Shown one piece after another: positions 1 to 54,488 of a stretch of 54,488 nt of DNA. This stretch comes from a virus (Duplodnaviria > Heunggongvirae > Uroviricota > Caudoviricetes), in IMG/VR virus record IMGVR_UViG_3300042992_000089, one strand, 5' to 3'. How positions within the stretch are numbered: position 1 is the first letter of the stretch; every line of letters begins with the position of its first letter. The notes beneath the pieces were generated by a model. The model saw only the letters and a program-made list of their open reading frames with translations, ran no database searches and was not told where the DNA came from. Position numbers and translations under genes: made by a program.

Positions 1-1
1 A

Positions 2-913
2 CAGAAAGCTAGATTGTTACAACAAGAAAAAACAGGAACTCCTGTTGTATTGTTTAATGATGGAGAGAAGATAGCTCATGAGTTTACAGATAAACTACCC
101 ATATCTAACTTTCCTCTAAAGAACTCAGACCTAAAAGAAGCACCTATAGTTATATATGAATTCCCTATAGATAATCCACCTTATGGATTGTATGTAGCAG
201 GAGTCGATCCATATAGACAAGGTAAGTCTGCATATTCAACTTCACTTGGATCTGTATACATCTATAAAAGGATGCATGAAATTAGTGGTGAGAAATATCA
301 AGATATGTTCGTAGCTTCGTATTGTGCAAGACCTGATAAGAAAGAAACTTGGGAAGAACAAGCTAGACTTCTTATAAAGTATTATAATGCACGAGCTCTT
401 TGTGAGAATGATGATATATCCTTTATTGAATATATGAAGAGTAAAGGAGATGCTCATTATCTAGAAAAACAACCTGAATGGTTAAAGGAGATTGTACCAA
501 ACACCACTGTAAAAAGAGACTATGGTATACATCGTTCAGCTGCAAAGATAATTGACTATCTTCACACTTGTTTAAAGAAGTATATGGAAGCTGCAATCTT
601 TAAAGAAACAAATGAAGCAGGTGAAGTGATAAGAGAAGTGCTAGGTGTAAGTAAGATATTTGATCCTGTATTACTTGAAGAAATCATTCAATACAATGAT
701 CAAGGAAACTTTGATAGAATTGTAGCTGCAGAGTTAGCCATAGCACAGGCTTTAAAGATGGACCCAATTATGGGTAGGATAGGTGGAACATCAGATGAGA
801 GAGTTGCTTCTATGTTTAAGAAGAAGAGAGGAAACATACTCTTCACTGATTCTAGAAACAACATGTTTGGACAAACAAAAAATAAATATAAACGCAATAA
901 ATTGTTTTCATAA
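2..913 (+). CDS. terL: Terminase large subunit, C-terminal nuclease part (5'-truncated by window edge)
   Basis: Frame is open from position 2 (QKARLLQQ...), so the TTG at 14 is not the true start. RNase H-like motif YVAGVDPY and C-terminal FDRIVAAELA; stop overlaps the portal start (TAATG). Confidence 0.85.
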   Translation, partial: QKARLLQQEKTGTPVVLFNDGEKIAHEFTDKLPISNFPLKNSDLKEAPIVIYEFPIDNPPYGLYVAGVDPYRQGKSAYSTSLGSVYIYKRMHEISGEKYQDMFVASYCARPDKKETWEEQARLLIKYYNARALCENDDISFIEYMKSKGDAHYLEKQPEWLKEIVPNTTVKRDYGIHRSAAKIIDYLHTCLKKYMEAAIFKETNEAGEVIREVLGVSKIFDPVLLEEIIQYNDQGNFDRIVAAELAIAQALKMDPIMGRIGGTSDERVASMFKKKRGNILFTDSRNNMFGQTKNKYKRNKLFS

Positions 914-3495
914 TGGCAATTATAAGATACACGAAAGACGCAACTATAAGATATGCTTATCTGAATATCTTCCCTGATCAGTTTAAAACTGAGAAGGAAA
1001 AGATGGATGAGAGCTGGATAAAGAATTCAATGGATTACTTTGCCAATAAGGCATATGCTGAATATGTTAAAGCTAGAGATACATTTGTAAAGAACTATGA
1101 TCTTGTAAAGGGTATTTTAAGAAGAGAGGATTTCTTTGTAGAACCAGAAGTAAGAAGCTTCACAGATGTGCTTACAGCAGATCTTGAACTTCCTGCCTAT
1201 GTAAAACATTATTCTATAATGACCACTCCTATTAATGAATTAGTGGGAGAGATTAGTAAAAGACCTGATGCATTTCGTGTCAAAGCATTTGATGATGATA
1301 GTAAGTCTGAAGAGTTAGAATTTAAAACTCAACTATTACAAGACTACGTTGTTTCTCAAGCACAAAGAAAGATATTAGAAAAAGCTTCATTTGATGGAGT
1401 GGAGATTACAGATGAGGAGTTACAAGAGAAAACATTACAACAAGTAAAAGATGAACTTGACAATTATACATCTGTAGCAGAGAAATGGGCAAACCACGTA
1501 TTGACTGCTGAGAAAGCTGAGTTTGTATTAAAGGAGAAATCTGAAGATGCATTTAGAGATCTTTTAATTTCTTCTAGAGAGTTCTTCCATGTATACGAGG
1601 ACAATTCTAAAACTGGTTTTAACATTGAGGTAGCTAACCCTAAAAACACTTGGTTCTTAACTACTCCTGATAGAAAATATATTTCAGATCCTACAGGTAG
1701 AAATCAAGGAGCATATGCTGCTGGTACTGTACAGGTATTAGAACTATCTGAGATTATTGAATCAGTTCCTGACTTAACTAAAGATGAGATTGATCACTTA
1801 CGTAGTTCATTACAAGACTATGGATTAATCAATGTACGTGAATCTAACTTAGGTAATCCTAATGCTGTTCCAGGTAATGACTCTATTCAATATGATACAT
1901 ACGATCCTCTTGTTCTACAAACTAGAATGATTATTGAGTCTGAGATGAAAGAAAATAATGATGGTCTTAAAGACTTCTTAGGACTTACATCTAATGTAAG
2001 CTCATTTGGTTATAAGTATGTGGTGGTAAGAGCATATTGGATTAGTAAAAAGAAGATTGGTAAAGTTATATATACAGATGAGATGGGCAACGAACAGTCT
2101 ATGTTAGTTGATGAAGACTATAAGTCTAATAATATTCCTACACAAATTTCATTAGAGTGGGGATGGATTAACCAATGGTACCAAGGTATTAAGATTGGTC
2201 CAGACATCTATCATATTAAACCTTATAAGTTATTACCTTATTGCCCAATCATTGGACAAACATTTGAAGTTAAGAACACAGAAGCTAAGAGCTTAGTGGA
2301 TATGATGAAGCCTTTCCAAGTAATTTATAATGTTTGTATGAATCAACTTTATAAGTTATTAGAGAAAGAAGTAGGTAAGGTGCAGTTAATGTCTATTCGA
2401 CATATTCCTATTCCTAAGGATGGTGATGCTCAAGATGCATTAGATATCTGGGAAATGGAAGCACGTAATAGAGGTGTAGTATTTGTTGATGATAGTCCTG
2501 AGAACTTAAAGAGTCCATCTAGCTTCAACCAATTTACAAGTCTTGACCTTACACGTACACAGGAAATCCAAGCAAGATATACTCTAGCACAACAAATAAA
2601 GAATGAGTGCTGGGAATTAATTGGTATGTCAAGACAAAGACTTGGATCTGTACAAGCTAGTGAATCAGCTACAGGTACTAATGCAGCTATTACACAATCT
2701 TACGCTCAGACAGAACCTTTATTTGTAGCTCATGAATATGTACTAGGTCAATTGTATCAAGCAATTGTTGACGCAGCTTTATATATAGAAAGTGCTAAAC
2801 CACAATCTACTATTTCTTATATTACTAATGAAGGAGAATCTGCGTTTGTTTCTGTAAATGGTACAGATTTACGTTTCAGAGATCTTAAAGTATTCTTAAC
2901 TAATAGACCAGAAGACAGACAAATGTTTAGTGAGATTAGAGGATTATCTCAAGCTGTCATCCAAAATGGTGGTAGCTTACATGATGTGATTGAGCTTTAC
3001 AGTACTAACTCAATGAGACAAATGAAGCAAGTCTTTAAGAAGTTGAAAGATAGACAAGAAGCTTTACAGAATGCTCAGTTACAACAAAAACAACAAGAAC
3101 TTGAGCAACAACAACAACAAGCTCAAGCTCAAATTCAATTAGCTCAACAACAATCTGAAGAGAAAATAGCTAATGAAAACTACCAAGCAGAGCTTGATAG
3201 AATCAACAAGAAAGAGATTGCTCTTATTGCAGCTGAATCTAAAGCAGGTCCTTTATCAGATATTGACGCAAGTGGTACCCCTGATGTTTTAGAAATAGAT
3301 AAACTAGCCCTAGCTCAATCAAAAGCTGAAAGAGACTATCAGGCTAAGATGATGGATGTACAAAGTAAAAATCAATTAGCTTCTCAAAAACTAGAAATAG
3401 AAAGAGAGAAGTTAAAGATAGCTAGAGAAAACCAAGCAAATGATTTAGCTGTGGCCAAGGAGAATGCCAAGGGCAGAGCTAAGAAAACTAAATAA
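913..3495 (+). CDS. Portal protein
   Basis: 860 aa directly after terL; long Q-rich C-terminal coiled coil (AQLQQKQQELEQQQQQAQAQ); size and terL-portal-scaffold-MCP order match crAss-like phages. Confidence 0.85.
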   Translation: MAIIRYTKDATIRYAYLNIFPDQFKTEKEKMDESWIKNSMDYFANKAYAEYVKARDTFVKNYDLVKGILRREDFFVEPEVRSFTDVLTADLELPAYVKHYSIMTTPINELVGEISKRPDAFRVKAFDDDSKSEELEFKTQLLQDYVVSQAQRKILEKASFDGVEITDEELQEKTLQQVKDELDNYTSVAEKWANHVLTAEKAEFVLKEKSEDAFRDLLISSREFFHVYEDNSKTGFNIEVANPKNTWFLTTPDRKYISDPTGRNQGAYAAGTVQVLELSEIIESVPDLTKDEIDHLRSSLQDYGLINVRESNLGNPNAVPGNDSIQYDTYDPLVLQTRMIIESEMKENNDGLKDFLGLTSNVSSFGYKYVVVRAYWISKKKIGKVIYTDEMGNEQSMLVDEDYKSNNIPTQISLEWGWINQWYQGIKIGPDIYHIKPYKLLPYCPIIGQTFEVKNTEAKSLVDMMKPFQVIYNVCMNQLYKLLEKEVGKVQLMSIRHIPIPKDGDAQDALDIWEMEARNRGVVFVDDSPENLKSPSSFNQFTSLDLTRTQEIQARYTLAQQIKNECWELIGMSRQRLGSVQASESATGTNAAITQSYAQTEPLFVAHEYVLGQLYQAIVDAALYIESAKPQSTISYITNEGESAFVSVNGTDLRFRDLKVFLTNRPEDRQMFSEIRGLSQAVIQNGGSLHDVIELYSTNSMRQMKQVFKKLKDRQEALQNAQLQQKQQELEQQQQQAQAQIQLAQQQSEEKIANENYQAELDRINKKEIALIAAESKAGPLSDIDASGTPDVLEIDKLALAQSKAERDYQAKMMDVQSKNQLASQKLEIEREKLKIARENQANDLAVAKENAKGRAKKTK

Positions 3496-3497
3496 AT

Positions 3498-4028
3498 ATG
3501 TTTGATAAACTGATAGAGATAATCACCAATTGGTGGTTACAACTCACACCAGCTATCATTATTAGAGACTATGAAGAAGCAGTATTACTCAGGTTTGGTA
3601 TCTTTAAAAGAGTACTCAAACCTGGAATACATTTCAAGATGCCTCTATTTGATGAAGTGATTGACCAACATGTGGTTGTCACAACTCTCAGTTTAGATGC
3701 CCAATCTTTATATACTAAAGACAAGCAGAACATTGTAGTGAAAGGAGTCATTAAATATAAGATAGCTGATGTCAAGATATTTCTTCTTGAGGTATTTGAT
3801 GCCCAGGATGCTCTGTCAGATATGTCTCAAAGCATCATCAAAAATGTCATTATGTCTATGAGTATGGATGAATGTACAGATTCAGAACTTGACAACACTT
3901 TGACAAAGAAGGTTAGGGTGGAAGCTAGGAAGTGGGGAGTTGAGGTTCAACAAGTTACCCTTACTGACTTGGCTCCAATCAGAAGCTTTAGACTTATAAA
4001 TGACAATTTTACTAACAAATTAGATTAG
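3498..4028 (+). CDS. SPFH/band-7 (stomatin/HflC-like) domain protein
   Basis: Typical SPFH segments: EEAVLLRFG...LKPGIHFKMPLFD, QSLYTKDKQNIVVKGVIKYKI, EARKWGVEVQQVTLTDL. Confidence 0.85.
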   Translation: MFDKLIEIITNWWLQLTPAIIIRDYEEAVLLRFGIFKRVLKPGIHFKMPLFDEVIDQHVVVTTLSLDAQSLYTKDKQNIVVKGVIKYKIADVKIFLLEVFDAQDALSDMSQSIIKNVIMSMSMDECTDSELDNTLTKKVRVEARKWGVEVQQVTLTDLAPIRSFRLINDNFTNKLD

Positions 4029-4086
4029 AGTAAAAAACATTAATGCTATATTATATTGAATAATGATCTATATAGAGCCTTGTCTC

Positions 4087-4117
4087 TTTGCTGTTAATTT
4101 AACTTGATATACTTTTA
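4087..4117 (+). promoter_or_regulatory. Putative Bacteroidota sigma-A-type promoter (TTTG-N19-TACTTTTA)
   Basis: TTTG 4087-4090, 19-nt spacer, TAnnTTTA 4110-4117 (one mismatch to TAnnTTTG); intergenic, upstream of scaffold/MCP. Confidence 0.5.
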
Positions 4118-4146
4118 CATTGAAAACCAAATAAATACAACTACAT

Positions 4147-5430
4147 ATGGCTGAAAATCTAGATATGCCCCAACTGGGCAACTTTAGTATTCAAGATACT
4201 ATGGACATGGGAATGGGTAGTCAAGAGTTATTAAATGACTTATTGTCCCCTGAAAGTGCAACTTCTAGCCCTGATGATATTCAGGACATTAATAATGAAC
4301 CTGCACCTGCTCCTGCTCCAACAAAGAAAACTACTTCTAAACAACCAGCTGCTTCAGAACCAGAACCTGAAAAGAAAGATGAAAATCCTACAAAGGATAT
4401 TCAAAGTTTCTTATATGGTGAGGATAATGAAGAAAGCGAGGAAGAAACAAATGATGAATCAGCAGCTGCACCAGCTAAGAAAGCTGTACAAAATGCTGAT
4501 AATCAAGAAGATAGTAAAGATGATAATGAAGAAGGTGAAGAAGCTCCTACGAGTCAATTCACTGCATTATCAAGAGATCTTTTCAAACTAGGTGTATTCT
4601 CAAAAGAAGAAGATGAGGAAGACGTTACAATAGATACTCCTGAAGCTTTCTTGGAAAAGTTCCAAGCAGAGAAGAAGAAAGGAGCTATTGAAATTGTAGA
4701 TAACTTCATTGGTCAGTTTGGAGAAGATTATCAAAAAGCATTTGATGCCATATATGTAAAAGGTGTAAAACCTGAAGATTACTTTGGTGCATTTAACCAA
4801 ATCAAATCTTTCTCTGATATGGACTTAACTCAAGAGAACAATCAAATAGCTGTTATTAAACAAGCTTTGACTGATCAAGGATTTGAGCCTGAAGATGTTA
4901 CAACAGAAGTTGAAAGATTAAAAAATTATGGTGACCTAGAAAGTGTTGCTACGAAACACCATAAAGTCCTAATAAAGAAAGAAGGCCAAAAGCTCCAACA
5001 AATGGAGCAAGAAAGAGAGGCCCAATTACAACAACAACAAGCTATCAAACAGCAATATTATCAAAATGTAAACAATGTTTTACAAGAGAAAATAAAAGCT
5101 AAAGAATTTGATGGCATACCAATTAACACTAAATTAGCTGGTGAACTACAAGATTTCCTAGTAACAGACAAGTACAAAACAAATTCAGGTGAGACTCTCA
5201 CTGATTTTGATCGTACAATTCTGGAGCTGAAACGTCCTGAGAATCATGCAACAAAAGTAAAGCTTGCGTTGCTAATGAAGATAATGGAGAAAGATCCTAC
5301 ATTATCAACTATTCAAAAGACAGGTATCACCAAAAAGTCTAATGAATTATTTGGTGAAGTTGCCAGACAAGCCCAGAAGAGTTCAGTGAAATCTAAACCA
5401 GTTACACAATCCACTTCTTGGTTTAAATAA
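4147..5430 (+). CDS. Putative scaffolding/head assembly protein
   Basis: Very acidic, low-complexity N-terminal half plus helical C-terminal half; lies immediately upstream of MCP as in crAss-like phages. Confidence 0.6.
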   Translation: MAENLDMPQLGNFSIQDTMDMGMGSQELLNDLLSPESATSSPDDIQDINNEPAPAPAPTKKTTSKQPAASEPEPEKKDENPTKDIQSFLYGEDNEESEEETNDESAAAPAKKAVQNADNQEDSKDDNEEGEEAPTSQFTALSRDLFKLGVFSKEEDEEDVTIDTPEAFLEKFQAEKKKGAIEIVDNFIGQFGEDYQKAFDAIYVKGVKPEDYFGAFNQIKSFSDMDLTQENNQIAVIKQALTDQGFEPEDVTTEVERLKNYGDLESVATKHHKVLIKKEGQKLQQMEQEREAQLQQQQAIKQQYYQNVNNVLQEKIKAKEFDGIPINTKLAGELQDFLVTDKYKTNSGETLTDFDRTILELKRPENHATKVKLALLMKIMEKDPTLSTIQKTGITKKSNELFGEVARQAQKSSVKSKPVTQSTSWFK

Positions 5431-5466
5431 ACAATTTATATAACAAAAATTAAAAAAGAATAACAA

Positions 5467-7020
5467 ATGGCAATTCAAACAATCCCAGGTTTAACTGGTT
5501 TTACCTATGCTAGAGTAGCTTCTATGGACAAGCGTGCTGTAGGTAAATTGACTGACGCAAACCATTTAGAGAGCTTTCACTCAACTGAGCCTGCTGACTA
5601 TGATAAGAAAATCATCAGCTTATACACTCAGAGTTCTCTTTATAGTAATGACTTCTTAGACATGATTAACAAGTCTACTCCTTACTATATTGATAACAAT
5701 AGTGATGCTTGGAAATGGCAAGTGCAAGTACCTTACAAGTTCCCAAAATTTATTGATGTTCCAACTTCTACACAGGAATTAAACAAGCCTGGTATTGATG
5801 GACAAGAGTTTCAAGTAATTGTTGATACTAATGAATTTTCTAAGAACGCAATTATCTCTGTAGGTACACGTCAATATGGTCCTCGTTTTTACGTAGTAAA
5901 AGATCCAGTTCCTTGGAACGTTGGATTCTTATACACTTTCACTTTAGTGAGTGACAACCCAACTGTAGATTTCGTAAGCCCTATCTTCTTGCAAGTGGGT
6001 GTGGAATTAGAGTTAGTTGATGCTGCGATTGGTGAATTCGACCAAGACTTATTAGGTCTTCCTCGTTTAGGTGAGCAAATCACTATGTTTGAATCTTTAG
6101 GTTCTGCATATGGTTATGAGCACAAAATCACTGAGTGGGCTGATGACAAGATGATGAGAGATGCTTCTGGCAAACCTTTAGATATCTTAGTATATGCTCC
6201 TCAAAGACGTAACCAATTACCTTTAACTCGTAACGATGTTAAGTGGGAACCATTTATTGAGTTCTGGATGCGTAAGTCTATGTTAGAATTAAAAGTTAAG
6301 CGTATGATCTGGGCTCGTCCTGGAACTGTAAAAACTAATGGTTCTCAACAAAACTTAAAGCGTACATCTGCTGGTGTATACCACAGAATGCGTAACAATG
6401 GTAACTTAGTACAGTACAACAGAGGTGAGTTCACTGCGAACTTAATTCGTTCTGTATTTGGTGACTTATTCTACAGACGTGTGGATGTTAAAGACAGACG
6501 TGTTAAAATGTACACTAATGAAGCTGGCTTTGACGTATTCCAACAAGCTTTAAAAACAGATGCTTTGAATTCTGGTCTTACTTTCATGGCTGATTCTGGT
6601 AACAGATACATGCAAGGTGAAGGTCAACATATCACTTACAACTTTGCATTCGATGCAATGGTAACTCGTGAGACTGGTCGTGTTGAATTAATTCACTTGA
6701 AAGAATTAGACTTACCTCAAACAAATTTAGAATTTGGACAAAACAAGAAGTCAACTCCAGTATTTATGGTGTTTGATGTATCTCCAATGTCTGATGGTTC
6801 TATGATCAATAATATTCGTGAAGTACGTATGAAGGGTGCACCTTCTATGACTTGGGGTTATATCGATGGTACTCGTCACCACTTAGGCTTTGCTAAGTCT
6901 CAAGGTATGAGTTCTGCGAACAAGTTCCCTGGATATGAGATTTGGATGAAGGATCGTTGTGATGTATTCATTGAAGATTTATCTAGAACAGTATTGATTG
7001 AAGAAATTCCTCAATTCTAA
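5467..7020 (+). CDS. Major capsid protein (crAss-like, HK97 fold expected)
   Basis: 517 aa; position after portal and scaffold; sequence character of crAss-family MCPs (GKLTDANHLES, IWARPGTV, GVYHRMRNNG, FIEDLSRTVLIEE); strongly biased codon use (many CGT, TTA). Confidence 0.9.
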   Translation: MAIQTIPGLTGFTYARVASMDKRAVGKLTDANHLESFHSTEPADYDKKIISLYTQSSLYSNDFLDMINKSTPYYIDNNSDAWKWQVQVPYKFPKFIDVPTSTQELNKPGIDGQEFQVIVDTNEFSKNAIISVGTRQYGPRFYVVKDPVPWNVGFLYTFTLVSDNPTVDFVSPIFLQVGVELELVDAAIGEFDQDLLGLPRLGEQITMFESLGSAYGYEHKITEWADDKMMRDASGKPLDILVYAPQRRNQLPLTRNDVKWEPFIEFWMRKSMLELKVKRMIWARPGTVKTNGSQQNLKRTSAGVYHRMRNNGNLVQYNRGEFTANLIRSVFGDLFYRRVDVKDRRVKMYTNEAGFDVFQQALKTDALNSGLTFMADSGNRYMQGEGQHITYNFAFDAMVTRETGRVELIHLKELDLPQTNLEFGQNKKSTPVFMVFDVSPMSDGSMINNIREVRMKGAPSMTWGYIDGTRHHLGFAKSQGMSSANKFPGYEIWMKDRCDVFIEDLSRTVLIEEIPQF

Positions 7021-7029
7021 TAATGCCCC

Positions 7030-7182
7030 TCTAAGGATAGTATTCTTAGACTGACACCTCTGGTGTTTCGCATAAAAAAATCAGAAGACGTTCCCCCCAC
7101 ATCCCAGTGGGGGAGTCTTCTAACACAGATGGACATGTACAAGTAAATTCTGTACAGTGTTCCCTTCGATGGGAACCATCTG
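7030..7182 (+). ncRNA. Candidate structured RNA element (three hairpins plus a three-way junction) between MCP and the next gene
   Basis: Hairpins 7030-7050, 7053-7067 and 7083-7121 (agaagac/gtcttct with cccccac/gtggggg). Junction: P1 7126-7131/7177-7182, P2 7133-7141/7151-7158, P3 7159-7164/7171-7176. Pairings read by hand; function unknown. Confidence 0.5.
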
Positions 7183-7210
7183 CAAATAAACCAAATAAAA
7201 ACAACTACAT

Positions 7211-8179
7211 ATGGGCAAGATAGGAAAAATATCTACTATTAAAAAAGACTACAACAATTCTCAGTTACAAACAATGCAAGGTGGACTTGCATCAAGAGGC
7301 TACACAAGAATTCCTGGTACAGGAGTTTTTAAATATCCTTATAAAGAATTGGATGGTCAGTACAGAACAGGCTTAGATCCAAAGGCTGCTTACATCAGAA
7401 GAATCTCTGATCCTCTTGAAAGAGAGATGGAGATTGAAAGAGTAACAGAATTAAGAGACAAGCTAGAAGCAGCATTAGGTGGTGTTGACTTAGGTCCTCG
7501 TTCTCAGTTCTGGAACTATGGCTTATCAACTTCTGTTGATGATTCCTTACACGTACAACCTGTTAAGCTTATGGATGGCGACAATTATTATGATTTGTCA
7601 ATGCCATTGCAAGAGCTAGCATTCTCATGGTTGAGAGTTCATCCAACAATTGCTTCTAGCTATCAAGCTTGGGAGCGTGGTGAATTCCCTGCAGACATTC
7701 AATATTATGTTGCAGATGATGAGATTGAAAACAAGGTGATGTTTAAAAAGAAACAACTTATTAATAAAGCTATTGTTAAGTTTGATTCTATGACTCCTGA
7801 GAAGAAGAAGAAAGTGGCTCGTCTACTTGGTCTTCCAGTATCTGATGATTCTAAAGAAGAAGCAGTTTACAATCAGGTGGATAACCTCCTAAAACAAACA
7901 GAATTCAAGAATGGCAAATATCAAGGTTTGAACCCTATAGAAGTGTTCAACAGATTTGCAGATATGAAAGAAAACTTGCTCCATATCAAAGACCTAGTAA
8001 AACAAGCTGTTGCTCATTCAATTTATAGAGTGAGACCTAATGGTAGAGTTTTTGAAGGTGAATTTGAAATAGCAGTTGATGAAGATGATTTAGTTAAATT
8101 CCTTGCAGATGAAGACAACCAAGATCAGTTATTGACTTTGGAAGGCAAATTAAAAGGAAAAAAAATAGCCTCATTATGA
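7211..8179 (+). CDS. Conserved crAss-like virion protein downstream of MCP
   Basis: 322 aa in the conserved post-MCP position; no catalytic motif recognised. Confidence 0.55.
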   Translation: MGKIGKISTIKKDYNNSQLQTMQGGLASRGYTRIPGTGVFKYPYKELDGQYRTGLDPKAAYIRRISDPLEREMEIERVTELRDKLEAALGGVDLGPRSQFWNYGLSTSVDDSLHVQPVKLMDGDNYYDLSMPLQELAFSWLRVHPTIASSYQAWERGEFPADIQYYVADDEIENKVMFKKKQLINKAIVKFDSMTPEKKKKVARLLGLPVSDDSKEEAVYNQVDNLLKQTEFKNGKYQGLNPIEVFNRFADMKENLLHIKDLVKQAVAHSIYRVRPNGRVFEGEFEIAVDEDDLVKFLADEDNQDQLLTLEGKLKGKKIASL

Positions 8180-8907
8180 TCCCAGTAGATAGTTTATTAT
8201 ATAAGATTGACCAGAAACTAAATAAACTATCAACAAATGAGCATCAACAAATTAACCTAGAAGATAAGATTCTAGCACTTAACGAAGCTCAGATAAAGCT
8301 AATAAAGCAAAAGGTTGATGGTACTAGTACAAACTCTGGTTATGGGTTGGATGCATTTAAAAAACGCTATGAAGACCTTCAAAGTTTAGTTATCACCTAT
8401 AACAATCAACCTTTGCCTTTAGCATTAAAGAATGCACAGTTGAATCAGTATTTTGCAAGTCTTAATGTTTTGACTCCAAAATATATGTTCTATCTTGATA
8501 GTTATATATTAGCAGACAAAGGAAGATGTACAAATAGAAAGATATGGATAAATAGAGATTTGGCTAAACATGGTGACATTCAGTTTATACTAACTAATGA
8601 CAACTACAAGCCTTCTTTCGAATATCAAGAAACATTTAACTTTCTATCCTCTGACGAGATATCTATATTTACAGATGGTACATTTACACCAAAAGATATT
8701 TACATATCATATATGAGATATCCAGTGTACATTAACAAGACAGGATATATCATGTTAGATGGCTTGCCTTCTTTTGATCAAAACTGTGAACTTGAGACTT
8801 ACTTAGAAGATGAGTTGTTGGATCTTACAGTACAAAACTTGGCAATGTATACAGAAAACCAAAGTGCTGTTCAAAGCTCAATCTATAGAATACAAACAAA
8901 CGAATAA
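8176..8907 (+). CDS. Putative head-tail adaptor / tail ring protein
   Basis: 243 aa; ATGA overlap; N-terminal helix with LNEAQ motif and C-terminal CELETYLEDELLDLTVQNL helix typical of adaptor/ring proteins; synteny. Confidence 0.55.
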   Translation: MIPVDSLLYKIDQKLNKLSTNEHQQINLEDKILALNEAQIKLIKQKVDGTSTNSGYGLDAFKKRYEDLQSLVITYNNQPLPLALKNAQLNQYFASLNVLTPKYMFYLDSYILADKGRCTNRKIWINRDLAKHGDIQFILTNDNYKPSFEYQETFNFLSSDEISIFTDGTFTPKDIYISYMRYPVYINKTGYIMLDGLPSFDQNCELETYLEDELLDLTVQNLAMYTENQSAVQSSIYRIQTNE

Positions 8908-8933
8908 TTTTTCACAATTAAATATAAAGCAAA

Positions 8934-10094
8934 ATGGCTGATTTTTCATTAACCACCCTCTTTGTAGTACCAGTAGGAAACACATTACCTAGCTCTGGAT
9001 CTACACAGAATTTAACAGCTGGTCAAGTAGGTATTTTCCTAAATGACTATAGTGTTGCTACATCTAGTAACATCGCTGATGCCCCTTATTTCTATGTTGC
9101 TCAAGGTAGAACAAACACGTATTTACAAGGCTCTAAGCGTTCAGACAAAATTGCTGGATGTGTAACTGGTGCTGCTTGTAAGTCAAACGTAACTGAATGG
9201 TACAAGTCTAATGGTTGTGCAACTGCTGTAAATCAAGTTACTGATGTAACTGGTTTCACAGTTAAACCTGGTGAGATTGTAACATTAACTTTACGTGGTT
9301 TCTCTAGCTACTTAGAAACATTGTACTTCAATGGTTTCACTCGTTCTGTAACAGTTAATGCTCCATGTCTTGGATGTGGTGACGATCCTTGTACAGATGT
9401 AGATGTGCCTGCATTGATTGATGATCTTATCTATCATTTAGAGTTAGATGCTCCAGGTAACAATCCTGATAACATCACTTTAAATCAATTTTACCAATTC
9501 CAAAGACTTGGTAACAATGCAAATGCGTTCTTACGTATCACTGGTAAACCATTGACTAAATATGGCCAGCCTTGTGACGTTGCTGCATTCCCTTGGGAGT
9601 ATGACAGATTCTACTTCAGAACTTTCATCTTCTCTGGTCCAGCTACAACTGCTGATTTCATTGTTGATGATCCTTGTAACAGAGTTGCTACTCCAGTGAT
9701 TAGACAACGTTCTAACTATCCTGTTGGTACTTCTGCTGAAGTTCAACAATTAGAGAAGAACTTCTATAGCTACCAAGCTGGTTACTTAAAGCATTTATAC
9801 AGAATGGGTGGTTACAACGAGAACTTTGAGTCTTGGGTAACTGATGGTCAAATCTATGATTTGTACTATATCAAATTCAATGAGTATAATAAATCTGAGT
9901 ACCAATGGGGTGACTATATCTATGAAGATAGCACAGTGATTATTGCTGTTCCTAGCAATCAAACAACTGCTATCGAAGCTATATTAGAAGCTGCTTTAGG
10001 AACTGTTGCTGGAGATACATCTTGTATCACTACAACTAGTACTACAACTACTGTATGGCCTAGTACTTCAACAACAACTACTTTGATCCCTTAA
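8934..10094 (+). CDS. Putative auxiliary capsid protein with Thr-rich C-terminal tail
   Basis: 386 aa, beta-rich, MCP-like codon bias, followed by a strong terminator; synteny with the crAss-like auxiliary capsid gene; ends TTTSTTTTVWPSTSTTTTLIP. Confidence 0.55.
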   Translation: MADFSLTTLFVVPVGNTLPSSGSTQNLTAGQVGIFLNDYSVATSSNIADAPYFYVAQGRTNTYLQGSKRSDKIAGCVTGAACKSNVTEWYKSNGCATAVNQVTDVTGFTVKPGEIVTLTLRGFSSYLETLYFNGFTRSVTVNAPCLGCGDDPCTDVDVPALIDDLIYHLELDAPGNNPDNITLNQFYQFQRLGNNANAFLRITGKPLTKYGQPCDVAAFPWEYDRFYFRTFIFSGPATTADFIVDDPCNRVATPVIRQRSNYPVGTSAEVQQLEKNFYSYQAGYLKHLYRMGGYNENFESWVTDGQIYDLYYIKFNEYNKSEYQWGDYIYEDSTVIIAVPSNQTTAIEAILEAALGTVAGDTSCITTTSTTTTVWPSTSTTTTLIP

Positions 10095-10120
10095 GAACTA
10101 AGGTAAGATCATATTAACCT

Positions 10121-10163
10121 ATGCCAGAGGGTGAGAGGATATCTCAAATCCTCTGGCATTTTT
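10121..10163 (+). terminator. Rho-independent terminator closing the capsid block
   Basis: 10-bp stem atgccagagg/cctctggcat with inner tgaga/tctca helix, followed by TTTTT. Confidence 0.85.
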
Positions 10164-10175
10164 ATTATATAAATC

Positions 10176-10733
10176 ATGACATTAGATTTTTTAGTAATTA
10201 ACACTTATGATACTAGCACATTAGCAATAGCTGATACGTCTGTGTATAATACAAATCCACCAAGTGTTAGTTCTCCAACTATGCAAATAACTGTGCCTGG
10301 TTATACTGTTCCTGTAGCTATTCCTTTCAATGTTCAACAAATAAATACTTATAACTCAATTATATTGGGTTTAACTGCTTTTCCTGCTATTTCTCCATTA
10401 CCTGATGGTGTATATTTTTTAAAATATTCAGTGGCTCCAGCAAATACTAATTATGTAGAAAAAAACATAATGCGTACAAATGCTATTCAGGAAAAGTTTG
10501 ATAGTGCTTTTATGAAACTTGATATGATGGAATGTGATTCAGCTATCAGAACCCAAGCTAAGGTGGTATTAAATAGTGTATATTATATGATTCAAGGATC
10601 TATAGCAGCAGCTAATAACTGTGCAATTGATACAGCTAACAGATTGTACAATCAAGCTAATAGACAACTTGACTATTTTATTGCTAACCAATGTGGTTGT
10701 ACAGGAAACAACTATATAATTAATTTCTACTAA
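10176..10733 (+). CDS. Putative tail hub/collar-associated structural protein
   Basis: 185 aa; Ig-like N-terminal part (LPDGVYFLKYSVAP) plus C-terminal helical part with Cys residues; first gene of the fibre cassette. Confidence 0.45.
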   Translation: MTLDFLVINTYDTSTLAIADTSVYNTNPPSVSSPTMQITVPGYTVPVAIPFNVQQINTYNSIILGLTAFPAISPLPDGVYFLKYSVAPANTNYVEKNIMRTNAIQEKFDSAFMKLDMMECDSAIRTQAKVVLNSVYYMIQGSIAAANNCAIDTANRLYNQANRQLDYFIANQCGCTGNNYIINFY

Positions 10734-10734
10734 T

Positions 10735-10887
10735 ATGGCAAACTGTAGAGGATGTGGCATGAAAGTTGGATGTGGCTGTCAGTTGATTAATGGCCTATGT
10801 TCAGCTTGTCACAACAAAGCAAAAAATGCTCTAAAAAGATTAAAAGATGCTTACACCAAGATTGACAGATTGTGTAATAAATGGTAG
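10735..10887 (+). CDS. Small Cys-rich protein (50 aa), absent from the supplied ORF track
   Basis: MANCRGCGMKVGCGCQLINGLCSACHNKAKNALKRLKDAYTKIDRLCNKW; CxxC-CxC-CxxC pattern; starts 1 nt after the previous stop and fills the gap. Confidence 0.7.
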   Translation: MANCRGCGMKVGCGCQLINGLCSACHNKAKNALKRLKDAYTKIDRLCNKW

Positions 10888-11122
10888 TATCCCAGCAACT
10901 CTTACACAAATTGATGCAAGGTTGACATATTGGGCAAATATTGAATATAACAATATCTCCTTTTCTACCAATACTTACATCCCTGGGGATGTAATAGGAG
11001 ATTTACTAAATTACAAACGTATATTAGAATATAGATCTTGTAATCCAGATTATGCTATGGTGTGTGGTCTTCCCACTACCTCTCAAGTTATAAGCAGGGT
11101 TAAAATTCTAATTAATAAATAA
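10847..11122 (+). CDS. Small hypothetical structural protein (91 aa)
   Basis: In-strand ORF within the fibre cassette; overlaps the upstream small ORF by 41 nt. Confidence 0.6.
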   Translation: MLTPRLTDCVINGSIPATLTQIDARLTYWANIEYNNISFSTNTYIPGDVIGDLLNYKRILEYRSCNPDYAMVCGLPTTSQVISRVKILINK

Positions 11123-11130
11123 ATTATAAT

Positions 11131-12288
11131 ATGTCTTGCGAAAGTTGCTACAATGGTTGTGTTGATATAGTATCTGATAAGTGTGTCAGATATACAGGAG
11201 TTACGTATGCCTCAGTGGGCATTGATGCTGGTGATTCTTTATACCAAGTAGAGATTGCTTTGATAGAAAAAGTCATTTCTTTCTTGAATGGATCTGGTAT
11301 AAACATTAGTATAAACCCTACTTTTTTATGTAACTACATGCAGACATTTTTACCTGCAGGTAGTACTTTTACACTTCCTACAATAATTTCAGGAATTGTA
11401 AGAGCTATTTGTGATATTAACACTCGTGTTGTTAGTATTAATAATACACTAACTATATTAAATGCTGATTATACAATTGGCTGTCTTACAGGAGTTACAG
11501 CTTCTTCTGACACTCATGATATTGTTCAGGCTACTATAAATAAACTTTGTGCAGTTTCAACTGATCTTACTGCTCTTACTCTTAATGTAAATACAAACTA
11601 TGTTAAGTTAGCAGATCTTGATGCTTTGATTGCTGCATATATTGCAGGTACATCAGGTGGTGGTTCTACCCAACAGTATTTAAAAATGGTTCCATTTGTA
11701 GCCTATGAATATTATGGACCATTAACAAACTTTGATGGATCAGGTATTGGCATCCCAGCAAATGGTTTCTTCAAAGTATATTTATGTAATGGTCTAAATG
11801 GCACCCCTGATAGAAGAGGACGTGCTGCTGTAGGAGCCATTCAAAATGTACCAGGTGCTCCATTAGATGCTGCAGTAAATCCTGCTAATGCTGGTAATCC
11901 AAACTATGCTTTGTATAACACAGCAGGAGCAAACACTGTAACTTTGATTACATCACAAATTCCTGTACATAGTCATAATGCTACTGTAGTGGCATCTGGA
12001 TCAGTGCCAAACCACACTCACATAATAATGGGAGGATCAGGTCCTGGTAATAGTCCTGCTCCAAATGCATTACAAGTTATGGCAAATGAAAAAGGAGATG
12101 GTGGTAATGCAAGTTATAAATTTTCAATTGCTAGTTCTCAAGTACATAACTCTGGTATAAGTAGTGCAAGTGGAGCTGGTCCTGTAGCACTTAGTGTGGC
12201 TGTTTCAAACAGCGATACAGGTAGTGGAGGAGCTCATCCTAACATACAACCTGTAATAGCTGCATATTATATTATGTATATTCCTTAA
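11131..12288 (+). CDS. Tail fibre/baseplate-type protein with phage tail-collar-like domain
   Basis: VYLCNGLNGTPDRRGRAAVGA, GANTVTLITSQIPVHSH, HTH, and C-terminal GGAHPNIQPVIAAYYIMY are tail-collar/short-fibre hallmarks; Cys-rich N-terminus. Confidence 0.75.
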   Translation: MSCESCYNGCVDIVSDKCVRYTGVTYASVGIDAGDSLYQVEIALIEKVISFLNGSGINISINPTFLCNYMQTFLPAGSTFTLPTIISGIVRAICDINTRVVSINNTLTILNADYTIGCLTGVTASSDTHDIVQATINKLCAVSTDLTALTLNVNTNYVKLADLDALIAAYIAGTSGGGSTQQYLKMVPFVAYEYYGPLTNFDGSGIGIPANGFFKVYLCNGLNGTPDRRGRAAVGAIQNVPGAPLDAAVNPANAGNPNYALYNTAGANTVTLITSQIPVHSHNATVVASGSVPNHTHIIMGGSGPGNSPAPNALQVMANEKGDGGNASYKFSIASSQVHNSGISSASGAGPVALSVAVSNSDTGSGGAHPNIQPVIAAYYIMYIP

Positions 12289-12309
12289 TCTATTTAAACT
12301 AACTATAAA

Positions 12310-14208
12310 ATGTCTTGTTCTTCTTGCTATCCTAATCCTAATCCTTGTTACACTGCATATTATCAACCTGGTCAAAACTGTGGTTGTTGTGGTGGTGTAG
12401 TGGGTGATTGTGGATGTGTTGGTACTGCTGGCACTGCTGGCACTGGTGGCTGGGGCTGCTGGTGTGGTGCTACAGGCTGTGCAGATGCTCCTTATAATAG
12501 TAATAATACTGTCTATGTTGGACCTAATCTTCCTAACTCAGGTGTTAACACTTGTGACACTTTAACCACTGCATTAGAAAAAATTGACTATGTAGTAACA
12601 GGTGGTGGAGGTGGTGGAAAAAATGGAACATCAGGAACTAGTGGAACTCCTAGTACAAGTGGTTCTTCTGGAACCTCTGGTTCTTCTGGCTCTAGTGGTG
12701 TAACTGGTGCTCAAGGTGCTGCTGGTGTAAATGGTACAGCAGGTTCTTCTGGTACATCAGCTTTGTCTGGTTCTTCTGGATCTTCTGGAAGTTCAGGAAC
12801 TGCTGGTAAAAATGGTTCTAGTGGTGTTGATGGTAGTTCTGGAATCAGTGGTAGTAGTGGTACAAGTGGAAATTCAGGATCAAGTGGTAATAGTGGTACA
12901 AGTGGTACTGATGGCTCTAGTGGAACAGCAGGAACAGCAGGAACAGCAGGAGCTGACGGAGCTAATGGAAGCAGTGGCACAAGTGGTCAAAATGCAACCA
13001 GTGGTACAGCAGGACTATCAGGTGATAAATATGCTACAACATCAGTTAGCTCATTTACACTAGGAAGTGGAGGTACAATTACTGTTGGTACAGGACTTTC
13101 TTATACCATAGCACAATCTGTATTAATTTCATTTAATGGATCAAACTATCAAACTTCTCCAGTTACATCTTATAACTCTGGAACAGGTGTTTTAGTTTTA
13201 GGTACACCAAGTGCTACTGTAGGTTCAGGAACTTATAGTTCTTGGACAGTTAACTTAGCAGGAGCTGCAGGTGGTAATGGTTCTAGTGGTACTTCTGGTT
13301 CTTCTGGAACAAATGGTACAGCTGGTACTAGTGGTACGTCTGGTACAGCTGGTACTTCTGGTACTAATGGAACAACTGGCACTTCTGGAACAACAGGTAC
13401 AAGTGGAACAAATGGAACTTCTGGTTCTAGTGGTACTAGTGGTACCAATGGAACAACTGGTACAAATGGATCATCAGGGTCTAGTGGATCTTCAGGTTCA
13501 TCTGGCTCTTCTGGATCATCAGGTAGCTCTGGATCTTCTGGGGTTAGTGGTACTAGTGGATCTTCTGGTGTATCTAATAGTATTTCTGGTGCTACTAATC
13601 AAGTTCTTAAATATAGTAGTGCTACTTCTGCTGTAGGATGTTCTATATATGATGATGATAATTATACATCAATAGGTGGTCCTAATCCAGGATCAAGACT
13701 TAATGTATATCTAGGTAATGGTCAACCAGCAGGAAACTATGTTGCAGATTTTGCAGGCATAGAACCATACGTTACAGTTAGAGCATTAGGTGGTAGTAAT
13801 ACTGCTACATTACAATTACTTCCTACATCAGGTTATACAGCATTTATTGGTAACTATAATGGTGGAGGTGTGATAATTAGAGCAATGAATGCTGATGTGG
13901 TTACAATTGATTCATCTGGTGTTACAGCTCCAGCATTTTTTGAAACTTCTGATATTAGGTATAAGGATGTATTAGAATGGAACCCAGAAATAAATGTGCT
14001 TGGAATAGATGTAATTAAATTTAAGCGTACTGATATTGTAACTAATACAATTAACTATGGTTATTCAGCTCAACAAGTACAAGAAATTATTCCTGATGTT
14101 GTTAATGAGATAGATGAAAAGTTAAGTGTAAACTACATAGCTGTTCATACATTAAAGATAGCAGCATTAGAAAAACGTATTGCAGAACTTGAAGCTAAAT
14201 TAAAATAA
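12310..14208 (+). CDS. Collagen-like tail/head fibre with C-terminal intramolecular chaperone (peptidase S74-like)
   Basis: Two Gly-X-Y blocks (GTS/GSS); C-terminal TSDIRYK...YGYSAQQVQEIIPDVV...VNY...coiled coil is the S74 signature. Confidence 0.85.
   Translation: MSCSSCYPNPNPCYTAYYQPGQNCGCCGGVVGDCGCVGTAGTAGTGGWGCWCGATGCADAPYNSNNTVYVGPNLPNSGVNTCDTLTTALEKIDYVVTGGGGGGKNGTSGTSGTPSTSGSSGTSGSSGSSGVTGAQGAAGVNGTAGSSGTSALSGSSGSSGSSGTAGKNGSSGVDGSSGISGSSGTSGNSGSSGNSGTSGTDGSSGTAGTAGTAGADGANGSSGTSGQNATSGTAGLSGDKYATTSVSSFTLGSGGTITVGTGLSYTIAQSVLISFNGSNYQTSPVTSYNSGTGVLVLGTPSATVGSGTYSSWTVNLAGAAGGNGSSGTSGSSGTNGTAGTSGTSGTAGTSGTNGTTGTSGTTGTSGTNGTSGSSGTSGTNGTTGTNGSSGSSGSSGSSGSSGSSGSSGSSGVSGTSGSSGVSNSISGATNQVLKYSSATSAVGCSIYDDDNYTSIGGPNPGSRLNVYLGNGQPAGNYVADFAGIEPYVTVRALGGSNTATLQLLPTSGYTAFIGNYNGGGVIIRAMNADVVTIDSSGVTAPAFFETSDIRYKDVLEWNPEINVLGIDVIKFKRTDIVTNTINYGYSAQQVQEIIPDVVNEIDEKLSVNYIAVHTLKIAALEKRIAELEAKLK
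12625..13020 (+). repeat. Gly-X-Y (GTS/GSS/GTA) coding repeat block 1
   Basis: 9-nt periodic degenerate repeat, e.g. (GGAACAGCA)3 near 12922-12948. Confidence 0.9.
13260..13572 (+). repeat. Gly-X-Y (GTS/GSS/GTN) coding repeat block 2
   Basis: GSSGTSGSSGTNGTAGTSG...GSSGSSGSSGVSGTSGSSG. Confidence 0.9.
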
Positions 14209-14210
14209 TA

Positions 14211-14891
14211 ATGAGTTGGGCATCCTTAACAAACAATCAGTGTATTTCTTGCAATAATTTACAAGATGGTGTAAACAATAATGTGTTTACATTAAAAAAT
14301 GCTATCCCTGTTAGTAACAAACAAGTCACTAGAAATGAAGCAGAATTTTATGTAAACATTCAAAATATAACAAATAGGTCTGCTAATGAACTTGTAATTA
14401 AAAGTGATGTAATATCTTCTGGTAGTACAACAACTACATCAACTACTCAAGTTCCAACTCCTTGTGGAAATCCAACTTCTTATTCAGGAGGAGTTACATA
14501 TCCAACACCATTCACAATTACAGTTGGTAGTGGTACAGGAAATACTACTCTGACATTTGATGCACAAAATGTTCCTGATAGATTTATAGTTCAATGGAAT
14601 GGTAATTTTGTAATTGATACAGGATATAGAGGTAATTCTAATTATAACATTGGAGGAAGTCTTAGAAGTAACTTTAATTCTTCTTTAAGTGGTAAAGTAG
14701 ATCCTATAACAGGATTAACTTATCCAAACACTACTCAATGGCCAGGAGATGGTTATCCACTAGTAGTAAGTCCTGGTAATGGAACTTCTGTATTTTCTAA
14801 AAATGCTTCCTCACCAACTACAGCAAATGTTTTTGTTTATGCTCCTCTTCCAGGAACTGCGTGGTCATTTACATTAGGTTGCCCAATATAA
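14211..14891 (+). CDS. Putative fibre/decoration protein (shared N-terminal module, Thr linker, beta-sandwich head)
   Basis: N-terminal ~65 aa paralogous to 14924; linker STTTTSTTQ; C-terminal domain with FDAQNVPDRFIV motif. Confidence 0.6.
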   Translation: MSWASLTNNQCISCNNLQDGVNNNVFTLKNAIPVSNKQVTRNEAEFYVNIQNITNRSANELVIKSDVISSGSTTTTSTTQVPTPCGNPTSYSGGVTYPTPFTITVGSGTGNTTLTFDAQNVPDRFIVQWNGNFVIDTGYRGNSNYNIGGSLRSNFNSSLSGKVDPITGLTYPNTTQWPGDGYPLVVSPGNGTSVFSKNASSPTTANVFVYAPLPGTAWSFTLGCPI

Positions 14892-14923
14892 TATTTTAAA
14901 ACCAAATTAATATTAAATAAGTA

Positions 14924-16438
14924 ATGAGTTGGGCATCAATAGCAAATAATCAATGTGTTTCATTAAATAATTTACAGGATGCTGTGAACAATGGAGTATT
15001 TACATTAAAGAATATAATTCCTGTTCCTAACACTAAACAAGTAACTTCAGGTGAAGCAGAATTTTTTGTAAATATAATTCCTACAGGTAAGTCTGTTAAT
15101 GAACTTGTTGTTAAGTCTAATTTAGTTTCACCTCCAACTACAACTACTACATCAAGTACAAGTACAACAAGTACAACCACAACATTTATTTCAGATCCTT
15201 GTAATTGTGTTGAAGTAAATATTACATCTGCTGGTGGTGAAGTAGCAACATTTAATTGTTTTGGAGTAAATGAAAACTATGTTTATGCAACAGCTGGTAC
15301 TAGATATATTTGTGCAGCTGTTATTGGTGGCTTATTACAAGCTAACATCGTATCAGGTACAGGAACGTTAACACCTATTGGTAATTGTAAAACTGGACCT
15401 TGTGGATCAACAACAACAACAACAACAACAACTATATTTAATCCAACTAACAACCTTAATTTTATTCAGACTATTGTAAGTAGAGATGATGTTACTAGCT
15501 CAAATGATGGAAAATATGTAGCTACAATATGCGTTACAAATAATAAATTATATATTTCTAATGACTATGGACTTACTTATACAACAGTTACTGTTGCTGG
15601 GACAAATACACTCTATAGAGTTGCTGTAAGTGGAACAGGTGAGTATATGTATTGTCTTTCACAAGCTCAAGGACAACCAGGTGTTATTTCAAGATCTACA
15701 GATTATGGTGTTAATTGGAATACTACAGGTACTGCAACAGGAGCATATTCTTCAATTACTACAAATAGAACAGGACAATATGTAATTGTTGGAGCAATAA
15801 ATTTAGGTGAAGCAGAATCAGGGTTGGGTCAAATTTGGAGATCTTCAGATTATGGAGTATCTTTTGTAAGAGTAGATTTTTCTTTTGGTGGTCTTTATCC
15901 TCAAGCACCCTATGCTGTTACAGTAGATAGTTCAGGTAATCGTCAATATGCTGCTACCATTAATCTTAGTATGGCAGCATTTGATGGAACTGTAGGAAGA
16001 ACAACAACTGCTTTAGGTAATTTTACACCCAAAGCTCAAGATGGTAATCAAACATATTATGGAGTGAGTACCTCTGCTGATGGATCAAAAGTGGTTGTTG
16101 CTAATCAAGGTGGATTTTACGGATATAGTCCTGGAAATGTTCAGTTGAAAAGAAGTATAGATTATGGTGACACGTATGCAAATTTTGGTGGAGTTTCTAC
16201 TCAATGGCTTGGTGTAACTATAGATGGAAGTGGTACAAATATAATAGCTGTTCCAGGTACTTCAGGAGCAAGCACTTTATATAAATCAGTTTCATTTGGT
16301 ACACTTTCTTCAGTAGCAAGTTCTAAACTTTGGACTAGTGTATCAATTTCTTATAATGCAACTGTAGCAATTGCTGCAGAAACAACTGGACTTTGGAGAT
16401 CTACAAATGGTGGATCTACTTGGACAAAATTATCTTAA
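14924..16438 (+). CDS. Putative receptor-binding/decoration protein with BNR (Asp-box) beta-propeller
   Basis: Asp-box repeats SNDYGLTY, STDYGVNW, SSDYGVSF, SIDYGDTY, STNGGSTW; two Thr-rich linkers. Confidence 0.75.
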   Translation: MSWASIANNQCVSLNNLQDAVNNGVFTLKNIIPVPNTKQVTSGEAEFFVNIIPTGKSVNELVVKSNLVSPPTTTTTSSTSTTSTTTTFISDPCNCVEVNITSAGGEVATFNCFGVNENYVYATAGTRYICAAVIGGLLQANIVSGTGTLTPIGNCKTGPCGSTTTTTTTTIFNPTNNLNFIQTIVSRDDVTSSNDGKYVATICVTNNKLYISNDYGLTYTTVTVAGTNTLYRVAVSGTGEYMYCLSQAQGQPGVISRSTDYGVNWNTTGTATGAYSSITTNRTGQYVIVGAINLGEAESGLGQIWRSSDYGVSFVRVDFSFGGLYPQAPYAVTVDSSGNRQYAATINLSMAAFDGTVGRTTTALGNFTPKAQDGNQTYYGVSTSADGSKVVVANQGGFYGYSPGNVQLKRSIDYGDTYANFGGVSTQWLGVTIDGSGTNIIAVPGTSGASTLYKSVSFGTLSSVASSKLWTSVSISYNATVAIAAETTGLWRSTNGGSTWTKLS

Positions 16439-16460
16439 TTAAACCAAACAAATCAATAAT

Positions 16461-17090
16461 ATGACAGTCTTAGTAACATTAACATTAGCAGGGACAGACG
16501 TAGGTCCCTTTAACCTTTATTCAAATGTAGATGGATATACCACAGCAATAGCAAGTGGTGTATCTAGAGCTGCATTAGTAGCAGGATACAATCTTTTAAA
16601 TGTGCCTGATAATGCTTCTGTTATCAGAGTACAATCTACAGGCACTTGTACAAATTATCTTGATATACTTTTAAGTGGTGCAACAACCACTACAACTAGT
16701 AGCACTTCTACTTCTACAACAACCTCTACAACCACAGCATTTGTTGAATGTATAACTGGTGATAGAAATGCACTCGCTACATGTTCTGGAGGTGAATCTG
16801 CTCCATTCACAGTGACTGCAGGAAATACAGCTCTTATCACTCCTGGTGGATATTACTACTCTGGAACTGGTACAAGAACATATGCATGTTACATTATGGA
16901 TGCTGCAAATACCACAGTTTTATATACGTTCACTTATACTCAGACAAGCATGAGTCCAGGAACTTGGGCATCAACATTACCTTCTAACATCTTATCTGCA
17001 GGTAGCTATCGCTTAAGAACAGATACAGTGAACTGTTTCACTAGCTCTGGTACATTTAGTTTAGTTGCAACTTGCAACACACCTGATTAA
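16461..17090 (+). CDS. Putative decoration protein ('GPF' N-domain, Thr linker, variable head)
   Basis: N-terminal ~70 aa paralogous to 26217 and 26662; linker TTTTTSSTSTSTTTSTTT. Confidence 0.6.
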   Translation: MTVLVTLTLAGTDVGPFNLYSNVDGYTTAIASGVSRAALVAGYNLLNVPDNASVIRVQSTGTCTNYLDILLSGATTTTTSSTSTSTTTSTTTAFVECITGDRNALATCSGGESAPFTVTAGNTALITPGGYYYSGTGTRTYACYIMDAANTTVLYTFTYTQTSMSPGTWASTLPSNILSAGSYRLRTDTVNCFTSSGTFSLVATCNTPD

Positions 17091-17121
17091 AAACCCCTGT
17101 TTGTTGGTTTACAGATGGTCT

Positions 17122-17151
17122 CCCCTAGGGTTTCTACCCTGGGGGTTTTTT
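17122..17151 (+). terminator. Rho-independent terminator closing the fibre cassette
   Basis: Stem cccctaggg/ccctggggg, loop tttcta, followed by TTTTTTGTTT. Confidence 0.85.
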
Positions 17152-17158
17152 GTTTAAA

Positions 17159-17237
17159 CTCTAACTAAAAAAGTTATTCTATATAATTAAATTAGTTAAC
17201 AAAATTTTGAAAATGTCAAAAATAATTCCTACCTTTA
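17159..17237 (+). promoter_or_regulatory. Putative promoter (TTTG-N20-TACCTTTA) with upstream palindrome TAACT-N5-AGTTA
   Basis: Palindrome 17162-17176; TTTG 17206-17209; TAnnTTTA 17230-17237; lies between a terminator and the 17266 gene. Confidence 0.55.
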
Positions 17238-17265
17238 CAGTAATTTTAACTAAACTAAACTACAT

Positions 17266-18516
17266 ATGCCTGAAAATCAATCCTTGCTGCAACAGCTAGA
17301 AGAGATTCTACACTGGAAAAAAAGTAAAAAGTTCTATGCTGATAAGCTTGGAATTACAGAGTTTGAGGTGGATGAGCTATTAAAAGAATTAAGAAATCAA
17401 GAGAAGAGTGAAGAAGATGCTGAGATAGGGAACTATATTGCTGATCTAGAAAACAGGGTTATTAAGTTTACAGAAGATCTAGCTAAGGGTACAGGAGAGG
17501 TTGTAGCCAACTTTAGCGAAGAGGTTAAGAGTTTAGACGAACTCATTGAGAAATGTAAGATAGATACAGAGAAGTGGGAGATAACCAAATATGTTCAAAA
17601 CTTCTGGGGAAATGGAAACAATCCTCATTGGCAAGTCAAAGCATGGTTAGGGAAGAAGTCTACAGAACAAGTTTTTCAAGATGTGTTTGTAGACTTTTTA
17701 GCTTCATATAAGCCTGTGTCTCAAGAAGTTATGAGTCCTAAGGTTGACTTTAACAAACCAAATGGTATGTTAGTTATCAACAAACAAGACTCTCACTTAA
17801 ACAAATGGGACATAGATGGTAATAATAATGTAGCAGATAGACTAGCTAACATTATGTACAAGGTGGAACTGATAGCTAATCAAGCTCAGTTATCCAACAA
17901 CTTGCAGAACATAACTTACATAATAGGATCTGATGAGTTTAACAGTGAGTATACAAATGCCACTACAAAAGGAACTCCTCAACAGAACACGCATACATAT
18001 CATACATCTTTTGAATACATCTGTGGACATGAGGTGTTAATGATTACAATGTTATTACAATATGCTCAGAATGTAAATGTAATCTATGTGGCAGGTAATC
18101 ATGATGAGTTTGTAGGTTGGCATTTAGTTAACTGGTTACAAACCTACTTCAGAAATACAGAGAGATTAGCATTTGATTTATCTCCTAAGTATAGAAAGTA
18201 TGTAAGCTATGGTGATTCAGCATTGATGTTTAACCATGGAGATGCTATCAAACCAGCTAAGCTTGCAGCTTTATTCCCAATAGAGTTTAGAGAACATTGG
18301 TCTAGTCATAGCAAGTTTTACATTTTTACAGGAGACAAACACCATGAGGTGAGTCATGATTTCAATGGTATAAAGTTTTATCAAATTCCAGCATTTTCAA
18401 ATGCTAAAAGTCTTTGGGACGACAAGATGGGTCACACAATGTCCAAGGCAGAAGTAACAGGATTTTTAATAGATGACTGTGATGGGATGACAAATATATT
18501 CAAACAGTATTTATAA
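17266..18516 (+). CDS. HTH-fused calcineurin-like metallophosphoesterase
   Basis: N-terminal HTH-like KKFYADKLGITEFEVDELLK; metal motifs QDSHLNK (DxH), GSDEFN, VAGNHD, FNHGD, TGDKHH. Confidence 0.8.
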   Translation: MPENQSLLQQLEEILHWKKSKKFYADKLGITEFEVDELLKELRNQEKSEEDAEIGNYIADLENRVIKFTEDLAKGTGEVVANFSEEVKSLDELIEKCKIDTEKWEITKYVQNFWGNGNNPHWQVKAWLGKKSTEQVFQDVFVDFLASYKPVSQEVMSPKVDFNKPNGMLVINKQDSHLNKWDIDGNNNVADRLANIMYKVELIANQAQLSNNLQNITYIIGSDEFNSEYTNATTKGTPQQNTHTYHTSFEYICGHEVLMITMLLQYAQNVNVIYVAGNHDEFVGWHLVNWLQTYFRNTERLAFDLSPKYRKYVSYGDSALMFNHGDAIKPAKLAALFPIEFREHWSSHSKFYIFTGDKHHEVSHDFNGIKFYQIPAFSNAKSLWDDKMGHTMSKAEVTGFLIDDCDGMTNIFKQYL

Positions 18517-19253
18517 TGGCAACATTAAGACAAATGGTTTCAGATGTACGTTCAGTACATAAATTGCTCACTACAGATAATCTAATTACTGATAGAGTGG
18601 TTGCGTCTGAAATCAAGAACAACACATTTTTACTAATCAAACGTGAGACTAATCTCAGAAAGCTTTGGGCTACTGATACTGTATTTCAAACACTTCCTTG
18701 TTTGGAAATGCTAGAGGTGCCTATTTCTGATTGCTGTGAATATGTGGACCCTTGTCAAGTTGCAAGAAGCAAATACAAACTTCCTCGCATCAGTGAGGGA
18801 AACTATCAATACTTAATCCAAGGTGTTTATTCTATAAACGCTATGGGAGGTAAAGGAAAAAGATTCAAAGAGATTACAATCAATAGATACTTAAATCTAT
18901 TAAAACTTCCTATCATAAAAGCTGAACAATACTATTGGATAGCTAATGGTGGGTATCTATATGTTAACAATCCTAACTTAAAATCAGTTAGAATATCTGC
19001 ATTCTTTGAAGAAGATATTCCAAACAGTATTTTATATCCTGATGATTGTGCTTGTGGAAACATTCCTTCTGTAACAAATGAAGAGTATTGTATAAATCCA
19101 TTAGACAAAGAGTTTGGATGCCCAGGCTACTTAATAACACAAGTGTTACAACTTACTTCTCAAAAACTATTATCGACATACTTTAGCATTAAAACAGACC
19201 AAACATTTGATGGCATTGATGGACAAGCTCCCAATGCAAAACCAACAAGCTAA
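18516..19253 (+). CDS. Putative tail ring (tubular) protein
   Basis: 245 aa starting MATLRQMVSDV; first gene of the ring/IHF-like/ring/muzzle block seen in crAss-like phages. Confidence 0.55.
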   Translation: MATLRQMVSDVRSVHKLLTTDNLITDRVVASEIKNNTFLLIKRETNLRKLWATDTVFQTLPCLEMLEVPISDCCEYVDPCQVARSKYKLPRISEGNYQYLIQGVYSINAMGGKGKRFKEITINRYLNLLKLPIIKAEQYYWIANGGYLYVNNPNLKSVRISAFFEEDIPNSILYPDDCACGNIPSVTNEEYCINPLDKEFGCPGYLITQVLQLTSQKLLSTYFSIKTDQTFDGIDGQAPNAKPTS

Positions 19254-19729
19254 TGCGTACTAAGATAGACTGGAGAAGCTCTAGTAAAGAAAACTACAGT
19301 AACTTTTGTAAGAAACATCCCACCATAAAAATTACATTTGATGAGTGGCGAAACATTATATATTTATATAATGACAATTTTAAAAACTACATTCTAGAAA
19401 CAGGAGAGAAAGCAAGACTTCCTTTTGGCTTTGGTGAGTTCTCTATCAATAAAAAGAAGAGAAAGAAAACAAAGACAGTTGATGGAAAAGAAGTGGTTAA
19501 CCTACCAGTAGACTGGCAGAAGACAAAACAAAAGGGAAAAATCATCTACAACTTCAACTTTCATACAGAGGGATTCTTTTTTGGTTGGATGTGGTTTAAA
19601 GAGTCCACTAGGATTCGTAATATAAATCTTTGGTATTTCAAACCTTCTCGTACCACTTCTAGATTGCTGTCACATTACATAAAAACAGATGATAAATACC
19701 AACACATTTATTGTGAATGGAAAAAATAA
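19253..19729 (+). CDS. IHF/HU-like DNA-binding protein
   Basis: Basic 158 aa; ILETGEKARLPFGFGEFSINKKK matches the HU/IHF core; conserved position between ring genes in crAss-like phages. Confidence 0.7.
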   Translation: MRTKIDWRSSSKENYSNFCKKHPTIKITFDEWRNIIYLYNDNFKNYILETGEKARLPFGFGEFSINKKKRKKTKTVDGKEVVNLPVDWQKTKQKGKIIYNFNFHTEGFFFGWMWFKESTRIRNINLWYFKPSRTTSRLLSHYIKTDDKYQHIYCEWKK

Positions 19730-19735
19730 AAGAAC

Positions 19736-20707
19736 ATGGCATACTATTACAGATACAATTTTGTCTCACCTGAACCAATTTATTCAGTTGTTAAGGAAGA
19801 GTTAAAATCCTACTTTGACACAGGAGCAGTGGATGATTTGCTTTTCCCTACTTACTTAGACAAATGTCTACAGAAGTTAGGTAGGTCAAGTTATGTCATT
19901 GCTGAACAGACGCTAGATATTTCTGGTTATGAGGCTAGACTTCCTGATAACTTCTTTGCTGTTAGAGAGGCTTGGATGTGTACAGAGATACCATCTAACT
20001 ACCCATATCAAACAGCTAACTCGTTCTATTCTCAAGCTGCTTCTCAAACAACAATACAAGTCTCTCCTATTATTAGTGGTGGAGTTCCTTGTGTAGAACC
20101 TAACTGTACAACAGGATGTCCTACGTGTATGCCTGATATCATCCAAGCAGTATATAAAACCAATCAACAGATTGCTAGATCAATAAAAAGAGAATACTTA
20201 TTAAAACCAGGTAATATATCTTGTCAAAGTAAGTGTGATGTAAGTTATACAGATGCTTGGGAATTCTATACACCTGCTCCTCCTATACATGAGTTCACTC
20301 CAGGATCAGCAGGATATGATAGCTTTGACATTAGAGATAATAAGTTTGTCACTAACTTTGGTTGTGGTATAGTTCATATGATATTCTATGCTACAGACTA
20401 TGATGCTATTGGTAATCAGTTAATTCCTGATAACTATCGTATTAGAGAGTTTGTAGAAGCGTTTATTAAATACAAGGTGTTTGAGACATTGGCTAATCAA
20501 ATCAATGATGAAACTTTTAATCAAATACAACAGAAGCTAGCATATTACAAACAGCTACATGATGAAGCATTCATTATGGCTTACACTGAAATTAAGAAGC
20601 AAGACGCATGGACTAAACAAAGAAGAGTAAGAAATGACTTACAACGCTTTGGACAATATGAATTACCAAATAGAAGCTCAAGATATGGCAGAGGATGGAA
20701 TAGATAA
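19736..20707 (+). CDS. Tail tubular/ring protein (P22 gp4-like position)
   Basis: 323 aa directly upstream of the stabilisation protein; GYEARLP and LIPDNYRIREFVEAFIKYK segments; Cys-rich insert. Confidence 0.6.
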   Translation: MAYYYRYNFVSPEPIYSVVKEELKSYFDTGAVDDLLFPTYLDKCLQKLGRSSYVIAEQTLDISGYEARLPDNFFAVREAWMCTEIPSNYPYQTANSFYSQAASQTTIQVSPIISGGVPCVEPNCTTGCPTCMPDIIQAVYKTNQQIARSIKREYLLKPGNISCQSKCDVSYTDAWEFYTPAPPIHEFTPGSAGYDSFDIRDNKFVTNFGCGIVHMIFYATDYDAIGNQLIPDNYRIREFVEAFIKYKVFETLANQINDETFNQIQQKLAYYKQLHDEAFIMAYTEIKKQDAWTKQRRVRNDLQRFGQYELPNRSSRYGRGWNR

Positions 20708-23700
20708 TCAAGGAACATCTAACGTAAGACAAGAATTTAATCTTGGCAGAGTTGGATTAGACATGGACTCTTCTGTAAATCAAATACAGAAGGGTAAGCT
20801 TTCTTATGCTCTAAACGCAGCATTAGAAAACTTTGACGCTAATTCTGTAAGCTATCAGAATGAGCCAAGTAATGAAGCTTGCTTAGAGTTTCCTGAAGGC
20901 TTTCAGCTTATTGGAACTCATTTCATACAAGAGAAAAACAAACACATATTCTTCTTAGCGAATCCTCAAACAGGAGGAAGTGAGATAGGATATATGGATA
21001 ACAATGATTGTGTATATCGCACACTTTGTACTCCTATTCCTGATACAGACTTAACAGTTTGTGCTAACTCAGAATGTTTAAACTTTGATATAAACTATCC
21101 AATACACAAGGCTGTACATAAGATTACAAACTGTACCACTGAGGTTTATTGGACTGATGGATTAAATCCAAGAAGATATATTAACATTGAGCAAGTTCCA
21201 TATGTTTTTTCATATGAAGGAGGTAATACTTGTGATCCAACTATTCTAGTAGTAGATGGACAAGGAGTTCTTGATTGTAATAAGTTAGATGTACAACCTA
21301 ACTTTCAAATTCCTAATATAGAAGTTGCTGAAATTGTTGTAGGAGGAGATTTGAGAGCTGGTACTTATCAATTTGCTATTCAATATGGTAATGCTTCAGG
21401 AGATGCTTATACATCCTACTTCTCTATAACTAATCCTACATCTATTGCTAATACAGAAATAACAACTCCTGATTTTCAATATTCTGTAGGTGAATCTATT
21501 GTATTAAATATTACTAACTTAGATGTTACAGGATACTTCCAATACTTTAACTTAGCTGTTATAAAGACCATTAATAATGGTACCACTGTAGAATTAGTGG
21601 GAACATATAACATTGAAGAAAAGTCTACAAGTATAACTTATACAGGACAGAACACAACTCAGATTCCTTTGAGTCTTGCAGATGTTCTTGAAAAGTTTCC
21701 TTATTATGAGATTGCTCAAGATGTAACAAACGTACAAGATGTTATTGTTTGGGACAACTTAACTTCTATTGATAGAATCAACTATCAAAGCGTTGCTAAT
21801 CAAGTACAACTTCAATGGGAGACATATAAACTGCCAGCTGGTAACACCTATGCTGATGGTTTTTATACTTCCAACTTAAGAGGATATTTAAGAGATGAGG
21901 TTTATGCATTTGAAATTGTATTCTTATTAACCAATGGTAAGCAAACAGATGGTTTTCATATTCCTGGTAGATCACCAATTTCTAATGATTTAACTCCTAT
22001 TTATGAAACTGGTCCTAATGCAACTCCTGACTTCATAGGTACTGCTACTAATGTTGAACCTGTTACACTTTATAAATATAGTCCTAATTGGAAAATATAT
22101 AATACAGCCAGTGTATCTACAACGTATCCTGTTCCTACAGACAATACTAGGAAGATAGGAGAGGCATACCCTTATCAATCTGGAGACTTTGCATATTGGG
22201 AGTCTACTGAGGAGTATCCATGTAACGTAGATGTATGGGGAGACTTAGCTGGTAAACCAATTAGACACCATAAATTTCCTGATGTTCTTGTAAGTCCTTA
22301 CTTTGAGAGTCCAAGCATTGTATATAATGGAGGTCAGATAGAACCTGTAATGCAAGTTGCCAATGCTATCTATCCAATAGGTGTGAAGATAGATGTACAA
22401 CAAGTGGCATTTGCTATTCAAAGCTCTAGTTTAACAAATGAAGAGAAGGCATCTATTGCTGGATTTAAAATAGTAAGAGGTAATAGAAGTACAAACAAAT
22501 CTATTATTGCTAAAGGTATTCTTAGAAATGTAGGTAAATACACTAGAGAAGATCCTGCTGATCCTAATGCTACATACTACTACTATCCTAACTATCCATA
22601 CAATGACTTAAGTGAAGATCCATTCTTACTTGAGAGAAACAATGCTTACAACTCTCAATGTGATACGTTCTCTGTATCAGTGACAACTCCTGGTATCTTA
22701 CAATACACAAACTGTTTTACAGGAGAAGTAGATACACAAGCTTTTACTAGCAGTACCACTGAAATATGTTCTATCACACTTCCTGTTGTAAATAGTGGTT
22801 CTGCAACATTTACAAATACTACAACTACTACTTATACAATTACAAATAATTCAGCTGTTAGTTCTGTTACATTTAATTATACAGATCCAGTTACAGGAGC
22901 ATTACAAAGTATAACAGTAGGTAGTGTTGTAGGTGGTAACAACGTTAAAACATTTAACTCTACCACTTTCCCTGTAAGAACATCAGGACTAAGTAATTAT
23001 AAAATAGTAGCTAGCAACACAAGTGAAAACTTAAATTGTTATCCTAATAAATTAGATGGATTTAATAATCCTGAGTCTGCTTACAGACAAGTATTTAATT
23101 CTCCAGAGACTTCTTTTGGACAACCTACACTAGGTAATGTTCTTAAGTTAGAGAGTGTATTATTTGGTGGAGGAAGAGCTCATTTTGTTGAAGTGCAGAA
23201 ACATGCTATGTATAAGCTTATCACTGAACAAACACAAGTTGATGCTTTAACCTCTAGTAAGAGAATAGCTGATCTTGGGGGATTTAGTCCTACAGCATTC
23301 TTTACAGCATATCAAACTTACTTACAGATTTATATCAATGGTATTAGTAGACAAAACTTTGCATATTCATTTAACTCTATATCTAGTTATGATTATAGTG
23401 CAGATATTTCTAATAATCAAGGAATTAAACAAAGACAACTTGATCTAGCTCAATACGTATTTCCAGGTGTACAGAACGTAGGTGATAATTATGATCTTAA
23501 TAACTGGAACAGAGAGTCTTCAGTTTATGTTAAAACTATTGATGTTAGAAATGGAATACCTGTATCACCTTTGCCATATCCTAATGACACCCCTTCTCTT
23601 GTTGTAGCAGGTGTAAGTCAAATTAGTGACACTTCAAGATTTACAATTTCAGAAGCAGAAAACTGTGCTAGTCCTGAAGCTCAGAGAGATATCAAAGTAG

Positions 23701-26195
23701 TATCTTACTATGGTTCTATAAAGGCTATTAATAATGCTCAATGGGGACAGATATATTCATATCAAACTATTGACACAGGATTCCAAAGAATATTCAGTGC
23801 AATATCTGCTAATGATCCTGAAGTAATATTTGGTGGTGATACATATATTGGTAAGTTTGGATTTAAAACAAAACTTCCATTCTTTATTGATAATAGAGTG
23901 AATGCTCCTGATGATTCTGATATATATTATGATGAGATAGGTAATGTAGCTTACCCACAATATTGGTATTCAGCAAGATCTATCTTGTCTGATTTTACTG
24001 TAGGCTCTACTGTAATGAAGAATATAATCTCTACCAAAGCACATTATCTTGATTGTCCTAATGATGATATTGCTGACAGTGGTACAACAACTTCTACAAC
24101 TACACCTGCTCCAGGAACAGTAATAGCTGGTTCTTTGAATTATGTGTATGATGGTAAGATGTACTTGTTTGCTTATGGTATTCCTTACTATTATGTAGAG
24201 AGTTCTATTAATGTAGACTTACGTCAGGCATTCAATAACTTAGAAGGTGACTTCTATCCACATGTAAGTTCAGGTATCCCTGATACTTGGTTCCAAGAAA
24301 GTAGAGTTCCTATTGCTCTTGATAATACATATTATTACAATACAACCTTCTCTAAGCAGAATGTAGAGAACTTCTTCTCTCACTTGCCTGCAGATTGGAT
24401 ACAGCAATTATGTTATAAAAACTTTCCATTCAGAGCAATATACTCTGATAGACAAGAAAGTTATTCTGACAATAGAATAAATAGCTGGTTGATATATCGT
24501 CCAGTGAGCTTCTTTGATTTCCCTCAAAACTATGGTAATCTTATATCTTTAGATGGTATTCAGAACAGAGCTACACTAGCTAGATTTGAGAACAAGACAT
24601 TGTTATATGGTAACATGTTAACATTGAATACAAGTAATCCTCAAGCAGCTTATTTAGGTAATCCTTCATTATTCAGCAGTGTTGAACCACCTCCTATAGA
24701 TTACGCTGAAACAGATCTTGGATATGTTGGTTGTCAAAATAAGATGTTGCTTAAGATACCTCAAGGGCAGATAACTATTGATGCTAAGAGATGTCAAGTA
24801 TTTTTAATTCAAGGAACACAAGCAACTGATATTTCAGGATTTGGTTCTGGTCTTAATAGATTCTTTACAAATCATTTAGCATTTGAAATACTAAGATACT
24901 TCCCAACAGTTAACACAGATAATCATTTCAAGAATATTGGTATTCATGGTGTGTATGATAGTGTATTTGAAAGAGTAATAATTACTAAGTTAGACTATGT
25001 TCCACAACCAGGTAAAGAGGTATTTTATGATGAGGTGGTTAAACAGTTTTATGTTGACCAACCAGTAGCTGGTGATCTTGTAGTTAAGAAATATATCGAG
25101 GTGACAGATCTTGAATACTTCTGTAACAAATCATGGACTGTTTCATTTAACTTCAATACAAAGAGTTGGGTGAGTTTTCATACATATCTTCCTAACTTCT
25201 ATATAGGAGAAAACAGCTTCTTCTATTCTGGATTAAATGAAGGTTGTGATGTCACAGCAGTGGCAGTTGTACCAATACCTTCTCCAACCACAACTACAAC
25301 AACAACAAGAATTATATACTGTAACCTAACTGGTACAGCTGTAGTGGTAGGATATCCTTGTCTTTTAGGAGGAACAGCTTCACAACAAACCACTACCACT
25401 ACAACAACATCTACATCTACTTCTACTAGTACCACTACTACTACCACAACTGCTGTGCCTTTTGACTGTATATTAATTCCAGGATCTTTTACAACAGAAC
25501 CTGATTGTAGATTAACAGCAGGAGAATTTATACGTGTATCTGTTACTACAACAAGTACAACAACTCCTACTCCTACAACTAGCACTACCACTACACCACA
25601 ACCATCTCTTTATAGATATAGTTCAGCAGGTCCTGATGATGCTTGTGGTACTGCTTTAACAATGACAAATGTAATATTGACTGATCCACCATTCTGTTCT
25701 GCAACTGCAATTCAATGTGATGAGTTTGTACTATCACCAGCTGGTGTACCAGTATGGGTTCGCACTGGTAATAGCTATAGAGCTGCAACAATCAATGATC
25801 CTAATACATCTGGAATTGCTACATTCGATGTAGGAACATGTATTGTATGTACAACTACAACTAGTACTTCTTCTACTACTACTACCACTACAACTGCAGC
25901 ACCTGTTGCAAGAACTGTAACTAACCTTGGTGCAAGTGCTTCTGATATATTAGGAGAGATTTATATAGATTCCTCAGTTACTCTTAGTGGTAATGTAAAT
26001 GTAGATACTATAATAGAAGTAGTTGTGTCCACTAGTACATATGGTGATATCACTGTATATGTTACAATACTCAATGGTAACAATGCAGGAGTTGGTTCAA
26101 CTTCTGTTGGAATGGGAAGTCTTCCATCAGTATCAGGTCAATGTATTGCATCTTCTGATAATGTATATGTAACTTTCATTGGGTATGAATGTTAA
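20685..26195 (+). CDS. Tail stabilisation/muzzle protein (P22 gp10-like), main part with Thr-rich C-terminal extension
   Basis: GLDMDSS...GKLSYALNAALE N-terminus, GYLRDEVYAFEIV, FGGDTYI, KSWVSFHTYLP. Start chosen at MAEDG (20685) rather than 20634 to minimise overlap with the upstream gene. Confidence 0.75.
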   Translation: MAEDGIDNQGTSNVRQEFNLGRVGLDMDSSVNQIQKGKLSYALNAALENFDANSVSYQNEPSNEACLEFPEGFQLIGTHFIQEKNKHIFFLANPQTGGSEIGYMDNNDCVYRTLCTPIPDTDLTVCANSECLNFDINYPIHKAVHKITNCTTEVYWTDGLNPRRYINIEQVPYVFSYEGGNTCDPTILVVDGQGVLDCNKLDVQPNFQIPNIEVAEIVVGGDLRAGTYQFAIQYGNASGDAYTSYFSITNPTSIANTEITTPDFQYSVGESIVLNITNLDVTGYFQYFNLAVIKTINNGTTVELVGTYNIEEKSTSITYTGQNTTQIPLSLADVLEKFPYYEIAQDVTNVQDVIVWDNLTSIDRINYQSVANQVQLQWETYKLPAGNTYADGFYTSNLRGYLRDEVYAFEIVFLLTNGKQTDGFHIPGRSPISNDLTPIYETGPNATPDFIGTATNVEPVTLYKYSPNWKIYNTASVSTTYPVPTDNTRKIGEAYPYQSGDFAYWESTEEYPCNVDVWGDLAGKPIRHHKFPDVLVSPYFESPSIVYNGGQIEPVMQVANAIYPIGVKIDVQQVAFAIQSSSLTNEEKASIAGFKIVRGNRSTNKSIIAKGILRNVGKYTREDPADPNATYYYYPNYPYNDLSEDPFLLERNNAYNSQCDTFSVSVTTPGILQYTNCFTGEVDTQAFTSSTTEICSITLPVVNSGSATFTNTTTTTYTITNNSAVSSVTFNYTDPVTGALQSITVGSVVGGNNVKTFNSTTFPVRTSGLSNYKIVASNTSENLNCYPNKLDGFNNPESAYRQVFNSPETSFGQPTLGNVLKLESVLFGGGRAHFVEVQKHAMYKLITEQTQVDALTSSKRIADLGGFSPTAFFTAYQTYLQIYINGISRQNFAYSFNSISSYDYSADISNNQGIKQRQLDLAQYVFPGVQNVGDNYDLNNWNRESSVYVKTIDVRNGIPVSPLPYPNDTPSLVVAGVSQISDTSRFTISEAENCASPEAQRDIKVVSYYGSIKAINNAQWGQIYSYQTIDTGFQRIFSAISANDPEVIFGGDTYIGKFGFKTKLPFFIDNRVNAPDDSDIYYDEIGNVAYPQYWYSARSILSDFTVGSTVMKNIISTKAHYLDCPNDDIADSGTTTSTTTPAPGTVIAGSLNYVYDGKMYLFAYGIPYYYVESSINVDLRQAFNNLEGDFYPHVSSGIPDTWFQESRVPIALDNTYYYNTTFSKQNVENFFSHLPADWIQQLCYKNFPFRAIYSDRQESYSDNRINSWLIYRPVSFFDFPQNYGNLISLDGIQNRATLARFENKTLLYGNMLTLNTSNPQAAYLGNPSLFSSVEPPPIDYAETDLGYVGCQNKMLLKIPQGQITIDAKRCQVFLIQGTQATDISGFGSGLNRFFTNHLAFEILRYFPTVNTDNHFKNIGIHGVYDSVFERVIITKLDYVPQPGKEVFYDEVVKQFYVDQPVAGDLVVKKYIEVTDLEYFCNKSWTVSFNFNTKSWVSFHTYLPNFYIGENSFFYSGLNEGCDVTAVAVVPIPSPTTTTTTTRIIYCNLTGTAVVVGYPCLLGGTASQQTTTTTTTSTSTSTSTTTTTTTAVPFDCILIPGSFTTEPDCRLTAGEFIRVSVTTTSTTTPTPTTSTTTTPQPSLYRYSSAGPDDACGTALTMTNVILTDPPFCSATAIQCDEFVLSPAGVPVWVRTGNSYRAATINDPNTSGIATFDVGTCIVCTTTTSTSSTTTTTTTAAPVARTVTNLGASASDILGEIYIDSSVTLSGNVNVDTIIEVVVSTSTYGDITVYVTILNGNNAGVGSTSVGMGSLPSVSGQCIASSDNVYVTFIGYEC

Positions 26196-26216
26196 AATAA
26201 TATAAAATAAAATAAT

Positions 26217-26651
26217 ATGCCATTTTCAGCAACAATAAGTTTAAATTTTGCAGGAGCAAACACTGGTCCTTTTGATCTTTTTTCAGATGCAGACACTTAT
26301 GCTGTAGCATTTGCATTAGCAGTTCCTAAAGCGTCTTTGCTTGCAGGATATTTATCAAGTGCTGTTCCTGATTTTACAACAATCTGTAGAGTTAAATCTA
26401 CAGGAGCGTGTGTTAATTATGTAGACATGCCTCTTGATGATCCTTACATATTTGTATATACAAGATGTGATACAGGAGATGAGTATTATAAGATAGGATT
26501 AATAACAACAGGAAATGTACAAGATACTAATACACCTACAGCAAACTGTTATCAATATGTTGCTCAAGGATTACTATCAGCCATGACTATTGCCTATCCA
26601 AGTTTAACAATTAACAATACTTTATCTGCTTCAAGTTGTCCTTGCGTTTAA
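26217..26651 (+). CDS. Small 'GPF'-domain decoration protein
   Basis: N-terminal AGANTGPFDLFS...LLAGY...RVKSTGACVNYVD paralogous to 16461; short Cys-containing C-terminal domain. Confidence 0.6.
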   Translation: MPFSATISLNFAGANTGPFDLFSDADTYAVAFALAVPKASLLAGYLSSAVPDFTTICRVKSTGACVNYVDMPLDDPYIFVYTRCDTGDEYYKIGLITTGNVQDTNTPTANCYQYVAQGLLSAMTIAYPSLTINNTLSASSCPCV

Positions 26652-26661
26652 AATAATATAA

Positions 26662-27528
26662 ATGGCTAAAACAGTAATAATAAGATTAACTTGCTCAGGT
26701 GGCAGAACAGGACCCTTTGATATCTCTGATAACTTAGGGACAGTCTTGGGCATTGACATTACTAAACAAGACCTTATTGATGGATATACTGTTAGTGTTG
26801 CTGACTCTGTTACTACAATAATTATAAGATCTAAAGGTAAGTGTTCTACTAGCATTAATGTTACAATTGGTACAGCTACAAAAGAACAGCTTGCTGCTTT
26901 AGACTACACTGTATGTAACACAGGATCTATATGGAAGCATTTAGATGATACAATACATTATAACAAATACTATGGTAATGTAGAACCATACATAATTGAA
27001 TATCCATTTGCTTATCAAACCTATGATGAGATACTTCAGAATGTTAAAGATTATAGTAAGGTGTATAACTATATACCATCTGTAGATGGAGTGGTTAATG
27101 AAACTGCTAAGATAGAGGTTGATAATCAATGGTTTAACAAAGCTGTTCTATATAATGGACAACAGTCTACAGGTATATTAGAACTTGTACCAAAGCCAAT
27201 CAACAACCTAAAACAATACTTAGCTTACCCAATATATAATGACTTTAGCAAGACTATCACTTATACTAAGTCAGATAACTTCTATCAATATAATACATTC
27301 TGGGGATTAGTTAAGAATAAATCATTACCTTTGTTTAGAACAAGTTGTGAGTCTTTATCAGTAGATAAGGTTGTAAATCAAGTGAATATGGATTATGGAA
27401 AACGTTCATTTAAGAAAGAACCATTGAGAGCCAAAGACTTAAAGGTAAGACACATCCTTGACAATAGCTCTGAAGCACATATAGTTTCTCAATTCATTAT
27501 TGCACCTGCTCAAATCTCTTATAAGTAA
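26662..27528 (+). CDS. 'GPF' domain fused to probable C-terminal segment of the stabilisation/muzzle protein
   Basis: Residues ~1-70 are the GPF module; then SIWKH...YNKYYG...PYIIEY...FNKAVLYNGQQSTG...LRAK resembles the usual end of crAss-like stabilisation proteins (recalled, not searched). Confidence 0.55.
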   Translation: MAKTVIIRLTCSGGRTGPFDISDNLGTVLGIDITKQDLIDGYTVSVADSVTTIIIRSKGKCSTSINVTIGTATKEQLAALDYTVCNTGSIWKHLDDTIHYNKYYGNVEPYIIEYPFAYQTYDEILQNVKDYSKVYNYIPSVDGVVNETAKIEVDNQWFNKAVLYNGQQSTGILELVPKPINNLKQYLAYPIYNDFSKTITYTKSDNFYQYNTFWGLVKNKSLPLFRTSCESLSVDKVVNQVNMDYGKRSFKKEPLRAKDLKVRHILDNSSEAHIVSQFIIAPAQISYK

Positions 27529-30500
27529 TGGCTAACTGGTTAGACAAATATGAACAAGGAGGCTTAGTCTTAAAGAAAAAGACCAAGGATAACTATGGCA
27601 AGAAAGCTAATCCTAATGATGTCCAAGTATCTGTAGGTCCTGACTTTGTAGGACTTGGATATAACATTAAGGGTAGGGACTATTCTCCTGCATGGGGTGG
27701 GCGATTTCAGAATGGTGGATTCTTACAACCTAATAGTTCTAAATTGCCAGAAGGATATGTAATACCATATAACACTCCTAGCACTGAATTAGCTATGTCT
27801 ATAGGTGGAGAAAAAGGAGAACCAGCTTATTTAATTCCTTCATTTAAAGGTGGTAAGAAATTAAAAGATCCTATTGCTGAATATAAGAAGACAGGTGAAC
27901 ATCTTGGTGGTCCATTTAAAACATGGCAAGAAGCTGAGAAGTTTGGTGAGATGAGACATGAATATGTAGAGAAAGGACAATCACTTCCTTCTCCATTGAA
28001 GTGGTGGGATGATATGCAAATGGGGGGATCTATGCCAGGTTCTGTAGGCTTCACGTACGCACGTGTAGCTGGCTCAGCTCCTGCTAATGGTAAGTATACT
28101 AAGAAGACAAAAGCTAGTGCTCAGAATGGTCAAGAGATGAAATTCTACCAAGAAGGACTAGACTTCAAACCTAAGAGTATAAGTCAAGATGGAAAAACTA
28201 TTCCTAATGAGAAAGAGGAAATAAAACCAATTACAACTTCTCAAAAAAACATAGGACAAGCTGCAGCATGGAAAGTAATAGAAGCTATTAAAGCTAACAC
28301 TCCATATCAATTATCAGAAAGTGCTGTAAAGTCTGGAATAGATCCATCATTAACATGTATAGGTGGTGTATGTAATGTCTATAAAGATTTAGGTGTTGAC
28401 TTCTCTGGTGTAGGAAATGAAAAACAAGGTGTAAGAGAATCAAGAACAAAAGGTAAAGTAGTAGAATATAATCCAACATTTGATAAAAACTATAAAGCTG
28501 CTGGATTTGAAAAAGTAAAAGGAAGACCTATTGAATTTAATGAGTTAACTGATATAATACAAAAAGGAAACTTAAATCCAGGAGATTTTATACAATACTA
28601 TAATAAAAAAGGTATTCCAGATCATACTAATATTGTATTAGGTTCAAACCCTGATGGCAGTGTTGAGGTTTATAATTCATATAAACATGGACAGGTAACA
28701 AGAGGAGAAAGTAAAGAACCTTATGTATATACATTAAATCCTGAAGCACAAGACTATAAAGGTAAAAAAATTAATGTATTTAGAGTAGGTGATCAAAAGG
28801 CAACAGAAATAAGAGATGCAAGTGCAAATGATCCAAGTGGTATAACAAACACTTGGTTTAATTACAATATGGAGAAGGCGATTCAAAGAAGAATGAAAAT
28901 ACTAGAAAAGGATTACCAAGAACTTGCAAAACAAAGTGGTGAACCTGCTAAAAAACTAACTCCATCACAATTAAGAAAAGCTGCAATAGAAGAAGAAAGA
29001 CGTATTTATGAATCAGATCCTATGTTTAAAAGAAACCTAGAGATAATAAATACAGTTGACTTTTCTGAATCTCCACAAGAAGCAATGTATAGAACATTGA
29101 ATAAAAAGAAAAATGGTGGATGGTTAGATAACTACAGTGAACCAATAAGAGATGACAGAGGACAGTGGGCTCATCCAGGTAAGATAACAGAGATAGGATC
29201 TAACAATATTACAATGCAAGGGGTAGACTATCCTGTTCTTGGCATATCTGATACAGGTGATACACAGATGATGTATCCTGATCAAGATTATAAGTTTGAT
29301 GGTGAAAAGGTTACAGAGTATCCAATGGCTCAAGATGGTGAGAACATTACCAAAAAACTGAAGAAAGAAGCTGAGGAGAAATTAGAAAGGATGAAGAAAC
29401 CTAAGGCTACTCTATCTCAATATACACCTAAGAAAGGGGAACAAGCTAAGTTTGATAAACAGAAGTTACAAAGAATAGCTGAAGACAATGCTCCATTAAA
29501 TAGAATGGCTGCTAGTAAGGGAGCTAAGAATATGCAAGATGCTATAGAAGCAGCATTGATAATGGAAGGTGGATTGGCAGCAAGTAAGCTTGTTGGTAAA
29601 GGTGCCAAAGCAGCTGCTAAATATGCTACAGAACAAACAGCCTTAAAGAATGTTTATAAGTTAAATCCATATGCATTTAAACCTACAGAGGGAATGATGT
29701 ATAGAGGTATTGGTAAAGAAGGAATGGAAGATGCATTACAAAGTGGTCTGTTTAGAGCTAAACAAAATGTAACTCCTACTAGTATAGGTAACTTTAATAC
29801 TACTAGACAATTTAGTAAAGCTTACTATACTCCTAGATTTGATATAGCAGATCAGTATGGACAAGGGTATATTGCTGAGGTACCAAGAGGAGCTTCTGAC
29901 TGGGGTAAGAGATATGGTAAAAAAGAATGGAGTCAAATAGCTCAAAGAGATATACCTATAACTGAAGGTAAAGTTTTACAGAAAGATTGGTTAAAAAGAT
30001 ATAAAGAAGTTCCTAAACCAACTGCTTCAGAACAAGTTGTAAGAGGTCCAATTCCTGCTCCTTACAAAGGAACAACTTTACCTTATGATAACATTGGATA
30101 TAAGGAACCAGCAACAGGAGAACTAGCTCCATACATGACACCAGAGTTTGAAGCAATTCCATATAGTGAATTACCTAAAACTGTATATCATGGTGGTCCT
30201 AGTGTTATTTCAGACGCAGGTGCTATTAGAATAACTAGAGAAGGATTGCCTATTCAAAGTGCAACTTCTCCAACTTCAAGAGGATTCTATGCAACTCCTA
30301 ATACTTGGATGCATATGGAAGGTTCTCCAAATCCTCTTAGAGATGTAGAAGGATTTTATCCAAAACTTGCTAGTGAGAATGCTGAAAACTATGCAATGGG
30401 AAGAGGGGATGCATACATACATGGAGGTGAGTTTGTTGAAAATCCTAGAATAGTTGACTGGAAAACATTTAGTCAAATGGAACCAGTTAAGAATCTTAAT

Positions 30501-30695
30501 CCTGACTTTAGAAGACTAAGTCCTGAGGCTGCTAAAATAGCAGAAGATCTTGGTATATATGGTCTTAGAGATAATAGTGAATATAACATTCTTAATCCAC
30601 AAAAGGTTTTTAAATCATTTAAACCTGCATATAAAAATCTGGGTAAAGGTTGGGAAAAATATAACAAAGGTGGCTGGTTAAACAAATATAAATAA
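27528..30695 (+). CDS. Polyvalent cargo/ejection protein (NlpC/P60-CHAP-like domain and two ADP-ribosyltransferase-like domains)
   Basis: C277 (LTCIGGV) and H366 (PDHTNIV); YRG...YYT...ADQY; YHG...GFYAT...AENYA; repeated WL[DN][KN]Y and xxGG peptides. Confidence 0.6.
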   Translation: MANWLDKYEQGGLVLKKKTKDNYGKKANPNDVQVSVGPDFVGLGYNIKGRDYSPAWGGRFQNGGFLQPNSSKLPEGYVIPYNTPSTELAMSIGGEKGEPAYLIPSFKGGKKLKDPIAEYKKTGEHLGGPFKTWQEAEKFGEMRHEYVEKGQSLPSPLKWWDDMQMGGSMPGSVGFTYARVAGSAPANGKYTKKTKASAQNGQEMKFYQEGLDFKPKSISQDGKTIPNEKEEIKPITTSQKNIGQAAAWKVIEAIKANTPYQLSESAVKSGIDPSLTCIGGVCNVYKDLGVDFSGVGNEKQGVRESRTKGKVVEYNPTFDKNYKAAGFEKVKGRPIEFNELTDIIQKGNLNPGDFIQYYNKKGIPDHTNIVLGSNPDGSVEVYNSYKHGQVTRGESKEPYVYTLNPEAQDYKGKKINVFRVGDQKATEIRDASANDPSGITNTWFNYNMEKAIQRRMKILEKDYQELAKQSGEPAKKLTPSQLRKAAIEEERRIYESDPMFKRNLEIINTVDFSESPQEAMYRTLNKKKNGGWLDNYSEPIRDDRGQWAHPGKITEIGSNNITMQGVDYPVLGISDTGDTQMMYPDQDYKFDGEKVTEYPMAQDGENITKKLKKEAEEKLERMKKPKATLSQYTPKKGEQAKFDKQKLQRIAEDNAPLNRMAASKGAKNMQDAIEAALIMEGGLAASKLVGKGAKAAAKYATEQTALKNVYKLNPYAFKPTEGMMYRGIGKEGMEDALQSGLFRAKQNVTPTSIGNFNTTRQFSKAYYTPRFDIADQYGQGYIAEVPRGASDWGKRYGKKEWSQIAQRDIPITEGKVLQKDWLKRYKEVPKPTASEQVVRGPIPAPYKGTTLPYDNIGYKEPATGELAPYMTPEFEAIPYSELPKTVYHGGPSVISDAGAIRITREGLPIQSATSPTSRGFYATPNTWMHMEGSPNPLRDVEGFYPKLASENAENYAMGRGDAYIHGGEFVENPRIVDWKTFSQMEPVKNLNPDFRRLSPEAAKIAEDLGIYGLRDNSEYNILNPQKVFKSFKPAYKNLGKGWEKYNKGGWLNKYK

Positions 30696-30715
30696 ATCAT
30701 ACAATAGAGTATAAT

Positions 30716-33592
30716 ATGAAAGACCAAATATTAAAGATTGCTAAAGTAAAGTCTGAGAAGGAATTCTACAAGAAGTATCCTACAGAAGAAGCATTCATGA
30801 AAGTTCATGGTAAAGAGTTAAAGAAAGCTGCTATGGGTAAGTCTATGGTGAACAAACAGTTACACCAACTTACAGACTTTGGCAATCCTCCTAAGTTTCA
30901 AGGTGGTGGTAGTGCTAATGGAAATGTGCTAAATCTTATGGGTTGGGGAAATGCTCAACCTGCTGTACAACCTGCTACTTATAATAGCTGGACAGGACTT
31001 GTTGGTGGATCACAGAATGCTGCTGGACAAGAAGTAGTTACAAAAGCAGCTACAGATGCTGCATTTGGTGAAGGTGGTCTTCCTGAAGGTGCTGGTGGAG
31101 GTGGTATGGCAGCAGGAGTAGCAACAGCAGCTATTGGTGCATTGCCAGGAATCATAGGAGGTATCGAAGCAATTGGTTCACAAAGAAAAGCAATAAATAA
31201 AGCATATCAAGCTAGAGAGTTATCAGAACTAGCTTTACAAGCTGGCTCTACAAGAGAGAAAGTTAAACGTAAATATGTAAGACCAGAAGATAATATTGTA
31301 CAGCCTGGACAGTTAGGTAATCCTTATGGATCAGGTACAAACTTCTTAGCTGAGAATGGTAGAATGATTGGTGGCAATCCTACAGAGATTCAGAACATGT
31401 ACAATCCTGGTGATATGTACACTGACCTTGGATTTGAACCAATGGGAGAAACATTGAAACAATTTAAAAAAGGTGGCAATCTTCCTGAAGCAGCATTTGG
31501 AGATTACTTCCAAAGTTCTGGTCAAGCACAGATTGGTAGTGCTGCAGGTACAGCCATTGGTAGTATTGTAGGTGGACCATTAGGTGGTGCAATTGGTGGA
31601 CTTATTGGTACAGTGGGTGGTAACCTATTAGGTGGTGCTAAAAATGCTAGAGAACTAGAAGCAGAGAAAAAGAAAGCTGAGATGAACACTCAACAAGCTG
31701 CGTTCCAACAAGCTCAACAAAATCAGTTTGGTGCATATATGGAGCAAGGTGGTAAGGTGGATGTAGGTGATGAATATAAGTGGGTTAGTCATACATGGCA
31801 ACCACAAACAATTGCTAAGTTTGGTGAGTATAATGTTAAAGACTTGTTAAAGCCTCCTCATGATGCAGATATGCTAAGAAGTGGTGGTCATTTAAAAGAT
31901 GAGTATTATACACCTCCTAGTGCAGAAGCATTGTTTACTGGCAGACCTGAGCGAAAGCCTTTAACTATGCAACATGGTGGACAGATGGCTATGGGGGGTG
32001 ACTTAGAAATAATTGAAGGTGGTAAGGCAGAAACAATCTCTTATAATCCTTTCCTACCAGATGGTGGTGAGACAGTTATGTTTAAAGGAAGATCTCATGA
32101 CAATGGTGGCATTCCTATTAACTTTGGTGAGAATGGTGTAGAAGTTGAGGGTGGTGAACCAGCTGTTAAACTAAAAGATGGTGGTAAAGACAACAATATG
32201 GTTGTATTTGGTAACATGAAGATTGATAAAAACATAGCAGACCTTATGGGAGATCCAAAAGCAAAAGGTAGAAAGTTCAAACATTATGTAGCTGATATAG
32301 CTAAGAATGATGCAAAACAATTGAAAATAAGTGAGAAGGCTAATGAAAAAATTATCAATGCTGATAATAATAGTACAGCTGGTCATTTACAGTTAATAAC
32401 AAATGAACTTATAAAACAAGGAGCTGAAGAGTATCAAAAGATAAATGCTAAAAAGATTCAGGAAGCAGGTATTGTACAAAATGCTATTCTTGATACAGCT
32501 AGTCAATTAGGAGTTAAGAGTGACAAACTTGCTGAAGGTAAGCTTGAAAAAGAATATGACAAACGTATGATGGCTAAAGATGGTAAGAAATTAAAGAAGG
32601 CTCAAAATGGAGAGTATGAATATTTTGATCCTAAAAATAATTATTTAGAAGAAGAAATTAACACTTCACAAAATACTGGTGGTGTAATGTCTGGATATGA
32701 TCAAAATATGAATTACTTTGATCAGTCAGGAAATCTAGTAGATCAATCTGGAGATCTTCCTAAAGCAGTTGGAGTAGCTGGAGTTGAAGGTGGAGGATTT
32801 GGACAAGCATTAAAGTCATTAGGAAGTACTTTAGGTAAAGGGCTTGAGAAGTATGGTCCTAGTATCCTATCTAACATAGCTCCATTCTTAAGACCTAGTA
32901 ATGCTAATGAAGAATTATCTCCAGATCAATTATATCCTGAATACTTTGCATTGGCTACCAATCAGTTAGAACCTGTACAGGCTCAAACATTCCAGCCAAT
33001 GTTAGATACTCCTATGGATATCTCTTTTAATGATCAGATTAATGCTATTGATGCTCAATCTAGAGCAGCCATTAGAGCAGCAGGTTCAAACCCAGCTGCC
33101 CAAGCAATGATTATGGCTCAGGCATTAGAAGCTAAAAACCAAGTGTTTGGAAATCGAGACAGAATCAATACTACAAACAAGATGCAGATATTTGATAAGA
33201 ATAGAGCAATGTTAAATGATGCTCAGCTTAAAAACTTACAAATTCTTGATAATCAATACGTTAGACAAGCTCAGGCTAGATCTAATACTAAAGAACAAGC
33301 ACTTAGTGCGTTAAGTTCTATAGCTGCTAAGACAGCACAACAAAGAGCTGCTAATAGACAATTGGCTGTTATGGAGAACATGTACAACTTTAGATTCACT
33401 CCAAGTGGTAGAGCAATTAATATGAATGCTCCTGCTCAGTTTAATATTCCTGGAGCAGGAGGGTCTCAAAAATCTACAGATGCAAAAGGAAATGATCTTC
33501 TTCCTATCTATAATAAGAAAGGAGACATTACAGGATATAAAGTCAAAGAAGCTAGACATGGTTCACTTGTAAAAGCTCTAAAAAATCTCTAA
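30716..33592 (+). CDS. Cargo/ejection protein with glycine-zipper hydrophobic segments
   Basis: AAGVATAAIGALPGIIGG; IGSAAGTAIGSIVGGPLGGAIGGLIGTVGG; GRSHDNGG...VEVEGGE motif; Q/N/A-rich C-terminal helices. Confidence 0.65.
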   Translation: MKDQILKIAKVKSEKEFYKKYPTEEAFMKVHGKELKKAAMGKSMVNKQLHQLTDFGNPPKFQGGGSANGNVLNLMGWGNAQPAVQPATYNSWTGLVGGSQNAAGQEVVTKAATDAAFGEGGLPEGAGGGGMAAGVATAAIGALPGIIGGIEAIGSQRKAINKAYQARELSELALQAGSTREKVKRKYVRPEDNIVQPGQLGNPYGSGTNFLAENGRMIGGNPTEIQNMYNPGDMYTDLGFEPMGETLKQFKKGGNLPEAAFGDYFQSSGQAQIGSAAGTAIGSIVGGPLGGAIGGLIGTVGGNLLGGAKNARELEAEKKKAEMNTQQAAFQQAQQNQFGAYMEQGGKVDVGDEYKWVSHTWQPQTIAKFGEYNVKDLLKPPHDADMLRSGGHLKDEYYTPPSAEALFTGRPERKPLTMQHGGQMAMGGDLEIIEGGKAETISYNPFLPDGGETVMFKGRSHDNGGIPINFGENGVEVEGGEPAVKLKDGGKDNNMVVFGNMKIDKNIADLMGDPKAKGRKFKHYVADIAKNDAKQLKISEKANEKIINADNNSTAGHLQLITNELIKQGAEEYQKINAKKIQEAGIVQNAILDTASQLGVKSDKLAEGKLEKEYDKRMMAKDGKKLKKAQNGEYEYFDPKNNYLEEEINTSQNTGGVMSGYDQNMNYFDQSGNLVDQSGDLPKAVGVAGVEGGGFGQALKSLGSTLGKGLEKYGPSILSNIAPFLRPSNANEELSPDQLYPEYFALATNQLEPVQAQTFQPMLDTPMDISFNDQINAIDAQSRAAIRAAGSNPAAQAMIMAQALEAKNQVFGNRDRINTTNKMQIFDKNRAMLNDAQLKNLQILDNQYVRQAQARSNTKEQALSALSSIAAKTAQQRAANRQLAVMENMYNFRFTPSGRAINMNAPAQFNIPGAGGSQKSTDAKGNDLLPIYNKKGDITGYKVKEARHGSLVKALKNL

Positions 33593-33664
33593 CTAATTAA
33601 GTTATAGTGAATTACTAAAATTTGTTATAGCTCTTGGTAATTCTAATATTTTAAATTAATTTTG
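33587..33664 (+). promoter_or_regulatory. Putative promoter (TTG-N20-TAATTTTG) with upstream palindrome TAACT-N5-AGTTA
   Basis: Palindrome 33590-33604; TTG 33634-33636; exact TAnnTTTG 33657-33664, 4 nt before the ATG at 33669. Confidence 0.55.
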
Positions 33665-33668
33665 TATT

Positions 33669-36263
33669 ATGGCATCGTTTACTGATAAATCCTTACAATT
33701 CAACCCTTACATCCAAGAGCTCCCTGTGGAGGCCATGGTGCAAGTGGGCATGCAAAAGCAAGCCCAGTATGATCAAGGTGTGCAAAAAATTCAGAATGAA
33801 ATTGATCGAGTTGGTGGTATAGAATTATACAGACCCCAAGACAAACAGGTATTACAATCTAAACTCAATGAGTTAGGTAGTAGATTAAAGACTGTGGCAG
33901 CAGGAGACTTTTCTAATCAACAACTAGTTAACTCAGTTGCTGGTATGACAGGTCAAATTATTAAAGATGAAAACATCATAAACGCTGTATCATCTACGCA
34001 ACAATATAAAAAAGCTGTTAAGGAAAGAGAAGAATATCTAAAAGATGGCAAGACTTCTCCATCAAATGACTGGTTGTTTCAACAAAAAACTAACAAGTGG
34101 ATGAATGGAGATGTAAAAGAAACATTTAGTGGAGGGTATGATCCATACACAAACTGGAGAAAAAATGCATTAGATATTATAAAGGATCTCACTGGAGATT
34201 CAACTATTACAGAAGAAGATTTTACAACAGTTGTTGGTGAAGATGGGAAACCTCAAGTGGTCTTAGCAGATGCTACTACAAGAACAAAACTTGCAGGTGT
34301 GTCTCCTGACCAAATCAAACAAGCACTATCTGTAGGTTTAACACCTGCTGATTGGAGACAGTTAGAGATAGATGGTGTATATACATATAGTAATGTTACT
34401 GATCCTAATTTATTTAAAGAGAATGTTAATAGTGAATACTTAGATAAGTCTGAATACTTCACTAAACAAAAACAAGCTCTTGAGAATTCTTTAAGTTCTA
34501 CAAATTCAAATGTTCAGAAACAAATGATTCAAGATAAGATAAATGGTCTTGATTCTACAATTAACAAACTTAATAAAGAAAGAGATAGTATATTAGGTCT
34601 TGTTGATAGAGGAGATTTGGAAAGAGCTAAGGCAAACTTATTTACTCTTAACTCTATTAACAACTTTGCTAAACCTTTCTCTCATACAGAAGTTGAGATC
34701 ACAAAAGAAGATAGTCCTGCAGCTCAAATGCAAATGCAAAGGGAAACAAAAAATCAAGCTTGGAAGATACATAAAGATAATATGTATTGGAAGTCAAGAG
34801 AAGTCAAAGCTGCAGAAGAGGCTAATAAAATAGCAAAGAAAACAGCAGAAGGATATGGTGCTTTTGCAGCTCCTGTAGATCAGGATACTCTTCCTAAATT
34901 AACTGTTGGTGAACTTACAAGAACAACAGATATAGAGTTAGGTAAAATTAAAGATAGAGATGAAGCTTTTTTAAAGTCTCAAGGTAAAACTAAAGAATGG
35001 TTTGAACAACAAAGAGCTGCGTGGGAAACAAGACCTACAGGGGTTAGTCCTGTTGTAGCTAACTATTTTAATACTACAGAAAAAGAAAGAAGACAAGCTG
35101 AAGCTAATCAAGAATTAATATTAGATGTTAGAAGAAAGGCAGAAGCTGAACATGGTACAATAGATAAGCTTATTCCTAAAAATGCTCCTACTGTTACTTA
35201 TAAAAAAGGTAATGAAGTATATCAATATACAGCTAAAGACTTTGTAGACTTTAATACAGTAGCATATAAATATAGAGGTACTGGTGGTGGTACAGCTCCA
35301 GGTGGAGGATCTGTTGTTGGTATGGCAGGAACTCCTGTAGCTTCAGCAGATGCTAAAGCTAGACAAGAGTTAAGTCCTAAGATGTATAACTTGTATAAGA
35401 TTTGGAGTAAGATGCCAGCCAAGAGATATGATTCTGACAAGGTTATATTAGCTCAACTAGACAATTATGCAAAGACTGTAAATAAGCCTTATAAAGAAAC
35501 CTTACAAAAGATTGATAAGACTATGGAAGATACTTTTAAAAATAGGATTTCTGTAAGTCAAGCTGCTGGATATAACATCCCTTCAATAACTCCTGCTCAA
35601 AAAGGAAGTTTAAAAAGCTTTTTAATTGCTGCTGCTGCTGCTGCTGAGAAGAGTGGTGGTAAACTTGCAGGCTCTCCTGATTTTAATGTTGAGACTGCTA
35701 GAGAAATTGCAGGATCAGAAAATCCAAACTTTTCAATAGATGTTGCTGAAGGCACTGAATTCCAAGAACCTTATTATAAAGTTACAGCTGTTGGTCCAGG
35801 AGGAAAAGCAACTAGTTTTAGATTAACTCCAGAACAAAAAATAGGAGGCTTTGGTACTCAATTTGATGATGTAGCATCACAACAACTAAGACCATATTTA
35901 GATCAAATAAATAAAACAGGAGGAATGACCACTGCCAAAGATGGTAGTGCCAGGACAACTGTTAGCAATGCTTTCTTAGGTAATCTTGATTTTGAAAATG
36001 TAAGAACCTATGGTGTGAAAGCAAATATCATACAACTTAGTCCAGGCAATTATACACTAGGTATCAAAGCATATGATCCTATAAGAAGAAGTTGGACTAC
36101 TGATGAGATGTACTATCCAAGTGTAGGAAGTATGACTAAGGAAGGACTTAACATGGCTATAAAAAATATGAATGATAGTGAGATATTTAGATTGATAAAT
36201 GAAAGACCAGCAACAGCTGGTGACTTACAAAAAATACAAAAAGCTTCTCAAAAACCTTTATAA
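33669..36263 (+). CDS. Cargo/ejection protein (864 aa)
   Basis: N-terminus FNPYIQELPVEAMVQVGMQKQAQYDQG...LQSKLNELG typical of crAss-like internal proteins preceding the RNAP gene; TAATG-coupled to the RNAP gene. Confidence 0.6.
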   Translation: MASFTDKSLQFNPYIQELPVEAMVQVGMQKQAQYDQGVQKIQNEIDRVGGIELYRPQDKQVLQSKLNELGSRLKTVAAGDFSNQQLVNSVAGMTGQIIKDENIINAVSSTQQYKKAVKEREEYLKDGKTSPSNDWLFQQKTNKWMNGDVKETFSGGYDPYTNWRKNALDIIKDLTGDSTITEEDFTTVVGEDGKPQVVLADATTRTKLAGVSPDQIKQALSVGLTPADWRQLEIDGVYTYSNVTDPNLFKENVNSEYLDKSEYFTKQKQALENSLSSTNSNVQKQMIQDKINGLDSTINKLNKERDSILGLVDRGDLERAKANLFTLNSINNFAKPFSHTEVEITKEDSPAAQMQMQRETKNQAWKIHKDNMYWKSREVKAAEEANKIAKKTAEGYGAFAAPVDQDTLPKLTVGELTRTTDIELGKIKDRDEAFLKSQGKTKEWFEQQRAAWETRPTGVSPVVANYFNTTEKERRQAEANQELILDVRRKAEAEHGTIDKLIPKNAPTVTYKKGNEVYQYTAKDFVDFNTVAYKYRGTGGGTAPGGGSVVGMAGTPVASADAKARQELSPKMYNLYKIWSKMPAKRYDSDKVILAQLDNYAKTVNKPYKETLQKIDKTMEDTFKNRISVSQAAGYNIPSITPAQKGSLKSFLIAAAAAAEKSGGKLAGSPDFNVETAREIAGSENPNFSIDVAEGTEFQEPYYKVTAVGPGGKATSFRLTPEQKIGGFGTQFDDVASQQLRPYLDQINKTGGMTTAKDGSARTTVSNAFLGNLDFENVRTYGVKANIIQLSPGNYTLGIKAYDPIRRSWTTDEMYYPSVGSMTKEGLNMAIKNMNDSEIFRLINERPATAGDLQKIQKASQKPL

Positions 36264-39200
36264 TGGCAGATACTCCTTTAATAGACAGGGCATTATTAGA
36301 TTCATCATTGAATGATTATACACCTACTGAACTTCCTGAAAGACCTGCAAGTGTTCCTTATCAAAGCTTGCGAAGTCAATACGAAGGAACTGGTATTCCT
36401 ATGATGGATGGAGAACCTACTCCTACTGCATTAAGTGCTCTTGAGAATGCTGTATTAACTGCAGGTAGAAATGATGGTAAGAAGATGGCAGGTGGCATTG
36501 ATAGAACTTTAACAGAGGTAAGTAGTGATAGATATAAGAGCTTCATGCCTGGTGATTATAATAATGAAGATGCTTATGCTCAAAGTCAAAGTTGGGCTAG
36601 TAAAATGGTTAATGGTGTAGGTAAAGGTTTAGTTCTTACAGGAACTACTTTCTTACAATCTACTGTAGGACTAGTAAATGGTCTAGCTAACTTTGCAAAC
36701 TCTGGAAGATTTGCAGATATTTATGATAATGACATGAATAGGTTTTTAGATGAGGAAGTTGTAAAGGCTTCTGAAAACATAATGCCTAACTATTATAAAG
36801 CAGGAGAAAGAGAACAAGATTGGTATTCTCCAAGTAAGTTATTTAGTGCTAACTTTATTTGGGATGGAGTTGTTAAAAACTTAGGCTTTGCTGCAGGTGC
36901 TGCATTGTCAGGAGGAGCATATGCTGCTGCTCTAAAATCAATCCCTCTTACAGCTAGACTGTTCTCAGTGGGTAAGGGTGCTCAAGCTTTAGCTGCTTCA
37001 GAAGAAGCATTGCTTGCTGCAGATAAAGCAGCTTCTACTTATGGTAAACTTAAAGGACTTTCTGATAAGTTTTTATCATCTTATAGCTCATTAGGTCAAG
37101 GAGGTAGAATTACTGTTGCAGCTTTAGGTACAGTGGGTGAGGCTGGCTTTGAAGCATACCATACGCTTAATGATTTTAGAAATAAAAAGATTGAAGAATA
37201 TAAAGAAGCAAATGGTGGTCAAGCTCCTATGGGAGAAGATCTGTTAAAGATTAATCAACTTTCTGAAGAAGTGGGTAATTCTTCTTACTTTGCAAACGTT
37301 GGTTTATTAACTGCTACTAACTATATTCAGTTTCCTAAAATACTAGGAGCTACATACAAAGGGGAGAAAGGGATTGTTAATTCTCTTACAAAAGAAATTG
37401 GTGAAATTACAACAGACGCTACTGGTAAATATATAGCAGCTCCTAATAGATTTGGAAAAATCTTATCTACATTAAATAAGGTGAGACCATATACCTTCTC
37501 TGCTTCAGAAGCATTTGAGGAAGGTGCACAATACGCAATTGGCAAATCTACAGAAAACTATTACAATAAGAAATATAACAACGAACCAACTAATTGGTTA
37601 GATGGTGTTGCTGCAGGAATTAGTGAAACATTAACTACTAATGAGGGTATGGAGAACATACTTATTGGTGGATTGTCTGGAGCATTAATGTTAGGTCCTG
37701 GTAAGTTTGGTGAAGCAAAAGAAAAGTCAAAGAATACACAAGCTGCTATTACAGAATTTAATAATGCTATCTTGTCTGACTTCTCTAAAGAAGTTAAAGG
37801 ATCTGTTAATAGAGGTACAACTATACAAGAGGAAAGAGAAACAGCAATAAGAAGAGGTGATATTCTAGAGAGCAAAGACTTAGAGCGTGATTACATAATC
37901 AACTATCTAACTCCTCGTATTAAGTATGGTAGATTTGATCTTGTTCAAAGCGACATTGCTCAGTATAAAACTCTAGCAATGACTGATGAGGGATTTGCAC
38001 AGTTACAATCAGAAGGTAAGGCATTAGATACAGATACTAAAGAAGCATATCTACAAAGATTAGCTAACTTAGAAGTTACTGCTCAGAACATTAAATCATT
38101 ATATCAATCATTAGATGTACGTTATGGTGGGTTAGTAAATGCTGATGGTAAGCCTGTCTATTCACCAAAGGTGATGGATCAGATGATATATGCTGCAACT
38201 AAGGTGGCAGACTATGATGAAAGACTTCCTCAATTAATGACAGTGTTAGATGCTGTAGGTATTGATACTACTACTGTTGTTAATGACTTAACTAATGGAG
38301 ACAGTGATTCTTACATAGCAGCTGTTGAAAAAATTAAGGCATCAAAGTCTATTAATGAAGATGAATTAATGCAGACATTAGAAGATGTTGCAGAGCTTGC
38401 TTTGCGTAGAGACAACTTCTTGTTTGAATATAATGATATAAAGAACAATCCTAGTAAGTATGACACTGCAGAAACTATGGATAAAGATGCTCCAAAGAAA
38501 GAAACTGTAAAAGTTAAGACTAAGGATGGTGAAGAAGATATTGAAGTAGATACAGAATACTACTTAGGTAGAACTGTTAAGTATGACAAAGATGGTAATG
38601 AGGTTTATGGATTTCCAAGATTAACTATCCTTGGAGAAAATGAAGATGGTACTATTAAGATTAAGGATTCTAATGGTGTTGTAAGAGACATCTCTAAAGA
38701 AGAATTAGCTGGCTATAAATTAGGCAAAGTGTCAGACACTTTAAATAATAAAAAAGCCAAATACTATATGGAACATAGTAACACTGTGTTTCAATTTAAC
38801 TTTGGTAAAGGTAAGAAAGTTAAAGGTAGATTAGAATACTCCCCTAAAGATGGAGTATTAAACTTTGTGTACAGAGACACTAAAGGAAAGATTAAATCTA
38901 TTGAGGTTACAGGTAGTCAATTTGTAGCTCAAGAAGGATATGATGTTCCTATGATTATGGCTGTTGGTGAACTTACACCAATTCAAAAACAAGCATTAGA
39001 TGAATTTGTTAGTTTAAAAGAATCAAAATTTTCTGCTAAAAGAGAAGCTAGATTAAAAATACTAAATGACATGTTTGATGAAACATCATCAAAGCTAATG
39101 TCTACACAAAAGTTATTAGAACAAAAATACAATGAACTTGAGAAGATAACAGGCGATCTTACTAATGTTGAAACCAAGCTTAAGGCTGGTGAGATGACTA

Positions 39201-42200
39201 AGAAGAATGCGTTCAAAAAAACCACAGCCAACGCACTTAGAGCTGCAAGTAAATTATCTAAACTAAGAGATAAGTTAATTGATGAGATTAGAGAATTAGA
39301 ATCTCAACAAGAAGAACTTGAGTTTACACAAGCTTACATTGCTGACATGGTTCAGAATATAGGTGAGCTTCCTGCAGAAAGTGAAGACTTTATCAATGAA
39401 TTAAAAGAACAAAAGTCTCTTGTTGAAGATTTAATATTAGATACTGGTAAAAATATTAATGCTTTGTCTAAGCTCTTAACTAATGTTGAGAAAGCTTTAG
39501 ATACTGCTGTAGATTTGGCATTAGATCTGATTAAGAAGTTTGAAGCTAAATATCCAAACTTACCTTACACTCCATTAGCTTTACAAGAATATTTGAATGC
39601 TAATCCAGAAGTTAGAAGAAATAACCCTGAATTAATGTCAGACTTAATTGAGTTTGAAAGAGATCTTGCCAATATTGATGAGTTAGATGTAACTCCTAAT
39701 GAACGCAGTGTTGCTGAATTAAGAGAAGAGTTACAAGGTTTACAAGATCAGTTAAAGGAATATGAGCAAGACTTAAAAGCTAGAGAAGCAATTTTAACTA
39801 GATTTCAAGATGTTGCTAAAGCTTATAAGTTACAGAAAGAACAAGAGAAAAAGTTAAAGAGTGATGGTAAACTTATTAATGCAGTTATTGGTACATTAAG
39901 TAAGGAACAATTAGACAATACTCCATATAGTGTTAAGTACGAACCTACTTCTAAGAAAGGTCCAAAGATATTAGTTACATCTACTGTTGCTAGTAAGAAT
40001 ATATTAGGCTATGCACGTGCAAATTACTTTGGTAATAAGTTCAACTCATTCCCTAATAAGAATAATATATTTGGTGTCTTAGTTACTTCTGCAAATGAAG
40101 ACAACATTATACCAGGACTTACTTCATATTTACAGAACAACAATACAGACATAGATCCAACAAAAACTATTGCATTAGTAATGGTTGAGGATCAAGGCAA
40201 TGGTAACTTTGTATTGGTAGGTCAAGATGGGCAACCTCTTGCAGAAGGCCAAGATAAGTTAGAGAATGCTGTATTCCAAGTAATGCCTGACGAGAGTTTA
40301 CAATGGGGTCCTGACTTTGGTAATGAAACAATGTTCAGAAGCAACACACCTGAGCAAACTAGAAAAGAGTTAAAAGATCAATACATTGCTTTCAGAAATG
40401 AAACATTAAAAGATCCTGCTGTTAGATTACAATCAATCACTCCTTCTTTTGGAAGACCTACTAGAGTTAGTATTACATTACCTGATGGTAAGAAGGTTAC
40501 TGATCCAAGTGCTGCTGTGTCTGTAAAGGCTGCTGGATTAATTGAAGACAAAGACTTAGTTGAAAAGCAGTTAATTGAAGTGCCTACTGTTGCAAAAGAT
40601 ATTAGTAAAGGAAGCACAGAGTTTACAGATGTGCTTGGTAGAATATTCTTAGTATTAGATAATGCTTATGTTAAGTTAAAGAACAGACTGTTCAATACTA
40701 AAGAAGCTGAAACTATCTATGAGGTTCTTAATCAATTATCTAACAATGTGTTTGATGATGGTGGTGTAGAAGCTAGAAGTGAATATTTAATTGACTGGTT
40801 AAGAAGTGTTACATTCTGGGGCAAACCTAAAGAAGGCAAAGACCCTGGTTATAATAGTATATGGTTTGAGAGAGCAGATGGTGAATTAAGATTGTTCTTC
40901 TCTGGTAAAGGAGAGAGTCTTTCTTTTACACCACAAGCAATGGAAACTCAGAAAGATGCAATTGTCACTCTTCTACAAAACATGTACAATAATGTTAATG
41001 CTAGAAAGGTACAAAACACAGATGAATATAATTTAACATATGAAGAAATCATAGGTATTGGTGAGAATGGTATTCCACAAACAAAAGAATGGCAAAACTA
41101 TCAAACATATTTGTTATCAGATGAGGGAAGAACAGCTGATGAGATTCCTTTGTTTACTGATATTACTGCGTTAGAATCTCCTGAAGATACTAATAGAGAG
41201 GGTGTATACTTTACACTTAGCGATGCTGCTGACAACTTTACTATTACAGAGATAGTTAGAACTGTGCCTAAGACTGTTGTTCCTGGTGGCATTAAGCCTA
41301 CAGCTGCAACACCTGTTTCTGCAGAAGAAGAAACATTTACTGTAGGAGAAACACAAGAAGCTCCAATAGAAACTAAGACTGGTTCAAAGTTTGTATTAGA
41401 TGGTAAGACTAAGAATATATTTATTACTCCAAAGGGAACTAGAATAGCTTTCACAGCTAATCGTAATTTATTGGCTAAAGGAGATATTGATAATGGTATT
41501 AAGATATTAAAAGGAGAAGACTTAGCTAAAGCTGAGGAAGCTTTAATTGCTGCAAATGTTAAGAAGGAAGATATGGGAAGAGCTTTAAAAGCTCCTATTG
41601 CTAACTTCTTAAATGTACCTGTACAGAAGGCAACTGCTGTAGAAGAAGATGAAGAAGCTTTTGCAATACCTGATGAAACAGATGCAGATGATGTAGTAAT
41701 AGAGATTGAAGAAAAGGCACCAGCACAAATTACAACAAAGGGCCCTAGTGTAAGAAGTGGTGCTATAAAAGAAGCATTATTAGAAGATGAAGATGGAGAC
41801 TTACGTGAGATATTAGAGAATGAAATAAAGACATTCAAATCTGAAAACTGGAAGAAGTTAGAACAATGGTTAAGAGCTAATCTACCTAACGTTCCTGTAT
41901 ATAGAGTGAAGAATGTTATCAAAGCTACAGGGGGAAGAAAGGCTTGGGGTATGTATAAGAATGGTGCTATCTATGTATACACTAATGCAGAGGCTGGGAC
42001 AACATATCATGAAGTGTTTCATGCTATCTGGAATATGTTCTCTGACCCTAAGGAACGCAAGGCTATTGTAAATGAATTCAAGAATAGAAAGGGCAGCTTT
42101 GTAGATAGAGTTACAGGACAAGAAGTTAAATACTCAGAAGCAACTCCTGGTCAAATCAAGGAACAACTAGCAGAAGAGTTTAGAGAATATGTATTAGATA

Positions 42201-45200
42201 AGAAAGTTCCACCTAAGCCTGCTGATGGTAGACCTTACATCATTAAGTTATTTACTGATTTAGCAAACTTTATTAAGGAATATTTCTTAGGTCCTCAAGC
42301 TGCAAGAAACACAGAAGAGTTATTTAAGAGAATAGGAGAAGGTTATTATAAGAACGCATCTCCATATCAGTCTAAGTTAGCATTAGCTAAACCTGGTATT
42401 ATTGATGTTGAAGATGCTATAGGCGACCCAACTAGTGAGTATAGTTTAATTGCTAATGGTCTTACAGGAGAACAAGTACATGATACTATTCAACAAATGA
42501 CCTATTCTACTCTTACAAATCTTATTGCTACTAATCAAAGCCTATTTGATATCCCTGCTAAGAACAGAGCTGTAATATATAAAGAAGCTAAAGATAATCT
42601 TAAGTATACAGTTGTAGATAAGATTAAGAACATTGCTGCTAAACTAATGAAAGAAGGTATTGCTACAAAAGAAGATGTAGCTCCTGAGGTAGCAAAAGCT
42701 GAGCAGTTGTTTGCAATCATAGATAAAAACTGGGATGAGATAACTCAAATCTTTGAAGAACAATTATTATCTTATTCTATTGAATTTGATGAGAATGACA
42801 GTACTCAAACAACAAATGAGAACAATACAGGTAGAGGAGACTATCAAGAGTCAGAGAAAATAGACAAGTTTAAGAAGGCTAACGCTGCTATTAAATTATT
42901 GTTAGCTACCATTCCATACAGAAATGCAAGAGGTAAAAGAACACTTTCTTCAATCAATGGTGTTAGATTAATACCAATGAGCAAGGTGTATATAGACCTT
43001 AAGAATGCTTTATACAACTCAGATACAGTAGATGATATGATGGAAAAACTACGTGAGTTTGTAGAGTCTCAAAAACCTGAATATGGTGTAATATACCAAA
43101 GACTTACAGGACAACCTTCTTCTGAGAAGTTGAATCCTTATGCTAATATAAAAACTGATGCAGATCTTCAACTGGTTACTTCTTTCTACAATGTAATGAA
43201 GGGACAAGCTCCTGACGTGGTTACAGTGTACACAGCTCCTGATGGAACTGTAGTGACAACTGATATGTCTGTAGGCACAGCATCTAAGCAAATTGCTATT
43301 GATATGGAAAACAGTATCATTAGCTCTATACAAAAGAACTTAGGAAAGTACTATAGATATGATGCTCCTAACAAAATGTACGTAGCTATTAAGAAGAACA
43401 TTGAGAATCAACAGTTAGGATCATTAGAAAGAAGTGTATTATTTATGAAGTCTTTAGGAGTGGATGTTCCTATTAGAATGATTAGAAGACTTGGCTTTGA
43501 ATCTGACTTTAACAAAGCTGTTGCTGGTATAAAGAAGAACTTATTAGAAGCTGAGCAGATTAAGTTTATTTCTAGTAAGACAATTAACACTGCAGGTAGA
43601 GTTAAGGAGATTGCTGACATGCTTGCTAAGATTCAAAATCCTGACTTTGAAAGTACATATTTTAACCTTGAAGGTGATAGAGTACAGTCTTTCATAGGTG
43701 GTAATGCTATTAGTAGCTTACGTGATTTCTTAACTAAGATAAGCAATAAGAAACAATTAGTTGGCTCTAGATATGAATACTTACTTACAGATAACTTTGC
43801 TAACATTGGTTCTGTATTCATGGACAAGATATTTGATAAAGATTCAGGAAACAAATTACCTAAGGGTGATGAGATATTAAGCACAGCGTATGCAGGTGGT
43901 ATGATTGATGAGGGTCTTGGCAAAAGAAAAGACCCAGCTAGTCTTACACCTAGTGAGCGTTTGAAGGAAGAGTTAAACCTTAACCTAGCAGGATACTATA
44001 TGAACCTTGTTCCAGGAGATGCCTCTTTGGACTGGGCAAACTATGTAGGTAATACAGTTACATTAAATAGTTTAAAGAAAGACAATAGCTCAATACATAA
44101 AGTATTTAAAGGATACTTCTTGTCAGAGTTAGCTGTTTCTAGAGAAGGTCGTAAGATTGTACAAGATGAGAACGAGACTAGAAAGTCTACAGACCTGCGT
44201 TTCTTCAAGAATATATTAGGACCATCATTACATGAAGATATTGTATCATATGATCCAAGCAAAGAGAAATCTCTTGAGGATGTTTACACACACTTTGAAT
44301 CAAGAATAAACACTGCTATAGACGCATTTGTTAAGAAGGATATTGAGAGAAGAAAAGCTGTGTATTCTAATTACAATATTCTTTCTGAAGATGAGAATGG
44401 TTTTAACTTTAATGGAGTGGAATTTGAAAAGAAAAGATCTTTAAGTGAGAATGATGTTGATGTGAATATCAAGTACTTATCTGTTAACTATATGATTAAT
44501 AACATAGAGTTACATAAACTTGTATACTCAGATCCATATTTCTACAAAGATGAATTGAAGCGTATTAAGAGTTTTTTATCTCCACGTCAGGCTATCATAT
44601 ATGGTTCAGCAGGTTTAAATGCTGTAATGAATAATGTATATAATGATGACTATACAGATATTGATGATCTTGGATACACTGACTTCACAGCTGACTATTT
44701 CAAAACCATCACATTAGAGGATGTCAAAGGTGTAGCAGATGTAGAAGGATTTGCTAAAGAGTATTCATCATTCACTGAAACAGATGGTGGTGGTATGATT
44801 AGTATGCAAGCATATCGCAACTTTAGAATACGTGCTTCAAATTGGAACCCTAATGAGGAAAGACAATACAGATATGATGTTGCTTTTGAGAAAAGAGACA
44901 AGGGTCAGGACCTTTCTCCTAATGAATCAAATTTATTAGAAGCAGGCAATCCTCAAGTAAAGAGTGCATACACTCCATTGAAACCAGTTGTAGCTGGGGC
45001 TAAGATGAGTAAACAATCTTACAATGATGTTGTATTAGATAAGTTTGCCCTTTATCCATTGAGTTACAGAGTGTTACATGAGATTAATAAAGATTCAAAT
45101 GCTATCAAGTTATACAACAAGATGCAGAAAGATAAGATTGACTACGCTGTATTTGACAGTGGTAGAAAGGTGGGGGCTGATGTATTAGTTAAATTATATG

Positions 45201-48200
45201 ATAGCAAGGGTAACTTTAATGATGCTCCTATTGCAGATGCAGATAAGATTAATATACCATTTAGTATTATAAGTGTACAGTCTGAGGTGCCTTCTAAGGA
45301 TGAGGCTTTTGTAACAAGAGGTTCTCAGATTACCAAATTGGTAACATTAGACTTCTTACAAGCTGGTGTACCTTTTGACTTCATGTCTGATGAGAAAGAT
45401 TTTAACAAGCGTTTAGAAGCTTGGGAAAACTTAGAAGATGAAACAGCTATGGCTAATGCATCTCCATTCTTCAAAGAGATATTGGAGAACCAAGACTTAC
45501 TAGAGGAAATGACTGATATTGGTTATAAAAACCTTCTTGATAGATTAGGTATTAAACAAACCAAAGCAGGATTTGAGATTGTAGATCCTGAGAAGATTGC
45601 TCAAACATTACGTTCTGAGTTATTCAAAAGAGAAGTGAATCGCAATATAGTGGCTGCACTTGTGGGCTTTGAGAAAGGTCAAGTTTTAATTGAAGCTAGC
45701 CCTATGTACAGTCAAGTGAGAAACATTCTTTATTCTATAGTGGATAAGAACATTGTACGTCCAAAGATTAATGGTGGATTAAAAGTACAGATTCCTTCTA
45801 CAGGATTTGAATCAGTAAGACCTGTAGGAAAGAATGGATTGTTTGAGTCAGATGTATTAAAGTTTTATGAGAAAGGTGGAGAGCGTGTAGCTGAGGTGAT
45901 GGTAGGAAGATGGTTTGATAGTGATATGTCTGATGAGGACTTATTAAAATATTTAAACACTACAGATGAAGGTCAAGCTTTATTAAAGGGTGTAGCGTTT
46001 CGTATACCTACACAGAAGCAAAACTCTGTGGATGTAATTAAGATAGCTAAGTTTCTTCCTAAGGAGTTTGGTGACTCTGTTGTTGTACCAGCTGCGTTAG
46101 TTCAGAAGGTTGGATCTGACTTTGATATAGATAAGTTATCTATGTATTTCAAGAACATCTACAAAGGAAAAGATGGTAAGCCTAAGTTGATTCCATACTT
46201 TGGAATGGGCAAGGATGCTATCAAGAAGTTTGAAGAAATGTTTGACAAAGGAGAGTTCTTAACTAAAGAACAATTACAAGAGCTTGACAGATACATAGCA
46301 GAAGAACAAATCATGTTGGAAGACTTGATTGAAGAGAAGTCTAATGCAAGTAAGTTAATTACAGCAATAGTTGGAAACTTAAATGGTCTTATTAATGAAG
46401 AGGAATTAACACAGGAATTTACTAGAGGTATCAAAGCTAAAGATCAAATAATCAATCTATTATACAAGAAGTCTATTGAGAACCAATACATTCAGTCTTT
46501 AGAAAACATTATTGGAAGTGAGGCTAACTACACTAGATTAGTTACACCAAACAATGCTAAAGTGTTAAAAGATATGTCAATTGATATTACAGACAAGTTA
46601 GGTCTTGGTTCATTTGATTATTCTTCCACTGACAATATGTTGAATCAAATATTCATGTCTAGACTTAGACAGGCATTTGTACGTGGTAAATATGCAATTG
46701 GTCTTGCTGCTGTAGCTCAAACTAATCATGCTCAGAACCAACGTTCTAATATGTATGTTGATAAATCAATGATGTATAAATTAAGCAAGTCTGATCAGAA
46801 GTGGTTAGGAGATGCTAATGTTAACTTTAGCAAATATAATACAGTGAGGGTTGGTGGTAGAACAGTGCCTAGTCTTTCTGGTATTAAAGATGCTAACAAT
46901 AAATATGACATATCTGATATCATTGGTCAGTTTATTGATGGATATGTGGATATTGCTAAGGGTCCTTGGATTATGGAATTAGGTGCAAGTCCTAATGTAG
47001 CTCCTACATGGTTGTTCTTAGTTAAGATTGGAGTTCCAATTAAAGAAGTTGCCTACTTTATGAACCAACCAATCATTCGTGATTATGTACGTGAGTTAGA
47101 AAACAGTGGATACACTTGGTTATTTAATGACTCAACTGTAGCTGCTATTAAAGACTCTGAGAAATATAAGGTGGACCCAAGTAAGGTACAAGGATTGAAT
47201 AGTATTCCTAACGTTGCTGCTCTTGAGAAGAACATAGGTAAGAAGTCTTTTGATGTTGCTGGAAAAGCTGAACAACAATTCATATTAAATGAGTTCTTGA
47301 AGTATGGCATGATGGCTAATCAATTGTTTAAAGTGGTACAAGGATCTAACTTTGATACAACAGCGTTCAATGACCCAATGTTAATCTTTAAGAAAGAAGA
47401 GCAGTTATCTCAAGCTAGAGAAACTATTATATCTTCTGTAGATAACTTATTAAATAAATCTTTCATAGGTAGAGTTAGAATAGGATTACGTGATAGTAGA
47501 AATGCTATTGGTCAGACAGCTTTGACTTCTGATACAAGAAGGGTAAGAGGTGTGCTTCAAAGCGTACTAAGACCTTACGTTAACTTGAACGATAGACAGT
47601 TTGTTAAGGTGGCTAGAAAAGCTGTTAATGATCTTTTTGACTGGGCTGTGCAAATCAATCCTACATTTAAGATCAATATGGAGAGAGACCTATTATCTAA
47701 AGATGGTACAGCAAAACAGATTACAGATTATTTTAATGATATTAAAAATGATCCTGAGCACGTTTTACATAACAATGTTATTGTAAACTCTTTGGCTCCT
47801 AAGTTTGCAGGAACAGAAGAAGAGCGTCCTAATAATCTTTACATGCCAGGTAAGGATAACAAAGTATATGATCAAAACAAAGTTATATATGGCTTTGAAG
47901 AGTTGAGAAACTATATGGAGTCTACAGGTGATCTTCCTTTGTATAAGAAGTTGGTAAAGCTTTCTATATTACAATCTGGTTTATCTACATCTGCTATATC
48001 TTTCACTTCTCTTATTCCTTATGATGACTTTGTAGAAGAATACAATGATATTTTGTCCAAGTTAGAAACTTTACCTAACTTAGCTGACTTTGCTACATTG
48101 AATGTTTTTGAAAGAAACAACTGGAATGATGATGAAATTGTTCCTCACAAGAAAGCACAATGGAAAACAGAGAAGCAAAAAGATGGTAAGTTAAAGACTA

Positions 48201-48700
48201 GATATGATAATAATGCATTAACTATCTTAAACACTGGTGCAAATATTGCAATGAGAGATAAGAAGATACCTCAAGTTATTAAGATATCAACATTGTCTAG
48301 AGAGAGCACTAAGGATATCATTGTATATAGTTGGGAAGAAATACCTGCAGGAAAGACAAGAGCAGAGATGGTCAAAGCATCAGATTTCTCTTTTATTAAG
48401 AAAGGGTTATTTAAGAAAGTGATAGATGATGGTATTGATCCTTTAATTACATATAACAGATCAGGATATACATTCATTGTCTACAAAGCCATCAATGCTT
48501 GGGGTGATAGTTTTAGAGCTAATGAGTTCTATGACTTTGCTAACAAGTCTAAGATTGATAATGGGTTCATAGAGGTAGATGAGGTTAGTGATGATACTAT
48601 TAAATCAGTATTCATAGGTGGTCAAAAGACTCCTCCTGTTGAAGCTTCAGAAATAGATGACGTATTAAATAAGAAAGATAAAGGCTGTAAAAAACAATAA
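36263..48700 (+). CDS. Giant virion protein: zincin-like protease domain plus virion RNA polymerase (double-psi beta-barrel)
   Basis: HEVFH at 42008-42022 followed by EQLAEEF; ETDGGG; FRIPTQ; catalytic GSDFDIDK (first Asp at 46118, residue 3286), the crAss-like vRNAP DxDxD motif. Confidence 0.9.
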   Translation: MADTPLIDRALLDSSLNDYTPTELPERPASVPYQSLRSQYEGTGIPMMDGEPTPTALSALENAVLTAGRNDGKKMAGGIDRTLTEVSSDRYKSFMPGDYNNEDAYAQSQSWASKMVNGVGKGLVLTGTTFLQSTVGLVNGLANFANSGRFADIYDNDMNRFLDEEVVKASENIMPNYYKAGEREQDWYSPSKLFSANFIWDGVVKNLGFAAGAALSGGAYAAALKSIPLTARLFSVGKGAQALAASEEALLAADKAASTYGKLKGLSDKFLSSYSSLGQGGRITVAALGTVGEAGFEAYHTLNDFRNKKIEEYKEANGGQAPMGEDLLKINQLSEEVGNSSYFANVGLLTATNYIQFPKILGATYKGEKGIVNSLTKEIGEITTDATGKYIAAPNRFGKILSTLNKVRPYTFSASEAFEEGAQYAIGKSTENYYNKKYNNEPTNWLDGVAAGISETLTTNEGMENILIGGLSGALMLGPGKFGEAKEKSKNTQAAITEFNNAILSDFSKEVKGSVNRGTTIQEERETAIRRGDILESKDLERDYIINYLTPRIKYGRFDLVQSDIAQYKTLAMTDEGFAQLQSEGKALDTDTKEAYLQRLANLEVTAQNIKSLYQSLDVRYGGLVNADGKPVYSPKVMDQMIYAATKVADYDERLPQLMTVLDAVGIDTTTVVNDLTNGDSDSYIAAVEKIKASKSINEDELMQTLEDVAELALRRDNFLFEYNDIKNNPSKYDTAETMDKDAPKKETVKVKTKDGEEDIEVDTEYYLGRTVKYDKDGNEVYGFPRLTILGENEDGTIKIKDSNGVVRDISKEELAGYKLGKVSDTLNNKKAKYYMEHSNTVFQFNFGKGKKVKGRLEYSPKDGVLNFVYRDTKGKIKSIEVTGSQFVAQEGYDVPMIMAVGELTPIQKQALDEFVSLKESKFSAKREARLKILNDMFDETSSKLMSTQKLLEQKYNELEKITGDLTNVETKLKAGEMTKKNAFKKTTANALRAASKLSKLRDKLIDEIRELESQQEELEFTQAYIADMVQNIGELPAESEDFINELKEQKSLVEDLILDTGKNINALSKLLTNVEKALDTAVDLALDLIKKFEAKYPNLPYTPLALQEYLNANPEVRRNNPELMSDLIEFERDLANIDELDVTPNERSVAELREELQGLQDQLKEYEQDLKAREAILTRFQDVAKAYKLQKEQEKKLKSDGKLINAVIGTLSKEQLDNTPYSVKYEPTSKKGPKILVTSTVASKNILGYARANYFGNKFNSFPNKNNIFGVLVTSANEDNIIPGLTSYLQNNNTDIDPTKTIALVMVEDQGNGNFVLVGQDGQPLAEGQDKLENAVFQVMPDESLQWGPDFGNETMFRSNTPEQTRKELKDQYIAFRNETLKDPAVRLQSITPSFGRPTRVSITLPDGKKVTDPSAAVSVKAAGLIEDKDLVEKQLIEVPTVAKDISKGSTEFTDVLGRIFLVLDNAYVKLKNRLFNTKEAETIYEVLNQLSNNVFDDGGVEARSEYLIDWLRSVTFWGKPKEGKDPGYNSIWFERADGELRLFFSGKGESLSFTPQAMETQKDAIVTLLQNMYNNVNARKVQNTDEYNLTYEEIIGIGENGIPQTKEWQNYQTYLLSDEGRTADEIPLFTDITALESPEDTNREGVYFTLSDAADNFTITEIVRTVPKTVVPGGIKPTAATPVSAEEETFTVGETQEAPIETKTGSKFVLDGKTKNIFITPKGTRIAFTANRNLLAKGDIDNGIKILKGEDLAKAEEALIAANVKKEDMGRALKAPIANFLNVPVQKATAVEEDEEAFAIPDETDADDVVIEIEEKAPAQITTKGPSVRSGAIKEALLEDEDGDLREILENEIKTFKSENWKKLEQWLRANLPNVPVYRVKNVIKATGGRKAWGMYKNGAIYVYTNAEAGTTYHEVFHAIWNMFSDPKERKAIVNEFKNRKGSFVDRVTGQEVKYSEATPGQIKEQLAEEFREYVLDKKVPPKPADGRPYIIKLFTDLANFIKEYFLGPQAARNTEELFKRIGEGYYKNASPYQSKLALAKPGIIDVEDAIGDPTSEYSLIANGLTGEQVHDTIQQMTYSTLTNLIATNQSLFDIPAKNRAVIYKEAKDNLKYTVVDKIKNIAAKLMKEGIATKEDVAPEVAKAEQLFAIIDKNWDEITQIFEEQLLSYSIEFDENDSTQTTNENNTGRGDYQESEKIDKFKKANAAIKLLLATIPYRNARGKRTLSSINGVRLIPMSKVYIDLKNALYNSDTVDDMMEKLREFVESQKPEYGVIYQRLTGQPSSEKLNPYANIKTDADLQLVTSFYNVMKGQAPDVVTVYTAPDGTVVTTDMSVGTASKQIAIDMENSIISSIQKNLGKYYRYDAPNKMYVAIKKNIENQQLGSLERSVLFMKSLGVDVPIRMIRRLGFESDFNKAVAGIKKNLLEAEQIKFISSKTINTAGRVKEIADMLAKIQNPDFESTYFNLEGDRVQSFIGGNAISSLRDFLTKISNKKQLVGSRYEYLLTDNFANIGSVFMDKIFDKDSGNKLPKGDEILSTAYAGGMIDEGLGKRKDPASLTPSERLKEELNLNLAGYYMNLVPGDASLDWANYVGNTVTLNSLKKDNSSIHKVFKGYFLSELAVSREGRKIVQDENETRKSTDLRFFKNILGPSLHEDIVSYDPSKEKSLEDVYTHFESRINTAIDAFVKKDIERRKAVYSNYNILSEDENGFNFNGVEFEKKRSLSENDVDVNIKYLSVNYMINNIELHKLVYSDPYFYKDELKRIKSFLSPRQAIIYGSAGLNAVMNNVYNDDYTDIDDLGYTDFTADYFKTITLEDVKGVADVEGFAKEYSSFTETDGGGMISMQAYRNFRIRASNWNPNEERQYRYDVAFEKRDKGQDLSPNESNLLEAGNPQVKSAYTPLKPVVAGAKMSKQSYNDVVLDKFALYPLSYRVLHEINKDSNAIKLYNKMQKDKIDYAVFDSGRKVGADVLVKLYDSKGNFNDAPIADADKINIPFSIISVQSEVPSKDEAFVTRGSQITKLVTLDFLQAGVPFDFMSDEKDFNKRLEAWENLEDETAMANASPFFKEILENQDLLEEMTDIGYKNLLDRLGIKQTKAGFEIVDPEKIAQTLRSELFKREVNRNIVAALVGFEKGQVLIEASPMYSQVRNILYSIVDKNIVRPKINGGLKVQIPSTGFESVRPVGKNGLFESDVLKFYEKGGERVAEVMVGRWFDSDMSDEDLLKYLNTTDEGQALLKGVAFRIPTQKQNSVDVIKIAKFLPKEFGDSVVVPAALVQKVGSDFDIDKLSMYFKNIYKGKDGKPKLIPYFGMGKDAIKKFEEMFDKGEFLTKEQLQELDRYIAEEQIMLEDLIEEKSNASKLITAIVGNLNGLINEEELTQEFTRGIKAKDQIINLLYKKSIENQYIQSLENIIGSEANYTRLVTPNNAKVLKDMSIDITDKLGLGSFDYSSTDNMLNQIFMSRLRQAFVRGKYAIGLAAVAQTNHAQNQRSNMYVDKSMMYKLSKSDQKWLGDANVNFSKYNTVRVGGRTVPSLSGIKDANNKYDISDIIGQFIDGYVDIAKGPWIMELGASPNVAPTWLFLVKIGVPIKEVAYFMNQPIIRDYVRELENSGYTWLFNDSTVAAIKDSEKYKVDPSKVQGLNSIPNVAALEKNIGKKSFDVAGKAEQQFILNEFLKYGMMANQLFKVVQGSNFDTTAFNDPMLIFKKEEQLSQARETIISSVDNLLNKSFIGRVRIGLRDSRNAIGQTALTSDTRRVRGVLQSVLRPYVNLNDRQFVKVARKAVNDLFDWAVQINPTFKINMERDLLSKDGTAKQITDYFNDIKNDPEHVLHNNVIVNSLAPKFAGTEEERPNNLYMPGKDNKVYDQNKVIYGFEELRNYMESTGDLPLYKKLVKLSILQSGLSTSAISFTSLIPYDDFVEEYNDILSKLETLPNLADFATLNVFERNNWNDDEIVPHKKAQWKTEKQKDGKLKTRYDNNALTILNTGANIAMRDKKIPQVIKISTLSRESTKDIIVYSWEEIPAGKTRAEMVKASDFSFIKKGLFKKVIDDGIDPLITYNRSGYTFIVYKAINAWGDSFRANEFYDFANKSKIDNGFIEVDEVSDDTIKSVFIGGQKTPPVEASEIDDVLNKKDKGCKKQ

Positions 48701-48711
48701 AATCAATCCAA

Positions 48712-51700
48712 ATGGCTGAATGTCAAGTATTTAGAAATGATGATGGTGTAATTGAAAGAGTAGAAGCTCCTAATGGGCAGCCTTCTACTCTATATAAAAC
48801 TCTGCAAGATCTTGTAAAAGACAAGGAGCAAGCCTTACGTCTATGGGCACAGGTGTACACTGGTTCATTTAAGAACTGGTTTGGTGATTGGGAAAGAAAG
48901 CAAGGTTCTAAAGTAGTTGATGAAAATGGTGAACCATTAATAGTAAATGGTGATAAATTTCAATCAGATATAGTAACACCTGGACCTAATCAATTTAAGT
49001 CTGTACTTAATGAAGGATCATTTGCCATTGACAAGGGTGGATATGATAATACACAGGTAAGAACAGAAGCTATTCCTAGTGGAGAGGGAGTGGTAGCACG
49101 TAAGACAGCAAGAAGACAAGAACTTGAATCACTTGGTGCATTTAATGTACAGTTTGTTGAAGGAGGGATTAAGTATAGCTTTGATCCTACTAATGTTTAT
49201 TTCCAAGATAAGAACATGGCAAGTTCTATTGCTTCTCCACAGACTGTGGCTAAGATAAAAGAAGTGCTTGCTAAAATGGGTGTTAGCATAGAAGACTTAT
49301 ATGAATATGCAAAAAACACAGACATTGATGTAAAAGGTAAGACAGCATTAGCTGACCTTACTAGAGGTGTCATAGCCATAGCTAATCAACAAGAAGGACA
49401 AGCATTAACAGAGGAGATGGTACACATAGCTACAGCTATGATAGAACAAACCAACCCTGGATTAATTACTCAAATGATTTCTAAGATAGATAGATTTAAA
49501 ATCTACAAGGAAACATATGATGCATACAAAGACACTTATACACTTCCTAATAGCAAACCTGACATTCGTAAGATAAAGAAGGAGGCTGTAGATAAGTTAA
49601 TAACTGAACTGATTGTTAACCAAATGGAGAACACAGATCAGTTCCCTGAGTTAAGAGAAGAAATTAATCAATCTTTTGTAAGAAACCTATGGAATGCTAT
49701 TCTTGATTTCATTAATGGAATGTATAGAAAAGCAAACATTGATATATTTACAGAGGTAGCTTCTCAGATAGGATCAGGAGATATCAGTGGTGATATAGCT
49801 GACATCAAACAAGGAGGTATATTCTTCCAATTGTCTGATGCTCAGAAAAAAATTACAGATAGCTTAGATCAAACTAAGAATACTATAACTAAGGTTTATG
49901 AAGATCAAGAAAAGGTAGATCCTATTCTATTAGATTCAGAAGAAGCAAGTAACTTTTATCAAGCTCAGAAACCTGATGGTACAACTGAAAGAGTACTCAA
50001 GAGAGTTACTGACAGAGTAAAGGCTTGGTATAAAAAGAAGTTTCCTGGTAAGGTGTTTACTAAACAAGAGAAAGAGTTCAATGAACTAAAAAGAAAGTTT
50101 GGTGTTAAAGGACACCAAGATCTTGAGGATATCCATCATAGATACTATAATGAAGATGGTACAAGAAGAGTAAAACCTGTAGATGCTCCAAGCACATTTA
50201 ACTTAGAGACTAAACAGATGTATCAACTTCTTGAAAACTATTATGTAAAATTAATTGATAGTTTCCCAGAGGGTACAATCATTAGAGCTGAGGTTATTAT
50301 ATACAATCCTAAAGATAAAGAAGCTGGTACAATTGACTTCTTAGCAATTGAGCCAGATGGTAAAACGCATATACTAGACTGGAAGTTCTTGCAGTTTGCA
50401 GAAGGTTCAGAAGATGTAGCGTTCTTTAAACAAGGGGCATATGATATACAGTTAGGAACTTACAAAGACATCTTACGTAACTATTATGGAGTTAAGAGCT
50501 TTGGTATGACTAGAGCTATTCCTATAATGATGAAGATGGAAACACAGAACAAACCAGATGGTACATCTGAGAATGTTATAAAAGGTATAGCAGTGGGTTC
50601 TGTAAATGCAAAAGAGATTACAGACTTAAGATTACTTCCTGTATCTGAAAAGACAGAGTCTACTGGTTATGAAAAACTTGATAAGTATTTGGCAAAGTTA
50701 AATACTCTATACGAGCGTATTTCTGGTCAGAAAGCTGAAGAGGAAGAGCGTCAATTTAAGTATGCTCGTATGAGAGAACTTAAGAGAGCCATTCGTCTTG
50801 CACAAGGAACAGGAAACATTGCTGAATTAATCAATGTAATTCTAACAACTAGAGCTAAGGGAGAGCAAATCATCAATACATATGACACTATATTCAAAGA
50901 TAGAGATGCTTCTTCTGAAGACTCTACTAATAAAGAACTGTCTGAGTTTGCAGGAGAGTTAAGAAATTATATAGAGACTGCTGAAATCTTTGATAGAGTT
51001 GATGCTGAGATTGGTGATCTTATATATAGTCCTGAGATGGAAATAGACGCTAAGACTGATGAAGATAAAAAGTTACTTACTGAGTTAAGAGAATTAAGAG
51101 CTAACCTTGAAAAGGAAGCTAAGAACATCTACAAGTCTAAGCAAGAGCTTATTGACATTGCTTTTAAGTTTGCAGATAAACATATAGGTCAAAGAAACTT
51201 AACAACAGGATTAACCAAACCTGAGGTTGTTACAAAAGGATTGGCTGCTAACTTTAGAGGTGTAGAAGACCTTGGACAAAGATCTTTGAACGTACTTGCT
51301 AAATTAAATAGACAAGCTAGAAGCAATGCTAATGCTGATTCCTTAGAAGAGATTAAAGAGCTAATGGAGATCAGAGAGAGGTTTGTTAAAAGAGGTGGTG
51401 ATATCAGACAAACTATCAAAAAGGTATATCAAAAGGATGAGAAGGGACAATGGATAAACAGACTGATCTACAAATATGATGAAAAGTTTCGTAGTGAGGT
51501 TGATGCCAGAGCTGCAGCAGGAGGAGATATAACTTGGCTTAAAAATAACATTGATATAGAAGCATATAAGAAAGAAGCTGATGCTGTGTTAGAAAAGAAT
51601 CTTAAGCGTATCAATGATGACTTCCCTGGTAACAGTCCAGAGATTGTAGAGAAAAGAGAGAAAGCAATTATTCAAGAGAGTCGTAAGTATGACATAACTA

Positions 51701-53946
51701 GAAAGGACTTTAATGGTTGGAACAACTACATCATTAAAAACCATCCTTTAAGTAAGTGGGAATCAGCTGAGTATAAGGACATTAAGAATGATCCAGATCT
51801 ATTTGCATTGTATAACTTCATTAGTAAGACTAATAAAAAAGCTAAAGATGAAGGGTTTATTCAAAACTCTATATCTTCTTTCTTCTTACCATTTGTTAGA
51901 AAAACAATGGCAGAGAGTCTTGTTTGGGATGGTAAGTTATCTGTAATGGAAAACTTCTATCAAAGCTTAAAGATTAATCCTGATGATGTAGGATATGGTA
52001 AGTTTGATGAGATTACAGGTAAGATGGAAAACTCTATACCTAAGTATTATACATATGACTTTACAAATACAGATGGTGTAAATGATTATTCTGAGGTGAG
52101 TGAAGACTTATTTAAGAACATGATTTTGTACATCCAACAGATTAATAAATACAAATATCTAACAGAGGTAGAAGAACAAGTTAAGTTCTTAAGTACAATT
52201 GAAGAATTTAAGAACGCTCACCTTGCTGTGGATAGAGTGAGTAATATTGTATTGGATGATGATGGTGAACCTAAGGTGATGACAGGTAACGCTGAAAACA
52301 TGAAGACCTTAGATGAGTTTACAAGAGCTGTCTTCTATGAACAAAAGTATGTACTATCTGATACTGACACTCCTTTGTACTTTGGCAAGGTGGTAAATGG
52401 TATGAAAGGTGTAGTTAACTCTATAGCTGGAAGAGAAGTGTTTAAACCAAATGAAGAAGTGTCAGCAACATCTATGATTAAAACCATGGATGCTATGAAT
52501 AGAGGATTCCAAATAAAGACTCTTGGTCTTGAGTTTTTATCAGGTGCTGTCAATGCATTTGGTACAAACATTCAGATGGCTGCACAAGCAGGAGAATACT
52601 TCAAAGCTAGAGAGTTTGCTAAGAATGAAGCAAAGCTTTTATTACAAAATGTAGGTGATAAAGAAAAGTTTGTTCAACTACTTAATACATTCTTACCTCT
52701 TTCAGAAGACCCTTCTTATGAGCTATTTAAGAAAGCAGGTTTAACTACATTAACTCAGAACAATCTAGGAGACATGTTAATGATCTTTATGAAGTATCCT
52801 GAACAACATGCAGAAAAGGCAACCTTCTTTACATTATTAGAAAACACAATGGTGGTAGATGGTAAGATTGTGAGTATTCCTAAATATGTAAAAAACAAAT
52901 ATAAAGATCGTAACTCTAGTCAAGCTAGATATAGAGAAACTAAACCTTTGATAGAGAAGGAGATAGAGGAGTTAAAGAAAGACAAATCTATTGCTGTTAC
53001 ATCAAAGATGGAAGATGGCAAGTTAGTCATCCCTGGTTTGGATCTAAGCAACAAGAAAGAGTTACAAAGACTGGGGTTATTAAGTAGACGTCTATCTGAA
53101 GCAGCAACTGGTAATACTAGCAAGGAAAACATGAACAGAATGGGTATGTCTATTTGGACAGCTAGTATGATGGTATTTAAAAGATGGATTCCTAAACTTG
53201 CTGATACACGTTTCTCTGAATTTAGAAAGGTATCAAATGACTTCTCTGTAGAGTTTGGAGAAGAAGGTATAGAAGGAGAAAGTTATGATATTGGTAGGCT
53301 TCGTCTGCTAGGTTCTGTATTAGGAAGATCTATAATGGAACGTAGTAATTATATTAAGGACATTCTTGCTATGAATGATGCTGGTATTGCAGAGCTTGAT
53401 AGAATGTTCTTTGAATACGCTCAGGAGTTCAAAAAAAGAACTGGTGAAGAAATGACTATGTCTAAGGATGACTTTATAGATATGGTTAGAAACAACTTAC
53501 GTAACCAGCTTAAGGAATTAACTATCTTGTTATCTTTGTTTGGAGCAATGCTTGCTCTTGGTGTAATGGCCCCAGATGATGATGAAGGAGATAGAGCTTC
53601 TAGAAACTTCCATAGATATAGTCAAAAGGTAGTTGATAGATTTGTAGGTGAGCTTTCATTCTTCTACAATCCTGCTGAGGTACAAAAGCTAGCTAGTGGT
53701 AGCATCTTCCCAGCAATTGGTCTATTAGATGATGTAACTAAGTTTACAAGACACTTCTTTATAGAAACAACAGGCATGGACTTTGATCCAAGCACAACAG
53801 ATGAAGAAGCTAGAAAGAAAGCAAGACCTATCAAGTACTTAATGAAAGCAGCTCCTGTAACTAAATCTTTCTTAACTTATGGAGCTATATTTAGCCCTGA
53901 GTTTGCTACAGAGTTTGACATAACCATACAGAAACAAAATAGATAG
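48712..53946 (+). CDS. Large cargo protein with PD-(D/E)XK nuclease-like domain
   Basis: AGTID(542)...ILDWK(556-558)...QLGTY; degenerate EEMVH zincin-like motif; hydrophobic C-terminal segment LTILLSLFGAMLALGVMA. Confidence 0.7.
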   Translation: MAECQVFRNDDGVIERVEAPNGQPSTLYKTLQDLVKDKEQALRLWAQVYTGSFKNWFGDWERKQGSKVVDENGEPLIVNGDKFQSDIVTPGPNQFKSVLNEGSFAIDKGGYDNTQVRTEAIPSGEGVVARKTARRQELESLGAFNVQFVEGGIKYSFDPTNVYFQDKNMASSIASPQTVAKIKEVLAKMGVSIEDLYEYAKNTDIDVKGKTALADLTRGVIAIANQQEGQALTEEMVHIATAMIEQTNPGLITQMISKIDRFKIYKETYDAYKDTYTLPNSKPDIRKIKKEAVDKLITELIVNQMENTDQFPELREEINQSFVRNLWNAILDFINGMYRKANIDIFTEVASQIGSGDISGDIADIKQGGIFFQLSDAQKKITDSLDQTKNTITKVYEDQEKVDPILLDSEEASNFYQAQKPDGTTERVLKRVTDRVKAWYKKKFPGKVFTKQEKEFNELKRKFGVKGHQDLEDIHHRYYNEDGTRRVKPVDAPSTFNLETKQMYQLLENYYVKLIDSFPEGTIIRAEVIIYNPKDKEAGTIDFLAIEPDGKTHILDWKFLQFAEGSEDVAFFKQGAYDIQLGTYKDILRNYYGVKSFGMTRAIPIMMKMETQNKPDGTSENVIKGIAVGSVNAKEITDLRLLPVSEKTESTGYEKLDKYLAKLNTLYERISGQKAEEEERQFKYARMRELKRAIRLAQGTGNIAELINVILTTRAKGEQIINTYDTIFKDRDASSEDSTNKELSEFAGELRNYIETAEIFDRVDAEIGDLIYSPEMEIDAKTDEDKKLLTELRELRANLEKEAKNIYKSKQELIDIAFKFADKHIGQRNLTTGLTKPEVVTKGLAANFRGVEDLGQRSLNVLAKLNRQARSNANADSLEEIKELMEIRERFVKRGGDIRQTIKKVYQKDEKGQWINRLIYKYDEKFRSEVDARAAAGGDITWLKNNIDIEAYKKEADAVLEKNLKRINDDFPGNSPEIVEKREKAIIQESRKYDITRKDFNGWNNYIIKNHPLSKWESAEYKDIKNDPDLFALYNFISKTNKKAKDEGFIQNSISSFFLPFVRKTMAESLVWDGKLSVMENFYQSLKINPDDVGYGKFDEITGKMENSIPKYYTYDFTNTDGVNDYSEVSEDLFKNMILYIQQINKYKYLTEVEEQVKFLSTIEEFKNAHLAVDRVSNIVLDDDGEPKVMTGNAENMKTLDEFTRAVFYEQKYVLSDTDTPLYFGKVVNGMKGVVNSIAGREVFKPNEEVSATSMIKTMDAMNRGFQIKTLGLEFLSGAVNAFGTNIQMAAQAGEYFKAREFAKNEAKLLLQNVGDKEKFVQLLNTFLPLSEDPSYELFKKAGLTTLTQNNLGDMLMIFMKYPEQHAEKATFFTLLENTMVVDGKIVSIPKYVKNKYKDRNSSQARYRETKPLIEKEIEELKKDKSIAVTSKMEDGKLVIPGLDLSNKKELQRLGLLSRRLSEAATGNTSKENMNRMGMSIWTASMMVFKRWIPKLADTRFSEFRKVSNDFSVEFGEEGIEGESYDIGRLRLLGSVLGRSIMERSNYIKDILAMNDAGIAELDRMFFEYAQEFKKRTGEEMTMSKDDFIDMVRNNLRNQLKELTILLSLFGAMLALGVMAPDDDEGDRASRNFHRYSQKVVDRFVGELSFFYNPAEVQKLASGSIFPAIGLLDDVTKFTRHFFIETTGMDFDPSTTDEEARKKARPIKYLMKAAPVTKSFLTYGAIFSPEFATEFDITIQKQNR

Positions 53947-53984
53947 TTATTGCTATATTATGTAGGAATAATTTTCCTAACTCA

Positions 53985-54013
53985 TTGAAAATAAATTAAA
54001 TTCACTACTTTTG
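53985..54013 (+). promoter_or_regulatory. Putative promoter (TTG-N18-TACTTTTG)
   Basis: Exact TAnnTTTG 54006-54013 with TTG at 53985-53987; intergenic, upstream of the 54116 gene. Confidence 0.5.
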
Positions 54014-54018
54014 CTAAT

Positions 54019-54053
54019 ATAGGTGCATTCTTTCTACAAAAGTGCACCTATTT
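54019..54053 (+). terminator. Stable hairpin (weak terminator or leader hairpin)
   Basis: 9-bp stem ataggtgca/tgcacctat with inner pairing; only a short T-run follows. Confidence 0.45.
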
Positions 54054-54115
54054 GCATATCATTGATGTACATATAAAATATATTTATAATGTCATCTTTT
54101 TAATCTAAGACACAC

Positions 54116-54488
54116 ATGGCTAACATTACTTGTAATGCACAACAGTGCCCAATTATACTAGATAGCACCTGCGTTTTCTACGAAGGTCCTAACTTGGTAT
54201 TTAGTGGTATTAATACTAATGACAATTTACAAACTGTAATACAGAAGATTAATGCTGCATTTGCTACAAATGGCTATGGTACGTCAGGTACTTCTGGAGC
54301 TAGTGGCACATCTGGCAGTTCTGGTAGCAGTGGTAAATCTGGTACAAGTGGTACGTCTGCATCTTCTGGTTCCTCTGGATCAAGTGGTACGTCTGGTAAA
54401 TCTGGAACATCAGGTACTTCTGGTAGTTCAGGCTCATCAGGTACTTCAGGTTCTTCTGGATCGAGTGGTACATCAGGTTCATCTGGAA
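54116..54488 (+). CDS. Second collagen-like fibre protein (3'-truncated; absent from the ORF track)
   Basis: MANITCNAQQCPIILDSTCVFYEGPNLVFSGINTNDNLQTVIQKINAAFATNGY then continuous GTS/GSS triplets to the window edge. Confidence 0.85.
   Translation, partial: MANITCNAQQCPIILDSTCVFYEGPNLVFSGINTNDNLQTVIQKINAAFATNGYGTSGTSGASGTSGSSGSSGKSGTSGTSASSGSSGSSGTSGKSGTSGTSGSSGSSGTSGSSGSSGTSGSSG

Follow-up and report, generated by a model that had tools for sequence, protein, structure and literature searches.

The question raised by this locus is what a densely folded RNA does between the major capsid protein gene of an abundant, uncultured, crAss-like phage and the gene that follows it. The window, by which we mean the whole stretch of 54,488 nucleotides that was analysed, carries every one of its large open reading frames on the + strand, among them that of a P22-like portal (913-3495) and the capsid gene (5467-7020), whose product matches the Pfam family Crass_capsid (PF23898) with 93.3 bits (cut-off 27) and the major head protein family PHROG 11589 with an E value of 1.4e-32. 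The window's own phage was represented by near-identical complete IMG/VR records of 114-122 kb, one of which has direct terminal repeats. The region had no blastn match among the INPHARED phages, and the sole tblastn match of the capsid protein was to Leptolyngbya phage Lbo-JY46 (26%). Distant capsid relatives among cultured phages have Flavobacterium and Bacteroides as hosts, and two intergenic regions of the window hold TTTG/TAnnTTTA-type boxes, which we take to be the Bacteroidota type of promoter; together, these point to Bacteroidota as the likely host. In the literature on crAss-like phages, we found no description of a post-capsid junction element.

A structured spacer behind the capsid gene

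The capsid gene and gene 7211 are separated by a spacer of 190 nt (7021-7210). Its parts and its neighbours are the following:

5467 to 7020, + strand: major capsid protein gene, 517 amino acids, the upstream neighbour of the element
7023 to 7073, + strand: variable 5' domain, with hairpins at 7030-7050 and 7053-7067, closed by a 4-bp helix (7023-7026/7070-7073)
7083 to 7121, + strand: GC-rich hairpin, with lower stem AGAAGAC/GUCUUCU, upper stem CCCCCAC/GUGGGGG and an asymmetric internal loop
7126 to 7182, + strand: three-way junction of 57 nt, tRNA-like without a D arm
7126 to 7132/7176 to 7182, + strand: P1 of the junction, acceptor-like, 7 bp
7133 to 7160, + strand: P2 of the junction, the variable arm, with a conserved bulged G7157
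7161 to 7175, + strand: P3 of the junction, T-arm-like, with pairs 7161-7164/7171-7174 and loop UUCGAU (7165-7170)
7183 to 7210, + strand: A-rich, unstructured leader of gene 7211, 28 nt, CAAAUAAACCAAAUAAAAACAACUACAU, then AUG
7211 to 8179, + strand: first gene downstream of the element, 322 amino acids, PHROG 16383, of unknown function

The + strand of the spacer folds with a minimum free energy of -57.6 kcal/mol, compared to -36.4 +/- 4.1 kcal/mol for 200 shuffled sequences (z = -5.13), none of which folded as well. Folded alone, the GC-rich hairpin gave a z score of -4.29, the junction one of -3.73 and the 5' double hairpin (7023-7073) one of -2.16. The 5' domain is not conserved; relatives show one or two unrelated hairpins in its place, or none. 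An earlier note, made from the letters of this DNA, had described a densely structured RNA composed of two small hairpins, a long GC-rich hairpin and a three-way junction. All of these are present where it placed them, and the structure is conserved, covarying and on the gene strand. Two details of the junction had to be redrawn: the bulged base of P2 is G7157 and not an A, and the single unpaired G that the note saw at the junction varies with the register, P1 and P3 being drawable as 7+4(5) or as 6+6. The note had recognised no known riboswitch or ribozyme, and Rfam 15 scans of 6500-7700 and 7115-7195 (E <= 10) gave no family match within the spacer.

The GC-rich hairpin has no U-run. Its place is taken by an interrupted pyrimidine tract, UCUUCU, that pairs with AGAAGA upstream, and the tail of the hairpin reads AGUCUUCUAACA, also given as AGUCUUCU. 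As the earlier note observed, no U-tract follows on the + strand, and 7083-7121 is absent from the calls of the terminator scan, which do include 17122-17145 and 10134-10154. These two sites are canonical terminators made of a GC stem and a U-run, lying after gene 16461-17090 and gene 8934-10094, respectively. The idea that a run of seven A at 7074-7080 turns the hairpin into a terminator for antisense transcripts is not supported as a conserved feature: the run is real, but it is limited to the window's own subclade and relatives lack it. In the relatives L110, L138 and L157, the matching hairpin is a canonical stem with a proper U-tract, which precedes the junction, and in crAss001 the capsid gene is followed by a canonical terminator. 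The resemblance of the window to this intrinsic terminator of crAss001 lies in a GC-rich hairpin directly 3' of the most highly expressed late gene; the difference is that the window has UCUUCU instead of the U-run, and then the tRNA-like junction. We propose that hairpin 7083-7121 would serve both as a leaky terminator and as a protector of the 3' end of the capsid mRNA.

The whole spacer could instead be a compound terminator or attenuator, in which the junction adds to pausing or termination behind the capsid gene, a common spot for phage terminators and the one where crAss001 has its canonical one. The stem and U-tract that stand before the junction in L110, L138 and L157 would suit such an arrangement, but no relative has a U-tract after the junction, where the A-rich leader is found instead, canonical terminators exist elsewhere in the genome, and a terminator needs neither a conserved UUCRRU loop nor a bulged G nor an axis of 12-13 layers (see below). 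We consider this explanation very unlikely.

The 5' strand and loop of the hairpin (7091-7117) and of its counterparts in L007, L009 and L193 are rich in C and U, often with CACCUCCU, which in post-capsid hairpin loops resembles the 3' end of 16S rRNA, and the 3' strand is GGAGG- or GGGGAG-like. These 16S-like letters may be a coincidence of a stem built from a C-run and a G-run. An alternative pairing of the hairpin with P1, by way of a CAGAGUG repeated in some hairpin loops, was set aside because it is confined to one subgroup.

Conservation and tRNA-like geometry of the junction

Peptide patterns of the capsid protein matched at least 593 IMG/VR stretches, at least 592 of which were confirmed by tblastn, and the element is found in hundreds of environmental phage contigs. 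From 240 viral loci, to which extra loci from deeper lineages were added, we obtained 138 distinct post-capsid spacers; this survey covers capsid lineages down to about 55% identity and stops above those of 36-50% (P0122-P0133). Scanning viral contigs with P0122 gave no match, and alignment scans of viral and metagenome contigs mostly returned the same clade.

Covariation in the post-capsid spacers of related phages, which the earlier note had named as a check, was found. Realignment of 54 distinct rows with a model of hairpin, junction and leader (R1) left 92.8% of the cells paired, versus 43-53% when the partners were slid, and 32 of the 35 pairs showed compensatory change; none of 500 shuffles, a control that ignores phylogeny, reached the observed values. 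In the hairpin, all 14 pairs showed compensatory change and 90-96% of the cells were paired in this alignment. A second model (R2) consists of the junction only. Over the 81 distinct sequences of the alignment based on it, P2 is 87% and P3 96% paired; this alignment misregisters P1 in sequences in which P1 has 8 bp instead of 7, and the P1 statistics were therefore taken from the R1 alignment. The compensatory variants of P3 include UCCC/GGGA and GAGG/CCUC in different lineages, and P1 occurs as CAGAUGG/CCAUCUG, CAGAGUG/CACUCUG, CAGAGAUG/CAUCUCUG and AGAAUGUU/AACAUUCU. G-U pairs outnumber A-C combinations in the alignment (69 vs 28), and the folded strand is therefore the mRNA strand.

The junction occupies a single, fixed position. 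Of the 138 distinct spacers, 127 contain exactly one R2 match, which is on the + strand and directly behind the capsid gene, and each of five complete genomes likewise has one. The other 11 spacers gave no match at E < 0.01; one of them, L199, matched with filters off. More distant capsid lineages (L161-L163, L246, L321, L325 and L329) still have the hairpin and, behind it, a Y-shaped element whose loop is UUCGAU or UUCAAU; L161 and L162 are closely related to a protein with 63% identity to that of the window. Several lineages, and crAss001, have the hairpin only, with neither junction nor tRNA, showing that the junction is dispensable. Since the junction is absent from both crAss001 and Flavobacterium phage Fpv2, the cultured relatives, no existing laboratory system carries it.

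In tRNA, the acceptor and T stems of 7 and 5 bp add up to 12 bp with a continuous 3' strand, and the other arms depart from the 5' strand at the joint between the two stems. The junction has a matching geometry, a likeness to tRNA that the earlier note did not remark on. P1, linker and P3 make up 12 layers in 39 and 13 layers in 31 of 74 distinct sequences (70 of 74 together), a constraint that could come partly from shared ancestry; the linker from P3 to P1 measures 0-1 nt in 58 of the 74, leaving the 3' strand nearly continuous, and P2 departs from the 5' strand at the P1/P3 joint in the fashion of a tRNA. P2 itself ranges from 11 to 29 nt in length and is hypervariable in sequence, with an unconserved loop. 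The loop of P3, by comparison, reads UUCRRU (among 81 sequences: U 81, U 81, C 78, R 81, A 56 or G 20, U 78), which comes close to the T-loop consensus UUCRA, with one trailing base fewer.

The resemblance stops short of a complete tRNA. A tRNA T-loop has 7 nt (U54-U55-C56-R57-A58-N-N), whereas the P3 loop has 6, and a quarter of the sequences have G instead of A as the fifth base, with which the U54-A58 pair seen in true T-loops would be lost. Set beside tRNA (RF00005, the tRNA-Met of relatives included), the junction shares a 7-bp outer stem that is continuous with a 4-5-bp stem bearing a UUCRR-type loop, and differs in this shorter T-like loop and in having no D arm, D-loop partner, 3' CCA, 7-nt anticodon loop or elbow. 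As regards an elbow mimic formed by pairing of the bulged G with the loop C, the three variants with a C-to-U change in the loop are mini-P2 forms whose alignment is uncertain. ARAGORN called no tRNA gene in the window and, in its relaxed and mitochondrial modes, only overlapping junk on both strands; in G001, a record whose capsid protein is identical to the window's, RF00005 gave no match at E <= 1. The junction is not a tRNA; from its sequence and fold, it looks like a mimic of the tRNA acceptor and T arm.

Beyond the P3 loop, near-invariance is seen at A(-1) (78/81), at the bulged G in P2 (74/81) and in the outer CAGA/UCUG pairs of P1. Together with the loop UUC, the latter two lie in single-stranded or otherwise exposed places and might be contacted by a phage or host protein, in which case the junction would be an uncut operator or insulator that controls the translation or stability of the downstream gene, or that keeps the folding of the terminator off the leader. 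The fixed distance of 28 nt between the end of the element and the ATG would also fit this explanation. We find it rather unlikely, as the element overlaps neither the start codon nor the A-rich leader, no candidate binding protein is known, and protein binding leaves it unexplained that relatives have real tRNA genes beside the junction or instead of it (see below).

Other candidate roles for the junction were rejected. A kissing dimer formed through the UCGA palindrome of the P3 loop is at odds with the common UUCAAU and UUCGGU variants. A phi29-type pRNA would have two conserved intermolecular loops, but the P2 loop is unconserved in sequence and size and the UCGA palindrome is lost in variants. 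The packaging or assembly RNA offered in the earlier note is not supported, for similar reasons: each genome has a single copy, P2 has an unconserved loop and there are no conserved complementary loops. Lastly, a sigma-70 promoter match at 7130-7158 sits in the hypervariable P2, and the total number of such matches is at chance level.

Real tRNA genes in the post-capsid slot

In at least eight of the collected loci, a tRNA-Met gene lies beside the junction or in its stead. ARAGORN places tRNA-Met(CAT) 3-5 nt 3' of the junction in L072, L074, L080, L084 and L096, and in L145, L323 and L328 a tRNA-Met replaces the junction. The record of L072 (G003) is a complete genome of 114 kb with terminal repeats, the only tRNA of which is a tRNA-Met(CAT) at C1:52825-52898; it begins 2 nt after the junction and, with 63.6 bits, is the only sequence above the RF00005 cut-off. 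G001 has no tRNA at all. The tRNA-Met genes of the slot are alike (75% mean column identity) and have the genomic position and orientation of the junction, with the same leader on their 3' side. That of L084 has three G-C pairs in its anticodon stem, an initiator-like trait. At L081:3224-3294, the slot holds a tRNA-shaped gene with a 6-nt anticodon loop, called 'tRNA-???' by ARAGORN, which may stand halfway between decoding tRNAs and a purely structural mimic.

When the slot is scored as junction, tRNA only, both or none, a tree of 149 capsid protein rows requires a minimum of 15 changes of state, several of them forced by well-supported branches. The slot therefore turns over repeatedly, through loss, gain or recombination, and the junction is interchanged with true tRNAs at equivalent sites, in the manner of the t-elements discussed below. 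The occurrence of a real tRNA in the slot of relatives suggests that the mimic probably marks a cut site for the host's tRNA-trimming machinery. Of the roles put forward in the earlier note, processing or stability gains indirect support from these tRNA-Met genes and from the acceptor/T-arm shape of the junction.

The presence of real tRNA-Met in some lineages, the adjoining HNH insertions and the frequent turnover might have been left by a functionless, decaying tRNA pseudogene or by a site of recombination or homing that acts at the DNA level. Compensatory changes, however, preserve all three helices among lineages whose capsid proteins are up to about 40% different; neutral decay would not maintain them, and the excess of G-U over A-C points to RNA. 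We find either form of this explanation scarcely credible.

Another possibility, compatible with processing, is that the junction is a stable small RNA that is released from the late transcript and acts in trans as a tRNA mimic, which could occupy or titrate a factor of the host that binds tRNA (a modification enzyme, for example, or a defence nuclease directed at tRNA). Processing would then be no more than its route of production. P2 is the sole arm able to carry specificity, and its hypervariability in sequence and length, the repeated loss of the element and the want of a known target make this unlikely, even though such an RNA would be well served by a tRNA-like fold, by a conserved T-like loop and by the very high expression to be expected just behind the capsid gene. 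An analogy may also be drawn with mascRNA and with rnaC and rnaD of T4, stable RNAs that sit beside tRNA genes.

Read-through, the leader and a candidate processing mechanism

No promoter-like box is seen in the sequence between the capsid gene and gene 7211, and the latter would therefore have to be reached by read-through from the capsid gene. The junction thus lies between coding regions of the same strand that are not separated by a promoter-like box, which is the placement of a t-element. In 58 of 79 spacers, 26-31 nt separate the end of the junction from the ATG (mode 28), and every relative keeps the sequence of the leader. In spacers with a tRNA, it is the tRNA that the leader adjoins, and the end of the tRNA lies 28-35 nt from the ATG. 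The position of the leader is tied to the last of these elements, be it junction or tRNA. A further copy of it exists in the window:

4124 to 4146 (in 4087 to 4146), + strand: second leader copy, before gene 4147, identical at 22 of 23 positions (one mismatch)

Upstream of this copy there is no junction; there is a promoter-like arrangement of TTTG (4087-4090), 19 nt and TACTTTTA (4110-4117). Gene 17266 has a similar TACCTTTA box and a shorter leader, AAACUACAU-AUG. For genes 4147 and 17266, it is the TAnnTTTA box that ends 28-29 nt before the ATG; for gene 7211, it is the junction that ends 28 nt before it.

The shared leader (AAACCAAAU...AACUACAU directly before the AUG) is found at 4124-4146, 7188-7210 and 17250-17265, and heads genes 4147, 7211 and 17266, each of which opens a transcription or processing unit. 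It may be a signal for translation initiation or stability in a host that does not use Shine-Dalgarno sequences. In L029 (4723-5031), the leader and the next gene are separated by an inserted gene for an HNH homing endonuclease of 102 amino acids (PHROG 2255, E 1.9e-22). L028, L044, L077 and further relatives whose spacers measure about 460-650 nt have the insertion too, and with it come duplicates of the leader and of the first codons (MGK). In Flavobacterium phage Fpv2, the capsid gene is likewise followed directly by an HNH endonuclease gene.

We tentatively propose, with a probability of roughly 0.45, that the spacer is a two-part RNA punctuation module of the late operon, in which the junction is a tRNA-type processing signal. 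In the first part, hairpin 7083-7121 would terminate transcription leakily and shield the capsid mRNA, which is very abundant, at its 3' end. In the second, the junction (7126-7182) would be recognised on read-through transcripts by the host's tRNA-maturation enzymes. RNase P would cut at the 5' edge of the junction, between A7125 and C7126, to yield a capsid mRNA ending in the hairpin, and a 3' endonuclease would cut just after P1, to yield a downstream mRNA with the conserved 28-nt A-rich leader. The 3' cutter might be RNase Z, or an enzyme of the RNase E/G type acting in the AU-rich tail. Cleavage at the 3' edge would give gene 7211 a leader like that of a primary transcript, and the outcome would be that the dosages of the capsid gene and the downstream gene are uncoupled. 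The element is indeed placed where the capsid mRNA could be uncoupled from the downstream genes, as the earlier note suggested in assigning it a role in their stoichiometry. A point against this mechanism is that the first pair of P1 is C-G, with an A at -1; bacterial RNase P prefers G+1 and U-1. It is also possible, though doubtful, that phages employ tRNA punctuation in the way of mitochondria, with a shrunken, non-decoding mimic selected solely as a handle by which RNase P and RNase Z of the host cut and stabilise late mRNAs; the excised 57-nt RNA may in addition act on a host tRNA-binding factor.

The proposed processing signal has counterparts in two known systems. In plant mitochondria, the tRNA-like folds called t-elements coincide with mRNA ends, and true tRNAs serve at other sites (Forner et al. 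2007, PMC1920247). The phage junction resembles these t-elements in combining a non-canonical acceptor-like stem with a T-arm-like hairpin between coding regions. It differs in that t-elements have a full GGTTCRANYCC T-arm motif and mapped transcript ends (PMC1920247), whereas the phage junction has a 6-nt loop and a free stem sequence. The second system is MALAT1, in which a 3' structure stabilises an abundant upstream RNA and precedes a tRNA-like element of about 58 nt, mascRNA, at the 5' edge of which RNase P cleaves (PMC8457004). The likeness is that of a stabilising 3' structure placed directly 5' of a tRNA-like element; the differences are that MALAT1 is a eukaryotic nuclear lncRNA, that its stabiliser is a triple helix and not a hairpin and that mascRNA is a full cloverleaf. 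There is no sequence relationship between the two elements.

The junction is a well-covarying RNA family that is absent from Rfam, and a good candidate for curation. Little is known of how crAss-like phages dose their very unequal late proteins, and a tRNA mimic that stands after the capsid gene and can be swapped with a real tRNA offers a concrete, testable mechanism for such dosage. If our reading is true, the tRNA-processing enzymes of the host would serve these phages as mRNA scissors, as they do in mitochondria and in the case of MALAT1.

Follow-up and report, generated by a model that had tools for sequence, protein, structure and literature searches.

The major capsid protein (MCP), in its N-terminal arm, and a long, cargo-type mosaic protein of an uncultured crAss-like phage share a short peptide, and both copies are conserved among relatives and under purifying selection, as judged from codon usage. 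In the cargo-type protein the peptide makes up the core of a conserved cassette of greater length, and our preferred interpretation, to which we give a probability of about 40%, is that this cassette is a short linear motif that imitates the strand of the MCP N-arm and docks on the partner of that arm, acting as an accessory anchor for the cargo and not as its packaging address. That arm and cassette have a docking role in common is plausible; that the partner is shared, and which protein it would be, we infer from the likeness of the two peptides and from related systems.

The stretch of DNA analyzed (54,488 nucleotides, referred to as the window) represents the structural half of the phage. 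It opens with the end of the terminase gene (14-913), followed by genes for a P22-like portal protein (913-3495, + strand; phrog_6547, E 6.6e-102; PF16510), an SPFH/Band 7 protein (3498-4028), a scaffolding-like protein (4147-5430, + strand) and the MCP (5467-7020, + strand). The portal and scaffolding-like proteins are both candidate partners of the cassette. The scaffolding-like ORF was assigned by its position and composition, which are both those of crAss001 gp31: an acidic N-terminus, a helical Q-rich middle and a conserved C-terminal SNELFGEVARQ...SWF tail. Ring proteins 2 and then 1 lie between the MCP and the muzzle (20634-26195, + strand; PF25731 crAss_MUZ, E 7.6e-30), and it is the muzzle that fixes the place of the cargo-type gene in the crassvirus gene order. 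The muzzle is followed by two small ORFs, by the cargo-type gene (27528-30695, + strand; 1055 residues), which is thus downstream of both the muzzle and the C-terminal piece split from it, and by ORFs of 958, 864, 4145, and 1744 residues; these last are large and unannotated and include giant RNAP-like ones.

The MCP is of the crassvirus type. Residues 25-509 matched PF23898 at 93.3 bits (cut-off 27; E 1.5e-26), and the protein also matched phrog_11589 (E 1.4e-32). A phmmer search of the PDB with the MCP returned no sequence match, and the only match in INPHARED, from Leptolyngbya phage Lbo-JY46, was 26% identical and has a different N-terminus. The AlphaFold2 (AF2) model (mean pLDDT 81.5) has an HK97 fold with an E-loop insertion, and the structure nearest to it is crAss001 gp32 (7QOF_B; Z 21.0, rmsd 4.2 over 416 residues; Foldseek E 2e-25). 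The N-terminus of the MCP, MAIQTIPGLTGFTYARVASMDKRAVGKL, is nearly invariant within the clade, as is the arm peptide within it, IPGLTGFTYARVAS (residues 6-19; 5482-5523, + strand), and AF2 predicted residues 11-17 (GFTYARV) to form a β-strand with a pLDDT of about 74. Among MCPs that are 81-93% identical, the position that separates F from Y, the most variable of the arm core, may be T, M, L, N, Q, H, V, or S, and the A of YAR may be replaced by G or S. MCPs down to about 40% identity still retain the pattern PGxxG-x-x-x-x-R, followed by SSMDKRAIGKLTDxNHL, and on this sequence evidence the arm pattern is an old structural element.

The 1055-residue protein is less readily identified. It matched no Pfam or PHROG family, phmmer found no sequence match to it in the PDB, and there is a weak match to Amidase_6 (residues 331-378, E 0.002), a Cys/His hydrolase-like region. 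Its relatives in IMG/VR are 33-89% identical and highly mosaic. Tags of the WLDKY type open and close nearly all of the relatives that bear the motif, and the window protein has an N-terminal WLDKY tag (27537-27551), an internal GGWLDNY tag (29121-29135) and a C-terminal GGWLNKY tag (30675-30689; all on the + strand), together with many x-G-G junctions and a polyprotein-like character. The gene occupies the position at which crAss001 encodes its cargo protein gp45 (in the order gp44, gp45, gp46, gp47), and GGWL(N/D) motifs occur in crAss001 gp45 as well (residues 427-431 and 801-804). No match to the gp45 family (Pfam crAss_CARG1) was obtained at E-values up to 10, and as sequence does not place the protein in that family, we use the label "cargo" on the strength of gene position, composition, and mosaicism. 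The first-pass annotation of the window had called the protein cargo, which is plausible for a gene directly after the muzzle and before giant RNAP-like ORFs, and we consider that the protein is probably injected.

The peptide common to the two proteins reads PG-x-x-GFTYARVA (MCP residues 7-18 and cargo residues 170-181), and both the positions and the sequences originally given for it proved correct. In the cargo-type protein it falls within MPGSVGFTYARVAG (residues 169-182; 28032-28073, + strand). GFTYARVA is the sole 8-mer outside low-complexity sequence that occurs in two proteins of the window. Local alignment of MCP residues 1-24 against the 15,249 residues of the downstream ORFs gave a score of 54, a value reached by none of 100 shuffled arms (best score for each: mean 30.6, sd 2.9). 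A rough Gumbel estimate puts the probability of the match at ~2e-5, or ~0.01 after correction for all segments that might have been noticed. When IMG/VR was searched with a degenerate DNA pattern for PGxxGFTYAR, all of the matches listed were either MCP N-termini or the cargo cassette. A literature search on the literal motifs GFTYAR, WLDKY, and GGWLDKY returned no relevant paper. A possible further likeness, A-x-G-K-hydrophobic-T with a one-residue offset, lies ~18 residues downstream; its inclusion brought no gain in alignment score.

A corrected value of only about 0.01 leaves some room for pure chance, that is, for a likeness between two short segments that are constrained independently of one another, particularly as the similarity arose once in evolution and not anew in each genome, and as arm and cassette do not co-vary (see below). 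Nevertheless, we regard chance as distinctly unlikely. Ten to twelve positions match between arm and cassette, including the hydrophobic residue that precedes PG, and the clade in which the cassette is seen is precisely the one with GFTYARV as its arm. The two copies also have the same pattern of conservation: they conform to a common consensus, hydrophobic-P-G-x-x-G-F-x-Y-A-R-(V/T), and in either of them the most conserved residues are F, Y, and R, at positions i, i+2, and i+4. With a variable residue between F and Y, such a pattern fits one face of a strand as the contact surface.

The likeness is maintained at the level of protein and not of DNA. The cargo-type gene encodes GFTYARVA as ggc ttc acg tac gca cgt gta gct and the MCP gene as ggt ttt acc tat gct aga gta gct, so that six of the eight codons differ. 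Across relatives two to six synonymous codons are in use at the invariant residues, and the copies have different codon preferences (TTT ACT TAT GCT in the MCP, TTC ACA TAC GCA in the cargo), which argues for selection on the peptide and against gene conversion. The first-pass annotation had concluded from the window that the conservation is at the protein level and not the result of a recent duplication, and this conclusion is upheld with the wider sample, in which up to six synonymous codons occur. With the cassette at the module borders of strongly mosaic cargo genes, one might expect a linker for module-shuffling recombination; nonetheless, the codon evidence rules out such a linker, as it does gene conversion and recent duplication.

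In the cargo-type protein the matching peptide belongs to a cassette of ~38 residues, QMGGSMPGSVGFTYARVAGSAPANGKYTKKTKASAQNG (residues 164-201; 28017-28130, + strand), which is about three times as long as the core that it shares with the arm. In nearly all relatives the cassette reads aWGGqFaMGGs(L/M/I)PG(A/S)VGFTYAR(T/V)xxxAPsNG(K/P)Y(A/T)KKTkaSAQNG. More than 60 distinct relatives keep the core as PG[AST][VTP]G[FM][TSM]YAR[TV], and in the cassette alignment G, P, G, G, Y, R, P, G, T, S, and G are invariant, with a mean column identity of 34%. The cassette occurs once per protein, at positions from residue 46 to residue 500 (55 relatives), and nearly always in the first segment, between the WLDKY tag at the N-terminus and the GGWLxKY tag that follows. 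When cargo residues 140-230 were modeled alone, AF2 gave a mean pLDDT of 56 and no secondary structure. The cassette thus combines predicted disorder with conservation amid diverging, mosaic flanks, the hallmarks of a short linear motif, and near-invariance in a predicted disordered part of mosaic proteins is characteristic of docking motifs with a conserved binding partner. The match first noted at 28032-28073 is therefore real, but the peptide is internal in the cargo-type protein (from residue 170 of 1055) and is only the core of a longer element that spans ~28017-28130.

That the conserved element extends well beyond the part resembling the MCP raises the possibility that the cassette has a function of its own, unrelated to the arm, in which case the likeness would be a relic of a copied fragment or a convergence without a shared partner. 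The cassette might, for instance, dock in the portal channel, the tail barrel or the muzzle, or its basic half might bind DNA, the membrane or the cell wall after ejection. The variants of the core are consistent with such a role. Its F is replaced by M in at least five genomes and by N in one, AG is tolerated in place of PG, and one genome (G061) has a deletion of the core but retains the basic half, NGKYAKKT..SAQNG. The most persistent part of the cassette is YAR...NGxYxKKT..SAQNG, and its survival in G061 suggests that the center of conservation may lie outside the MCP-like part. The cassette is moreover optional in the clade and does not co-vary with the arm, as described below, and in crAss001 short segments of gp45 bind the ring proteins and the muzzle inside the tail (PMC10172136). 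On the other hand, about three quarters of the cassettes that were found by profile, and not by the core pattern itself, retain the canonical core, the F-x-Y-x-R face is conserved alike in both copies, and the chance of a match this close is low. Nor did hhalign relate the cassette profile to crAss001 gp45 (probability 0.9%). A segment of gp45 (residues 214-245) that contacts the tail barrel resembles the cassette by eye; we rejected it as a homolog, since the pairwise alignment was no better than those of shuffled sequences and hhalign returned nothing. An independent function of the cassette is in our estimation a tangible possibility, second to the docking interpretation.

If the cassette imitates the arm, changes in one might be expected to be followed by changes in the other, and co-variation of the two peptides across related phages had been put forward as a check. 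The outcome in more than 40 genomes that hold both arm and cassette was negative. Thirty genomes have GFTYAR in both proteins. With the same arm, the cargo has GMMYAR in four genomes, GFSY(A/G)R in another four, GFMYAR plus one extra residue in G058, GNMYAR in G059 and, in G061, a deleted core (LPSAFVRTGD) with the downstream NGKYAKKT..SAQNG kept. Conversely, where the MCP arm departs from GFTYAR the cargo does not follow it: GFQYAR is accompanied by GFTYAR (G034), GFAYAR by AGATGMMYAR (G048), and GFKYAR by a degenerate GMMYAG (G046). The proposal that the cargo mimics the MCP N-arm consequently stands in part, in that there is a conserved and selected likeness to the predicted arm strand, but the cassette does not track changes in the arm.

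The distribution of the cassette is informative as to its history. Among records picked solely for an MCP with GFTYAR the cassette was found in 17 of 22, and among GFTYAR-MCP records at least 90% complete in 7 of 8, whereas none of six complete genomes picked for a variant arm has it. It was likewise not found in five relatives at a greater distance, whose MCPs share 68-98% identity with a representative that is itself at 63% identity. In an MCP tree computed without the arm columns, the cassette-bearing genomes form a crown clade with the arm GFTYAR and the basal lineages lack the cassette, three state changes being sufficient to explain its distribution. As the arm is present in the basal lineages too, the arm would have come first and the cassette later, and on the basis of these sequences the cassette is derived and optional and arose where the arm reads GFTYARV. 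Arm mimicry as a general feature of crassviruses can be rejected: no arm-like peptide was found in crAss001 gp45, gp46, gp47, gp44, gp20, or gp31, or in the more distant relatives G075 and G076. A third such relative, G078, gave a borderline and unrelated-looking match to the arm, PQLQGLTPEEIATMDGK, with a score reached by 1 of 100 shuffles.

These observations bear directly on the role first suggested for the peptide, that of an address for packaging ejection proteins. Many relatives have the arm and a WLDKY-tagged cargo with no copy of the peptide in the cargo, several cassette-free lineages among them, some of which even have the module that neighbors the cassette in the window protein. The peptide therefore cannot be the general packaging address of the group, proteins of this cargo type can do without it, and a cassette that is optional, acquired late, and not co-evolving with the arm should not be treated as the group's packaging signal. 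The WLxKY tags, which are present in every lineage, are a better candidate for that role.

A further explanation for a motif common to a capsid protein and an internal protein is recognition by one enzyme, in that both peptides might be sites for a single phage or host protease or modifying enzyme. There is precedent for this in Staphylococcus phage 80alpha, in which a short motif common to the capsid protein and other proteins is cut by the Prp protease (PMC5744158). The cargo is polyprotein-like, has numerous x-G-G junctions, with the cassette located between its modules, and includes the hydrolase-like region noted above. Several lines of evidence oppose this explanation, which we consider highly improbable. 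No prohead protease of the S78 or ClpP type was found in five complete relatives, a negative that covers those two families (the Peptidase_S77 search returned no matches for its control either). Cleavage of the MCP would take away fewer than 20 residues, which are predicted to form a structured strand; the GG junction is absent from the MCP arm; and the arm persists in basal lineages that lack a second substrate. Indirect evidence comes from the homologous MCP of crAss001: in the gp32 chain 7QOF_B, 503 of 504 residues were modeled, from which it follows that the N-terminus of the crAss001 MCP is retained in the mature capsid.

Under the docking interpretation, the cassette would lie in a disordered linker of the cargo and its core would imitate the β-strand of the MCP N-arm. 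The arm would be the older of the two, and the cassette would have been gained in the clade with the GFTYARV arm and held there by purifying selection. The cassette would bind by strand addition to the conserved surface that receives the MCP arm, either while the procapsid assembles or at the portal vertex, and a small number of cargo molecules would thereby be tethered to the shell. Candidates for this surface are the C-terminal hook of the scaffolding protein, a neighboring MCP, or the capsid-facing loops of the portal. Published precedents are phage P22, in which the scaffold hook binds the coat N-arm and the ejection proteins co-assemble with the scaffold (PMC12005531), and crAss001, in which the 12-fold portal contacts ten MCP subunits through 12 capsid-adaptable loops, two of them unresolved in either conformation, and the cargo gp45 docks on portal and tail barrel by way of short segments (PMC10172136). 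A single run of complex prediction with MCP residues 25-517, scaffolding-like residues 150-427, and cargo residues 140-230 as the partner gave a score of 0.00, which we count neither for nor against docking.

A more specific version of the mechanism, which we think doubtful, is that the cassette is a decoy of the N-arm that plugs vacant arm-receptor sites at the unique vertex and thereby anchors a few cargo molecules for ejection. In such a scheme the missing penton, where a 12-fold portal meets ten capsid subunits, would leave arm sites empty.

How defined numbers of large ejection proteins are loaded in crassviruses and other podoviruses is, to our knowledge, largely unknown, and we know of no phage that has been described as directing proteins to the capsid by way of structural mimicry of its coat protein. 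If our interpretation is correct, a cargo motif that copies the arm of the coat protein would represent a new and simple solution to head loading. The shared-docking interpretation also provides a testable handle, as it involves one peptide and three candidate partners, and should the cassette prove sufficient for docking, it could be used as a tag to load foreign proteins into crass-like capsids. What this study adds is the negative outcome for co-variation, the finding that the cassette is derived and optional, the variants with a lost core, the predicted strand of the arm, and the retained N-terminus of the crAss001 MCP.

No copy of the coat N-arm is known from the ejection proteins of P22, although in other respects that phage offers an instructive comparison. 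Like the phage studied here, P22 is a podovirus with a portal of the same type and a scaffolding gene just upstream of that for the MCP; its ejection proteins gp7, gp16, and gp20 enter the procapsid in a scaffold-dependent manner, and the N-arm of its coat protein is the docking site for the scaffold (PMC12005531). The contact between scaffold and N-arm in P22 is electrostatic (Asp14, Glu15, Glu18), in contrast to the hydrophobic strand face proposed here.

Two other systems resemble the present one in part. In crAss001, gp45 (cargo protein C1; PDB 7QOG/7QOI series) is, like the cargo-type protein, long, partly disordered, and encoded after the muzzle, and its short ordered segments dock on the portal, the tail barrel, and the muzzle (PMC10172136); gp45 does not, however, have a peptide that resembles the crAss001 MCP arm. 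Among capsid N-terminal motifs that turn up again in other, non-homologous proteins, the closest precedent is the Prp motif of 80alpha, found in the capsid and scaffolding proteins and in host ribosomal protein L27 (PMC5744158). In each of its substrates the Prp motif sits at the N-terminus and a host protease cleaves it, whereas here the second copy is internal and, in crAss001, the MCP N-terminus is kept.

The only well-defined address peptide that we know of is the capsid targeting sequence (CTS) of phage T4, and by analogy it is the closest functional counterpart of the cassette. In both cases a short conserved peptide is carried by very diverse internal proteins; those of T4 are IPI-III and Alt, which are injected and which the CTS is thought to direct into the assembling head (PMC3012670). 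The two differ in several respects: the CTS of T4 stands at the N-terminus, has the scaffolding core as its target, is cleaved off by the prohead protease, and is unlike the capsid protein (PMC3012670), whereas the cassette is internal (residues 46-500), resembles the MCP arm, is optional in its clade, and has no visible link to a protease, no gene of the S78 or ClpP type having been found in five complete relatives.

The cargo proteins, so called from gene position, composition and mosaicism, are assembled from cassettes that meet at x-(N/M/Y)-G-G junctions, as seen when residues 45-165 of the window's protein (1055 residues; ORF 27528-30695, + strand) are compared with its relatives. For instance, a module of ~100 residues (YLIPSFKGG...EHLGGPFKTWQEAEKFG...) is inserted in the window between AWGGRFQNGG and MQMGG, whereas in other genomes AWGGQFAMGG leads directly into the conserved cassette whose core resembles the major capsid protein's (MCP's) N-terminal arm, without this module. 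Further downstream, at residues 331-378 (28520-28665), the protein has a weak, sub-threshold match to Amidase_6 (NlpC/P60-like; E 0.002) that hints at a module for cell-wall hydrolysis. Its last third (residues 690-1055) had no family match and contains a YRG motif of the type seen in ADP-ribosyltransferases.

In two distant relatives, G078 and G076, a large downstream ORF carries the peptide PQL(Q/K)GLTPEEIA(T/A)MDGK (residues 889-906 of the G078 ORF at 16581; residues 211-228 in G076). Its likeness to each relative's own MCP arm (PGLTGLTYGRVSSMDGR) was borderline, the score being reached by 1 of 100 shuffles for G078 and by 21 of 100 for G076, and is probably due to chance.

Upstream of the cargo gene, the two ends of phrog_15100 match two separate ORFs: its N-terminus matches the muzzle ORF and its C-terminal end (positions 1588-1781 of 1783) is all that matches a 288-residue ORF at 26662-27528 (+). 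From these matches, a muzzle-type protein appears to have been split in the window, or else fused elsewhere. Long poly-Thr/Ser linkers are common to the muzzle and several tail and fiber ORFs, with T/S-rich tracts within 8934-10094, 14211-17090, and 20634-26195. A 632-residue ORF (12310-14208, +) consists mostly of G-S/T triplet repeats, like a collagen-type fiber. In mid-block among the tail genes, just upstream of ring protein 2, a DNA-repair-exonuclease-like protein is encoded (17266-18516, +; phrog_704, E 5e-45).

Between the portal gene and a scaffolding-like gene lies a gene for an SPFH/Band 7 domain protein (3498-4028, +; PF01145, E 3e-25), which has a hydrophobic helix at its N-terminus. 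The location is unusual for a member of this membrane-scaffold family, and none of the genes listed for the crassvirus crAss001 (MH675552) clearly corresponds to it. The neighboring ORF (4147-5430, +), directly upstream of the MCP gene, looks like a scaffolding protein in its composition (a disordered acidic N-terminus and a helical Q-rich middle) and in its C-terminus, where a SNELFGEVARQ helix is conserved across 40 relatives with an invariant Trp in the terminal SWF-x tail. In crAss001, gp31 matches it in both position and composition.

The crAss001 cargo protein gp45 has two motifs (residues 427-431 and 801-804) resembling the GGWLxKY tags repeated in the clade's cargo proteins, one within FGGWLNTQGG and the other within QANWLDTL near its C-terminus. 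As FGGWLNTQGG in gp45 falls exactly at the start of the portal-bound domain resolved by cryo-EM (residues 425-552), the clade's tags may, by analogy, be portal-docking elements.
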